Shown here: positions 1-25,697 of the stretch, piece after piece | Position numbering within the stretch: the stretch's first letter is position 1 | Layout: each line of letters begins with the position of its first letter | Assembly: GCA_009873635.1 (NCBI GenBank) | Contig: WAHY01000005.1 | Span: 97,564-123,260 of the forward strand | DNA length: 25,697 nt | Source of the DNA: Nitrospinota bacterium | GTDB taxonomy: Bacteria > Nitrospinota > Nitrospinia > Nitrospinales > VA-1 | Direction of reading: 5' to 3' | Program-made: the position numbers and the translations under genes | The notes under the pieces: model-generated | What the model was told of the DNA's origin: nothing | Seen by the model: the letters and a program-made list of their open reading frames with translations, nothing else | Database searches by the model: none

Positions 1-2737
1 GTTTCAAAGAACCTAGTTTTTTTGAAATCTCAGAGTTTAACCGAGTGACTTCTTTAAGATCCTGGTTGAGACGGTTGCCGATGTCTTCTCTTTGATTCCT
101 GGTGCTTCGCATGCTTCCCTGCCAACGAAATATTTCGGGGTATGTATTTTTAAATAGAACATTGAACTCATTCAAATCGTTTAGTTCGGCTAACTCGTTC
201 AGTGTTTCATACTTTTCCTTTATCATGGGCAGGCTTTCTTTGAATTTCTGAAACCCGCGTGTCCTGAGACTATCTTGTTCTGTAATAGATTGGGATAACT
301 GCTTGCGTGCATCATTGAGGGCTTTAAAGTTTTCGCCTAAATCTTCACTCAGGCTGGAATCGATAGTTTTTTGGCTCAAAGATTTTATCTTTTGCCTGAC
401 TTTTGTTTCTTCCTGCAAAAGCTCTCTCATTTTTATCATGGCTTTGTGTTCATCCAGGTATTTTGAATCTTTATCTAACAAATCCTGTATAGCGGCAACA
501 TCTTTAATCAGTTCATCAAAGAAACTTTTGATCGAAAATTCAAATTGCCTGGCTTGATCGGCACGTAGTTTTTGGTTTATTTCTGAGGTATTTTCGATAA
601 CTTGTTTTTGCTTTTTTTCCAATGACTCAAGTTTGGTTATAGATTCATCAATTTGCTCCATGACCTGGTTGTCTACTAATGAATCCATAGAGGAGCTAGC
701 CTGGTCTAACTGGTTTGAAAGTTCTCTCAGATCTTCAGCAACCTTTTTGAGTTGTTCCAGCGCTTCATCAATTTTTCCCTGATTAGCAAGGTCCTTGATT
801 TTTTCCAACGAAGCCATAGTATCTTCCAGGTTCATGCTCTTGTAGGATTTAGAGTTGAGAAACTCATCCGGTGTTGTCTGGTTCTGTCGGGAGAGTTTAT
901 CCATCATCTTCTGCAAGGTTTGCTGAATCTTGCTCAGCTTGGAATTGAGTTGATTGGAAGTGAGAGGTGATTTTTTATCACGAATATTTTCAAACTCTTC
1001 CCGCAGGGCTTCGGTTAATTGGGAAAGCTGGTCCTCAAGATCCATGACCTGTTCCATTTTCTGCCGGTTGGTCATTTTAATCAGATATAAAATATCCTGC
1101 TCCAGATGAGCGACCATTCTGTTATTAAGAACCGCAACTGAACCCGCATTGAAACCGGCAGGTGTTGGTTTTAAGATCGTGCCCTGTATTTTGTTAATGG
1201 TATTTATCTGATCTTCACGGATGGCTGTCAAACCTTTGATGATACTTGTTAAAAGCGTGAGGTAGGGGCGTGGGAAGTTGTCAAAGTCTTTAGCCTGGTC
1301 CCTTATACGCTGGGCAAGACCGATGATATCTATCAGTGCGTCTGAATGTGAAGAGAGAAGTTTTTTCCCAGAAAGCGGGTCGGTTGTCGTGGTTTTAAGA
1401 ATTTCTCCTTCAACAAGGCCGTTTGCCAGCAGGGCAATCATCTTTTCTGATAACTCTTCCTGGAGACGCACAAGGTTTTCCTGCTCTTTTCTACTATCAA
1501 AAATAACGAAACTATAAATTTCTGACTGGCCTGAGTTGGGACCGGTGACATTATCGTTATCTTTGACTTCCAGGAAGTATTGAACTTCATCACCAGGGTG
1601 CAAACTTTCCAGGGACAGGTTCCAGGAAAAGCTTCCCGTTGAATCCTTTTCCGGTTGTTTGAAGCGTTTAATGCTTTTCGTCAATGTGTCATTGTTGATT
1701 TGGGCGATCAGATCAATTTTGCTGATTCCAAAATCATCGTGGGATTCATAATACATCTGCACAGTGTCGGTTTCATAATAGACAGGTTTGGGGTTGGATG
1801 GAAACAGAATCACCTGGGGTGATTTATCCTGATCAAGCTCAATGGAATGTTTCTCTTTCAAAAGAACTTTTTCGCCATTGGGAGAAGTTATCCTGAATTG
1901 ATAATGTCCTTTTTCCCGCACCATGAAAGACCCTTTCAATTTTTTCAATTCCGTTACATCCATCAGAAAGTGGTCGCGGTTGTTCACTACTAATTCTGCT
2001 TCTTTTATTGGCAGGTTACTGTTACCGGTTATTTGTACTTCGGTGCCAGGGAGAGCTTTGAGTGGGCCTTTGGCCAAAATTTCTCTTTTCAGACTTGTGT
2101 ATGAAGGATATTCCAACTTTAGCATCAGGTCGCTTATATGATAATCGGTTTGTTGGTTTGTTAATTGCGGGGCTTTTTTATTTTCTTTCGGGGTAACCTG
2201 AGCCAACTTTTGCGGATCTGATAAAACCTTGAAGTCGGGCAATAATGCTGTGGCCAGGATTAAGGCAACAAGGGTAACCAGAAAAAGGTTGCGCGCTGGA
2301 ACAGCCCTTTGGCCACTGACTACTGATTCCGGGTCGATGTTCTGAATTTCAGATTGAGTGCGTTGGAGCTGCTCTCGAATGAAAGATAGAGAAAAGGTTT
2401 TATCTTGTGAGCTGGTCAAATGACGTTCCAATTGAACGGCATTGATCAGTGAATTATTCAATTCAGGATATTTTGCTTCAGTCAGGAGGGCGGCACGATC
2501 TTTGTCTATTCTGGATAGCCTGCAGGAAGAGTATAGTCCCAAGCCCAGTAATATTATGATTAGTCCGCACCAACCGTATTTCAAAAATGGGGATTGAAAA
2601 AAAGAAAATAGTCCGCTTATAAGAACATAACCGGCGATAATGGTAAATATGGAATAGGTGGCCTGAATGAATAGGACCCTGTTCCATTTAATCTTAACCC
2701 GGTTGAGAAAGTGGTGGATTTTTGAAGAGGTTTCCAT
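1..2737 (-). CDS. Large membrane-anchored coiled-coil protein, 3'-truncated by the window edge (>=912 aa in window). Architecture resembles the DUF4175 family (identification tentative).
   Basis: Manual translation of the minus strand from ATG (complement of 2735-2737) gives METSSKIHHFLNRVKIKWNRVLFIQATYSIFTIIAGYVLISGLFSFFQSPFLKYGWCGLIIILLGLGLYSS... This is two N-terminal hydrophobic helices followed by >800 aa of E/K/Q/L-rich, heptad-like sequence (e.g. ...LEKIKDLANQGKIDEALEQLKKVAEDLRELSNQLDQ...). I checked the frame at three points (around 2737-2460, 1202-1260 and 2-118) and found it consistent with no stop codon, so the ORF runs off position 1. It is absent from the ORF track because it is incomplete, and no competing long ORF exists on either strand. 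The family assignment is from memory of the architecture only. Confidence 0.6.
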   Translation of the reverse strand, partial: METSSKIHHFLNRVKIKWNRVLFIQATYSIFTIIAGYVLISGLFSFFQSPFLKYGWCGLIIILLGLGLYSSCRLSRIDKDRAALLTEAKYPELNNSLINAVQLERHLTSSQDKTFSLSFIREQLQRTQSEIQNIDPESVVSGQRAVPARNLFLVTLVALILATALLPDFKVLSDPQKLAQVTPKENKKAPQLTNQQTDYHISDLMLKLEYPSYTSLKREILAKGPLKALPGTEVQITGNSNLPIKEAELVVNNRDHFLMDVTELKKLKGSFMVREKGHYQFRITSPNGEKVLLKEKHSIELDQDKSPQVILFPSNPKPVYYETDTVQMYYESHDDFGISKIDLIAQINNDTLTKSIKRFKQPEKDSTGSFSWNLSLESLHPGDEVQYFLEVKDNDNVTGPNSGQSEIYSFVIFDSRKEQENLVRLQEELSEKMIALLANGLVEGEILKTTTTDPLSGKKLLSSHSDALIDIIGLAQRIRDQAKDFDNFPRPYLTLLTSIIKGLTAIREDQINTINKIQGTILKPTPAGFNAGSVAVLNNRMVAHLEQDILYLIKMTNRQKMEQVMDLEDQLSQLTEALREEFENIRDKKSPLTSNQLNSKLSKIQQTLQKMMDKLSRQNQTTPDEFLNSKSYKSMNLEDTMASLEKIKDLANQGKIDEALEQLKKVAEDLRELSNQLDQASSSMDSLVDNQVMEQIDESITKLESLEKKQKQVIENTSEINQKLRADQARQFEFSIKSFFDELIKDVAAIQDLLDKDSKYLDEHKAMIKMRELLQEETKVRQKIKSLSQKTIDSSLSEDLGENFKALNDARKQLSQSITEQDSLRTRGFQKFKESLPMIKEKYETLNELAELNDLNEFNVLFKNTYPEIFRWQGSMRSTRNQREDIGNRLNQDLKEVTRLNSEISKKLGSLK

Positions 2738-2841
2738 AAGCGCTGGTAATAATTCTTTGCTCTTCTAGTTTATTACAGCCCTGTTACGAATCCCAATGAA
2801 TAAAGTGGGCTGAAGTCAATGCGGCTTAAAACCGTATTTTA

Positions 2842-3591
2842 TCAGGCCCCTTTGTCTTTATTGCGCAGGGATTCAAACAGGTCAAACGGTATTGGGATAT
2901 AAGTATGCGTTCCCTCACCATTAGAAAGGTCAAGCAGTGTTTGAAAGAACCGAAGCTGTAGTGCCGGCGGATGGGTCCCGATAAGATCTGCGGCATCACA
3001 GGTTTTCTGTGCTGCTTCAAACTCACCCTGGGCATTGATGACTTTGGCCCTTCTTTCCCGCTCAGCTTCTGCCTGTTTTGCTAAGGCGCGTTGCATTTCC
3101 TGGGGCAGGTCTACATTTTTAACTTCTACATTGGCGACTTTAACTCCCCAGGGTTCAGTTTGTTCATCAATGACTTTTTGCAGGTGAATGTTGATCTCTT
3201 CGCGATTGGACAGCAGGTCGTCAAGAGTGCTTTGTCCTAAAATACTGCGCAAGGTTGTTTGAGAAAGTTGGGAAGTTGCATACAGGTAATCCTCCACCTC
3301 AATAATAGCTTTTTGGGCATCGACAACCCGAAAGTAAATTACAGCATTCACCTTTACGGTTACATTGTCTTTTGTGATGATATCTTGTGGTGGAACATCC
3401 ATCACCACGGTGCGGAGGCTGACTTTGACCATTTTCTGCACTCCGGGCACTACAATAATGATTCCAGGTCCTTTGACTTTCCAGAATCTTCCAAACAGGA
3501 AAATAACCCCCCTTTCATATTCACGCAAAATCTTGAACATGCTGAAAACCAGTAGGGCGAGTATTACTAACGGTGTCATTAGAAAGTCCAT
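2842..3591 (-). CDS. SPFH/band-7 domain protein, stomatin-like (QmcA/YbbK-type)
   Basis: The 249-aa ORF has an N-terminal TM helix and then [14 protein letters not shown]...[31 protein letters not shown]...[22 protein letters not shown]...[18 protein letters not shown]. This is collinear with E. coli QmcA and the stomatin core. The C-terminus carries an A/E/R-rich coiled region. Confidence 0.85.
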
Positions 3592-3691
3592 AACGGGTCT
3601 CCTGATAAATTGGATGGCTCTAATTATGATAACAATTTTTGCGGGCCAAGTCCGGGTTTATATTAGACTTTAACGATGTTAGTATGGGTGT

Positions 3692-4501
3692 ATGTTACGT
3701 TTTCTAAATCGTTCTGCGTTAACCCTTGCAGCTTTGTTTTGTATGGTGTGCTCTTCAGAGGCACAACCCCTGTCGGTCTCCATACAGAACCAGGTGGATG
3801 ATGCTGGCAATGTTAAGCTGGAATTAACCTTGAAGAATTCAGGTGCCGAACCTGTTTATCATGTTCACCCGATGTTTCATTTCCACCACTCGATGTCAAT
3901 GATGACGAAAATTATGCGTCTGGATCCGGGGCAGAGCATAACCCTGGAAAACGACAAACATCCACCTGTGATGAGGGTTGGCAGGTATCCCCTGACTGCA
4001 ATGGTGGAATATTGGCTGGAACCCGATGGCGGGACAAAACAGTCGATTCTGGTCACTGACTCATTTTTTTTCAAGGAGCCTGTGGTATCTGAAGTGGATG
4101 GGAGCCTGAAATCCAAGACAGATATGGATTCCTCCATATTGAAAGTGTTTCTTCAAAATCGTTCAGAGTCCCTCAAAAATATAAGGATGATGCTTTTACT
4201 GCCCCCTGGCATAGAAGCGCAGGACTTTTCGGGAATAGTGGGATTTACCATGCGAGGAGGCGAATCAAGGGAGTTTGACATTCGAGTTTTTCGCCGGGAA
4301 AATCAAGAGCAGGATCGTTTTCCCGTACGCTTGATGATAGAATATGGTGAAATGCTTAAGCATTATTCAGAGGAAATTAATGGTTCGGTGAGATTTTCTC
4401 CGGTTTGGTATTCCGTAAAATATTTTCCGCATATTACTGCTTTGGTGATTATGGTCCTGGTTCTTTTGGGCTATTCTTACAGAGTTTATAACCAAAAATA
4501 G
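3692..4501 (+). CDS. Hypothetical exported protein with a C-terminal membrane anchor
   Basis: The 269-aa ORF has an N-terminal signal-peptide-like segment MLRFLNRSALTLAALFCMVCSSEA|QP. The C-terminus has a hydrophobic helix ITALVIMVLVLLGYSY followed by RVYNQK. I recognise no family from sequence. It is the first gene of a same-strand cluster with ppiC, msrA and ccp. Confidence 0.55.
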   Translation: MLRFLNRSALTLAALFCMVCSSEAQPLSVSIQNQVDDAGNVKLELTLKNSGAEPVYHVHPMFHFHHSMSMMTKIMRLDPGQSITLENDKHPPVMRVGRYPLTAMVEYWLEPDGGTKQSILVTDSFFFKEPVVSEVDGSLKSKTDMDSSILKVFLQNRSESLKNIRMMLLLPPGIEAQDFSGIVGFTMRGGESREFDIRVFRRENQEQDRFPVRLMIEYGEMLKHYSEEINGSVRFSPVWYSVKYFPHITALVIMVLVLLGYSYRVYNQK

Positions 4502-4514
4502 AAAGGATAGTTTT

Positions 4515-4793
4515 ATGACACAAGCGACAGCTAGGCATATCCTGGTTAAGTCCAAAGAAGCCTGTGAAGATTTGAAAAAGAAAATTGAGGGTGGGGCGGA
4601 TTTTGGAGATATGGCCAAGGAGCACTCTGAATGCCCTTCAGGAAGAGATGGGGGCAACCTCGGTTCTTTTGGCCCTGGCCAGATGGTTCCCGAGTTTGAT
4701 ACGGTTGTGTTTAATGAAGAAGTGGGTGCTGTCCACGGTCCCGTGCAGACTTCGTTTGGGTATCACCTGATCGAGATCACCAGCCGAAGTTAG
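4515..4793 (+). CDS. ppiC: Parvulin-type peptidyl-prolyl cis-trans isomerase PpiC
   Basis: The 92-aa product HILVKSKEACEDLKKKIEGGADFGDMAKEHSECPSGRDGGNLGSFGPGQMVPEFDTVVF...FGYHLIEI aligns residue-by-residue with E. coli PpiC (Par10, 93 aa). An SD-like aaagga lies 8 nt upstream. Confidence 0.9.
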   Translation: MTQATARHILVKSKEACEDLKKKIEGGADFGDMAKEHSECPSGRDGGNLGSFGPGQMVPEFDTVVFNEEVGAVHGPVQTSFGYHLIEITSRS

Positions 4794-4802
4794 GAGGAAG
4801 CT

Positions 4803-5270
4803 ATGGAATTGGCCACTTTTGGCGCGGGTTGTTTCTGGGGTGTGGAACTGGCTTTTCAAAAGACAAAAGGTGTGACATCCACTTCTGTAGGTTATACGGG
4901 TGGGACCACAAAAAACCCCACTTATGAAGACGTCTGTACAGGGCGCACCGGTCATGCAGAAGTGGTCCATATGGAGTTTGATCCCAATATCATCTCTTTT
5001 GATGAATTGCTTGAAGTGCTATGGACCTGTCACGATCCGACGACATTAAATCGGCAAGGTCCGGATATAGGCACCCAGTATCGTTCCGCGATTTTTTTTC
5101 ACTCACCGGAACAGGAAGTCTCTGCGAAAGCTTCAAGAGATAAAGCGGACCAATCGGGGCGCTTCAATGCTCCAATTGTTACGGAGATTACTCCTGCTTC
5201 AGAATATTATATTGCTGAAGACTACCACCAGAAATATCTCGAAAAACGAGGTATGGGTAGCTGCCATTAG
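4803..5270 (+). CDS. msrA: Peptide methionine sulfoxide reductase MsrA
   Basis: The 155-aa product contains the MsrA active-site signature [10 protein letters not shown], then GYTGG...NPTYEDVC...GHAEVV...FDP and YHQ(K)YL. An SD aggagg precedes the ATG. Confidence 0.9.
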
Positions 5271-5324
5271 AGATTAACGTCTATACTTTGTTTGAATGTT
5301 AATGTTTTGCCTGGGAGATATTTT

Positions 5325-6323
5325 ATGAAATGCATTTCTATTTTTACTCTTGCATGCATTATTGGTTTTTTTCCTGTTTCGACTTTTGCTGAAGATTCAT
5401 TCTATGAGCCCGTCCCGGCCATGAAATATCCATCCGATAATAAATGGTCCAAGGACAAGGAAGAACTGGGGAAAATGCTTTATTTTGATCCCCGGCTTTC
5501 CGGCAGCAACTGGATCAGTTGTGCCACATGTCATAATCCCGCATTAGGCTGGAGTGATGGATTGCCTCGAACCATTGGTCATGGCCAGAAAGAACTGGGC
5601 CGACATTCTCCCACAGTGATCAACAGTGGTTATTTTGCAGTGCAGATGTGGGATGGACGTAAAAAGACATTGGAAGATCAGGCTTCAGGACCCATTGGTG
5701 CGGCGGGTGAGATGAACCAGGATTATGATGAGCTGATTCGGGAATTGCAGGCGATTCCCGGTTACGTCGCTCATTTTGACAAGGTTTTTGGCAAGGATTC
5801 CATCACTATAGATAATGTTGCCAGGGCGATTGCCACCTTTGAACGTTCGGTGGTTTCGAAAAACGCGCCCTATGACAAATACTGGGCGGGAGATAAGACC
5901 GCGATGTCTGCTTCCGCAATAAACGGGATGAACCTGTTTTTTGGCAAGGCCAAGTGCTCCATTTGCCATAACGGCCCGGTGTTTACCGACAGCGGATTCC
6001 ATAATATTGGTGTCAAACCTGCTGGTCCCCTGAAAGTTGACCTGGGAAGATATAATGAAAGCAAAGATGACTTCGATAAAGGAGCATTCAAAACTCCGGG
6101 TTTGCGGAGCATCACAAGGTCGGCTCCTTATATGCATAATGGGACTGAATCAACACTTGAAGAAGTTGTCGATTTTTATAATCGGGGTGGGGATGTGAAA
6201 GAAAATATCAGCCCTTTTATAACTCCGTTGGGATTAAAAGATCAGGAAAAAAAGGATCTGGTTGAATTCTTGAAAGCTTTGGATGGGGAACCCATTCTTG
6301 TTACACTTCCAATCCTTCCCTGA
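5325..6323 (+). CDS. Di-haem cytochrome c peroxidase (CCP/MauG family), periplasmic
   Basis: Two CxxCH haem-binding motifs are present (CATCHNP and CSICHNGP), in the spacing and context typical of bacterial di-haem CCP. The first in-frame Met is at 5292. The signal peptide MKCISIFTLACIIGFFPVSTFA and a gggag SD favour the Met at 5325, so the start is ambiguous. Confidence 0.85.
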   Translation: MKCISIFTLACIIGFFPVSTFAEDSFYEPVPAMKYPSDNKWSKDKEELGKMLYFDPRLSGSNWISCATCHNPALGWSDGLPRTIGHGQKELGRHSPTVINSGYFAVQMWDGRKKTLEDQASGPIGAAGEMNQDYDELIRELQAIPGYVAHFDKVFGKDSITIDNVARAIATFERSVVSKNAPYDKYWAGDKTAMSASAINGMNLFFGKAKCSICHNGPVFTDSGFHNIGVKPAGPLKVDLGRYNESKDDFDKGAFKTPGLRSITRSAPYMHNGTESTLEEVVDFYNRGGDVKENISPFITPLGLKDQEKKDLVEFLKALDGEPILVTLPILP

Positions 6324-6341
6324 TTTTTAAAAAATTTGATT

Positions 6342-6371
6342 AAGGCCCCGGTTAACCGTGGCCTTTTTTTG
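6342..6371 (+). terminator. Intrinsic-terminator-like hairpin plus T-run downstream of ccp, also facing the converging DUF423 gene
   Basis: Sequence is aAGGCCcCGGttaaCCGtGGCCTttttttt. The stem is 9 bp with one mismatch and a 4-nt loop, followed by a 7-T run, starting 19 nt after the ccp stop. Confidence 0.6.
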
Positions 6372-6410
6372 TAGTAGAAATACGACAACTTTTTTAAGAG
6401 TACTACCTTT

Positions 6411-6842
6411 CTAGGATTGAGTGCGGTAGTATTTGAAGAGACTGACAGCTAAGGTGAACCAGCCTATCATAAAGCTGAGTCCCCCCAGGGGAGTGATGGG
6501 ACCAAAAAAACGCGGTCCATCAAATGTAAGAACGTAAAGACTGCCACAGAATAATAAAATGCCCACGCTGATCCACTGGGCAGAGCGTTTTAGTTTTGCG
6601 CTTATATCTTCACTCAGAACCAGCATCAGGATTCCAACTGCGATCAAGCCGAGGGCGTGATAGCCGAGGTAATCAGTAGCGGTGTGGAAGGTGGCGAGTT
6701 TCTTTTCAGTCAACCGGGCTTTTAAAGAATGTGCTCCAAACGCACCAAGCATGACACTCAATCCGGCAAGTCCTGCACCAAAAGAAATCCAACTGAGTCC
6801 TGATTGTTTATCACCGATTGAAGTCTTATCATTATCTTCCAT
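6411..6842 (-). CDS. DUF423 family small membrane protein (YgdD/TMEM256-like)
   Basis: The 143-aa ORF has four predicted TM segments. ...GAGLAGLSVMLGAFGAHSLK...YHALGLIAVGIL...LLFCGSLY...ITPLGGLSFMIGWFTLA is collinear with E. coli YgdD (GALGAFGAH..., YQ.FH..LAI, SGSLY, TPVGGVSFLAGW). Confidence 0.75.
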   Translation of the reverse strand: MEDNDKTSIGDKQSGLSWISFGAGLAGLSVMLGAFGAHSLKARLTEKKLATFHTATDYLGYHALGLIAVGILMLVLSEDISAKLKRSAQWISVGILLFCGSLYVLTFDGPRFFGPITPLGGLSFMIGWFTLAVSLFKYYRTQS

Positions 6843-6924
6843 AAAATTTCACCCTGTATTAGGCCGAGATAACCTTTTTCTTTGCAAGAGAAAGCTATTG
6901 CCATTTGCCGGCAGCGTTACGCCG

Positions 6925-8316
6925 CTAACCGACAATGTTATATCGTCTCGCCCGGTACTTCACCTCGAACTCACTATTTACAATATTTTCGCATTGAGCT
7001 TCATCCACGTTTTTCTGGTGCGTGACAATAGTAGCCTGCACTTCTGGGATATATTTTTTAGCCTCGGCAATAAAGTCTTTGATCTTGTCATAGATTCCGT
7101 TTCGGAACATCGGTAGCGGCTGACAGATTTCGTCATAAGCTTCCGAGGTATCTGTATTGAGGCTTACTGAAACTTCATCGATCAAACCTGAAAGTTCAGG
7201 GAGTATATTGCGTTTATTGATGACGTTTCCATGTCCATTGGTGTTCAGCCTCACACGTCCACCGGCATCTTTTATTTTTTTTGCAACTTCCTTGATGACA
7301 TTCAGTCTTAATGTCGGCTCACCAAATCCGCAAAAAACTATCTCGTCGTAATTTTTAACATCGTCGATCGATTCCCAGACTTCTTTTGCTGTGGGTTCCC
7401 GATCCAGTTTAAGGTTATAGCCTTGTACTACAGGCCGGGTCAACCGGGTGCAGAACACGCAATCTGCTGTGCAACGTTGCGTCAGGTTCAGGTAAAGGGA
7501 GTTGCGGATTTTATATGAAACGGTACCGGTTTTAGCATTATCGCCAATGCCGAAAAGCTCGAAGAAGTTGAGGGCCATGGTGCGTTGTACATCCTCAATT
7601 TTCAATCCGCGAATTTCTGCAAGTTTTTCTGCGGTGTAGTTCACATAAGCAGGTTCGTTGCGTTTGCCTCTGTGCGGAACAGGAGTCAGGTAAGGACAGT
7701 CGGTTTCCGCGAACAGTCGGTCCGCCGGAACAGTTTTTGCCACATCCCTCAGGGCTTCGGCTTTCTTAAAAGTTACTGAACCTGAAAAGGAGATATAAAA
7801 GCCCATTTCAAGAGCTTTATCGGCCAGATGCTGATCACCAGAAAAACAGTGGAAAATTCCTGAGTGCCCTGTAGGGTCTTTCGGGTAAAACTCTGACAAT
7901 ATGGCGATGATGTCTTCACTGGCATCCCGGCTATGCACGATGATCGGCTTGTTCATTTTCCGGGCAAGTTCTATCTGCTTGCGAAAATGGATTCGTTGTA
8001 CATCCTGAGGGGAATAGTTTTTGAAATAGTCCAGTCCTATCTCGCCCAGGGCGATGACTTTTGGATGCAGTAATAATTGTCGCAGGTGGGCGTAGGTTTC
8101 GTTGTCAATTGACTTGACATCGTGAGGATGAACACCTGCGGTTGCATAAATGAAGTCATACTGTTCCGACAGCTCCATGGAGCGGTAGCTGCTTTCAACA
8201 TCGCAACCGATATTGATCATATATTGTACGCCGTTCTCGCGTGCGCGTTCTATAACCGCTTCGCGATCTTCGTCATAACTGTCGACATCAATATGCGCGT
8301 GGGTATCAATGATCAT
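6925..8316 (-). CDS. Fusion protein: N-terminal TatD-family metal-dependent hydrolase (YcfH-like) plus C-terminal radical-SAM domain
   Basis: The 463-aa ORF has an N-terminus MIIDTHAHIDVDSYDEDREAVIERA...GVHPHDV...ALGEIGLDY...IIVHSRDA...FHCFSGD...FSGSVTFK...ETDCPYLTPVPHRG, which is the canonical TatD His/Asp/Glu metal-site pattern. From about residue 260 it continues LYLNLTQRCTADCVFCTR (a CX3CX2C radical-SAM cluster motif) ...VFCGFGEPTL...RLNTNG. Its start overlaps the metG stop by 4 nt (ATGA). Confidence 0.8.
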   Translation of the reverse strand: MIIDTHAHIDVDSYDEDREAVIERARENGVQYMINIGCDVESSYRSMELSEQYDFIYATAGVHPHDVKSIDNETYAHLRQLLLHPKVIALGEIGLDYFKNYSPQDVQRIHFRKQIELARKMNKPIIVHSRDASEDIIAILSEFYPKDPTGHSGIFHCFSGDQHLADKALEMGFYISFSGSVTFKKAEALRDVAKTVPADRLFAETDCPYLTPVPHRGKRNEPAYVNYTAEKLAEIRGLKIEDVQRTMALNFFELFGIGDNAKTGTVSYKIRNSLYLNLTQRCTADCVFCTRLTRPVVQGYNLKLDREPTAKEVWESIDDVKNYDEIVFCGFGEPTLRLNVIKEVAKKIKDAGGRVRLNTNGHGNVINKRNILPELSGLIDEVSVSLNTDTSEAYDEICQPLPMFRNGIYDKIKDFIAEAKKYIPEVQATIVTHQKNVDEAQCENIVNSEFEVKYRARRYNIVG

Positions 8317-10235
8317 TTTACCTGGATTCCTTGAGCGGGTTCCTCATCGAATCCTGCCAGCAGAATTTTTCCGTCGTTGCTTGCCGCCAGAACCATGCCC
8401 TGAGATTCGATGCCCATTAACTTTGCAGGCTTCAGGTTGGCTACGATGATAACTGTTCGTCCAATGAGATTTTCCGGTTCGTAGCTTTCAGCTATTCCAG
8501 CCAGTACCTGCCGGGTCTCATTGCCGATATCAATTTTTAGTTGAATGAGTTTTTTCGATTTTTTAACTTTTTCCGCTTCGAGTATTTTCCCTGTTCGAAG
8601 ATCGACCTTCATGAACTCATCGATAGTTATTTGATTCTCTGTCTCTTTCTTTTCAGCTTTTGGTTCGGCGAGTTCAGCGAGAATTTTTTCGGCCTGTTTG
8701 TCTTCGATTCTTGGAAATAATTGTTTTGCTTTCTGTGTCTGACCACCCGGTTTTAACCCGCCCCATTCGTTAACGGATTTCATATCTTGTTCTTCTGCTG
8801 AATCTTCAATCCCCAATTGTTTGATGAGAGAGTTCATGCTCTCCGGCATGAACGGACTCAACAAAACTCCCAGGATTCGGAGAGACTCTGCAGAGTTATA
8901 CATCACGGTTTTTAACCGTTCTTTACCCTCATCTGTTTTTGCCAGATTCCATGGTCCTGTTTTGTCGATGTATTGATTGGTGGTGTCTACCAGTTCCCAG
9001 ATTTTTTGAAGGATTTTGTTGTAGGCCAGTTCGTTATAGAGCTTGCGTACTTCGTCAACAACTTCTGTGGCTTTTTCTTTTAGTGGAGCATCTTCAGAGC
9101 CTTCAGTGGCAGGGCTGGGGATGACACTACCGCAATATTTTTTCATCATATTGACGGTTCGGTTTAACAGGTTTCCAAGATTGTTAGCCAGGTCGCTGTT
9201 AAGCCTTCCTATGAGTGCTTTATGTGAAAAGTCTCCGTCCAGCCCAAAAGGAACTTCACGAAGAAGGAAATAGCGGATGACATCTACACCAAACGTGTCA
9301 ATCAGCTTGTTTGGTTCAACCACATTGAATAAAGACTTGGACATCTTTTGTCCATTCACCGTCCACCAACCGTGCGCGAAAATGTTTTTGGGGGGTTCCA
9401 GTCCGATCGCTTTCAGCATGGTGGACCAATACACAGCGTGCGTGGTGAGAATATCTTTACCAACCATATTGTGGTCTGCAGGCCAGAAGCCGGATGCCTT
9501 GATGTCGTCCAATGAGCCATGGATGGAAATATAGTTAATCAACGCATCAAACCATACGTAGGTAACATATTCCTCGTCGAAGGGGAGGGGGATTCCCCAG
9601 GGTAGCCGCGACTTGGGGCGCGAGATACATAAGTCTTCAAGCGGTTTATCGAGAAAACCGAGCACTTCATTTTTTCGTGATGCCGGCAGGATAAAATGCG
9701 GGTCACTTTTAATCCTGTCAACCAGCCATTGCTGGTAGTTACCCATTCGAAAAAAATAATTATGTTCTTTGATTTTGTCGACTTTGCGTCTGCACTCCGG
9801 GCAGTTATTTTCTGCCAGGTCTTTTTCGGTCCAGAACCGTTCGCAGGGAGTGCAGTACCATCCTTCATAACTATCCCTGTAAATTTCATCCCTGGAATGA
9901 AGATCCTGAAGAATGTCACGAACCAGTTTTTTATGTCTTTCTTCGGTGGTGCGAATGAAGTCGCTATTAGAGATATTCAGCCGTACCCAGAGCTCTTTGA
10001 ATCGCTGGTGTAGTTTGTCTACATGTTCCTGGGGTTCCACCCCTAAATCAGTGGCGGCTTGCTGAACTTTTTGGCCATGCTCATCTGTTCCTGTCAAAAA
10101 AAAGACTTCATAGCCCTCCAGGCGTTTATACCTTGCAACAACATCTGCTGCGATGGTTGTGTATGCATGGCCTATATGAGGGACATCATTAACGTAATAA
10201 ATTGGAGTGGTGATATAAAATTTGTTTTGTGACAT
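8313..10235 (-). CDS. metG: Methionyl-tRNA synthetase with a C-terminal tRNA-binding (EMAP/Trbp111-like) domain
   Basis: The 640-aa ORF has the class-I signatures PIYYVNDVPHIGHAYTT (HIGH) and QKMSKSLFN (KMSKS). The C-terminal ~100 aa (...DLRTGKILEAEKV...KLMGIESQGMVLAA...) is typical of the MetRS C-terminal tRNA-binding domain. Confidence 0.93.
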   Translation of the reverse strand: MSQNKFYITTPIYYVNDVPHIGHAYTTIAADVVARYKRLEGYEVFFLTGTDEHGQKVQQAATDLGVEPQEHVDKLHQRFKELWVRLNISNSDFIRTTEERHKKLVRDILQDLHSRDEIYRDSYEGWYCTPCERFWTEKDLAENNCPECRRKVDKIKEHNYFFRMGNYQQWLVDRIKSDPHFILPASRKNEVLGFLDKPLEDLCISRPKSRLPWGIPLPFDEEYVTYVWFDALINYISIHGSLDDIKASGFWPADHNMVGKDILTTHAVYWSTMLKAIGLEPPKNIFAHGWWTVNGQKMSKSLFNVVEPNKLIDTFGVDVIRYFLLREVPFGLDGDFSHKALIGRLNSDLANNLGNLLNRTVNMMKKYCGSVIPSPATEGSEDAPLKEKATEVVDEVRKLYNELAYNKILQKIWELVDTTNQYIDKTGPWNLAKTDEGKERLKTVMYNSAESLRILGVLLSPFMPESMNSLIKQLGIEDSAEEQDMKSVNEWGGLKPGGQTQKAKQLFPRIEDKQAEKILAELAEPKAEKKETENQITIDEFMKVDLRTGKILEAEKVKKSKKLIQLKIDIGNETRQVLAGIAESYEPENLIGRTVIIVANLKPAKLMGIESQGMVLAASNDGKILLAGFDEEPAQGIQVK

Positions 10236-10252
10236 GAAATGGTTTTTCAGCT

Positions 10253-11122
10253 TCAGGGTTTTTGAGAGTTTTTTGAATCCTGATTTTTTGGCAGTTCGTC
10301 TAGAGAATAGGTCATTACGTTTTCATCTTCCAGTAAAACCACGACACGTTGTTCCAGTATTTCAACTTTGAGGACACGTCCTGGTCCTTCCGGTGTATTG
10401 ATATGACTGTTTATCTTGGGAAGGTTTTTGATCAAACCCTTGTAATTATCGTGTTCATATTGCAGGCAACACATCAAACGTCCGCATACTCCGGATATCT
10501 TGCTTGGGTTCAGAGCCATCCCCTGGTTCTTAGCCATTTTAATAGTCACAGGTGTGAAATCAGGGAGCCAGGTGGAACAACAAAGAGTTTCACCACAAAC
10601 TCCATAGCCTCCTATAACCCTGGCTTCGTCACGCACTCCCACCTGCTTCATCTCAATGCGGTGTCGCAAGTTGGCTGCAAGGTCGCGAATCAATTGGCGA
10701 AAGTCTACCCTTCCTTCAGCAGTAAAAAAGAAAATTGTTTTATTCATATGTGGTTGATGCACCACTCTGCTAAGGTTCATAGGCAGTTCCAGCTCTGAGA
10801 TTTTTGCCAGGCAAAGGGACTTGGCTTTTTCCTCTACCTGCTTCCGCCTGTTTTCCGCTTGATAATCGTTATCATTGGCAATGCGTAATACTCTGTTCTC
10901 CTGGCTGTCTTTGCGAAAATTCAAAACCTTGTTTGAGGCCACCACACCCATTTTCAAACCCTGGGAGGTATTGACCATTACAGTCATTCCGACTTTGAGT
11001 TTCAGGCTTCCCGGGTCATAAAGTTCTGATTTGATCTGGTCAATAATGCGTATTCCAATCACAAACTTTGGCGGTTGCCTGGAAGAAGAGCTCTCGGGTT
11101 TATCTTTAACGGCAGTGTTCAT
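10253..11122 (-). CDS. PSP1 C-terminal domain protein (RicT/YaaT-like)
   Basis: The 289-aa ORF has Cys-rich blocks GYGVCGETLCCSTWL and GVCGRLMCCLQYE, which are characteristic of PSP1/YaaT. Its position immediately downstream of holB matches the widespread holB-yaaT arrangement. Confidence 0.8.
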   Translation of the reverse strand: MNTAVKDKPESSSSRQPPKFVIGIRIIDQIKSELYDPGSLKLKVGMTVMVNTSQGLKMGVVASNKVLNFRKDSQENRVLRIANDNDYQAENRRKQVEEKAKSLCLAKISELELPMNLSRVVHQPHMNKTIFFFTAEGRVDFRQLIRDLAANLRHRIEMKQVGVRDEARVIGGYGVCGETLCCSTWLPDFTPVTIKMAKNQGMALNPSKISGVCGRLMCCLQYEHDNYKGLIKNLPKINSHINTPEGPGRVLKVEILEQRVVVLLEDENVMTYSLDELPKNQDSKNSQKP

Positions 11123-11127
11123 AAGTT

Positions 11128-12147
11128 CTATGCAGCCTCACAAAAGTTGATGAGCATATTTTCAAGAAACAACTGAGCATTGGCGTTGCCAGACAAAGCT
11201 TTCTGGGTATTGCGGACAGCTTTGAATCGATCTGCCCACCCTTTTGAACTGCAGGTTTGCGCTATTGGGATCATCCTTGCTGATAAGTCCCTGTTTTGGA
11301 TATCTGCCTGGCCACATCCGGAGCGGTAAAGGGCCAAGTCCCTTATCAATCCCAACAACTCATCTAAAACAGCCTGGAGTTTTTCTGTATTCTTGGCCCA
11401 GGCTTTGGCAAAGGAGAAGACAATATCCATCCGGTCGAAAGATACTTTTTCAAGAACTTCGAGTAATTGTTCCCGCAGGTGTTCAACCTCGGCGATATCT
11501 TCAGACAGCGCTCGTTTAACGCTTCCTTGTGAACGTTGGACACGAAAATCAGTTTCAGTTTCTGAAAATGATTCCCCATCTTCCTGAAGTTGAGACTGAA
11601 TGATCGTTCTAATATCTGATGAAGACAGGCGGTGAAATTGTACTCCCTGGCATCTGGAGATCAGGGTTGGCAATAATCTGCTGGGGTTTGCAGAGATGAG
11701 TATCAAAACCGTTGAAGAGGGTGGTTCCTCCAGGGTTTTTAAAAACGAGTTCATGGCCTGTGTGTTCATAAGTTCAGCGGAATCGATCACTACAACTTTT
11801 GTTTTCCCCTCATAGGGCATATAGGATAATTTTTTTTGTAGATCTCGAATGGTTTCTATTTTAATAGCCGCTTCCCTTGCAGTTGGGGTGGTTTTTGTCG
11901 GCTCAAGATAGAAAAAATCCGGATGAATTTCTCGAGCAATTTTTTCACAAGAATCGCATTCATCACAAGAGTCTAATGGGCCTTTAGTTTTGCAATTAAG
12001 TGCCTTTGCCAAAGTATTGGCCAGCATTTTTTTTCCAACGCTATCCGGCCCATAAAACAAATAGGCGTGTGCAACACTGTTGTTTTGGAGTGCATTGGTC
12101 AGTATTTTTTTTGGCTGGGACTGGCCCAGAATCGACTTGAATGACAT
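11128..12147 (-). CDS. holB: DNA polymerase III delta-prime subunit
   Basis: The 339-aa ORF begins with HAYLFYGPDSVGK (an AAA+ clamp-loader P-loop-like motif) followed by a CxxC...C zinc-module-like stretch. Its length and its holB–yaaT–metG–tatD neighbourhood favour delta-prime over tau, but the tau/gamma N-terminal domain is similar. Confidence 0.75.
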   Translation of the reverse strand: MSFKSILGQSQPKKILTNALQNNSVAHAYLFYGPDSVGKKMLANTLAKALNCKTKGPLDSCDECDSCEKIAREIHPDFFYLEPTKTTPTAREAAIKIETIRDLQKKLSYMPYEGKTKVVVIDSAELMNTQAMNSFLKTLEEPPSSTVLILISANPSRLLPTLISRCQGVQFHRLSSSDIRTIIQSQLQEDGESFSETETDFRVQRSQGSVKRALSEDIAEVEHLREQLLEVLEKVSFDRMDIVFSFAKAWAKNTEKLQAVLDELLGLIRDLALYRSGCGQADIQNRDLSARMIPIAQTCSSKGWADRFKAVRNTQKALSGNANAQLFLENMLINFCEAA

Positions 12148-12535
12148 GGCAATAAATATCGACCCACCAATTCTTCAAAAATGGCGAGAAGATATGGGGA
12201 AGGTATTCTTGTTTGAAGTTTCTGTTTACACCTTAACCTGATATGGCGGAATAGCCACAAACCCTTAAAGGAGTTGGGATTATCTAAATCTAATCAAATC
12301 ATATCTTAATACAGGGGCTCGTGGGTGTAAATTAAAAAGGATCTTGGGATAAAGGTTTTATTGCAAATTTTTCGCCTTAGCTTAACCGAAGAAAATAGCG
12401 CATGATTTGCCTTTGTATTTTTTCTCATTCTTTTATCTTGGTATATATTGAAATGAAAGATCAATTGAGGTTATAATCCCCACCGATTTTGTTACAATAA
12501 CCAAATCGCATCGCTACTTTGTAATAGGATGATTC

Positions 12536-12862
12536 ATGGCTACCAAGGAAAAAGCCAAGCGTAACGTACAAAGAAAACGTAAACCCAAGATACTTGCTGT
12601 CATTAACGATGCTTGTACTGGTTGTGGGGGGGCGCCCATCTGCATTACGGAATGTCCCGTTGACTCTTGTATGTTTGAAGTTGAGAACCCGGATGCTCCG
12701 GCTTTCAACCGTGTTCATGTTGATCCCTTGTTATGCATTGGGTGTAAAAAGTGTATAAGTAAGGGGCCGATGGATACTTTCCTTGAGGGTTGCCCCTGGG
12801 ATGCGATAGATATGATTCCTCTCGACGCTTATGAGACTGAATACGGAACCCTTCCTTATTAA
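12536..12862 (+). CDS. Small 2x[4Fe-4S] ferredoxin-like protein with a basic N-terminal tail
   Basis: The 108-aa ORF has two cluster motifs: CTGCGGAPICITECP (C-x2-C-x5-C-x3-CP) and CIGCKKCISKGPMDTFLEGCP (C-x2-C-x2-C-x12-CP). The N-terminus is K/R-rich (MATKEKAKRNVQRKRKPK). It is a stand-alone gene with 388-nt upstream and 238-nt downstream noncoding flanks. Confidence 0.65.
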   Translation: MATKEKAKRNVQRKRKPKILAVINDACTGCGGAPICITECPVDSCMFEVENPDAPAFNRVHVDPLLCIGCKKCISKGPMDTFLEGCPWDAIDMIPLDAYETEYGTLPY

Positions 12863-13030
12863 AAACTAATCCTACTTTAAATATCAGGGTGAAAAGGGCG
12901 CTTTATTTAAGGTGCGTAGTACACATCTTCATAATAAAAAATGTACCTCAATCAGACTGGGTGTTTAATTTGATAGAATTTAAGTATATTAATCAATGAT
13001 TTAGAGTGATTATACGTAAAAAATAATTTT

Positions 13031-13060
13031 TTGGACAACTTTATAGCGTTGAGGTATGAT
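13031..13060 (+). promoter_or_regulatory. Putative sigma70-type promoter for the atp operon
   Basis: The sequence is TTGGAC, then an 18-nt spacer, then TATGAT (ttggacaactttatagcgttgaggtatgat), about 40 nt upstream of the atpZ-like ORF. This is a pattern match only. Confidence 0.35.
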
Positions 13061-13100
13061 AAGCCCGATTTCCTGCTAGTTCCTCCCAAGCATTAAATTA

Positions 13101-13349
13101 ATGAGTAAAAACAACGGCTTCCGGCAAGGTATGCAGATTGCGTTCAGATTGGGAACTGAACTGACGGTGGCCACATTGATCGGCGCACTTTTGGGTTATG
13201 GTGTCGATCATTTTTTGAATACGAGGCCTTGGGGATTGGCGATCGGGGTTATATTTGGTGGAGCTGCCGGGTCATTGAACGTTTACCGGGCTGCCATGTC
13301 GCTAAGTAATGAAGAAGATTTGGATGATCACGACAAGAATAACTCCTGA
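13101..13349 (+). CDS. AtpZ/AtpI-family small membrane protein (ATP synthase gene 1)
   Basis: The 82-aa ORF has two TM helices (LTVATLIGALLGYGVDHFL and WGLAIGVIFGGAAGSLNVY). It sits directly upstream of atpB, and its size and topology match the AtpZ/AtpI family. The assignment rests on context and architecture. Confidence 0.6.
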   Translation: MSKNNGFRQGMQIAFRLGTELTVATLIGALLGYGVDHFLNTRPWGLAIGVIFGGAAGSLNVYRAAMSLSNEEDLDDHDKNNS

Positions 13350-13368
13350 ATTTGGTTGGATTTAAAAT

Positions 13369-14100
13369 ATGGAAAGTCCGTTACATCATTTTGAAGTTCA
13401 TAACATTATTCCTATACATATAGGTGGGTTGGATCTATCTATCAGTAATGCTGTTGTGGCGATGTGGGTGGGTTTAGCTGTCATTGCCGGGAGTTTCATG
13501 CTGGTGGTGAATCGGGGAGTCTCTCCCATACCGGGTAAATTGCAGAGCATATTGGAAATTGCCCTTGAGTTTATAAGGGATCTGGTTTTTGAATTTATCG
13601 GTGAAGAAGAAGGCCGTAAATATGTCCCATTTATTGCCAGTTTGTTCCTGTTTATTCTGGCATGCAATCTGATCGGTCTCATTCCAGGTTCATACACCAT
13701 TACCAGTCAACTGGCTGTAACCGGGGCTTTTGCCATTGGTATTTTTATTCTTACCCTTATAATCGGGTTTAGTAAACACGGTGCGCATTTCCTGGGTATC
13801 CTTGTGCCGCCTGGGGTTCCTAAAATTATGGTGCCGTTAATGGTTCCTATCGAAATTATCAGTATGCTGGCAAGGCCTATTTCTCTGGCTGTGCGCTTAT
13901 TCGCCAATATGACAGCAGGGCACACTGTTCTTGCAGTTTTGTTTGGGTTAGCCATGACAGGGCCATTGTGGCTGGGCTGGTTGCCATTTGGATTCACAAT
14001 TATCATTAACGGCTTGGAAATCGCTATTGCGTTTATTCAGGCTTATATCTTCACAACGCTGACATGTGTATATATTGGCGATGTGATCAAGTTGCATTAA
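13369..14100 (+). CDS. atpB: F-type ATP synthase Fo subunit a
   Basis: The 243-aa polytopic membrane protein carries the subunit-a signature ISLAVRLFANMTAGH, which contains the essential Arg. Confidence 0.9.
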   Translation: MESPLHHFEVHNIIPIHIGGLDLSISNAVVAMWVGLAVIAGSFMLVVNRGVSPIPGKLQSILEIALEFIRDLVFEFIGEEEGRKYVPFIASLFLFILACNLIGLIPGSYTITSQLAVTGAFAIGIFILTLIIGFSKHGAHFLGILVPPGVPKIMVPLMVPIEIISMLARPISLAVRLFANMTAGHTVLAVLFGLAMTGPLWLGWLPFGFTIIINGLEIAIAFIQAYIFTTLTCVYIGDVIKLH

Positions 14101-14128
14101 TTTTTTGACAAATACTTAGGAGGAAAGA

Positions 14129-14350
14129 ATGGGTTCAGAAGCTGCTGCATTAATTGGAATGGGATTGTGTGCCGCCGGTTTTTTCGGAGCCGCTTTGGGG
14201 ATCGCGTATATATTTGCGAAAACCATTGAGACGGTTGGGCGTCAGCCTAACGCAGAGGCCCGGGTAGCAAAGTATTGCTGGATCGGTTTTGCGCTGGTAG
14301 AAGCGATCGCGCTGTACGCTCTGGTTATTGCCTTTATCATTATGCCGTAA
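14129..14350 (+). CDS. atpE: F-type ATP synthase Fo subunit c
   Basis: The 73-aa two-helix hairpin has a GRQP polar loop and the conserved carboxylate in ALVEAIALYALV. An aggagg SD lies upstream. Confidence 0.92.
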   Translation: MGSEAAALIGMGLCAAGFFGAALGIAYIFAKTIETVGRQPNAEARVAKYCWIGFALVEAIALYALVIAFIIMP

Positions 14351-14480
14351 AGGGGCTGAAAGCTTTCGCTGGTAAATGGCTTTTTGTGGGTAAGCATTCT
14401 CCCTTCTAGCCGTTGCTCTTTGGTCCCTCGCCAGGTGGCTGGGTACCACCCCCCTTGAATGGACGAATTTTTTTTAAGGA

Positions 14481-15008
14481 TTGGATATGCCTCAATTTGA
14501 ACAGGTGTCTGTTTTTGGCTCACTGATTTTCTGGTCGGTGATCTCTTTTGCTCTTTTATTTTTTCTTCTCAAAAGATTTGCGTTTCCTCCAATTCTGGAG
14601 GCGATTGAGATGCGGGAGAAAAAAATCCGCACTGATATTGAAGATTCAGAGAAACTGAAAGAAGAAGCGCAAAAAATAAAACAGGAGTTGGAGGAAACTC
14701 TAAAAGCCGCGCATGGCAAGGCCGAAACGATTGTGCAACTGGCCCATGATGAGGCCAAGAAGGCTCAGGAAAAAAGTCTTCAGGAAACCGAAGCTAAAGT
14801 CCGTCAGATTCAAAAAGACGCCGAGCAGGAAGTTCAAAGCTCACGCAATAAGCTTCTCCAGGAAATTCGCAGTTACACAGCTGCTTTGACAATTGCTTCT
14901 ACAGAGAAGTTTCTGAAAAAAGCTTTGAATGAAGACGATAAGAAAAGGCTTGTGGAAGAATCCATAGAACAGGTGGTTCAGGAGTTGGAAAAACGTCAGA
15001 GAAACTGA
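14481..15008 (+). CDS. atpF: F-type ATP synthase Fo subunit b
   Basis: The 175-aa ORF has one N-terminal TM helix followed by a long E/K/A/Q-rich helical region. It lies between atpE and atpH. Confidence 0.85.
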   Translation: MDMPQFEQVSVFGSLIFWSVISFALLFFLLKRFAFPPILEAIEMREKKIRTDIEDSEKLKEEAQKIKQELEETLKAAHGKAETIVQLAHDEAKKAQEKSLQETEAKVRQIQKDAEQEVQSSRNKLLQEIRSYTAALTIASTEKFLKKALNEDDKKRLVEESIEQVVQELEKRQRN

Positions 15009-15030
15009 CTTTGACAAATAAGGTAAAACG

Positions 15031-15582
15031 ATGCTTGAAAATCAGGTAGGAAAAAGATATGCCGAGGCCCTTTCCGGGAATATTTCCGATACAGGTACAT
15101 TGGAAAAGGCTCTCGAAAATTTGAGGTCTTTCAATGAGGCCATGTTTACGGAGCCTGAATTGGCCCGTTTTTTTGAGCATCCTTCCATTTCATCGGAAAA
15201 GAAACAAAATGTGGTTAAGGAGATTTGCGACCGCCTGGAGGTAGATGAAAAAGTAACAAACATGATGACTTTGCTCAATGAGCGGGGCAAGGTTTTGTTT
15301 CTGGGCAAGATTGTTGAGTACTTTGAACAAGTAGTAGACCGCCGTTTGAACCAGACACGTGTCCAGGTCACTTCGGCTCATCCTTTGACTACTGAAAACA
15401 TTGACCGGTTAAAAACCGCTCTCAATAAAATTTTAGGAAAAACTATTTTGATCGATACCGAGGTGGATGAGTCGCTGATAGGCGGCATCATGTTGCGCAT
15501 CGGCGACCAAGTGGCGGATGACACCATTCGTAACCGTTTGGAGATCTTAAAACGAACGATAGAAAAAGAGGAGGTAGCCTAA
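15031..15582 (+). CDS. atpH: F-type ATP synthase delta subunit (OSCP)
   Basis: The 183-aa ORF has OSCP-family size and position between atpF and atpA. Its C-terminal LIGGIMLRIGDQVADDTIRNRLE block is typical of the family. Confidence 0.85.
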   Translation: MLENQVGKRYAEALSGNISDTGTLEKALENLRSFNEAMFTEPELARFFEHPSISSEKKQNVVKEICDRLEVDEKVTNMMTLLNERGKVLFLGKIVEYFEQVVDRRLNQTRVQVTSAHPLTTENIDRLKTALNKILGKTILIDTEVDESLIGGIMLRIGDQVADDTIRNRLEILKRTIEKEEVA

Positions 15583-17091
15583 GTGAATTTACGAGCCGAT
15601 GAAATCAGTTCCTTGATTCAAAAGCAGATTGAAGGCTTTGAAGAAGGGATCGAGCTCAAGGAAACCGGACGGGTGATTTCTGTGGGCGACGGAATCGCGC
15701 GTATTTATGGTCTTGGAGAAGCCATGTCGGGTGAACTTCTGGAATTTCCCGGTGGTTTGGCGGGTATGGTCCTCAACCTTGAGGAAGACAATGTCGGAGC
15801 GGTTTTGCTCGGGCGTGATGAAGATATTAAGGAAGGAGATGAGGTAAAGCGAACCGGCCGTATCATGGAAGTTCCTATTGGCCCTGAGCTGGTTGGGCGG
15901 GTTGTGGATGGCTTGGGACAGCCTATTGACGGGAAAGGACCTGTTAAAACCGAAAAGTTTGGACCGATTGAAAGGGTTGCACCCGGTGTTATTGACAGGA
16001 AATCGGTTCATGAACCTATGCAAACAGGTATTAAAGCTATCGATGGCATGATTCCTGTTGGCAGGGGACAACGGGAATTGATCATTGGTGACCGCCAGAC
16101 AGGCAAAACCGCCGTTGCCATTGATACCATTATCAATCAAAAAGGTCAGAACATGTTCTGCATCTATGTGGCGGTGGGGCAGAAACGCTCTACGGTTGCA
16201 CGGGTGGTGAAATCATTGGAACAACATGGTGCGATGGAATATACCATTGTGGTTTCCGCATCAGCCAGTGACCCGGCTCCCATGCAGTTTATCGCTCCGT
16301 ATGCAGGATGTGCCATGGGTGAGTATTTCCGGGATAACGGGCAACACTGCCTGATTGTTTATGATGATCTTAGTAAGCAGGCAGCCGCTTACAGACAATT
16401 ATCGCTTTTATTAAGACGACCTCCGGGACGTGAAGCTTATCCCGGTGATGTATTCTTTCTGCACTCCAGATTGCTGGAGCGGTCCGCAAAAGTCAGTGAT
16501 GAACTGGGTGCCGGGTCCATGACCGCCTTGCCGATTATTGAGACTCAGGCGGGTGACGTATCTGCGTACATTCCGACCAACGTAATTTCCATTACAGATG
16601 GTCAGATTTTCCTGGAAACAGACCTATTTTATTCTGGCGTGCGTCCCGCTATCAACGTTGGTTTGTCAGTCTCTCGTGTTGGTGGCGCGGCACAAATCAA
16701 GGGAATGAAGCAGGTTGCAGGTCAGCTGCGTCTTGATCTTGCGCAGTACCGTGAAATGGCCGCCTTCGCACAGTTTGGAAGTGACTTGGATGCAGCGACA
16801 CAGGCACAACTTAACCGTGGTGAACGACTGGTGGAATTGCTCAAGCAGGATCAATATAAACCCTTGAGCGCAGTTCAACAGATCGTTTCCATATTCTCGG
16901 GTGTTCGTGGGCTGATCGATGATATTCCTGTCGCTGATGTCAAAAAGTTCGAAAATGGTCTTCTCAACTTTATGGAAGACAAGCATCAGGCGCTTTTGAA
17001 TAAAATTGAAGAAGCCAAGAAACTTGATGATGACTCAGAGGCACAGTTAAAAGCAGCTATTGAGGAATTCAAGGGACTTTTTAAAAGTTAA
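15583..17091 (+). CDS. atpA: F-type ATP synthase alpha subunit
   Basis: The 502-aa ORF has the Walker A motif GDRQTGKT. The GTG start at 15583 immediately abuts the atpH stop at 15580-15582. It is highly collinear with bacterial AtpA. Confidence 0.95.
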
Positions 17092-17094
17092 TCA

Positions 17095-19818
<2,724 letters not shown>

Positions 19819-19862
19819 TTCCTTACATTTTAGGCGTTTCCTAAAGTAGTTTACTTTCCGGC

Positions 19863-19940
19863 TTATAGCTTCTTAAAGATCAGAATACCTCATTAAAAAT
19901 CTTTATCTTTATGTATTTTATTTTAATAAAGTTTAGTTGG
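19863..19940. repeat. Copy A of a ~78-nt AT-rich imperfect direct repeat (partner at 24783-24861)
   Basis: Copy A reads ttatagcttcttaaagatcagaatacctcattaaaaatctttatctttatgtattttattttaataaagtttagttgg. Copy B reads ttatagtttcttaatgatcatcatatctcattaaaaaatctttatctgtatgtattttatttttataagattttaatgg. Identity is about 83% overall. The core ctcattaaaaa(a)tctttatct[t/g]tatgtattttatttt is about 38 nt with 1 mismatch and 1 indel. Copy A lies in the convergent gap between atpC and the KamA-like gene, and its last 8 nt overlap the 3' end of the KamA-like CDS. Confidence 0.8.
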
Positions 19941-22194
19941 GTGAATCAGGTTCTAAATTTGTGAACTTCGAAGTGGCTTTGAATTGATATTCAGGATATT
20001 CATATACTGGCATTCGAGGTTCTGTTCTCCCAATAGAATACCCCCAAATACTAGTGTATTCTGAGACATCTTCACCCATTTCTTCAAGATTCTTTAGGTA
20101 TTCACTAATAGATTTGGATTCAATGATAATCACTTTCCCCATTTTATTGATAATGGGGCTGTGTAGTCTATTTGCGTCATGCTCGAATTCCAAAATTCGC
20201 CGGCCATAACGCGTAATTCCAATGACTCTAAATGATAAGCTTTTTCCTATGCCTGGTAAATTGAGGATATTCCGGTCGGTAGATAGAAACGGCAAATTAG
20301 CCGAGCACCTTAACTTCTCTATATTCTTCACCATATTTTCAGCTTCAAGTGAAAATTGGTGGATTTTTGATTTAGTTTTTTCAGGGAGCAGACCAAAAAC
20401 CTTTTCTTCCATTTGTTCTTGAACAGCCCGCGCATTGGTGGCAAAGTTATGTTGGTTCTCCATATATCCTTTTGTGGAAAAAGTGTAGTATCCAAGCACT
20501 CCGATTTTATTCAAGATTTTTCTGAGTTTGGCAGTATGGCCTCTTCGTGAAGATGCCGTGGTCAATACATGTTGGTTGGTTAAAGTCCATCCCGCGGAAA
20601 TAAGTTTTCTGATTCCTTCCCGGGCTTCAGGGGTTACTTCCATCGGGCATTCAAAATGAGTTTGTACGAAGAATTGTGTGATACCGATTTTGGATGCCTT
20701 GGATTTGAATTCGGCCAGAATTTTGACAAGTTTATTGGTGATTCGTTGAGGAATATAGACCGGAAGGCGCGTTCCCAGCCTGACCCGAACGATCTCGGCA
20801 TATTTGTCGCCCTCATTCCTTGATTTATTTGCCTCTTTTTTCCGGGTGGCCATTTGATAAATAGCCTCCAATACCTCATGAAGAGACTTATCCGAACTCA
20901 TCAAGGCATCACCGCCGGTAATTAAAATATCCCGAAGCTGTGAATCGTTTTCAAAATAATCCATCAGACACTTCAGTTTTTCAGGCCAGGTTTTCTTAGG
21001 TTGAAGTTTATTCAAATCAAAATTAAGACGACCACTTTGAAAATCGTACATTCTTTGACAGGATTGGCATAAACCCCCACAGGCTCTGCCTACAGTATCC
21101 GGGATCAAAATAGCGACTTCGGGGTAACGCCTATGAACGTTGTTGTGTGTGGGCAATAACCAACCGGCCGCGTTAGGTTTTCCAGGTTCAACTTTGTCTT
21201 CTTTCTCCCAAGCCACGATATTGCCGAATTCTTCGACAAGTTGTTTGCTATAAATTACATAATCCCTAATGGCCAAATCCGCTCCAATGGCAAAGTATGG
21301 GGCCTTGATATGGAGTAAAGATAAGTAGTAAGGGTTTACAAAAAATGGTACCCCCGCGTTTTTTGCGCTTTTTAAAATTTGCATTGTGTCCGGGTCGAGC
21401 GAGTATCCAAGCATTTCATTCAACAGGCCGGGAGAACGTATGGCAAAGTTGAGATGAAAATGGCTGTCATTCCACCATTTCATTGCGGTTGAATATTTCT
21501 CTTCTGGTGACAGACCTGGTTCAAACTTGAAACTTCTACTGGAAATTTCGCCATTTTCCATTTTGGCAATTATAATTTTAAGTATTCGCTCCTTATTTTC
21601 TTCCCTCAATTGGACGATTCGAGAATCAAGGCCGGAAGGCCATCGATCCATCCACTTCTCAATCATGTTTCTGGTTGGAGGTTGATGAGCCATTTCTCCC
21701 CTCAGTTGCCTGAATAAATAAATCATGTCTTCAAAAAAATAAGGTTTAGCTCCTCCGATCCCATGTCTCGCTGCCAGCCAAACCATCTTGATGGGGTTAT
21801 TGATAGCAATTTCACCTCTTAAATTTAAGTCTTCAAATTCCCTTCCCGCGTTATTGATATAGTCCAGTAACCTTATTGATGCATAATCCGGCCATTTGAT
21901 AGACTCGAACGTTTTTCTATCAACATATTCCTTTTTATAAAAATCTAGTGCTTCAGGGTTTTCTTCAAGAACTCCCATGATCCAGTTTCTAACTTCCTCA
22001 AGCGCTTCAATTTCATTTTTTGTTTTTTTCATTATTTTATCTAAATCGGGATTTTCCTGAAGGAGTTGTTTGAGCAGGTTATGTGATTTGGGATCTATGG
22101 AGATTTTATCCAACTCTTGGTTGCTTGGAGAGATATCATCACATCTTTTCATAGAAATGGTGGTCGTTTGCAACATGGTTTTCCTCGTTTTCAT
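19933..22194 (-). CDS. KamA-family (lysine/amino-acid 2,3-aminomutase-like) radical-SAM protein, unusually large, with about 225 aa of extra N-terminal and about 130 aa of extra C-terminal sequence
   Basis: The 753-aa ORF has a central region that matches hallmark KamA blocks. VPFFVNPYYLSLL corresponds to ITPYYLSLI of clostridial LAM. HRRYPEVAILIPDTVGRACGGLCQSCQRM corresponds to [26 protein letters not shown] and contains the CX3CX2C motif. LRDILITGGDAL corresponds to VRDVLLSGGDAL. The N-terminal ~225 aa and C-terminal ~130 aa match nothing I recognise. The first ATG has no SD. The second Met (residue 7) is preceded by aggaaa, so the true start may be 22176. Confidence 0.8.
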   Translation of the reverse strand: MKTRKTMLQTTTISMKRCDDISPSNQELDKISIDPKSHNLLKQLLQENPDLDKIMKKTKNEIEALEEVRNWIMGVLEENPEALDFYKKEYVDRKTFESIKWPDYASIRLLDYINNAGREFEDLNLRGEIAINNPIKMVWLAARHGIGGAKPYFFEDMIYLFRQLRGEMAHQPPTRNMIEKWMDRWPSGLDSRIVQLREENKERILKIIIAKMENGEISSRSFKFEPGLSPEEKYSTAMKWWNDSHFHLNFAIRSPGLLNEMLGYSLDPDTMQILKSAKNAGVPFFVNPYYLSLLHIKAPYFAIGADLAIRDYVIYSKQLVEEFGNIVAWEKEDKVEPGKPNAAGWLLPTHNNVHRRYPEVAILIPDTVGRACGGLCQSCQRMYDFQSGRLNFDLNKLQPKKTWPEKLKCLMDYFENDSQLRDILITGGDALMSSDKSLHEVLEAIYQMATRKKEANKSRNEGDKYAEIVRVRLGTRLPVYIPQRITNKLVKILAEFKSKASKIGITQFFVQTHFECPMEVTPEAREGIRKLISAGWTLTNQHVLTTASSRRGHTAKLRKILNKIGVLGYYTFSTKGYMENQHNFATNARAVQEQMEEKVFGLLPEKTKSKIHQFSLEAENMVKNIEKLRCSANLPFLSTDRNILNLPGIGKSLSFRVIGITRYGRRILEFEHDANRLHSPIINKMGKVIIIESKSISEYLKNLEEMGEDVSEYTSIWGYSIGRTEPRMPVYEYPEYQFKATSKFTNLEPDSPN

Positions 22195-22503
22195 TTTTAC
22201 GAGGGAGCATGATAGAAAATACCCGCACCCAATTCATCAGGACTATAAAATCTAATAAATTTAAGTGATCAAGAAAAGCGGATATGTAAAACAGGCTTAT
22301 CTATAAGATTATAAAATTTTCATTTTATTCCCTCTCTATAGATAAATATGACCCTGCTTTTAATTCCAATAGAAAAATAATATTTTGAAATTACTCATCC
22401 TCAAAATAAATATTGGTTTGCAATTAATCTTTTAAAAGCTAAGGATAAAATATGAAGAAGGCCAAACCCCATACGGTGGAGGTATGGAGAAATAAACTTT
22501 AAA

Positions 22504-23718
22504 TCAGGCGGTTTTTTTCATGAGGTGGCTGAAAGAGTGATACAACTTTTGCATCGCCAGCGGTGACAGTACCGTCGTGAATGCGATGACGATGACCATG
22601 CCTGCATAAATCTCGTTGCTGAAGATTCCACTTTCTCTACCCAGTTCGGCGAAGATGAGTCCCACCTCACCGCGGGGGACCATGGCAGTGCCAATGATCC
22701 AGCGGATCGGCAACGATTCCTTAATAAACCAGGGGCCGACCAGTTTGCCGACCACTGCCACGATCAAAAGCACCATGGAAAAGACCCAGATGAAAGGAGA
22801 ACTCCAGTCGATCTCGCGCAGGTTTAAGGATATTCCCACAATAACAAAGAAAATCGGCGTGAACAGGTGGATAATGGATTTCATTTCTGTTTCTATGCGC
22901 TCGGCGAAATTAGGGTCTGCATGCAATGCAACACCAAAAGGCAGAAAGAAACGACGGGATAGAGCCAGTCCTGCTGCGAAACCTCCGAGCAACTCCGGTG
23001 CGCCCATAAAGTGAGCCAGCCAGGCGAAGAGTAGGACCAGAGAAACGATGGTTGTGGGAATCAATCCAGGAATTTCGGTGGTCTTGTTGACATGCTTGAT
23101 GACAGAGGACATTAGCTTGGCCGCCATGGGAGCCAGAAAAAAGAAAACCCCCACGAACGATATGACCTTTCCAGTATTGACCAGGGTTACTCCTCCACCA
23201 ATGGAAAACTCGTATAGCAATGCTAGCAGAATGACACCCATCACATCATCCAGAATAGAGGCCCCCAGTATTATCTGGCCTTCATGGGAGTGATGGCGTT
23301 TGAGATCTGTGAGCACCCGGGCGGTGATCCCAATGCTTGTCGCTGTGAGGGTCCCTCCGATAAACAGAGATTCCAGTAATTCGAGATTGAATATCCAATA
23401 TCCTAAGCTGAACCCGAGCAAAAGCGGCACAGCAAATCCACCCAGGGCTACGATTAACGATTTGCGACTCGACCGCGCCAGTTGGTGGAAGTCGCTTCCC
23501 AATCCCACTTCGAATAAAAGCAGGATGATGCCGATCTCAGCCATGAGCCGAATTGCATCAATGGGTTCGACCCAGTCCAGCAGGCTTGGTCCCAGGGCCA
23601 CTCCTGCTAGTAACTCCCCGATGACTGCGGGTCCTTTACACCTGACGGTCAACTCAGCAAAGACGCGTGCCGTCAGAAGGATGGTCAGGAGGATAAGAAA
23701 AAAGTCGTGGACATGCAT
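22504..23718 (-). CDS. Cation:proton antiporter, CPA2 family membrane domain (NapA/KefB-like, no KTN domain)
   Basis: The 404-aa polytopic membrane protein begins ...LILLTILLTARVFAELTVRCKGPAVIGELLAGVALGPSLLDWV...IRLMAEIGIILLLFEVGLG..., which parallels the N-terminus of KefC/KefB and NapA transporters. Confidence 0.8.
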   Translation of the reverse strand: MHVHDFFLILLTILLTARVFAELTVRCKGPAVIGELLAGVALGPSLLDWVEPIDAIRLMAEIGIILLLFEVGLGSDFHQLARSSRKSLIVALGGFAVPLLLGFSLGYWIFNLELLESLFIGGTLTATSIGITARVLTDLKRHHSHEGQIILGASILDDVMGVILLALLYEFSIGGGVTLVNTGKVISFVGVFFFLAPMAAKLMSSVIKHVNKTTEIPGLIPTTIVSLVLLFAWLAHFMGAPELLGGFAAGLALSRRFFLPFGVALHADPNFAERIETEMKSIIHLFTPIFFVIVGISLNLREIDWSSPFIWVFSMVLLIVAVVGKLVGPWFIKESLPIRWIIGTAMVPRGEVGLIFAELGRESGIFSNEIYAGMVIVIAFTTVLSPLAMQKLYHSFSHLMKKTA

Positions 23719-24035
23719 GGATGCTCCGAAATTATTTAAATCGCTACGTTGTAAGACAAGATTATTGTTGAAATTATTTCATAATAATACTCTTTCTTTC
23801 CGCTCAACAGATAAAGCTAAGAACCTAAGAGACTTATAGTCGCCATTTAAGCTCTAGCAAACTTTCTTGAACGTAAGACCCAGCTTTATGAGAAAGTGCT
23901 ACTGTTAGACGCATCGGGCGATACGTCAGGAAGTAGGGAATAATTATTTTTAAATAATATCTTATATAAAGAAGACAAAAATCATCTGTTTGAATATAAC
24001 GTTTTTTTAAAGTTTTTTGTTTAAGGAGGTTTTTT

Positions 24036-24440
24036 ATGAATAGTATTTATGAGCACATGAGTTCGCCTGTCTTATTTATAGGTTCAGAATTAAAGGCGAA
24101 GGATGGAATTGCAAAAATGATTAAAAATAATATTTCTTCCTTACTAGTAAAAAAAAATGGGAAGTATGTCGGTATATTAACAAAAACAGACTGGGTTGAT
24201 ATGGTTATTAAAGAGGTATGTGACCCAAATACAGTGAAGGTGTCGGAAACAATGGTCAATCCAATTATTAAAATTGATATGAATGAAACAATGGCGAAAG
24301 CAAGTAGTCTATTTGAAGAACGTTATATACGTCATTTGGCAGTCACTAGAAACGATGAGATTGTTGGAATATTGTCAGTAAAGGACTTAGAAAAATACTA
24401 TTGTCAACTACACGACAAAGTTGGTATTGCCCATTATTAG
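24036..24440 (+). CDS. CBS-pair domain protein
   Basis: The 134-aa ORF has a strong SD aaggagg. Two CBS-like units are recognisable (...IAKMIKNNISSLLVKKNGKYVGILTKTDWV... and ...ASSLFEERYIRHLAVTRNDEIVGILSVKDL...). It has very AT-rich codon usage, unlike the core genes. Confidence 0.65.
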   Translation: MNSIYEHMSSPVLFIGSELKAKDGIAKMIKNNISSLLVKKNGKYVGILTKTDWVDMVIKEVCDPNTVKVSETMVNPIIKIDMNETMAKASSLFEERYIRHLAVTRNDEIVGILSVKDLEKYYCQLHDKVGIAHY

Positions 24441-24464
24441 GTTTAAGAAATTTAGAGGTGTTTT

Positions 24465-24718
24465 ATGAGTTTTCGATTAATAGGTAAAAATATTGAACTA
24501 ACAGATGGGATAAGAAACCACTTAATTAATAAAATAAGCAAAGTCATGAAAAATACGAAACCAGGTGCTAACTTGCGTTTATCCATTTGTCTACTGAAAA
24601 ATCGCCATATAGTCACGCTATTTTGAAGCAAAATAGAGTGACTATGTTTGCAGTAGATGAGGCTAAAGGCTTTTATACATCTGCGGATAATGTTCTAAAA
24701 AAATTTGAGAAAAATTAA
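24465..24718 (+). pseudogene. hpf: Short ribosome hibernation promoting factor (hpf/yfiA family), interrupted by a frameshift
   Basis: Frame A (24465-24626, stop TGA) encodes MSFRLIGKNIELTDGIRNHLINKISKVMKNTKPGAN..., which matches the HPF N-terminus (compare M.LNI.G.N.EIT.A.R..V..K..KLE). A frame shifted by one nucleotide (open 24572-24718) encodes ...IHLSTEKSPYSHAILKQNRVTMFAVDEAKGFYTSADNVLKKFEKN*, which matches the HPF/YfiA C-terminal half (..VVLKVEK.THTSDATLHV.GGEIHASAEG.DMYAAID.LIDKLARQ). The frames must switch between about 24560 and 24585. An SD agaggtg precedes the start. Confidence 0.7.
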
Positions 24719-24782
24719 AAAACACAAAGCACGTGCTCAAAATATCAAAAGACAATTGCCCAAAAAAATTCAACACTCCTCA

Positions 24783-24861
24783 TTATAGTTTCTTAATGAT
24801 CATCATATCTCATTAAAAAATCTTTATCTGTATGTATTTTATTTTTATAAGATTTTAATGG
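24783..24861. repeat. Copy B of the ~78-nt AT-rich imperfect direct repeat (partner at 19863-19940)
   Basis: See copy A for the alignment. Copy B lies about 65 nt downstream of the hpf-remnant stop, in the convergent gap before the 25159-25620 minus-strand gene. Confidence 0.8.
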
Positions 24862-25158
24862 AAACCCGCCGATCCGAATTTCTATATATTGGCAAGGATG
24901 ATAGTTAAGAAACCGAATGCTCTGTTAGCAATTTAATGCATAGAGTTTTACAGCGGACTTCCTTTAAAATATTAAATAATGTCAGATACTATTTACAGAA
25001 ATTTGTTTGTCGTAGGCTTCTATATGATCATTTAAATATTTAGCAATACCTCCCCGCAATAAGACCATGCATATTGAATGTCAATTGTTTGATATTTTCC
25101 CCGCTTTATTAAATAGTAAGTAGCGAGCTGATTACGTTTGATAGAACTACTGAAAAAA

Positions 25159-25620
25159 TTATTTTGAATTAGGACAACAATCTTCTTGGCAATTAGGGTG
25201 TGGATGATTACCGTTTAGTTCTTTGCTACCATTTGATAAGGAAAAAAAAATAAAAAACAAGTTATAAAACATAATCATTATTGAAACAGCAGTAAGACCT
25301 GAAAATAAAATAAATAAAATTGTATCTCTATAACCCGCTAAAGAAGTACCCACCAAACCTAATAAACCTAAATTATGTAAATAGAAATGGAGTTTGACGC
25401 CATTTGGCCATGGTATTTGACGAGATGCAAAACGGGGAAGCACATGATATGAAACGCCTGCAATCATCATGACCATAAAGCCTAATAAGTTTATGTGTAT
25501 ATGAGCAAAACTAAATTGAGTTTTAATAACTGGGTTAAAACTTATCCCTACACCAAAAGAAACACCGATTATCAAATAAACGAGTGAAGTTTTAATAAAT
25601 AGTTTTGGGTATTGATCCAA
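25159..25620 (-). CDS. Small (153 aa) 4-TM membrane protein with a His/Cys-rich C-terminal tail and a possible heme-copper-oxidase-like helix motif
   Basis: A TTG start is preceded by an aaaggag SD at optimal spacing. There are four hydrophobic helices. The segment FAHIHINLLGFMVMMIAGVSYHVLPRF resembles helix VI of cbb3/NOR-type heme-copper oxidase subunit I (...[23 protein letters not shown]...). The C-terminal tail NGNHPHPNCQEDCCPNSK is rich in His and Cys. It lies in the AT-rich region. Confidence 0.55.
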   Translation of the reverse strand: MDQYPKLFIKTSLVYLIIGVSFGVGISFNPVIKTQFSFAHIHINLLGFMVMMIAGVSYHVLPRFASRQIPWPNGVKLHFYLHNLGLLGLVGTSLAGYRDTILFILFSGLTAVSIMIMFYNLFFIFFSLSNGSKELNGNHPHPNCQEDCCPNSK

Positions 25621-25697
25621 AAGCTACTCCTTTGGTTAATAGTTAACGTAGCTTTGATTTATAATAGTGGCAAATATATTCTTATGAATTAACCTTT

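What the first reader, a model, noticed from the sequence alone, without database searches (positions are those of the whole stretch)
6925..8316. TatD-family hydrolase fused in one polypeptide to a radical-SAM domain, translationally coupled to metG
A canonical YcfH/TatD metallo-hydrolase domain (about residues 1-255) continues without a stop into a domain with CTADCVFC (CX3CX2C) and downstream glycine-rich radical-SAM-like motifs. The whole ORF overlaps the metG stop (ATGA), in the conserved holB–metG–tatD neighbourhood. From memory, a model exists for 'TatD-associated radical SAM' proteins, so the pairing has been noticed before. As far as I know, neither the substrate of the rSAM half nor the reason for coupling it to a nuclease-like hydrolase next to MetRS is established. 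A covalent fusion is the strongest form of that association.
Basis: partly seen in the sequence, partly recalled or inferred. Interest (0 to 1): 0.55.

Follow-up and report, generated by a model that had tools for sequence, protein, structure and literature searches.

The report
TatD nuclease fused to radical-SAM domain
This is a real two-domain gene, a housekeeping TatD/YcfH-type nuclease joined to a small radical-SAM enzyme, but it belongs to a family already in the databases (TIGR04038 / IPR023821), fusion is that family's usual form, and only its biochemical function is still unknown.

Summary
A 463-aa ORF on the minus strand (6925..8316) has a full TatD domain (residues 3-256, E 2e-89). 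It runs without a stop into a full-length match to NCBIfam TIGR04038, "TatD family nuclease-associated radical SAM protein" (residues 265-460, 250 bits against a cutoff of 130). The CX3CX2C and FCGFGEP motifs are present. The start codon overlaps the metG stop (ATGA), in a holB–PSP1–metG–tatD-rSAM–DUF423 gene row.

The fusion is neither an artefact nor a rarity.
- More than 100 Nitrospina-like proteins of 461-465 aa have the same architecture.
- 72 of the 80 best species-representative loci, from roughly ten phyla, are fused. Two are split adjacent genes and six are free-standing.
- 83 of the top 150 clusters at 50% identity are fused-size.

My best inference, at low to moderate confidence, is that both halves work on one nucleic-acid substrate. 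The radical-SAM half would abstract a hydrogen at a lesion or modified nucleotide, and the TatD half would then hydrolyse. The finding is already catalogued. Interest is modest.

The parts
6925..8316 (-). Complete tatD–radical-SAM fusion ORF, 463 aa plus stop
   Evidence: ORF list and translation. (two domains in one polypeptide).
7549..8310 (-). TatD / YcfH-type metal-dependent nuclease domain (residues 3-256), class II with an HxH motif
   Evidence: Pfam PF01026, E 2.4e-89. TIGR00010, 302 bits. Closest solved chains are S. aureus TatD/YcfH 2gzx and 6l25 (E 2e-67) and E. coli YcfH 1yix (E 1e-56), ahead of E. coli TatD (E 9e-39).
8293..8301 (-). HxH metal-binding motif (H6-A-H8 in DTHAHID)
   Evidence: Translation. 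H6, H8, E92, H128, H156 and D206 are conserved across 72 fused homologues.
7525..7548 (-). Short inter-domain linker (residues 257-264, IGDNAKTG), with no stop and no internal Met
   Evidence: pLDDT stays at or above about 90 through the junction in the full-length model.
6937..7524 (-). Radical-SAM domain of family TIGR04038 (residues 265-460), a minimal partial (beta/alpha)6 core
7450..7473 (-). CX3CX2C [4Fe-4S] cluster motif, CTADCVFC (C282, C286, C289)
   Evidence: Read. The three Cys are invariant or at least 90% conserved in the alignments.
7315..7335 (-). GGE-like SAM-binding motif FCGFGEP (F328-P334), including the invariant extra Cys329
   Evidence: Read. F328, C329, G330, E333 and P334 are invariant and G332 is at least 90% conserved.
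8313..8316 (-). ATGA overlap of the metG stop with the tatD-rSAM start (translational coupling)
   Evidence: The same 4-nt overlap is present in all 7 Nitrospinota loci, L001-L007.
8313..10235 (-). metG (methionyl-tRNA synthetase with a C-terminal tRNA-binding domain), immediately upstream
   Evidence: Pfam tRNA-synt_1g, E 7e-109, plus tRNA_bind. MetG lies upstream in 35 of the 80 related loci.
10253..12147 (-). PSP1/RicT-like gene (10253..11122) and holB (11128..12147), the upstream members of the conserved gene row
   Evidence: PSP1 is present in 30 related loci and HolB in 25.
6411..6842 (-). DUF423 membrane protein directly downstream. No terminator-like site lies between it and the fusion gene.
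   Evidence: DUF423 follows the fusion gene in 5 Nitrospinota loci.

Best explanation
Shown: this is the housekeeping, metG-linked YcfH/YabD-type TatD gene of a Nitrospina-like bacterium. Its C-terminus carries the radical-SAM domain of the catalogued family TIGR04038 / IPR023821. Both halves keep all the residues needed for catalysis. For the TatD half these are the metal ligands H6, H8, E92, H128, H156 and D206. For the radical-SAM half they are the cluster Cys282, Cys286 and Cys289, the G330-x-G332-E333-P334 SAM motif, and the RxNTNG and SxSL strands. The fused gene is vertically inherited across many phyla.

Inferred: the radical-SAM half binds a [4Fe-4S] cluster and cleaves SAM to a 5'-deoxyadenosyl radical. 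It is a minimal, open partial barrel with no accessory or substrate-capping domain, so it probably acts on a macromolecule. That macromolecule is most likely the same polynucleotide that the TatD half cuts.

The specific version I favour is nucleic-acid damage or 3'-end processing. The radical step would abstract a hydrogen from a lesion or modified nucleotide that hydrolysis alone cannot resolve. The TatD 3'-5' exonuclease / AP-endonuclease activity would then remove or trim the product.

The identity and architecture part is about 0.97 certain. The same-substrate, nucleic-acid repair mechanism is a hypothesis, and the confidence below refers to it.
For: Domain calls are above curated cutoffs.

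The fusion recurs:
- 72 of 80 species-representative loci from Nitrospinota, Nitrospirota, Planctomycetota, Omnitrophota, Desulfuromonadales, Bacteroidota/Ignavibacteria, Acidobacteriota and others;
- more than 100 Nitrospinota proteins of 461-465 aa;
- 83 of the top 150 clusters at 50% identity.

When the gene is split, tatD sits immediately upstream in the same order (L053 and L071; L090). TatD is the only fusion partner seen. Catalytic residues of both halves are 95-100% conserved in the fused set.

E. coli YcfH has 3'-exonuclease activity on ssDNA and AP-endonuclease activity on dsDNA, and the triple tatD/yjjV/ycfH mutant is H2O2-sensitive (PMC10085689).
Against: There is no biochemical or genetic data on any TIGR04038 member.

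Six gammaproteobacterial and several other free-standing members have no tatD within 4-6 kb, and their neighbours vary. The radical-SAM enzyme can therefore work without physical linkage to TatD.

Fold and sequence similarity to characterised radical-SAM enzymes is only generic: 9-21% identity, with the best PDB sequence hit RlmN at E 2e-4.

The relative position of the two active sites could not be inspected, because no coordinates or PAE are returned. The other four AF2 models scored lower (pLDDT 85.8-89.7).

YcfH is also reported to deacylate D-aminoacyl-tRNA (PMC10711561 citing Wydau 2009). With metG coupling, that favours a tRNA substrate instead.
Confidence: 0.4

Rival explanations
1. 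tRNA-directed enzyme. The TatD half would work as a YcfH/Dtd3-type D-aminoacyl-tRNA deacylase or tRNA 3'-end esterase. The radical-SAM half would act on the same (aminoacyl-)tRNA, for example by modifying a tRNA nucleotide as RlmN does, or by abstracting the C-alpha hydrogen of a mis-charged residue as an epimerase does.
Against: The holB–PSP1–metG–tatD row is a general housekeeping gene string, not a functional operon signature. About half of the fused loci lack metG upstream. The RlmN and EpeE similarities are at the level of the generic radical-SAM core: 23-25 bits in NCBIfam against cutoffs of 290-300. The RlmN-type Cys upstream of the cluster motif is absent.
Confidence: 0.2
2. Regulatory Fe-S module. 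The radical-SAM-like domain would mainly serve as a redox, O2 or SAM sensor that switches the TatD nuclease on or off, rather than performing turnover chemistry on a substrate.
For: Many nucleic-acid repair enzymes carry non-catalytic [4Fe-4S] clusters (general knowledge). The carriers are mostly anaerobes or microaerophiles. quotes the suggestion that TatD nuclease activities probably need regulation.
Against: Beyond the three cluster Cys, the SAM-binding GGE-like motif and many other core positions are invariant across phyla, and equally so in free-standing members that have no TatD to regulate. That pattern points to a working enzyme.
Confidence: 0.1
3. Protein-directed activase or maturase. 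Like PFL-activating enzyme, the radical-SAM half would install a radical or a post-translational modification on a protein, either the attached TatD domain or another target.
Against: Scores against the PFL-AE and NrdG models are far below their cutoffs: 18.8 against 231.75, and 26.4 against 131.15. There is no glycyl-radical enzyme in the window. No conserved partner protein appears in 80 loci. TatD has no known radical or modified residue.
Confidence: 0.08
4. Part of an anti-phage defence system, either a Qat-like TatD nuclease or a viperin-like radical-SAM enzyme.
Against: These are family-level similarities only. NCBIfam QatD scores 104 bits against a cutoff of 230. There are no QatA/B/C neighbours. 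The gene sits in a conserved housekeeping row, and its tree tracks taxonomy.
Confidence: 0.02
5. The fusion is an assembly or sequencing artefact, caused by a lost stop codon or a frameshift between two adjacent genes.
For: Split adjacent tatD and rSAM genes do exist in a few lineages (L053, L071, L090).
Against: The same uninterrupted ORF of 461-465 aa is found in more than 100 independent Nitrospinota assemblies and in 72 of 80 species across phyla. The linker is short and is modelled with high confidence.
Confidence: 0.01

Closest known systems
NCBIfam TIGR04038 (tatD_link_rSAM) / InterPro IPR023821, 'TatD family nuclease-associated radical SAM protein'
   Same: The match covers the full model length above the curated cutoff. 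It has the same motifs, the same association with TatD, and the same roughly 195-aa minimal core as the free-standing and split members tested.
   Different: Nothing material. This protein is an ordinary fused member. The family has no experimentally assigned function.
E. coli YcfH, B. subtilis YabD and S. aureus SAV0491 (class II HxH TatD nucleases; PDB 1yix, 6l25, 2gzx)
   Same: The N-terminal 256 residues align end to end (E 1e-56 to 2e-67). All metal ligands are present, and the gene lies in the holB/metG-linked position.
   Different: Those proteins stop after the TatD barrel, whereas this one continues into a radical-SAM domain. It scores below NCBI's equivalog cutoff for E. coli YcfH (223 against 438 bits).
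Pyruvate formate-lyase activating enzyme (PDB 3c8f), the nearest solved fold for the C-terminal half
   Different: Identity is only 15%, and the TIGR02493 score is 18.8 against a cutoff of 231.75. There is no glycyl-radical enzyme partner.
TIGR04100 (rSAM_pair_X) family radical-SAM proteins
   Same: This is the second-best model. It aligns over the full length (165.6 bits), so it is the sister family.
   Different: The score is below that family's cutoff of 262 bits. TIGR04100 is also uncharacterised ('hypoth_equivalog').
Spore photoproduct lyase (radical-SAM DNA repair), a functional analogy only
   Different: Identity is 9%, it ranks 28th, and SPL is much larger (340 aa) with a DNA-binding extension. 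Nothing here suggests membership.

Membership tests
TIGR04038 / IPR023821 TatD-associated radical SAM | HMM score above the curated cutoff, with full-length model coverage | tested here: met
   249.6 bits against a cutoff of 129.7; model positions 1-192 of 192; residues 265-460.
TIGR04038 / IPR023821 TatD-associated radical SAM | Fused to, or adjacent to, a TatD-family hydrolase | tested here: met
   The TatD domain (residues 3-256) is in the same ORF. The same arrangement is seen in 72 of 80 related loci.
Radical SAM superfamily (PF04055) | CX3CX2C cluster-binding motif | tested here: met
   C282-TAD-C286-VF-C289. Conserved in the family alignments.
Radical SAM superfamily (PF04055) | SAM-binding GGE-type motif and ribose-motif strand | tested here: met
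   G330-F-G332-E333-P334, and S383-x-S385-L386. G330, E333, P334, S383 and S385 are invariant; G332 and L386 are at least 90% conserved. Pfam score is 58.6 bits against a cutoff of 29.5.
Radical SAM superfamily (PF04055) | Binds a [4Fe-4S] cluster and reductively cleaves SAM | not testable with these tools
   Needs anaerobic purification, UV-vis and EPR spectroscopy, and a 5'-deoxyadenosine assay.
TatD family, YcfH/YabD subfamily (TIGR00010, PF01026), class II | HMM score above cutoff, and an N-terminal HxH motif rather than (G/A)xN | tested here: met
   TIGR00010, 302.4 bits against 206. H6-A-H8. The class definition comes from PMC10085689.
TatD family, YcfH/YabD subfamily (TIGR00010, PF01026), class II | Complete set of metal-ligand and catalytic residues | tested here: met
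   H6, H8, E92, H128, H156, E204 and D206 are present and 95-100% conserved in 72 fused homologues.
E. coli YcfH equivalog (NF008075) | Score above the equivalog cutoff | tested here: not met
   223.4 bits against a cutoff of 438. This is a subfamily-level relative, not a strict equivalog.
Glycyl-radical-enzyme activases (PFL-AE TIGR02493, NrdG TIGR02495) | HMM score above cutoff and a glycyl-radical enzyme partner | tested here: not met
   18.8 bits against 231.75, and 26.4 against 131.15. No glycyl-radical enzyme in the window or as a recurrent neighbour.
QatABCD defence system (QatD) | QatD score above cutoff, plus QatA/B/C neighbours | tested here: not met
   104.4 bits against a cutoff of 230. 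The neighbours are metG and DUF423. PADLOC gives only generic hits.

The most novel reading that the evidence does not exclude
The radical-SAM half performs a direct radical reversal or repair on the macromolecule that the TatD half would otherwise degrade. One example is breaking a C-C lesion in DNA, such as a 5',8-cyclopurine that forms preferentially at low oxygen, as spore photoproduct lyase does for its substrate. Another is re-inverting or otherwise repairing a mis-charged D-aminoacyl-tRNA, using conserved Cys329 or Cys442 as hydrogen-atom donor. In either case the TatD half would supply a hydrolytic back-up. This would finally assign a physiological role to the near-universal YcfH/YabD branch of TatD proteins.
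Probability: 0.12. Interest if true: 0.8.

Novelty: already known. Interest (0 to 1): 0.3.

Why it matters
YcfH/YabD-type TatD proteins are among the most widely conserved bacterial proteins that still lack an agreed physiological role. In-vitro activities reported so far include 3'-exonuclease, AP endonuclease and D-aminoacyl-tRNA deacylase. In at least several hundred species, this housekeeping gene is welded to a dedicated radical-SAM enzyme. That makes the fusion a strong 'guilt by fusion' clue, because whatever the radical-SAM half acts on is probably the true substrate class of the TatD half. The clue is not new, since the family has been catalogued. What is missing is biochemistry. This window adds one more ordinary member and does not make the question easier to answer than existing database entries already do.

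Tried and rejected
1. Artefactual fusion. Rejected, because the same ORF recurs in more than 100 assemblies and in 72 of 80 species.
3. A conserved third partner gene. Clustering all ORFs of the 80 loci found only the upstream housekeeping genes (MetG 35 loci, PSP1 30, HolB 25, and one further upstream gene family in 12), and nothing recurrent downstream.
4. Context of free-standing members as a functional clue. The neighbours vary: a YhcC-like radical-SAM gene plus U32 peptidases, TauD, an Exo_endo_phos nuclease, URO-D/DAO, cmk, citrate synthase. No consistent signal emerged.
5. Alternative fusion partners. None was seen among the top 150 representative clusters. The longer proteins are low-complexity extensions or insertions.
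6. Defence-system membership. Rejected.
7. Glycyl-radical activase. Rejected.
8. Literature. Three searches found no functional study of TIGR04038 / IPR023821, only one passing mention.
9. Rfam and tRNA scans of the window found nothing.
10. I could not inspect the inter-domain geometry, because model coordinates and PAE are not returned.

Full report
**Observation**

The window has a 463-codon ORF at 6925..8316 on the minus strand. It starts with ATG and has no internal stop. Reverse-complementing the sequence shows three things:
- The ATG (8316..8314) overlaps the TGA of the upstream gene (8315..8313), giving ATGA.
- Residues 282-289 read CTADCVFC (7450..7473).
- Residues 328-334 read FCGFGEP (7315..7335).

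The upstream gene (8313..10235) is methionyl-tRNA synthetase with a C-terminal tRNA-binding domain. Further upstream lie a PSP1/RicT-like gene and holB, and a DUF423 membrane protein follows downstream, all on the minus strand. No terminator-like site separates the fusion gene from DUF423. The only addition is the strand.

**What the two halves are**

Pfam gives TatD_DNase over residues 3-256 (E 2.4e-89) and Radical_SAM over residues 277-435 (E 1.1e-15).

NCBIfam gives TIGR00010, the YchF/TatD family DNA exonuclease, at 302 bits against a cutoff of 206. It also gives TIGR04038 'TatD family nuclease-associated radical SAM protein' over residues 265-460. That match covers all 192 model positions at 249.6 bits against a cutoff of 129.7. 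The model type 'subfamily_domain' fits a unit that occurs inside larger proteins. InterPro lists the family as IPR023821.

The TatD half is of the YcfH/YabD type:
- Its best solved relatives are the S. aureus TatD/YcfH chains 2gzx and 6l25 (E 2e-67), T. maritima 1j6o, and E. coli YcfH 1yix (E 1e-56).
- These are well ahead of E. coli TatD (E 9e-39) and YjjV (E 1e-33).
- It carries the class II HxH motif defined in PMC10085689.
- It scores below NCBI's strict equivalog cutoff for E. coli YcfH (223 against 438 bits).

**Is the fusion real, and how common is it?**

A search with the radical-SAM half returned 2800 relatives. The top hits are 91-93% identical and come from Nitrospina/Nitrospinaceae MAGs.

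A search with the whole protein listed 120 proteins as its best hits. All are 461-465 aa with both Pfam domains, and they include entries already named 'YchF/TatD family DNA exonuclease' or 'radical SAM protein' in NCBI.

I classified the best 80 loci:
- 72 carry TatD and the radical-SAM domain in one ORF. They come from Nitrospinota, Nitrospirota/Thermodesulfovibrionia, Planctomycetota, Omnitrophota, Desulfuromonadales including Geobacter and Geomonas, Bacteroidota/Ignavibacteria, Acidobacteriota, Zixibacteria, Verrucomicrobiota and Firestonebacteria.
- 2 Elusimicrobia loci have tatD and the radical-SAM gene as separate, adjacent, same-order genes.
- 6 Gammaproteobacteria loci (Thiodiazotropha, Sedimenticola and others) have a free-standing gene of about 200 aa with no tatD within 6 kb.

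A further split example is L090, ordered RNase E/G – tatD – rSAM – YabE-like.

An exhaustive profile search of 1.84 billion representative proteins found 511 clusters at E ≤ 1e-30. Of the best 150, 83 are fused-size, about 42 are complete free-standing proteins, and the rest are fragments. No other fusion partner appeared. Free-standing and split members all pass the TIGR04038 cutoff.

A neighbour-joining tree of the radical-SAM domains largely follows taxonomy. The free-standing gammaproteobacterial genes form one clade, and the split Elusimicrobia pair is nested among fused genes. Fusion is therefore the prevailing, vertically inherited state, not an extreme case and not an artefact.

The 4-nt metG overlap is conserved in all seven Nitrospinota loci. 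In other phyla the gap ranges from overlapping to more than 1 kb.

**Are both halves functional?**

Across the 72 fused homologues plus the window, the TatD ligands H6, H8, E92, H128, H156, E204 and D206 are 95-100% conserved. So are C282, C286, C289, F328-C329-G330-x-G332-E333-P334, R356, T359, G361 and S385.

The same radical-SAM positions are invariant in alignments that include free-standing members. An invariant extra cysteine (C329, just before the GGE-like motif) and a near-invariant one (C442) are notable but unexplained.

**Structure**

AlphaFold2 on a 90-sequence alignment gave pLDDT 93.3 and pTM 0.90 for the full protein. Confidence is high through the 8-residue linker. The other four models scored 85.8-89.7.

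The isolated C-terminal half gave pLDDT 93.4 and is a partial (beta/alpha)6 barrel with nothing appended.
- Foldseek gives the same generic set at TM 0.56-0.69, normalised to the query.
- The best PDB sequence hit is RlmN at E 2e-4.

The half is a bona fide but minimal radical-SAM core with no close characterised relative. The open core resembles enzymes that act on macromolecules. Coordinates and PAE are not returned, so I could not check whether the two active sites face a common groove.

**Context clues**

Clustering all ORFs in the 80 loci recovered only the housekeeping row upstream: MetG in 35 loci, PSP1 in 30, HolB in 25, and one further upstream gene family (about 215 aa) in 12. No recurrent downstream or accessory gene appeared.

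Free-standing members have heterogeneous neighbours. PADLOC gives only family-level hits to QatD and pVip. The window has no glycyl-radical enzyme.

**Literature**

No paper in the held library addresses the function of this family. For the TatD half:
- E. coli YcfH shows 3'-exonuclease activity on ssDNA and AP-endonuclease activity on dsDNA, and the triple tatD/yjjV/ycfH mutant is H2O2-sensitive (PMC10085689).
- YcfH is also cited as having D-aminoacyl-tRNA hydrolysing activity and as the closest E. coli relative of cyanobacterial Dtd3 (PMC10711561).

**Mechanism**

Shown: a two-domain polypeptide, both domains under strong purifying selection with their catalytic motifs intact. It is vertically inherited, TatD is its only fusion partner, and no other partner gene is conserved.

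Inferred: the C-terminal half binds a [4Fe-4S] cluster, cleaves SAM and abstracts a hydrogen from a macromolecular substrate. Fusion, and conserved gene order where the genes are split, argue that this substrate is the same polynucleotide that TatD hydrolyses.

I favour a nucleic-acid damage or 3'-end processing role, with a radical step on a lesion followed by TatD trimming. My confidence is about 0.4 for the same-substrate nucleic-acid idea as a whole. The main rival is a tRNA or aminoacyl-tRNA substrate (about 0.2), which draws support from the metG coupling and the reported deacylase activity. Lesser rivals are:
- a regulatory Fe-S module (0.1);
- a protein-directed activase (0.08);
- a defence role (0.02);
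- an artefact (0.01).

**Novelty and verdict**

The protein is an ordinary fused member of a curated family, and near-identical sequences are already deposited. The finding is correct but already known. The open question, what the TatD-associated radical-SAM enzyme does and hence what YcfH-type TatD proteins are really for, is genuine and experimentally approachable. This window adds no new leverage on it. Interest is 0.3.

Noticed in passing
window 19933..22194 (minus strand): A 753-aa ORF with a second radical-SAM signature in the window (CGGLCQSC, then ITGGDALM). It has no Pfam hit at E ≤ 1e-4. It matches the KamA-family aminomutase model TIGR00238 over residues 240-598 at 155 bits, below the 199-bit cutoff. 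It carries about 235 extra N-terminal and about 150 extra C-terminal residues, so it is an atypical, extended KamA-like protein.
   Followed up: partly
window 2..2764 (minus strand): A large ORF (at least 921 aa) runs off the left end of the window. It has no Pfam or NCBIfam match at all.
   Followed up: partly
window 3692..4501 (plus strand): A 269-aa ORF with a hydrophobic, signal-like N-terminus and no Pfam or NCBIfam family.
   Followed up: partly
window 4515..6323 (plus strand): A PpiC-type rotamase, MsrA and a di-haem cytochrome c peroxidase form an oxidative-stress-flavoured trio that converges on the tatD-rSAM/DUF423 gene row. I did not examine whether this juxtaposition is conserved.
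   Followed up: no
L052 5989..9434; L083 1281..7472; L084: In sulfur-oxidising Gammaproteobacteria the free-standing TIGR04038 gene lies beside a YhcC-like radical-SAM gene (Radical_SAM + Radical_SAM_C) and two U32-peptidase genes (UbiU/UbiV-like). In L083 and L084 it overlaps a TauD dioxygenase gene.
   Followed up: partly
L086 / L087 6001..7437: A free-standing TIGR04038 gene is convergent with an Exo_endo_phos (ExoIII/AP-endonuclease family) gene about 50 nt away. That is a different nuclease family next to the same radical-SAM enzyme.
   Followed up: no
L090 3..2936: A split arrangement, RNase E/G – tatD – rSAM (4-nt overlap) – DUF348/3D (YabE-like). It recalls, from memory, the Firmicutes metS–yabD–yabE gene order.
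   Followed up: partly
L001-L007, junction of metG and tatD-rSAM: The ATGA stop/start overlap seen in the window is conserved in all seven Nitrospinota loci. In other phyla the metG–tatD gap varies from overlapping to more than 1 kb.
   Followed up: yes

Follow-up and report, generated by a model that had tools for sequence, protein, structure and literature searches.

A long-form KamA-family aminomutase from Nitrospinota with a substrate pocket suggestive of the glutamate type

The closest described systems to the protein reported here are aminomutases of the KamA family. Lysine 2,3-aminomutase of Clostridium subterminale (LAM; KamA, PDB 2A5H) binds lysine through an acidic pair, D293 and D330, and carries a Zn site made up of C268 together with C375, C377 and C380. 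The glutamate 2,3-aminomutase of Clostridioides difficile (Eam, TIGR04368) is about 420 aa long, and work by Ruzicka and Frey from 2007 is said to have placed Lys and Asn at the positions of LAM D293 and D330 in this enzyme. More recently, a glutamate 2,3-aminomutase with an extended N-terminus has been reported in Methanococcus maripaludis (Tunckanat et al. 2022, Biochemistry 61:1077). A preprint describes the M. maripaludis glutamate 2,3-aminomutase as making beta-glutamate for use as an osmolyte, while in methanogens a route through a glutamate aminomutase had, according to an older review, been 'ruled out' by NMR work. Our literature search returned no mentions of MJ0634 or MmarC7_1783, and an annotated Eam on plasmids, sought as a comparator, was not found.

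We analysed a stretch of 25,697 nucleotides from a Nitrospinota bacterium, referred to as the window, in which an ORF on the minus strand (19933..22194, stop codon included) encodes a 753-aa protein that we call long-form KamA. The initial annotation had described this ORF as coding for an oversized, aminomutase-like radical-SAM protein of the KamA family with extra N- and C-terminal domains, and our results agree with it on the reading frame, the family and the presence of a true extension at the N-terminus. The product is likely to start at Met7 and to be 747 rather than 753 aa long, because inspection of the sequence placed a GAGGA motif (22186-22182) 5 nt upstream of the Met7 ATG (22176-22174; start region 22174..22186, minus strand), and because a 95%-identical homologue of 747 aa (P0001) begins at the same residue, with MLQTTT.

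The KamA radical-SAM/PLP core, delimited by alignments to LAM and to a family of ~600-aa proteins described below, comprises residues 240-672 (20179..21477, minus strand, as for all features of the gene). In the hhalign comparison, the first LAM-alignable residue was W240 (LAM W17), and C372, C376 and C379 of the [4Fe-4S] cluster motif corresponded to C125, C129 and C132 of LAM, followed by R381 at the position of R134, which binds the substrate alpha-carboxylate (21058..21081). All hallmarks that the initial annotation had listed for the central region were located where it had put them: NPYYLSLL (287-294), RYP (356-358), CGGLCQSCQRM with its CX3CX2C spacing (372-382) and ITGGDAL (425-431; 20902..20922), the SAM-binding glycine-rich motif that aligns with SGGDAL in LAM. 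The conserved PLP-binding lysine, for which it had proposed a check, is predicted to be K651, the last residue of the motif N645-L-P-G-I-G-K651 (20242..20262), which we compared with D330-APGGGG-K337 of LAM; the assignment to the Schiff-base lysine K337 is at the motif level rather than structural. Ten residues (C372, C376, C379, R381, G427, G428, D429, K575, N645 and K651) were invariant in 85/85 long-family homologues from ~10 phyla. The protein has the LAM-like partial TIM-barrel fold of the KamA family, and LAM was the sole match in searches of PDB sequences with either the single sequence or a profile. Insertions specific to the long clade interrupt the core at about residues 323-350, 383-392, 445-461, 498-503 and 603-638, and it is because of these that the score against the KamA family model TIGR00238 (155.4 bits, E=1.8e-45) falls below the curated cut-off of 199.2.

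The side-chain pocket departs from that of LAM. At the column of the side-chain binder Asp293, the residue is Asp in LAM, E. coli EpmB, BlsG and AblA-like2, whereas it is Lys in both long families: K575 by column alignment (20470..20472) and its counterparts in 85/85 long-family sequences, and in 181 of the 198 ~600-aa-family sequences placed by motif search. The hhalign alignment of long-form KamA to LAM stops at T574 (LAM C292), one residue before K575. In the ~600-aa family, the D293 column and the PLP lysine are 44 residues apart, which is the identical spacing in LAM, and N-x-P-x-x-G-K is found in 198/198 sequences. N645 is the probable counterpart of Asp330, an equivalence for which the register of the Gly loop has to be shifted by one residue; the AF2 model is unreliable in this loop, with a pLDDT below 50. 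In place of the lysine-binding acidic pair, long-form KamA would thus present K575 and N645. Database names of the homologues are generic ('KamA family'), and many JGI entries read 'lysine 2,3-aminomutase'. That label and the overall family are what speak for an ordinary enzyme making beta-lysine, which we consider very improbable given that both lysine-binding aspartates are invariantly replaced by Lys and Asn, that the lysine-type models score far below their cut-offs (TIGR03820, 101 against 525; TIGR03821 for EpmB, 70 against 369) and that neither an ablB-like acetyltransferase nor EpmA was found next to the long-clade genes in 84 loci.

The clostridial Zn site is also absent from long-form KamA, as the initial annotation had noted for the C-terminal cysteine cluster. 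The C268 column is Arg551, the segment with C375, C377 and C380 has no counterpart, and C631, the only Cys that the tail region has, is not conserved. Long-form KamA shares with LAM the CX3CX2C motif, the GGD, the alpha-carboxylate Arg and the PLP Lys; it differs in the changes from D293 to K575 and from D330 to N645, in the loss of the four Zn cysteines, in ~235 extra N-terminal residues and in its C-terminal region. With Eam it has the KamA core in common and also the replacement of the two lysine-binding Asp by Lys and Asn, as reported for Eam and by motif assignment for N645. Eam is without the ~190-aa helical extension, and long-form KamA is not a TIGR04368 equivalog since its 121.5 bits fall far short of the 650 required. 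Among the substrate-specific NCBIfam models, glutamate 2,3-aminomutase nevertheless scored best, for the long clade and the ~600-aa family alike.

The ~600-aa comparator consisted of the 594-aa M. maripaludis sequence WP_011868375 (P0461) and of ~600-650-aa entries named 'KamA family radical SAM protein'. Judged by its length, WP_011868375 is probably MmarC7_1783, the reported M. maripaludis glutamate 2,3-aminomutase; MmarC7_1783 has an N-terminal extension of about 160 aa. The family occurs in Methanococcales and many bacteria and includes 594-aa M. maripaludis proteins with the K...N-x-P-x-x-G-K signature. Residues 38-719 of long-form KamA aligned with residues 7-593 of this family over 552 columns (hhalign, probability 100%, E=1.8e-69). 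The two are co-linear, with the same helical N-extension (R[YW]PSGLD…R.EN..RIL), KamA core and GED..(D/E)Y..IW.Y tail, an identical N-x-P-x-x-G-K motif and Lys in the D293 column; the ~600-aa proteins are likewise without the Zn cysteines and likewise encoded by a stand-alone gene. By contrast, no more than 27% of residues are identical in a pairwise comparison with the 594-aa M. maripaludis protein, long-form KamA has ~150 more residues in the form of six insertions and a 30-aa tail, and the first half of its N-domain is divergent and bears a GxGGAKP loop. Its TIGR00238 score of 155 bits is below the cut-off of 199, whereas that of the comparator (347 bits; 323-365 across the family) is above. 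Long-form KamA thus lies outside the 590-660-aa length class of the family and below orthology-level similarity to it. The best explanation is that the ~740-aa clade represents a deep branch that is sister to the ~600-aa glutamate 2,3-aminomutase family with its N-terminal extension, and more elaborate than it.

The N-terminal extension is all-helical and spans residues ~26-239 (21478..22119). A structural match to this domain was not found, and a Pfam search with the full-length protein yielded nothing significant, with residues 1-239 matching no model. The first ~225 residues had originally been taken as unrecognised extra sequence; residues 1-239 do precede the LAM-alignable part, but the stretch from 38 to 239 has a homologous counterpart in the N-extension of the ~600-aa family. 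The parts specific to the long clade are the GxGGAKP loop (145-151), residues ~85-135 and residues 216-238. The last ~130 residues had similarly been regarded as extra in their entirety. Approximately half of these ~130 residues belongs to the core, with the PLP motif at 645-651 and the beta-hairpin that follows it, residues 603-638 form an insertion, and only about 673-753 lie beyond the LAM-like core. The tail proper (673-753; 19936..20178) stands in place of the Zn-binding C-terminal domain of clostridial LAM and has low AF2 confidence. Its residues 673-719, with the motif …GED.SEY.SIWGY, are common to the ~600-aa family, and residues 720-753 occur in the long clade only. Judged by these homologies, the N-terminal and most of the C-terminal extension are not orphan sequence, and their novelty is partial only.

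The single-ORF architecture of ~740 aa is common. It was identified in at least 576 GTDB species from about ten phyla, with identities of 63-95%, and among the matches listed, over 120 homologues with a length of 726-765 aa had the same single ORF. The mean column identity was 75% over the whole length, N-domain included. A frameshift fusion of two genes, which the initial annotation had named as a possible refutation, was rejected on these grounds, and an artefact of this kind or a decaying pseudogene, for which the unusual length alone would speak, is almost certainly not the explanation. The initial annotation would have regarded the protein as ordinary if its subfamily were both common and functionally characterised; the former applies to the ~740-aa clade and the latter does not, our literature search having found no paper on it. 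The clade is distinct, as had been asked of homologues of about 750 aa, since an identity gap separated its representatives (at least 47%) from the ~600-aa family (29-40%) in the 50%-cluster library. The two families share phyla, with Bacteroidales and Ignavibacteria as examples, and some single genomes contain paralogous copies (a tandem pair in locus L010 and two copies in one MAG in L054 and L067).

We clustered all ORFs of the 84 loci and found no conserved neighbours of long-form KamA beyond lineage-level synteny; conserved neighbours of the ~600-aa family were not found either. Apparent neighbour clusters in the 84 loci were antisense ORFs inside the KamA gene itself. A Na+/H+ antiporter gene adjoins the KamA gene in the window, in one other locus (L006) and in P. 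distasonis only, and a general association was rejected because the antiporters differ in family and in arrangement and are missing from the other loci. The upstream intergenic region (22195..22503, minus strand) is 309 nt long with 29% GC. Rfam searches gave no match to a riboswitch or other RNA family in this region at E<=1, nor in 16 homologous loci at gathering thresholds.

By homology to LAM, the [4Fe-4S] cluster on C372, C376 and C379 would reductively cleave SAM held by the GGD motif to yield the 5'-deoxyadenosyl radical. The alpha-amino group of the substrate would form an external aldimine with PLP freed from K651, R381 would hold the alpha-carboxylate, and H-abstraction at C3 followed by an azacyclopropylcarbinyl rearrangement would transfer the amino group from C2 to C3. 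This radical-SAM/PLP aminomutase chemistry is well supported; the substrate we infer from the pocket. Lys575 and Asn645 would be positioned in the side-chain pocket where lysine-specific enzymes have two aspartates, which suggests that the side chain of the substrate is anionic. On this sequence evidence we estimate a probability of roughly 0.55 that long-form KamA is a glutamate-type 2,3-aminomutase, with L-glutamate to beta-glutamate (3-aminoglutarate) as the most likely conversion. Such a conversion would provide a one-enzyme route to a compatible solute, and the lack of a conserved neighbour in the 84 loci fits a one-step pathway. The helical N-domain, together with the conserved tail, would probably stand in for the Zn-mediated contact between clostridial LAM subunits and so serve in assembly or regulation.

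Several observations count against beta-glutamate, in addition to the low identity to the M. maripaludis protein and the scores below the curated cut-offs. Insertions directly following the cluster motif and in the K575-K651 interval may make for a different pocket, and the identity of 63-70% across phyla and the presence of the long clade in non-saline organisms such as the gut species Parabacteroides distasonis are odd for an osmolyte enzyme. We know of no report of beta-glutamate in Nitrospinota or Bacteroidota. The same chemistry may instead act on an anionic substrate other than free L-glutamate, such as 2-aminoadipate, D-glutamate, a phospho-amino acid or a gamma-glutamyl compound whose alpha-amino acid head is free (glutathione, gamma-Glu-X), the long clade then being a functionally distinct paralogue of the ~600-aa family. 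The identity of only 27-36% to the M. maripaludis-type family is in line with this, as are the six clade-specific insertions near active-site strands, the motif beside K575 (KGYMEN in the long clade versus KGK(K/E)ET in the ~600-aa family) and the paralogous copies within genomes; the co-occurrence of both families in the same phyla could mean different roles, and the very strong conservation suggests a housekeeping rather than an osmolyte function. Yet K575, N645, R381 and K651 are identical to those of the glutamate-type family, no conserved ligase, transferase or transporter that might use an odd product is encoded nearby, and glutamate is the simplest substrate that would fit the pocket, for which reasons we regard another substrate as rather unlikely. 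In a broader and equally tentative form, the ~740-aa clade might be functionally distinct and near-universal in the FCB group, Nitrospinota, Gemmatimonadota and others, acting on another anionic amino acid or gamma-glutamyl metabolite, or its GxGGAKP-bearing N-domain might be a ligand- or ion-sensing module that gates beta-amino-acid synthesis.

The initial annotation had suggested a non-canonical amino acid or a peptide as substrate, with the N-domain as a recognition or carrier module. The first half of this suggestion holds in so far as the substrate is probably not lysine. Modification of a macromolecule or peptide, for instance of the terminal Glu of a protein or RiPP, is improbable: R381 for the alpha-carboxylate and K651 for PLP have both been kept, which points to a free amino acid, as PLP needs a free alpha-amine, and no conserved precursor-peptide gene, ligase or partner was present in the 84 loci. 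The large and highly conserved accessory domain of unmatched fold, and a cross-phylum conservation of the very high level typical of enzymes that contact conserved macromolecules, would be in keeping with such a role, but a homologous N-extension is found in the ~600-aa family, whose M. maripaludis member reportedly makes free beta-glutamate.

If the long clade makes beta-glutamate, a single stand-alone gene would predict this compound in hundreds of bacterial species, among them Nitrospinota (marine nitrite oxidisers), Marinilabiliales, Ignavibacteria, Gemmatimonadota and the gut commensal P. distasonis, groups in which we know of no search for it. The widespread 'lysine 2,3-aminomutase' mis-annotation of the clade would be corrected as well. 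Culturable test organisms include P. distasonis (with the homologue WP_009275016), Perlabentimonas gracilis and Saccharicrinis. If the substrate is other than glutamate, a large and strongly conserved enzyme family would have a new chemistry to be assigned.

We also considered whether the gene is part of a mobile islet, as it had been described as flanked by direct repeats and located in a lower-GC stretch. An imperfect direct repeat of ~95 nt does exist (19840-19934 and 24760-24855), but it brackets a 4.9-kb segment with three further genes rather than long-form KamA alone. A recent insertion was not supported: the repeat gave no structure signal and is missing from the locus of the 95%-identical relative, which has the same KamA/atpC arrangement, and the nearest homologues of long-form KamA are all from Nitrospinota. 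The GC offset is marginal, the gene having 40.4%, atpC 41.7% and the window as a whole 42.9%, and the genes of the window range from 31% to 51%.

The KamA-family gene lies on the minus strand; its position (19933..22194) and length (753 aa) are as the initial annotation had them, and each of the quoted motifs was found: NPYYLSLL (residues 287-294), RYP (356-358), CGGLCQSCQRM (372-382) and ITGGDAL (425-431). Translation more probably starts at Met7 (ATG at 22176), which has GAGGA 5 nt upstream; a 95%-identical homologue (P0001) is 747 aa long and opens with MLQTTT. No domain was recognised in the window protein by a Pfam search. The NCBIfam model for the KamA family (TIGR00238) covered residues 240-598 with 155 bits (E=1.8e-45; curated cut-off 199), while the substrate-specific NCBIfam models ranked glutamate (121 bits) above lysine (101), arginine (93) and EpmB (70), all far under their own cut-offs.

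The best 120 database homologues were 66-95% identical to the window protein throughout and nearly all 726-765 aa long, the exceptions being three truncated entries (614-708 aa), and carried generic names only ("KamA family protein" or the automatic JGI name "lysine 2,3-aminomutase"). The possible rarity of an architecture of about 750 aa was not borne out, since relatives turned up in at least 576 GTDB species, with a single genome scanned for each. We retained 80 almost full-length loci with 62-78% identity, from Nitrospinota, Bacteroidota, Ignavibacteria/Kapaibacteria/Chlorobiota, Gemmatimonadota, Acidobacteriota, Planctomycetota, Myxococcota, Calditrichota and others; Nitrospinaceae were nearest to the window protein among the matches listed, which makes a marine member of the Nitrospinota the probable source of the window. 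Among cultured bacteria, Perlabentimonas gracilis, Saccharicrinis and Carboxylicivirga carry a relative, and a 704-aa protein of Parabacteroides distasonis (WP_009275016) was 56% identical across residues 173-748. In an alignment of 46 sequences the mean column identity was 75% over the full length, N-terminal region included, which rules out the suggestion that this region is a separate upstream gene fused by a sequencing frameshift. Two long genes lie in tandem in one Bacteroidales genome (locus L010, 7989-10178 and 10373-12556, mutual identity 60%) and two on separate contigs of one MAG (loci L054 and L067, 68% identical); the catalytic residues were kept in all of these copies, indicating paralogy within the long clade.

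In an exhaustive search over 1.8 billion cluster representatives, the long clade made up few clusters at 50% identity and was followed, below a gap in identity, by a second full-length set of 566-625 aa that was 29-40% identical to the window protein. This likewise large family of about 600 aa has archaeal members in Methanotorris igneus, Methanococcus vannielii and M. maripaludis (594 aa, WP_011868375) and others in KSB1, Marinimicrobia, Fidelibacterota, Eremiobacterota, Bacteroidales and Ignavibacteriaceae. Compared profile against profile, the two sets matched with a probability of 100% (E=1.8e-69, 552 columns), window residues 38-719 being paired with M. maripaludis residues 7-593. Both families thus have in common the helical extension at the N-terminus and the greater part of the tail at the C-terminus (…GED..EY..IW.Y); these parts are not orphan sequence, although the termini had initially been described as unrecognised. 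The window protein differs in the first half of the N-terminal domain, which is divergent and has an insertion at ~85-135, in an invariant GxGGAKP loop (145-151), in insertions at ~216-238, 323-350, 383-392, 445-461, 498-503 and 603-638, and in an additional 30-aa tail (residues 720-753). Of the last ~130 residues, all initially taken as extra, only the 603-638 insertion and the clade-specific tail at 720-753 are so; residues 639-672 belong to the KamA core and include the PLP lysine, and residues 673-719 are common to the ~600-aa family. One protein from the exhaustive search (P0234, 1357 aa) is a fusion that is odd for the family: a DnaJ domain, a long linker and an N-extended KamA-type aminomutase are followed at the C-terminus by a peptidase M54 (archaemetzincin) domain.

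We aligned the active site with hhalign to clostridial lysine 2,3-aminomutase (LAM), using a reference sequence identical to PDB 2A5H. Residues C372, C376 and C379 corresponded to C125, C129 and C132 of LAM, R381 to the alpha-carboxylate binder R134, and GGD at 427-429 to the SAM motif. The alignment reached T574, opposite C292, which places the next residue, K575, on Asp293 of LAM. This column holds Asp in all four comparators (LAM, E. coli EpmB, the arginine aminomutase BlsG and an AblA-like protein, all from annotated records) and Lys in the window protein and its relatives. The predicted PLP lysine was placed by motif at K651 (N645-L-P-G-I-G-K651 versus D330-A-P-G-G-G-G-K337 in LAM). By the same motif N645 probably corresponds to Asp330; the glycine loop is one residue shorter than in LAM, and the AF2 model is unreliable in this region (pLDDT below 50). 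All of C372, C376, C379, R381, G427, G428, D429, K575, N645 and K651 were invariant in 85 of 85 homologues. The ~600-aa family agrees, with Lys in the Asp293 column in 181 of 198 sequences (those placed by motif search) and N-x-P-x-x-G-K and CX3CX2C in 198 of 198; its spacing of 44 residues between the two lysines is exactly that of LAM, and it scored 323-365 bits with TIGR00238, above the cut-off, with the glutamate model again ranked first. In the alignment with LAM, the clostridial Zn ligands had no equivalents (Arg551 in the C268 column, no counterpart of the C375/C377/C380 segment), in agreement with the reported lack of a C-terminal Cys cluster. Nothing pointed to a carrier or RiPP-recognition fold in the N-terminal domain, for which a substrate-carrier or recognition role had been proposed. 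Given the missing Zn-mediated subunit contact and the co-conservation of this domain and the C-terminal tail with the core in both families, we infer that they may act in assembly or regulation.

The glutamate 2,3-aminomutase of C. difficile, in the work of Ruzicka and Frey (2007), reportedly has Lys and Asn at the positions of D293 and D330 in LAM. A methanogen enzyme, MmarC7_1783 of M. maripaludis C7, is said to be a radical-SAM aminomutase extended by ~160 aa at its N-terminus; the function of the enzyme was reportedly predicted from its substrate-binding residues and confirmed when its expression in a methanogen yielded beta-glutamate. The 594-aa M. maripaludis protein fits this description (~430-aa KAM plus ~160 aa) and is presumably the same enzyme, an indirect identification. 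A paper citing Tunckanat et al. (2022) states that the enzyme described there supplies archaea with beta-glutamate as an osmolyte. An older review considered the aminomutase route to beta-glutamate in methanogens "ruled out" by NMR labelling, which the title of the 2022 paper contradicts. There is good support for the window protein being a radical-SAM/PLP 2,3-aminomutase whose amino acid substrate carries an anionic side chain. Based on the Lys/Asn signature and the remote (27%) end-to-end homology to the methanogen-type enzyme, the substrate would be glutamate with a probability of roughly 0.55. The main rival, an anionic substrate related to glutamate yet distinct from it, keeps some weight through the insertions of the long clade close to the pocket, the overlap of the two families in the phyla that carry them, the paralogues inside single genomes and the unusually strong conservation of the long clade, non-saline organisms included. 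The case matters chiefly for correcting the annotation and for the prediction, open to test, that bacteria synthesise beta-glutamate.

The surrounding sequence is ordinary chromosomal DNA, with metG, holB, a PSP1-domain gene and then the ATP synthase operon atpB…atpC. Upstream of the KamA gene come, in this order, a Na+/H+ exchanger gene on the same strand, a gene with a CBS domain and an hpf-like gene that is disrupted. No conserved neighbour family was found at 84 homologous loci past lineage-level synteny, and likewise none for the genes of the ~600-aa family. The spacer to the exchanger gene (22195-22503; 309 nt, 29% GC) is unusually AT-rich and holds one weak promoter-like site only (22404-22377); it had no Rfam match, and no known RNA element was found upstream of the KamA gene here or at 16 other loci. 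If glutamate were turned into a terminal solute in a single step, a stand-alone gene would be expected; the isolated position of the gene is not in itself positive evidence of such a conversion.

The KamA gene and atpC are convergent, and the 114 nt between them are filled by one copy of an imperfect direct repeat of ~95 nt (19840-19934 and 24760-24855, final 40 nt 90% identical). The repeat described as flanking the gene is real, but encloses 4.9 kb with three further genes (exchanger, CBS gene and hpf-like remnant). Only two copies occur in the window, one just 3' of atpC and the other just 3' of the hpf-like remnant (both genes on the plus strand). The repeat is not interpreted as an insertion scar, since it has no folding signal, is missing at the L091 locus, that of the 95%-identical relative, where the KamA/atpC arrangement is kept, and the GC content of the gene, initially placed in a lower-GC stretch, is barely below the window mean (40.4% versus 42.9%). 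In L091 a 195-aa ORF without family match (2673-3260) lies between the KamA gene and atpC.

An F-type ATP synthase operon was located within 8 kb of a long KamA gene in the window (13369-19818), in L091 and at three loci of other lineages (L018, L028 and L045, from two Chlorobiota MAGs and one unclassified MAG) in varying orientation, which seems more than chance would give, although the numbers are small. The hpf-like remnant (24465-24790, plus strand) consists of overlapping short ORFs at 24465-24626, 24587-24718 and 24705-24788, of which the N-terminal piece weakly matched PF02482 (E=0.008); it resembles a ribosome-hibernation-factor (S30AE/HPF) gene broken by a frameshift, and would be a pseudogene unless the shift is a sequencing error. 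For a 153-aa membrane ORF at 25159-25620 (minus strand), the only resemblance is to part of haem-copper oxidase subunit I (PF00115 positions 314-396, below cut-off); the ORF ends in a Cys/His-rich tail, HPHPNCQEDCCPNSK.

Follow-up and report, generated by a model that had tools for sequence, protein, structure and literature searches.

Two AT-rich direct repeats bracket 4.9 kb of DNA downstream of the atp operon in a 25,697-nucleotide stretch (hereafter the window) of a marine Nitrospinaceae metagenome-assembled genome (MAG), and we read them tentatively, with a probability of about 0.45, as non-coding relics of one ancestral flank, which would survive in two diverged copies at the recombination junctions of a lineage-specific patchwork. 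The source lineage is an abundant, uncultured marine nitrite-oxidiser, Nitrospina-like. The bracketed interval is not one insert; it is pieced together from at least four modules whose native neighbourhoods in relatives all differ. The relevant features, in window coordinates, are as follows.

19411..19818, plus strand: atpC, which ends the atp operon (13101-19818), recognised by Pfam matches
19840..19940, no strand assigned: copy A of the repeat (U_A), strong part 19863-19934, near-identical block 19889-19924
19887..19932, minus strand: weak hairpin in copy A, stem of 12 bp rich in A/U (19921-19932 with 19887-19898), loop of 22 nt
19933..22176, minus strand: KamA-family radical SAM gene, long form, 747 aa, relocated or acquired
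22199..22289, minus strand: relic of a second COX1-like gene, a pseudogene fragment joined immediately upstream of KamA
22452..23788, minus strand: CPA2 (Na_H_Exchanger) module, gene 22504-23718, recognised by Pfam
23931..24440, plus strand: CBS-pair protein gene (24036-24440, Pfam) with a conserved upstream element (23934-23969)
24456..24750, plus strand: remnant of a broken hpf (ribosome hibernation factor), weak Pfam match, frameshift at a 68-nt palindrome (24590-24657)
24760..24861, no strand assigned: copy B of the repeat (U_B), strong part 24783-24861, near-identical block 24809-24845
24807..24853, minus strand: equivalent hairpin in copy B, stem 24842-24853 with 24807-24818
24862..25158, no strand assigned: AT-rich spacer of unique sequence, from copy B to the stop codon of the COX1-like gene
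25159..25620, minus strand: intact COX1-like gene for a small membrane protein of 153 aa, 77% nucleotide identity to L081 and 75% to L087

Over their full extent, copies A and B match at 75 of 96 positions with one gap (blastn E value 4e-18, search space 800 x 800 nt). A preliminary description had reported direct repeats of ~78 nt, and this unit (19863-19940 and 24783-24861) was recovered in the same orientation with 68 of 80 columns identical (85%) and a GC content near 20% in both copies (18-21%); similarity to its left is weaker and reaches 19840 and 24760, and the right flanks of the two copies are unrelated (score 20 versus a shuffle mean of 19.2). The resemblance is confirmed as a genuine repeat, far above chance even for AT-rich DNA as had been claimed: the local score of 55 compares with 12.8 +/- 2.2 and a maximum of 25 in 2000 dinucleotide-preserving shuffles, and a search of the window for the core pattern with up to three mismatches gave exactly two matches, 0 being expected. 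The 38-nt near-perfect core described previously corresponds to a 37-column block with one indel and one mismatch, but a permutation test on mismatch positions gave p = 0.07, and a specially conserved core within the unit is not established. As the arrangement was found in at least five independent assemblies, it is not an assembly artefact.

Both copies lie, as first described, in gaps between convergent genes, 3' of atpC and of the hpf remnant: copy A between the atpC stop (19818) and the KamA stop (19933), and copy B between the stops of the hpf remnant (24718) and the COX1-like gene (25159). U_A fills its gap up to the KamA stop codon (19933-19935), which its right edge touches, and U_B starts ~10 nt past the end of the hpf-derived sequence and is followed by the 297-nt spacer. 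The boundaries coincide with breaks in homology to relatives. Around U_A, 95% nucleotide identity to L003 continues until the atpC stop codon, the left limit of strain-shared DNA, and homology to L079 and L081 ends at the KamA stop, the DNA that follows in L079 being different despite 96% identity within KamA; U_B starts where hpf homology ends. That both units are bounded by such breakpoints supports the reading of the units as junction relics.

As noted before, the enclosed segment varies in composition (GC 30 to 50%), and its parts trace to different relatives. The KamA-family protein scores 155 bits against NCBIfam TIGR00238, under the 199-bit cut-off; its gene in relatives lies between a Cob_adeno_trans gene and Fer2/DnaJ genes or directly after a COX1-like gene, with a contiguous series of outer-membrane protein (OMP), COX1-like and KamA genes in L081. 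It is 96% identical at the nucleotide level to L079 (Ga0105012_1020180), a short metagenome contig with internal repeats that could be chimeric, though the atp genes of that contig are only 78% identical; this disparity indicates a recent exchange of the KamA module and, judged from nucleotide identities, shows KamA to have moved between lineages that differ by 22% in their atp genes. The COX1-like fragment beside it matches the window's own COX1-like gene at 51 of 71 positions (25432-25497), L081 at 67 of 95 and L079 at 84 of 91. The CPA2 module is 86.5% identical to L082 across exactly 22452-23788, with unrelated neighbours there (ADH, NifU and CstA). The CBS gene has 76% nucleotide identity to L087-L096, in which OMP, COX1-like and CBS genes follow each other on a single strand; an identical CBS protein is encoded on a 131.7-kb contig of an NCBI Nitrospinae MAG. 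The hpf remnant retains 39% identity over 107 aa to the intact hpf of L078 (tblastn E value 3e-16), and hpf adjoins COX1-like and KamA genes in relatives. atpC and the hpf remnant also share 28 nt in frame at 82% identity (19622-19649 and 24624-24651), at an offset of 5002 and not 4920; since the sequence on either side is genuine atpC in one case and genuine hpf in the other, the match was put down to chance. Beyond the window end, the COX1-like gene is preceded by a putative outer-membrane protein gene (299 aa) and an IS481-family DDE transposase pseudogene. The latter lies ~2.3 kb to the right of copy B, outside the pair and just past the window end, and the window itself holds no integrase or transposase gene, in agreement with the earlier observation that none lies between or beside the repeats.

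Comparison with the closest relatives revealed that the whole region is strain-specific. In L003 and L005, which are 95% identical in the atp genes, atpC is followed by a 60-nt gap and then uvrA, and the atpC-uvrA intergenic DNA has no similarity to the units (scores 10 and 8; shuffle means 8.5 and 8.3). L003 lacks both copies along with everything else to the right of the atpC stop, and the strain-specific DNA reaches ~5 kb beyond copy B. The empty site with a single unit that an insertion of the whole block would predict was thus absent from L003, which has uvrA after atpC and no unit. The more general proposal of a mobile, variable piece of chromosome was borne out both by this strain specificity and by the exchange of KamA between distant lineages. 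In L079, another insertion adjoins atpC, between direct repeats of 42 nt in which the 3' end of atpC and a tRNA-Lys-like fragment are included; this suggests that the atpC-side site is insertion-prone.

The order of features on the minus strand is one ground for interpreting the units as relics of a duplicated flank. The series in which a COX1-like sequence is followed by a unit occurs twice: first as the intact COX1-like gene, the 297-nt spacer and U_B, and then as the COX1-like fragment, KamA and U_A. In the simplest history, two related COX1-like/KamA clusters with their 3' flank would have been brought side by side, either because the segment was duplicated or because a related lineage donated a second cluster; reciprocal decay would have removed KamA from one copy and most of the COX1-like gene from the other, and the CPA2, CBS and hpf pieces would have been inserted between them. 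Under such a history, the units would not be the limits of a mobile element and would need no present function, and homologous recombination could act on their 37-nt near-identical block, through gene conversion between the copies or rare deletion of the 4.9 kb. The divergence of the two COX1-like sequences (72% identity) is comparable with that of the two units (78-85%). Whereas U_A is 100% identical across four strain-level assemblies, U_B is polymorphic at 24846 (T/A) and 24851 (G/A), where the alleles of L001, L002 and L086 are copy A's bases, and these two clustered polymorphisms are compatible with gene conversion. The lack of an open reading frame, an Rfam family and a terminator in the units points to their neutrality. 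Against the relic reading, the history needs several events and is not unique, the KamA comparison leans on a contig that could be chimeric, and the 297-nt spacer, which has no similarity to KamA, to the flank of copy A or to any relative, preserves no trace of the KamA gene supposedly lost there. Neither was unit-like sequence found downstream of KamA or COX1-like genes in relatives, including L079; at 73-83% coding identity, however, the intergenic DNA of relatives may simply be unrecognisable.

Other origins of the repeat were weighed against the same evidence. The units could belong to a small family of dispersed intergenic repeats (REP-, MITE- or BIME-like), native to the genome or to AT-rich donor DNA, which would have further members at other loci and would occupy gaps between convergent genes because these tolerate insertions; we consider this unlikely while giving it real weight. 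Such families typically show ~15-20% divergence between copies, as is the case here, and the units also fit in their small size, lack of coding sequence, strong AT bias and imperfect palindromic symmetry, and in lying between convergent genes at the junctions of rearranged modules. In addition, repeats often promote recombination and short-read scaffolds tend to end at them, and the short-read scaffold L085 stops within the U_A core at 19905. However, only two copies were found in ~32 kb of the source genome, with none in roughly a dozen other intergenic gaps of the window and none in ~130 kb of relatives' DNA; the unit is not related either to the junction fillers (22268-22451, 23789-24035 and 24862-25158) or to the gaps between genes in L070. 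Exact-core scans of 596 Gb of species-representative genomes, a metagenome collection and IMG/VR returned 12, 48 and 1 matches, all in unrelated taxa and with flank scores of 19-31 versus 54-55 for A against B, i.e., chance matches without flank similarity, and BLAST against phages and plasmids gave only a 38-nt match of 89% to an Acinetobacter phage or chromosome, which does not extend. The alignments revealed no terminal inverted repeats or flanking target duplications, only an internal imperfect 12-bp inverted repeat, and no RAYT or associated transposase was seen. The small dispersed family proposed at the outset is neither shown nor excluded by these searches, which covered ~32 kb of the source genome, ~130 kb of relatives' DNA and the collections; the literature on Nitrospinae islands yielded nothing relevant. 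Very improbable, in our judgement, is the suggestion that the units are attL/attR-like scars of an old insertion, in which the 4.9-kb block entered as one circle by site-specific or Campbell-type homologous recombination that duplicated the unit. It would explain why direct repeats bracket DNA missing from a 95% identical relative, why the block of highest similarity is central, where a crossover region would be expected, and why copy A adjoins the 3' end of a conserved gene, and the repeat-flanked insertion beside atpC in L079 offers a parallel. The suggestion was not supported by the comparison, since the enclosed DNA is a mosaic of modules differing in composition and origin, the relative's site has uvrA as its neighbour and no unit, and the window has neither an integrase nor a tRNA or tmRNA gene (ARAGORN), the IS481-like relic lying outside the pair. 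The variable DNA also continues past copy B, and ~70% similarity extends outside the core, which is unexpected for att arms. Elements mobilised by dif/Xer (IMEX) carry at both ends 28-bp sites with a XerC arm, a 6-bp centre and a XerD arm; no dif-like 28-bp site was present in the window within 3 mismatches of the gamma-proteobacterial consensus, which may not be that of Nitrospinota. An integron attC site was rejected by eye, because the gene block is oversized and has genes in both directions, and copy B lacks the boundary motifs.

The remaining alternatives assign a function to the units. They may be 3'-end RNA elements of the minus-strand CPA2-KamA and OMP-COX1-like transcripts, with a weak A/U hairpin that would either terminate transcription in a non-canonical way or stabilise the 3' end, a reading that we hold to be improbable. 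The hairpin, scored as a 56-nt segment, is formed on the minus strand only (copy A: -7.6 kcal/mol, z -1.97, versus -1.8 kcal/mol, z +0.95, on the plus strand) and starts one base past the KamA stop; both copies lie downstream of minus-strand operons, and the loop is the best conserved part. Three sequence variants keep it; between the copies, both sides of one pair differ (compensatory), a single side of another differs (compatible) and a third pair is broken. Nevertheless, its stability is low, copy B reaching only -4.5 kcal/mol (z -1.1) and the L001 allele -5.6 (z -2.1), and 10-11 of the 12 stem pairs are A/U or G/U, leaving no more than one or two GC pairs around a loop of 22-23 nt. With only three sequences, the covariation is not significant (170 of 500 shuffles do equally well), and whole units fold no better than shuffles (z between -0.6 and +0.3). 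The distance from copy B to the nearest stop codon is 297 nt, and the sequences downstream of KamA or COX1-like genes in relatives share no comparable hairpin. An intrinsic terminator consists of a G+C-rich stem-loop followed by a run of U, and no GC-rich stem with a T-run was detected in or near either unit, so that the proposed terminator or 3'-UTR family is not supported as a classical terminator. The suggested Rfam search produced no relevant match, neither at the gathering score across the window nor at E values up to 10 in 19700-25200, where the only two matches were obvious chance ones outside the units. The sole promoter-like match relies on bases outside the conserved part of copy B. 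Six-frame translations contain stops in every frame across both copies; tiny open reading frames of 6-8 codons in both were rejected for want of ribosome-binding sites and a downstream gene. We give little credence to the broader idea that the unit is an undescribed functional element of marine Nitrospinaceae, kept by selection as a module-joining recombination site or as a strand-specific A/U hairpin 3'-end element common to KamA and COX1-like transcripts.

The practical value of these findings is modest. They identify the flank of the atp operon as a recombination-prone spot at which close relatives differ by whole gene modules, and the repeat pair could drive further rearrangement or loss of the KamA/CPA2/CBS block. 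The repeat is also an assembly hazard, at which a short-read assembly already breaks, and the locus calls for caution in annotation, as clean direct repeats around a gene block alone are not proof of a mobile unit.

The units can be compared with several known systems. Like the attL/attR sites of integrase-borne islands, they share one orientation, bracket variable DNA, have a central best block and include a copy 3' of atpC; in contrast to such sites, they are accompanied by no integrase or tRNA gene, differ by 15-20% and resemble each other beyond the core, and the locus is a multi-origin mosaic with variable DNA beyond the pair and no copy at the relative's site. With REP/BIME and MITE-like repeats, they have in common their short, non-coding, imperfectly palindromic nature, their position at convergent 3' ends and a similar divergence, whereas they are A/T-rich rather than GC-rich palindromes, number two, lack terminal repeats, target duplications and a RAYT or transposase, and have no matches in other genomes. 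Intrinsic terminators and 3'-UTR stabilising hairpins likewise follow stop codons in convergent gaps and are strand-specific, but here the stem is nearly all A/U, the loop is 22-23 nt, no U-tract follows and the energetics are marginal. From a segmental duplication with reciprocal decay, the locus differs in that no intermediate or ancestral arrangement has been observed, the spacer bears no trace of KamA, and foreign CPA2, CBS and hpf pieces lie between; the likeness consists of two collinear pairs of COX1-like sequence and unit, in the same orientation and with comparable divergence, one of which retains the COX1-like gene and the other KamA.

The two copies of the AT-rich, non-coding unit lie in the same orientation, and their similarity was confirmed: 68 of 80 aligned columns (85%) are identical between 19863-19940 (copy A) and 24783-24861 (copy B), with a GC content of 18-21%. 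Weaker similarity extends leftward to 19840 and 24760 (75/96, one gap; blastn E 4e-18); the right end is sharp, and the flanks past 19940 and 24861 are unrelated. The local score of 55 lies far above 2000 dinucleotide-preserving shuffles (12.8 +/- 2.2, maximum 25), so AT-richness does not explain the match. The preliminary description was therefore correct in its observation and in its claim that the resemblance exceeds chance, and a chance origin of the pair is excluded. A 37-column block (19889-19924) contains one mismatch and one indel, and the window has just two matches to its core pattern even when three mismatches are tolerated; the special conservation of this core, earlier given as 38 nt and nearly perfect, is statistically insecure (permutation p = 0.07).

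An identical AtpD protein was found on one NCBI MAG contig (L001; GCA_009874485.1, WAHX01000050.1), which matches the window at 99.8% identity, and also on a number of contigs from ENA, JGI and Logan; among these, L002, L004, L084, L085, L070, L071 and L086 come from ENA or Logan. The metagenomes were sampled from the marine water column, and by its named homologues the organism belongs to Nitrospinales/Nitrospinaceae. As the full arrangement with both copies recurs in independent assemblies, an assembly artefact is ruled out. The short-read scaffold L085 (THRA17-1_SAMN05791317) terminates at window position 19905, within the near-identical block of copy A, suggesting that the repeat breaks short-k-mer assemblies. 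Strain L002, 99.5% identical overall, carries dense SNP patches at 16344-16827 and 17431-17673 (atpA/atpG) that look like short recombination tracts inside the atp operon. Between the atpI-like gene and atpB, L001 has ~227 additional bases (5190-5416), to which window 13288-13414 aligns twice, owing either to tandem duplication or to an artefact in one of the two assemblies.

The 4.9-kb interval had been considered as a possible single insertion with att-like scars, but comparison with relatives splits it into a patchwork of modules.

Modules of the interval and its surroundings (window coordinates)
to 19818: atp operon, 95% identical to contig L003, homology ending at the atpC stop
19819-19932: unique DNA with copy A inside
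19933-22289: KamA module (KamA-family radical SAM gene, 19933-22176, minus strand)
22452-23788: CPA2 antiporter module, 86.5% identical to L082
23931-24440: CBS module (CBS-pair protein gene and upstream element), 76% identical to L087-L096
24456-24750: broken hpf gene (ribosome hibernation factor); intact hpf adjoins COX1-like and KamA in L078
24760-24861: copy B
24862-25158: unique spacer
from 25153: module of the COX1-like small membrane protein gene (25159-25620, minus strand) and the putative outer-membrane protein (OMP) gene

Past the atpC stop, L003 has a 60-nt gap and then uvrA, with no unit. CPA2 is neighboured in L082 by ADH, NifU and CstA, and L087-L096 carry OMP, COX1-like and CBS in this order on one strand. 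KamA lies directly after OMP and COX1-like in L081, and in more distant Nitrospinaceae between a Cob_adeno_trans gene and Fer2/DnaJ. Low-GC strain-specific DNA extends ~4-5 kb past copy B, so the repeats do not mark where the variable DNA begins and ends, and none of the relatives reached has the single-copy empty site by which a duplicated target site was to be recognised.

Several further features were observed in and beyond this region. The hpf remnant contains a 68-nt near-perfect palindrome (24590-24657; arms 24590-24600/24647-24657 and 24609-24625/24629-24645) exactly at the reading-frame break, as though an inverted duplication had inactivated hpf. A 28-nt in-frame match between atpC (19622-19649) and the remnant (24624-24651), 82% identical and encoding NRVT[IM][LF]A, differs in offset by 82 nt from the repeats and is probably due to chance. 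Past the window end, L070 carries an IS481-family transposase pseudogene (4347-5250; window-equivalent about 27.2-28.1 kb, 27196-28099), split into HTH (104 aa) and rve (142 aa) pieces between a 299-aa OMP-like gene and a rubrerythrin gene; L002 short-read contigs terminate within it. Upstream of the 299-aa gene, in the OMP/COX1-like operon leader (L070 about 5620-5715, outside the window), two ~30-nt direct repeats (GATCCACCC..TTTCTACCTCCTA.G) lie ~60 nt apart. After the low-GC stretch, L070 1-2694 (also outside) encodes a protein of >898 aa with multicopper-oxidase-like copper motifs, and GC returns there to ~48%, where the AT-rich variable region probably ends on the right.

A second collinear pair accompanies the units. 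At 5-20 nt upstream of the KamA start, a ~90-nt internal part of another COX1-like gene (22199-22289, minus strand) has been fused in. This fragment shares 51/71 positions with the intact gene of the window, 67/95 with L081, in which COX1-like is followed directly by KamA, and 84/91 (92%) with L079. Thus, the minus-strand order of COX1-like and then unit is present twice, once as intact COX1-like, a 297-nt spacer and copy B, and once as COX1-like fragment, KamA and copy A. The two pairs have diverged comparably (identity 72% for COX1-like, 78-85% for the units).

KamA is 96% identical between the window and L079 (JGI Ga0105012_1020180, 1-4188), whereas atpC/atpD are only 78% identical, which indicates recent movement of KamA between well-separated lineages. 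Homology terminates exactly at the KamA stop, so that one exchange breakpoint falls at the right edge of copy A. Next to atpC, L079 has a 1074-nt insert with a 195-aa gene between two copies of a 42-nt direct repeat (2373-2414 and 3447-3488). The repeat consists of atpC 3'-end sequence plus a tRNA-Lys-like fragment, suggesting that insertions occur readily at this end of atpC. Part of the KamA interior is also present in L079 as a 137-nt inverted copy (2403-2539). The contig is short and contains internal repeats; it may record a recent transfer together with an insertion beside atpC, or it may be a chimera. No Pfam family matches the 747-aa KamA-family protein at E 0.01, and its score of 155 bits against the NCBIfam KamA cut-off of 199 comes from residues 230-590 only, leaving the N-terminal 230 and C-terminal 150 residues unmatched; it has >8000 homologues of ~730-750 aa in many phyla.

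We consider it possible, with a probability of roughly 0.45, that each unit is what remains of the 3' flank of a COX1-like/KamA cluster once present in two diverged copies. Such copies may have arisen by segmental duplication or a second acquisition and then decayed reciprocally, while pieces of CPA2, CBS and hpf would have recombined in between; the units would be junction DNA requiring no function. The 37-nt near-identical block could be a substrate for gene conversion or deletion. Copy B is polymorphic at two nearby positions (24846 and 24851), where other strains carry exactly the copy A bases; this fits gene conversion and, equally well, an ancestral state with two clustered mutations. 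Against the relic history, the unit was not seen downstream of KamA or COX1-like in any relative examined, no KamA trace was found in the spacer 24862-25158, and several separate events are required. A small dispersed repeat family agrees with the form and position of the units and is a less probable alternative; a third copy was sought with profiles and BLAST but was absent from the window, the 6.7-kb rightward extension (L070) and ~130 kb of related loci. An exact 21-nt core scan yielded only chance matches (12 loci in species-representative genomes, 48 in metagenome contigs and 1 in IMG/VR), all single, in unrelated taxa and without flank similarity, from collections evidently without the source species.

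Of the earlier suggestions, a classical terminator is rejected, as no terminator-like hairpin occurs in the units. No Rfam family matches them, and whole-unit folding on either strand is no better than shuffles. No ORF is open across both copies, and the window contains no dif-like site by the gamma-proteobacterial consensus, which may not be the host's. The one structural feature of the units is a hairpin that forms on the minus strand alone, with a 12-bp, almost purely A/U stem and a 22-23-nt loop (arms 19921-19932/19887-19898 in copy A and 24842-24853/24807-24818 in copy B). In copy A it begins one base past the KamA stop codon, no more than a hint of a role. A functional 3' hairpin appears improbable, since its energetics are marginal (-7.6, -4.5 and -5.6 kcal/mol for three variants; z -2.0, -1.1 and -2.1) and its single compensatory change is not significant with three sequences. 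Still less probable are att or Campbell scars of one 4.9-kb insertion, given the mosaic interior, the lack of an integrase and of any tRNA in the window, the relative's site without a copy and the variable DNA continuing past copy B.

The feature is an ordinary rearrangement by-product in a flexible part of the chromosome; at most, it is a low-copy repeat. The unit is not a new kind of element; it belongs to a kind already known, that of diverged intergenic duplicates at recombination junctions.

Follow-up and report, generated by a model that had tools for sequence, protein, structure and literature searches.

Genes and features of the AT-rich right end

The window, a stretch of 25,697 nt, belongs to a marine Nitrospinaceae MAG. 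Its right end (23720-25697) has a GC content of 0.311, compared with 0.440 ± 0.019 (minimum 0.395) in core windows of equal length (1,977 nt), giving z ~ -6.8 against a background of the 22 kb of core sequence inside the window. On the same background GC was reduced at all three codon positions. The CBS-pair gene (CBS134) had a GC3 of 0.30 and a GC1 of 0.41, the hpf pieces a GC3 of 0.25-0.28, and memb153, which encodes a small membrane protein, a GC3 of 0.22 and a GC1 of 0.39. The core genes (n = 22) ranged from 0.40 to 0.52 in GC3 and from 0.46 to 0.63 in GC1, the sole exception being atpC (GC3 0.29). A preliminary description of this DNA had reported an AT-rich right end, atypical codon usage and a mixed content of a CBS pair, an hpf remnant and a small His/Cys-rich membrane protein. 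All three observations were confirmed (31% GC vs 44.0 ± 1.9% in core stretches of the same length; GC3 0.22-0.30 vs 0.40-0.52).

The GC gap is large (0.13). A large gap at all codon positions is a classical signal of horizontal gene transfer, and it was counted against a resident origin. The GC-normalised dinucleotide signature of the full patch (delta* 97) was also outside the core null (44 ± 13) and was counted in the same way. The multicopper oxidase gene described below is clearly native and deviated as much (delta* 102). The CPA2 gene to the left of the patch was an outlier on the high side (GC 0.51, GC3 0.60). The patch proposed at 23720-25697 is real but its bounds had to be redrawn. 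The first ~97 nt (23719-23815) are the conserved upstream region of the adjacent CPA2 gene, and at the other side the low-GC block runs ~4 kb past the window end.

The CBS-pair protein is encoded on the plus strand at 24036-24440 and is an intact, stand-alone protein of 134 aa. It matched the Pfam CBS family (PF00571) in two stretches with an E value of 2.2e-19 and 69.9 bits (cutoff 24), confirming two tandem CBS motifs. Its dN/dS of 0.26-0.37 indicates purifying selection. A homolog search returned only seven clusters, of which the single taxon-labelled one was Nitrospinae and the others were unlabelled. Orthologs with 63-70% identity adjoin the memb153 and omp genes in L098 and L110. The AT-rich region upstream of the gene (23816-24035, plus strand) includes a 41-nt stretch (23934-23974) that L098 and L099 have conserved ahead of their CBS ortholog. 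By blastn these 41 nt were 80% identical to L098 1717-1757, within the memb153-CBS spacer and on the CBS strand. Promoter-like sites were at shuffle expectation in the promoter scan, and the terminator scan of the patch gave no terminator-like site.

An hpf pseudogene of the short-type ribosome hibernation factor (HPF/YfiA paralog) follows on the plus strand at 24465-24788. The gene had been described as broken, and a full S30AE domain was indeed obtained only after joining three reading frames. The joined reading of 110 aa, which needs two frame corrections, matched positions 3-87 of the 88 in PF02482 with 33 bits (cutoff 23.7) and positions 1-98 of the 102 in TIGR00741. The single-frame ORF (53 aa) reached 17.4 bits, below the 23.7 cutoff. 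An intact ortholog in L109/L110 (65% identity) places both lesions: an Ala codon near 24610 has lost 1 nt, and a poly-A tract near 24710-24717 has changed in length. Among the strain contigs every indel sits in the hpf poly-A tracts. The gene was inactivated by the 1-nt deletion together with poly-A slippage. The reconstructed reading resembles known HPF/YfiA proteins in spanning the whole S30AE domain, but the window copy is a pseudogene while sister lineages carry intact orthologs of 124-133 aa. The window hpf would be an extra copy embedded in an accessory module. Independent inactivation of hpf has occurred at least twice.

The hpf pseudogene and memb153 are convergent and are separated by an AT-rich spacer with no recognisable feature (24789-25158, 370 nt). 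The preliminary description had put 440 nt of noncoding DNA here (24719-25158); the AT-rich spacer stands, at a length of ~370 nt, with the hpf remnant reaching 24788. Apart from the hpf tail, the spacer gave no match to related loci by tblastx or blastn. The Rfam scan of 22150-25697 gave no match at E <= 1, and a search of 21900-25697 for repeats gave nothing but short chance matches rich in A/T. One imperfect inverted repeat of 17 nt (24788-24804/24897-24913) had a fold z of only -2.25 and was not conserved. Strain SNP density in the spacer was 0.5-1.8%.

The block beyond the window and in related lineages

Overlapping contigs showed that the low-GC block continues ~4 kb beyond the window end, for a total of ~6.0 kb. 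Contigs L002-L008 were 99.5-100% identical to the window and extend beyond its end (L004 was used for the extension). Gene arrangement was identical in contigs from eight different samples. The block encodes the CBS-pair protein, the hpf pseudogene, memb153, an OMP-like ORF (omp299), a broken IS481, a rubrerythrin-like protein (rubr159) and an ECF sigma factor (sigma192). Its right border is a giant MnxG-like multicopper oxidase (MCO), 1,654 aa in L089, which matched the MnxG model NF041487. The last 77 nt of the window (25621-25697) are omp299-memb153 intergenic DNA. The omp299 gene starts 82 nt past the window end as the AT-rich block continues. The segment in the window probably makes up the left third of an AT-rich accessory neighbourhood of ~6 kb, which is flanked by a KamA-family radical-SAM gene on one side and the MnxG-like multicopper oxidase on the other.

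The broken IS481 is inserted between the rubrerythrin and omp genes just outside the window. Its transposase, assigned to the family by NCBIfam, is present as pieces of 104 and 142 aa covering model positions 2-91 and 147-283 (intact ~284 aa), and no terminal inverted repeats were found, which marks it as a remnant. It is the only mobility gene of the block, in which no integrase was found. Neither the window nor five related loci contained a tRNA. The longest direct repeat bordering the ~6-kb block was 11 nt, which is at chance level (shuffle mean 9.7, maximum 13). Regions 2 and 4 are both present in the ECF-type sigma70 factor.

Many other Nitrospinaceae lineages (L089-L092, L098, L105-L111, L114-L122, L126, L134 and L154) carry the same genes next to the same MCO and KamA genes, with orthologs at 49-89% identity and dS of 0.6-2.3. 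Gene order varied. It was MCO, sigma192, rubr159, omp, memb153 in L089, L090 and L091, where the flanks are 86-89% identical, and omp-memb153-CBS in L098. It was HPF-CBS-omp-memb153 in L109 and L110, and KamA-HPF-memb153-rubr-sigma-MCO in L114-L122. Orthologs in the closest clade had a GC content of 0.30-0.39 compared with 0.46-0.47 for the MCO, making them as AT-rich as the window genes. Orthologs were equally AT-rich in L110, L111 and L098. GC in the window sigma, rubr and memb153 genes was 0.03-0.05 below that of the L089/L091 orthologs despite equal flank GC, an observation that was counted against residence. The coding genes compared had dN/dS of 0.06-0.37, indicating purifying selection, with the module above the comparison genes (0.15-0.37 against 0.03-0.13). 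Module proteins were 64-76% identical to those of L091, compared with 86-89% for flank proteins. Replacement through recombination with another Nitrospinaceae lineage could be another cause of this low identity.

To the left of the patch lies a CPA2-family cation:proton antiporter cassette (22452-23815, minus strand; CDS 22504-23718, 404 aa), which includes conserved DNA of its own on both sides of the gene. The protein matched Pfam Na_H_Exchanger (E 1.5e-65) and its best matches were in Nitrospinota (83-92%). In all four relatives the orthologs were GC-rich relative to their surroundings, and the neighbourhood of the gene differed in each. Similarity to L100 extends beyond the gene, over 44 nt on the downstream side (91%) and 97 nt on the upstream side (73%). 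CPA2 was considered as the truly foreign element and was rejected as such, its best homologs being in Nitrospinota and its orthologs GC-rich in every relative. CPA2 is native to Nitrospinota, and only its position is lineage-specific, through relocation to this site in the lineage of the window.

A frame-broken relic of a memb153 gene (~71 nt, codons 42-63) was found on the minus strand at 22199-22267, 5 nt upstream of the KamA start codon. It covers the invariant H-x-N-L-L-G-F-M...Y-H-V-L-P-R core of memb153. By blastn it was 73-76% identical, in the expected orientation, to the interior of the memb153 ortholog in L089, L091, L098 and L110. Its local scores were 32-34, compared with 21 ± 2.5 (maximum 30) over 300 shuffles. 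An intact memb153 lies directly upstream of KamA in L091, L092 and L105, and L091 and L105 have no CPA2 between the two genes. The relic is the scar of an ancestral memb153-then-KamA junction. In the lineage of the window memb153 and KamA are now separated by the CBS-hpf pair and the self-contained CPA2 cassette, with the relic left behind. The atpC/KamA junction was absent from every relative with sufficient flank. A genome scan anchored on KamA gave mainly Bacteroidota and other phyla (63-68%) and only four Nitrospinota loci, none of which had an atp operon beside KamA.

memb153 and the possible function of the module

The memb153 gene (25159-25620, minus strand) is the last gene of the omp299-memb153 unit and encodes a membrane protein of 153 aa with four predicted helices. 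The C-terminal tail is rich in His and Cys (HPHPNCQEDCCP). No differences were found over 462 nt in seven strain contigs, and dN/dS was 0.24-0.29. Scores against oxidase families were low, with an E value of 5e-7 and 29.3 bits for Pfam COX1 (PF00115; cutoff 34.8) and 19.4 bits for the CcoN model TIGR00780 (cutoff 583). The family profile searched against the PDB by hmmsearch matched the cbb3 oxidase subunit CcoN (9g6b_A, E 1.4e-6; 3mk7_A, E 4.8e-6; 8smr_E, E 4.8e-5). Profile positions 8-97 aligned to CcoN 309-403, a significant similarity in the region of helices IX-XI. A fold search of the memb153 model (pLDDT 66) against the PDB was not significant, with yeast Cox1 ranking 2-3 at E > 1.

By these profile matches memb153 is homologous to the C-terminal helices of CcoN, and by the cutoffs it is not a member of the COX1 family. 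The ~90 aligned residues include the H-x-H pair of helix X of CcoN (PDB 3mk7, 9g6b), followed by a Y-H...P motif. The two histidines of the pair are the axial ligands of hemes b3 and b in 3mk7. H40, H42 and H59 are invariant in the memb153 family. Unlike CcoN, memb153 has only four predicted helices compared with 12 or more. It also lacks the CuB histidines and the first heme-b ligand and therefore cannot be an oxidase. It differs from COX1 and DUF2871 in falling below both Pfam cutoffs and in its Cys-rich tail, or in the DUF1858 domains of homologs.

The family had 113 metagenome matches on contigs of 32-66% GC, and memb153 GC tracked local GC. The few homologs with a taxon label were all Nitrospinae and the remainder were unlabelled metagenome sequences. 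The global database search behind these taxon labels covered CBS, memb153 and CPA2. A more distant clade has a GC-rich memb153 (0.48), which shows that low GC is no inherent property of the family. This value was also counted against a resident reading of the low GC.

A sigma gene directly followed by a memb153 homolog on the same strand was seen in L156 and L175 only. In the clade of the window the sigma and memb153 genes point in divergent directions and are two to three genes apart. The block resembles ECF sigma/anti-sigma modules in that an ECF sigma factor is encoded beside small membrane and redox proteins, and the order in L156 and L175 resembles that of sigma/anti-sigma pairs. In contrast to such modules, no anti-sigma Pfam domain (zf-HC2, RskA) was recognised in memb153 or its homologs, and the regulatory link is putative. 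memb153 may be a heme- or metal-sensing membrane partner of the sigma factor.

The gene content and adjacency suggest that the module would be an ECF-sigma-controlled envelope, oxidative-stress or metal-stress unit tied to the multicopper oxidase. The sigma-partner role is likewise read from gene content and adjacency. In Lucker et al. (2013, PMC3578206) the MnxG-like enzyme of N. gracilis is proposed as a periplasmic defence against ROS. The block shares with that locus the giant MnxG-like multicopper oxidase, here at its right border, but the N. gracilis gene is placed there in an nxr/cytochrome bd-like cluster (PMC3578206). It is conceivable, though rather unlikely, that the memb153 family represents undescribed free-standing four-helix descendants of subunit I that act with ECF sigma factors as heme/metal redox sensors, controlling a rubrerythrin/outer-membrane/multicopper-oxidase defence in marine nitrite oxidisers. 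The family is consistently found with an ECF sigma factor, a rubrerythrin-like protein and an MnxG-like oxidase, and offers a concrete candidate for work on how the main marine nitrite oxidisers sense stress.

Origin of the low-GC block

The block is likely an old accessory cluster specific to marine nitrite-oxidising Nitrospinaceae, largely ordinary, long inherited in the clade, reshuffled and partly decayed. Its low GC would result from long-term AT-biased mutation of weakly constrained genes, which are assumed to be conditionally expressed, and not from un-ameliorated foreign DNA. The preliminary description had proposed a recently acquired or decaying accessory patch. Accessory status and decay were borne out by the hpf pseudogene, the broken IS481, the ~71-nt relic and the variable content. 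Recent acquisition was not supported, the same genes lying in the same neighbourhood of diverged lineages with orthologs that share the low GC. The expectation that the CBS and membrane-protein homologs would come from a distant taxon also failed, as all taxon-labelled ones were Nitrospinae. A native segment had been expected to combine GC within normal variance with the same genes in the same place in all relatives. The genes are in the same place in many relatives, but GC is outside the variance estimated from the 22 kb of core sequence in the window.

Ancient acquisition, in which the module entered the ancestor of the clade from an AT-rich donor and kept a foreign-like composition, has a small probability. 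The compositional offset persists in several lineages, the patch-wide dinucleotide signature is outside the core null and the memb153 and CBS subfamilies are very narrowly distributed. The normal to high GC of distant-clade memb153 would also place the origin of low GC on one branch. However, no donor or outgroup homolog is known, and at dS > 0.6 any foreign signature should have been lost by amelioration. The dinucleotide deviation of the native multicopper oxidase is just as large, and the memb153 family follows local GC as expected of resident genes.

Slightly less probable is exchange within the family, in which the module or parts of it were replaced by homologous recombination from a lower-GC Nitrospinaceae lineage and are foreign at the species level only. 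Besides the lower identity of module proteins to L091, omp is 84-86% identical to L110 and 84-88% to L091 while the MCO is 79% against 89%. The GC of the window module is nearer to L110 than to L091, and lineages have reshuffled the order and orientation of the genes. However, the higher dN/dS of the module accounts for its lower identity and no transfer is needed. Apart from the dead IS481, neither mobility genes nor recombination breakpoints were identified, and the identities pointed to no consistent donor, memb153 being closer to L091 (69%) than to L110 (60%).

Recent transfer from a distant low-GC taxon followed by decay is highly improbable and largely refuted: the GC of 0.31 vs 0.44 with atypical GC1 and GC3, the broken hpf, nearby IS481 remnant and low gene density, and the atpC/KamA junction not seen in relatives would fit it, but diverged Nitrospinaceae (dS 0.6-2.3) carry orthologs in the same neighbourhood, those of L110, L111 and L098 are equally AT-rich, no taxon-labelled memb153 or CBS homolog was found outside Nitrospinae, purifying selection acts on the genes, neither tRNA nor integrase nor direct repeat was found, and contigs of eight different samples share one arrangement.

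The block resembles a classical genomic island in its sharp GC drop of ~0.13, atypical codon usage, accessory or stress-type genes, lineage-variable content, IS remnant and pseudogene. It differs from one in lacking tRNA or direct-repeat borders and an integrase, in its presence at the same locus in diverged relatives, in a low GC common to orthologs and in taxon-labelled homologs confined, as far as found, to the host phylum. A 13-point GC drop with odd codons, a pseudogene and an IS remnant can thus mimic textbook recent transfer, and comparison with related contigs pointed instead to a resident, clade-specific, rearrangement-prone neighbourhood with a composition conserved among species. 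Calling islands from composition only would thus overestimate transfer in Nitrospinaceae MAGs. Of secondary interest is that an extra hpf copy has been lost repeatedly and independently. The CPA2 cassette, from promoter to terminator, appears to have moved without a visible mobile element.

Base composition and extent of the low-GC block

The right-end segment (23720-25697) had a GC content of 0.311 compared to 0.440 ± 0.019 (minimum 0.395) in 1977-nt windows drawn from the window's own 22 kb of core sequence, approximately 6.8 SD lower. In the sliding profile GC was approximately 0.41-0.51 across the holB-metG and atp regions and 0.30-0.32 from 23750 to the window end. All codon positions were shifted. 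The CBS-pair gene, the hpf pieces and the gene for a 153-aa membrane protein (memb153) had GC1 of 0.33-0.41 and GC3 of 0.22-0.30, compared to 0.46-0.63 and 0.40-0.52 in core genes. The sole exception was atpC (19411-19818, plus strand), with a GC3 of 0.29, like the patch genes, and a normal GC1 of 0.63. The AT-richness and atypical codon composition reported in the preliminary description were confirmed and are statistically strong. The GC-normalized dinucleotide signature of the segment also deviated (delta* 97-105); the native gene for a giant MnxG-like multicopper oxidase (MCO) was as deviant (102).

The three genes previously named in the segment were all present. The CBS-pair protein (CBS134) is encoded at 24036-24440 (Pfam E 2e-19) and memb153 at 25159-25620 (minus strand); the tail of memb153 is HPHPNCQEDCCP. 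The hpf remnant reaches 24788, so the noncoding spacer described as 440 nt exists but is only approximately 370 nt long. The first 97 nt or so of the segment are the conserved upstream region of the adjacent antiporter gene.

Exact-protein look-ups gave eight independent contigs (ENA, Logan, NCBI GCA_009874485.1) which matched the window at 99.5-100% and extended past its end. In one of these, L004, low GC continued for approximately 4 kb through an OMP-like 299-aa ORF (omp299), an IS481 remnant, a rubrerythrin/ferritin-like protein (rubr159) and an ECF sigma factor (sigma192). GC returned to 0.48 within MCO, which had an MnxG match. The block is therefore approximately 6.0 kb in all and the segment is its left third. 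The IS481-family transposase remnant (L004 4347-5250, approximately 1.5-2.4 kb past the window end) consists of pieces of 104 and 142 aa with host-like GC (0.42-0.45). This copy is defunct and lies between the rubrerythrin and omp genes in this species only. Strain contig L002 starts within it, consistent with an assembly break caused by a repeat. At the opposite end of the window a long ORF of at least 921 aa (1-2766, minus strand) runs off the left end.

Conservation of the neighborhood in related lineages

Three related contigs (L089, L090, L091) carried MCO, sigma192, rubr159, omp and memb153 in the window's order and orientation, without the IS. Identity to the window was 88-89% for MCO and 86% for KamA, the radical-SAM gene to the left of the segment. 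KamA directly followed memb153 in L091, L092 and L105. The arrangement was omp-memb153-CBS in L098 and HPF-CBS-omp-memb153 with MCO close by in L109 and L110. A more distant group (L009, L114-L122) contained KamA, HPF, memb153, rubr, sigma and MCO, differently oriented. The atp junction is specific to the window's lineage: where the flanks were long enough, no other lineage had atp genes next to KamA. dS between these lineages was 0.6-2.3, indicating that the gene association is old. dN/dS of the genes compared was 0.06-0.37 and memb153 showed 0 differences over 462 nt in seven strain contigs, so the genes are not generally decaying.

The closest-clade orthologs are equally AT-rich. GC in L110 was 0.315 for HPF, 0.326 for CBS, 0.361 for omp and 0.329 for memb153 compared to 0.47 for MCO, and ortholog GC in L089, L091 and L111 was 0.33-0.39 compared to 0.46. 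The global homolog search covered CBS and memb153. All taxon-labelled members of the resulting clusters (CBS n = 7, memb153 n = 20) were from Nitrospinae or Nitrospina, the remainder being metagenome sequences without a taxon label.

The region is probably a resident, clade-specific, rearrangement-prone accessory neighborhood of Nitrospinaceae whose low GC is old and shared. Ancient acquisition of the module and exchange within Nitrospinaceae are both less likely. Transfer of either kind would fit the GC of the window's sigma, rubr and memb153 genes, 0.03-0.05 below the L089/L091 orthologs, the lower identity of module proteins (64-76%) than of the flanks (86-89%) and the GC-rich memb153 (0.48) of a distant clade. 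The recent acquisition suggested earlier, taken here as transfer from a distant taxon, is not supported and was rejected on the taxon-labelled homologs of CBS and memb153, the synteny in diverged lineages, ortholog GC, purifying dN/dS and the lack of mobility marks (no tRNA, integrase or bracketing repeat was found). The accompanying description of the patch as accessory and decaying holds in part: the region is accessory, variable and locally decaying. It adds one more example to a kind of genome feature that is already known, and its interest is modest.

The hpf pseudogene and the KamA junction

As previously described, hpf is broken. The complete S30AE domain was recovered only after joining three reading frames (33 bits, profile positions 3-87 of 88). 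Alignment with the intact L109 ortholog (65% identity) puts the first lesion within an Ala codon, where 1 nt is deleted. The second is in a poly-A tract that is of different length in different strain contigs. Orthologs were intact in L109/L110, L112, L114, L122 and L173, and independently broken by in-frame stops and frameshifts in L009, L115, L117, L119 and L120, the stop SFR*LG being common to L009, L115 and L117. The extra hpf copy has thus been lost at least twice.

The CPA2 cation:proton antiporter gene (22504-23718, minus strand; cassette 22452-23815) had a GC of 0.51 and a GC3 of 0.60. Its best homologs were from Nitrospinota (83-92% identity); identity to Gammaproteobacteria and Gallionella proteins was 72-75%. 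Orthologs were GC-rich relative to their surroundings in every relative examined, and high GC characterizes the family and does not mark the gene as foreign. The gene's neighborhood differed in each Nitrospinota relative, and the window and L100 had 97 nt of upstream and 44 nt of downstream sequence in common. These conserved flanks and shifting neighborhoods indicate that CPA2 moved as a self-contained cassette; no mobile element was visible with it.

In L091 and L105, memb153 and KamA are not separated by CPA2. Immediately 5' of the KamA start codon in the window is a 71-nt, frame-broken match to memb153 codons 42-63 (22199-22267). Five memb153 orthologs aligned to it at 73-76% and with the expected strand orientation; local alignment scores were 32-34, compared to 21 ± 2.5 (maximum 30) for shuffles. 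This relic is the scar of the ancestral memb153-then-KamA junction, and shows that local rearrangement put CPA2 and CBS-hpf between memb153 and KamA.

KamA (19933-22194, minus strand) encodes a 753-aa KamA-family radical-SAM protein, approximately twice as long as lysine 2,3-aminomutase. Pfam gave no match for it. The nearest relatives in the genome collection were Nitrospinaceae MAGs. The protein is kept at 63-68% in Bacteroidota, Ignavibacteriota, Gemmatimonadota, Acidobacteriota and others, and its neighbors vary even within Nitrospinaceae.

The memb153 family and putative function

Among the components of the module memb153 stands out most. Its family profile matched CcoN, a cbb3 oxidase subunit, over residues 309-403 (E 1.4e-6 to 4.8e-5). 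H40, H42 and H59 are invariant in the family, and H40 and H42 align with the H-V-H of CcoN helix X, the heme b3 and b ligands in 3mk7. With four helices and all CuB ligands missing, memb153 cannot be an oxidase. Family members of approximately 150 aa have a Cys-rich tail (CQExCCP); homologs of 219-306 aa carry one or two DUF1858 domains instead. A search for the family yielded 113 metagenome matches, with homologs in L089-L184; those few that had a taxon label were from Nitrospinae. The structural model was of moderate confidence only and a fold search with it gave no significant match. By profile comparison, these uncharacterized four-helix proteins are homologous to the helices of CcoN around helix X. 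Of all elements of the region, only this CcoN-derived mini-protein family may be worth more work.

The conserved core comprises the ECF sigma factor, the rubrerythrin-like and OMP-like proteins and memb153, and adjoins the MnxG-like oxidase. In the N. gracilis genome paper (PMC3578206) such an oxidase is proposed as a periplasmic ROS defense. This role and the gene content suggest a sigma-controlled unit that may serve the envelope or act against oxidative or metal stress. The CBS protein and HPF may be additions to this unit, linked to energy state or dormancy. A memb153-like gene directly followed the ECF sigma gene in two more distant contigs, L156 and L175. In both (L156 8933-10918, L175 264-1625) a response-regulator receiver protein, the ECF sigma factor and the memb153-like protein were encoded on one strand with short gaps, an order which suggests a signalling operon. 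No anti-sigma domain was detected in memb153; the L156/L175 layout is compatible with memb153 being a candidate membrane partner of the sigma factor.

Strain contig L002 differed from the window by 1.07% in the atp genes (atpA-atpC, 16263-19818) and by 0-0.3% in KamA, CPA2, CBS and memb153, suggesting that the atp segment is recombined or more variable within the population.
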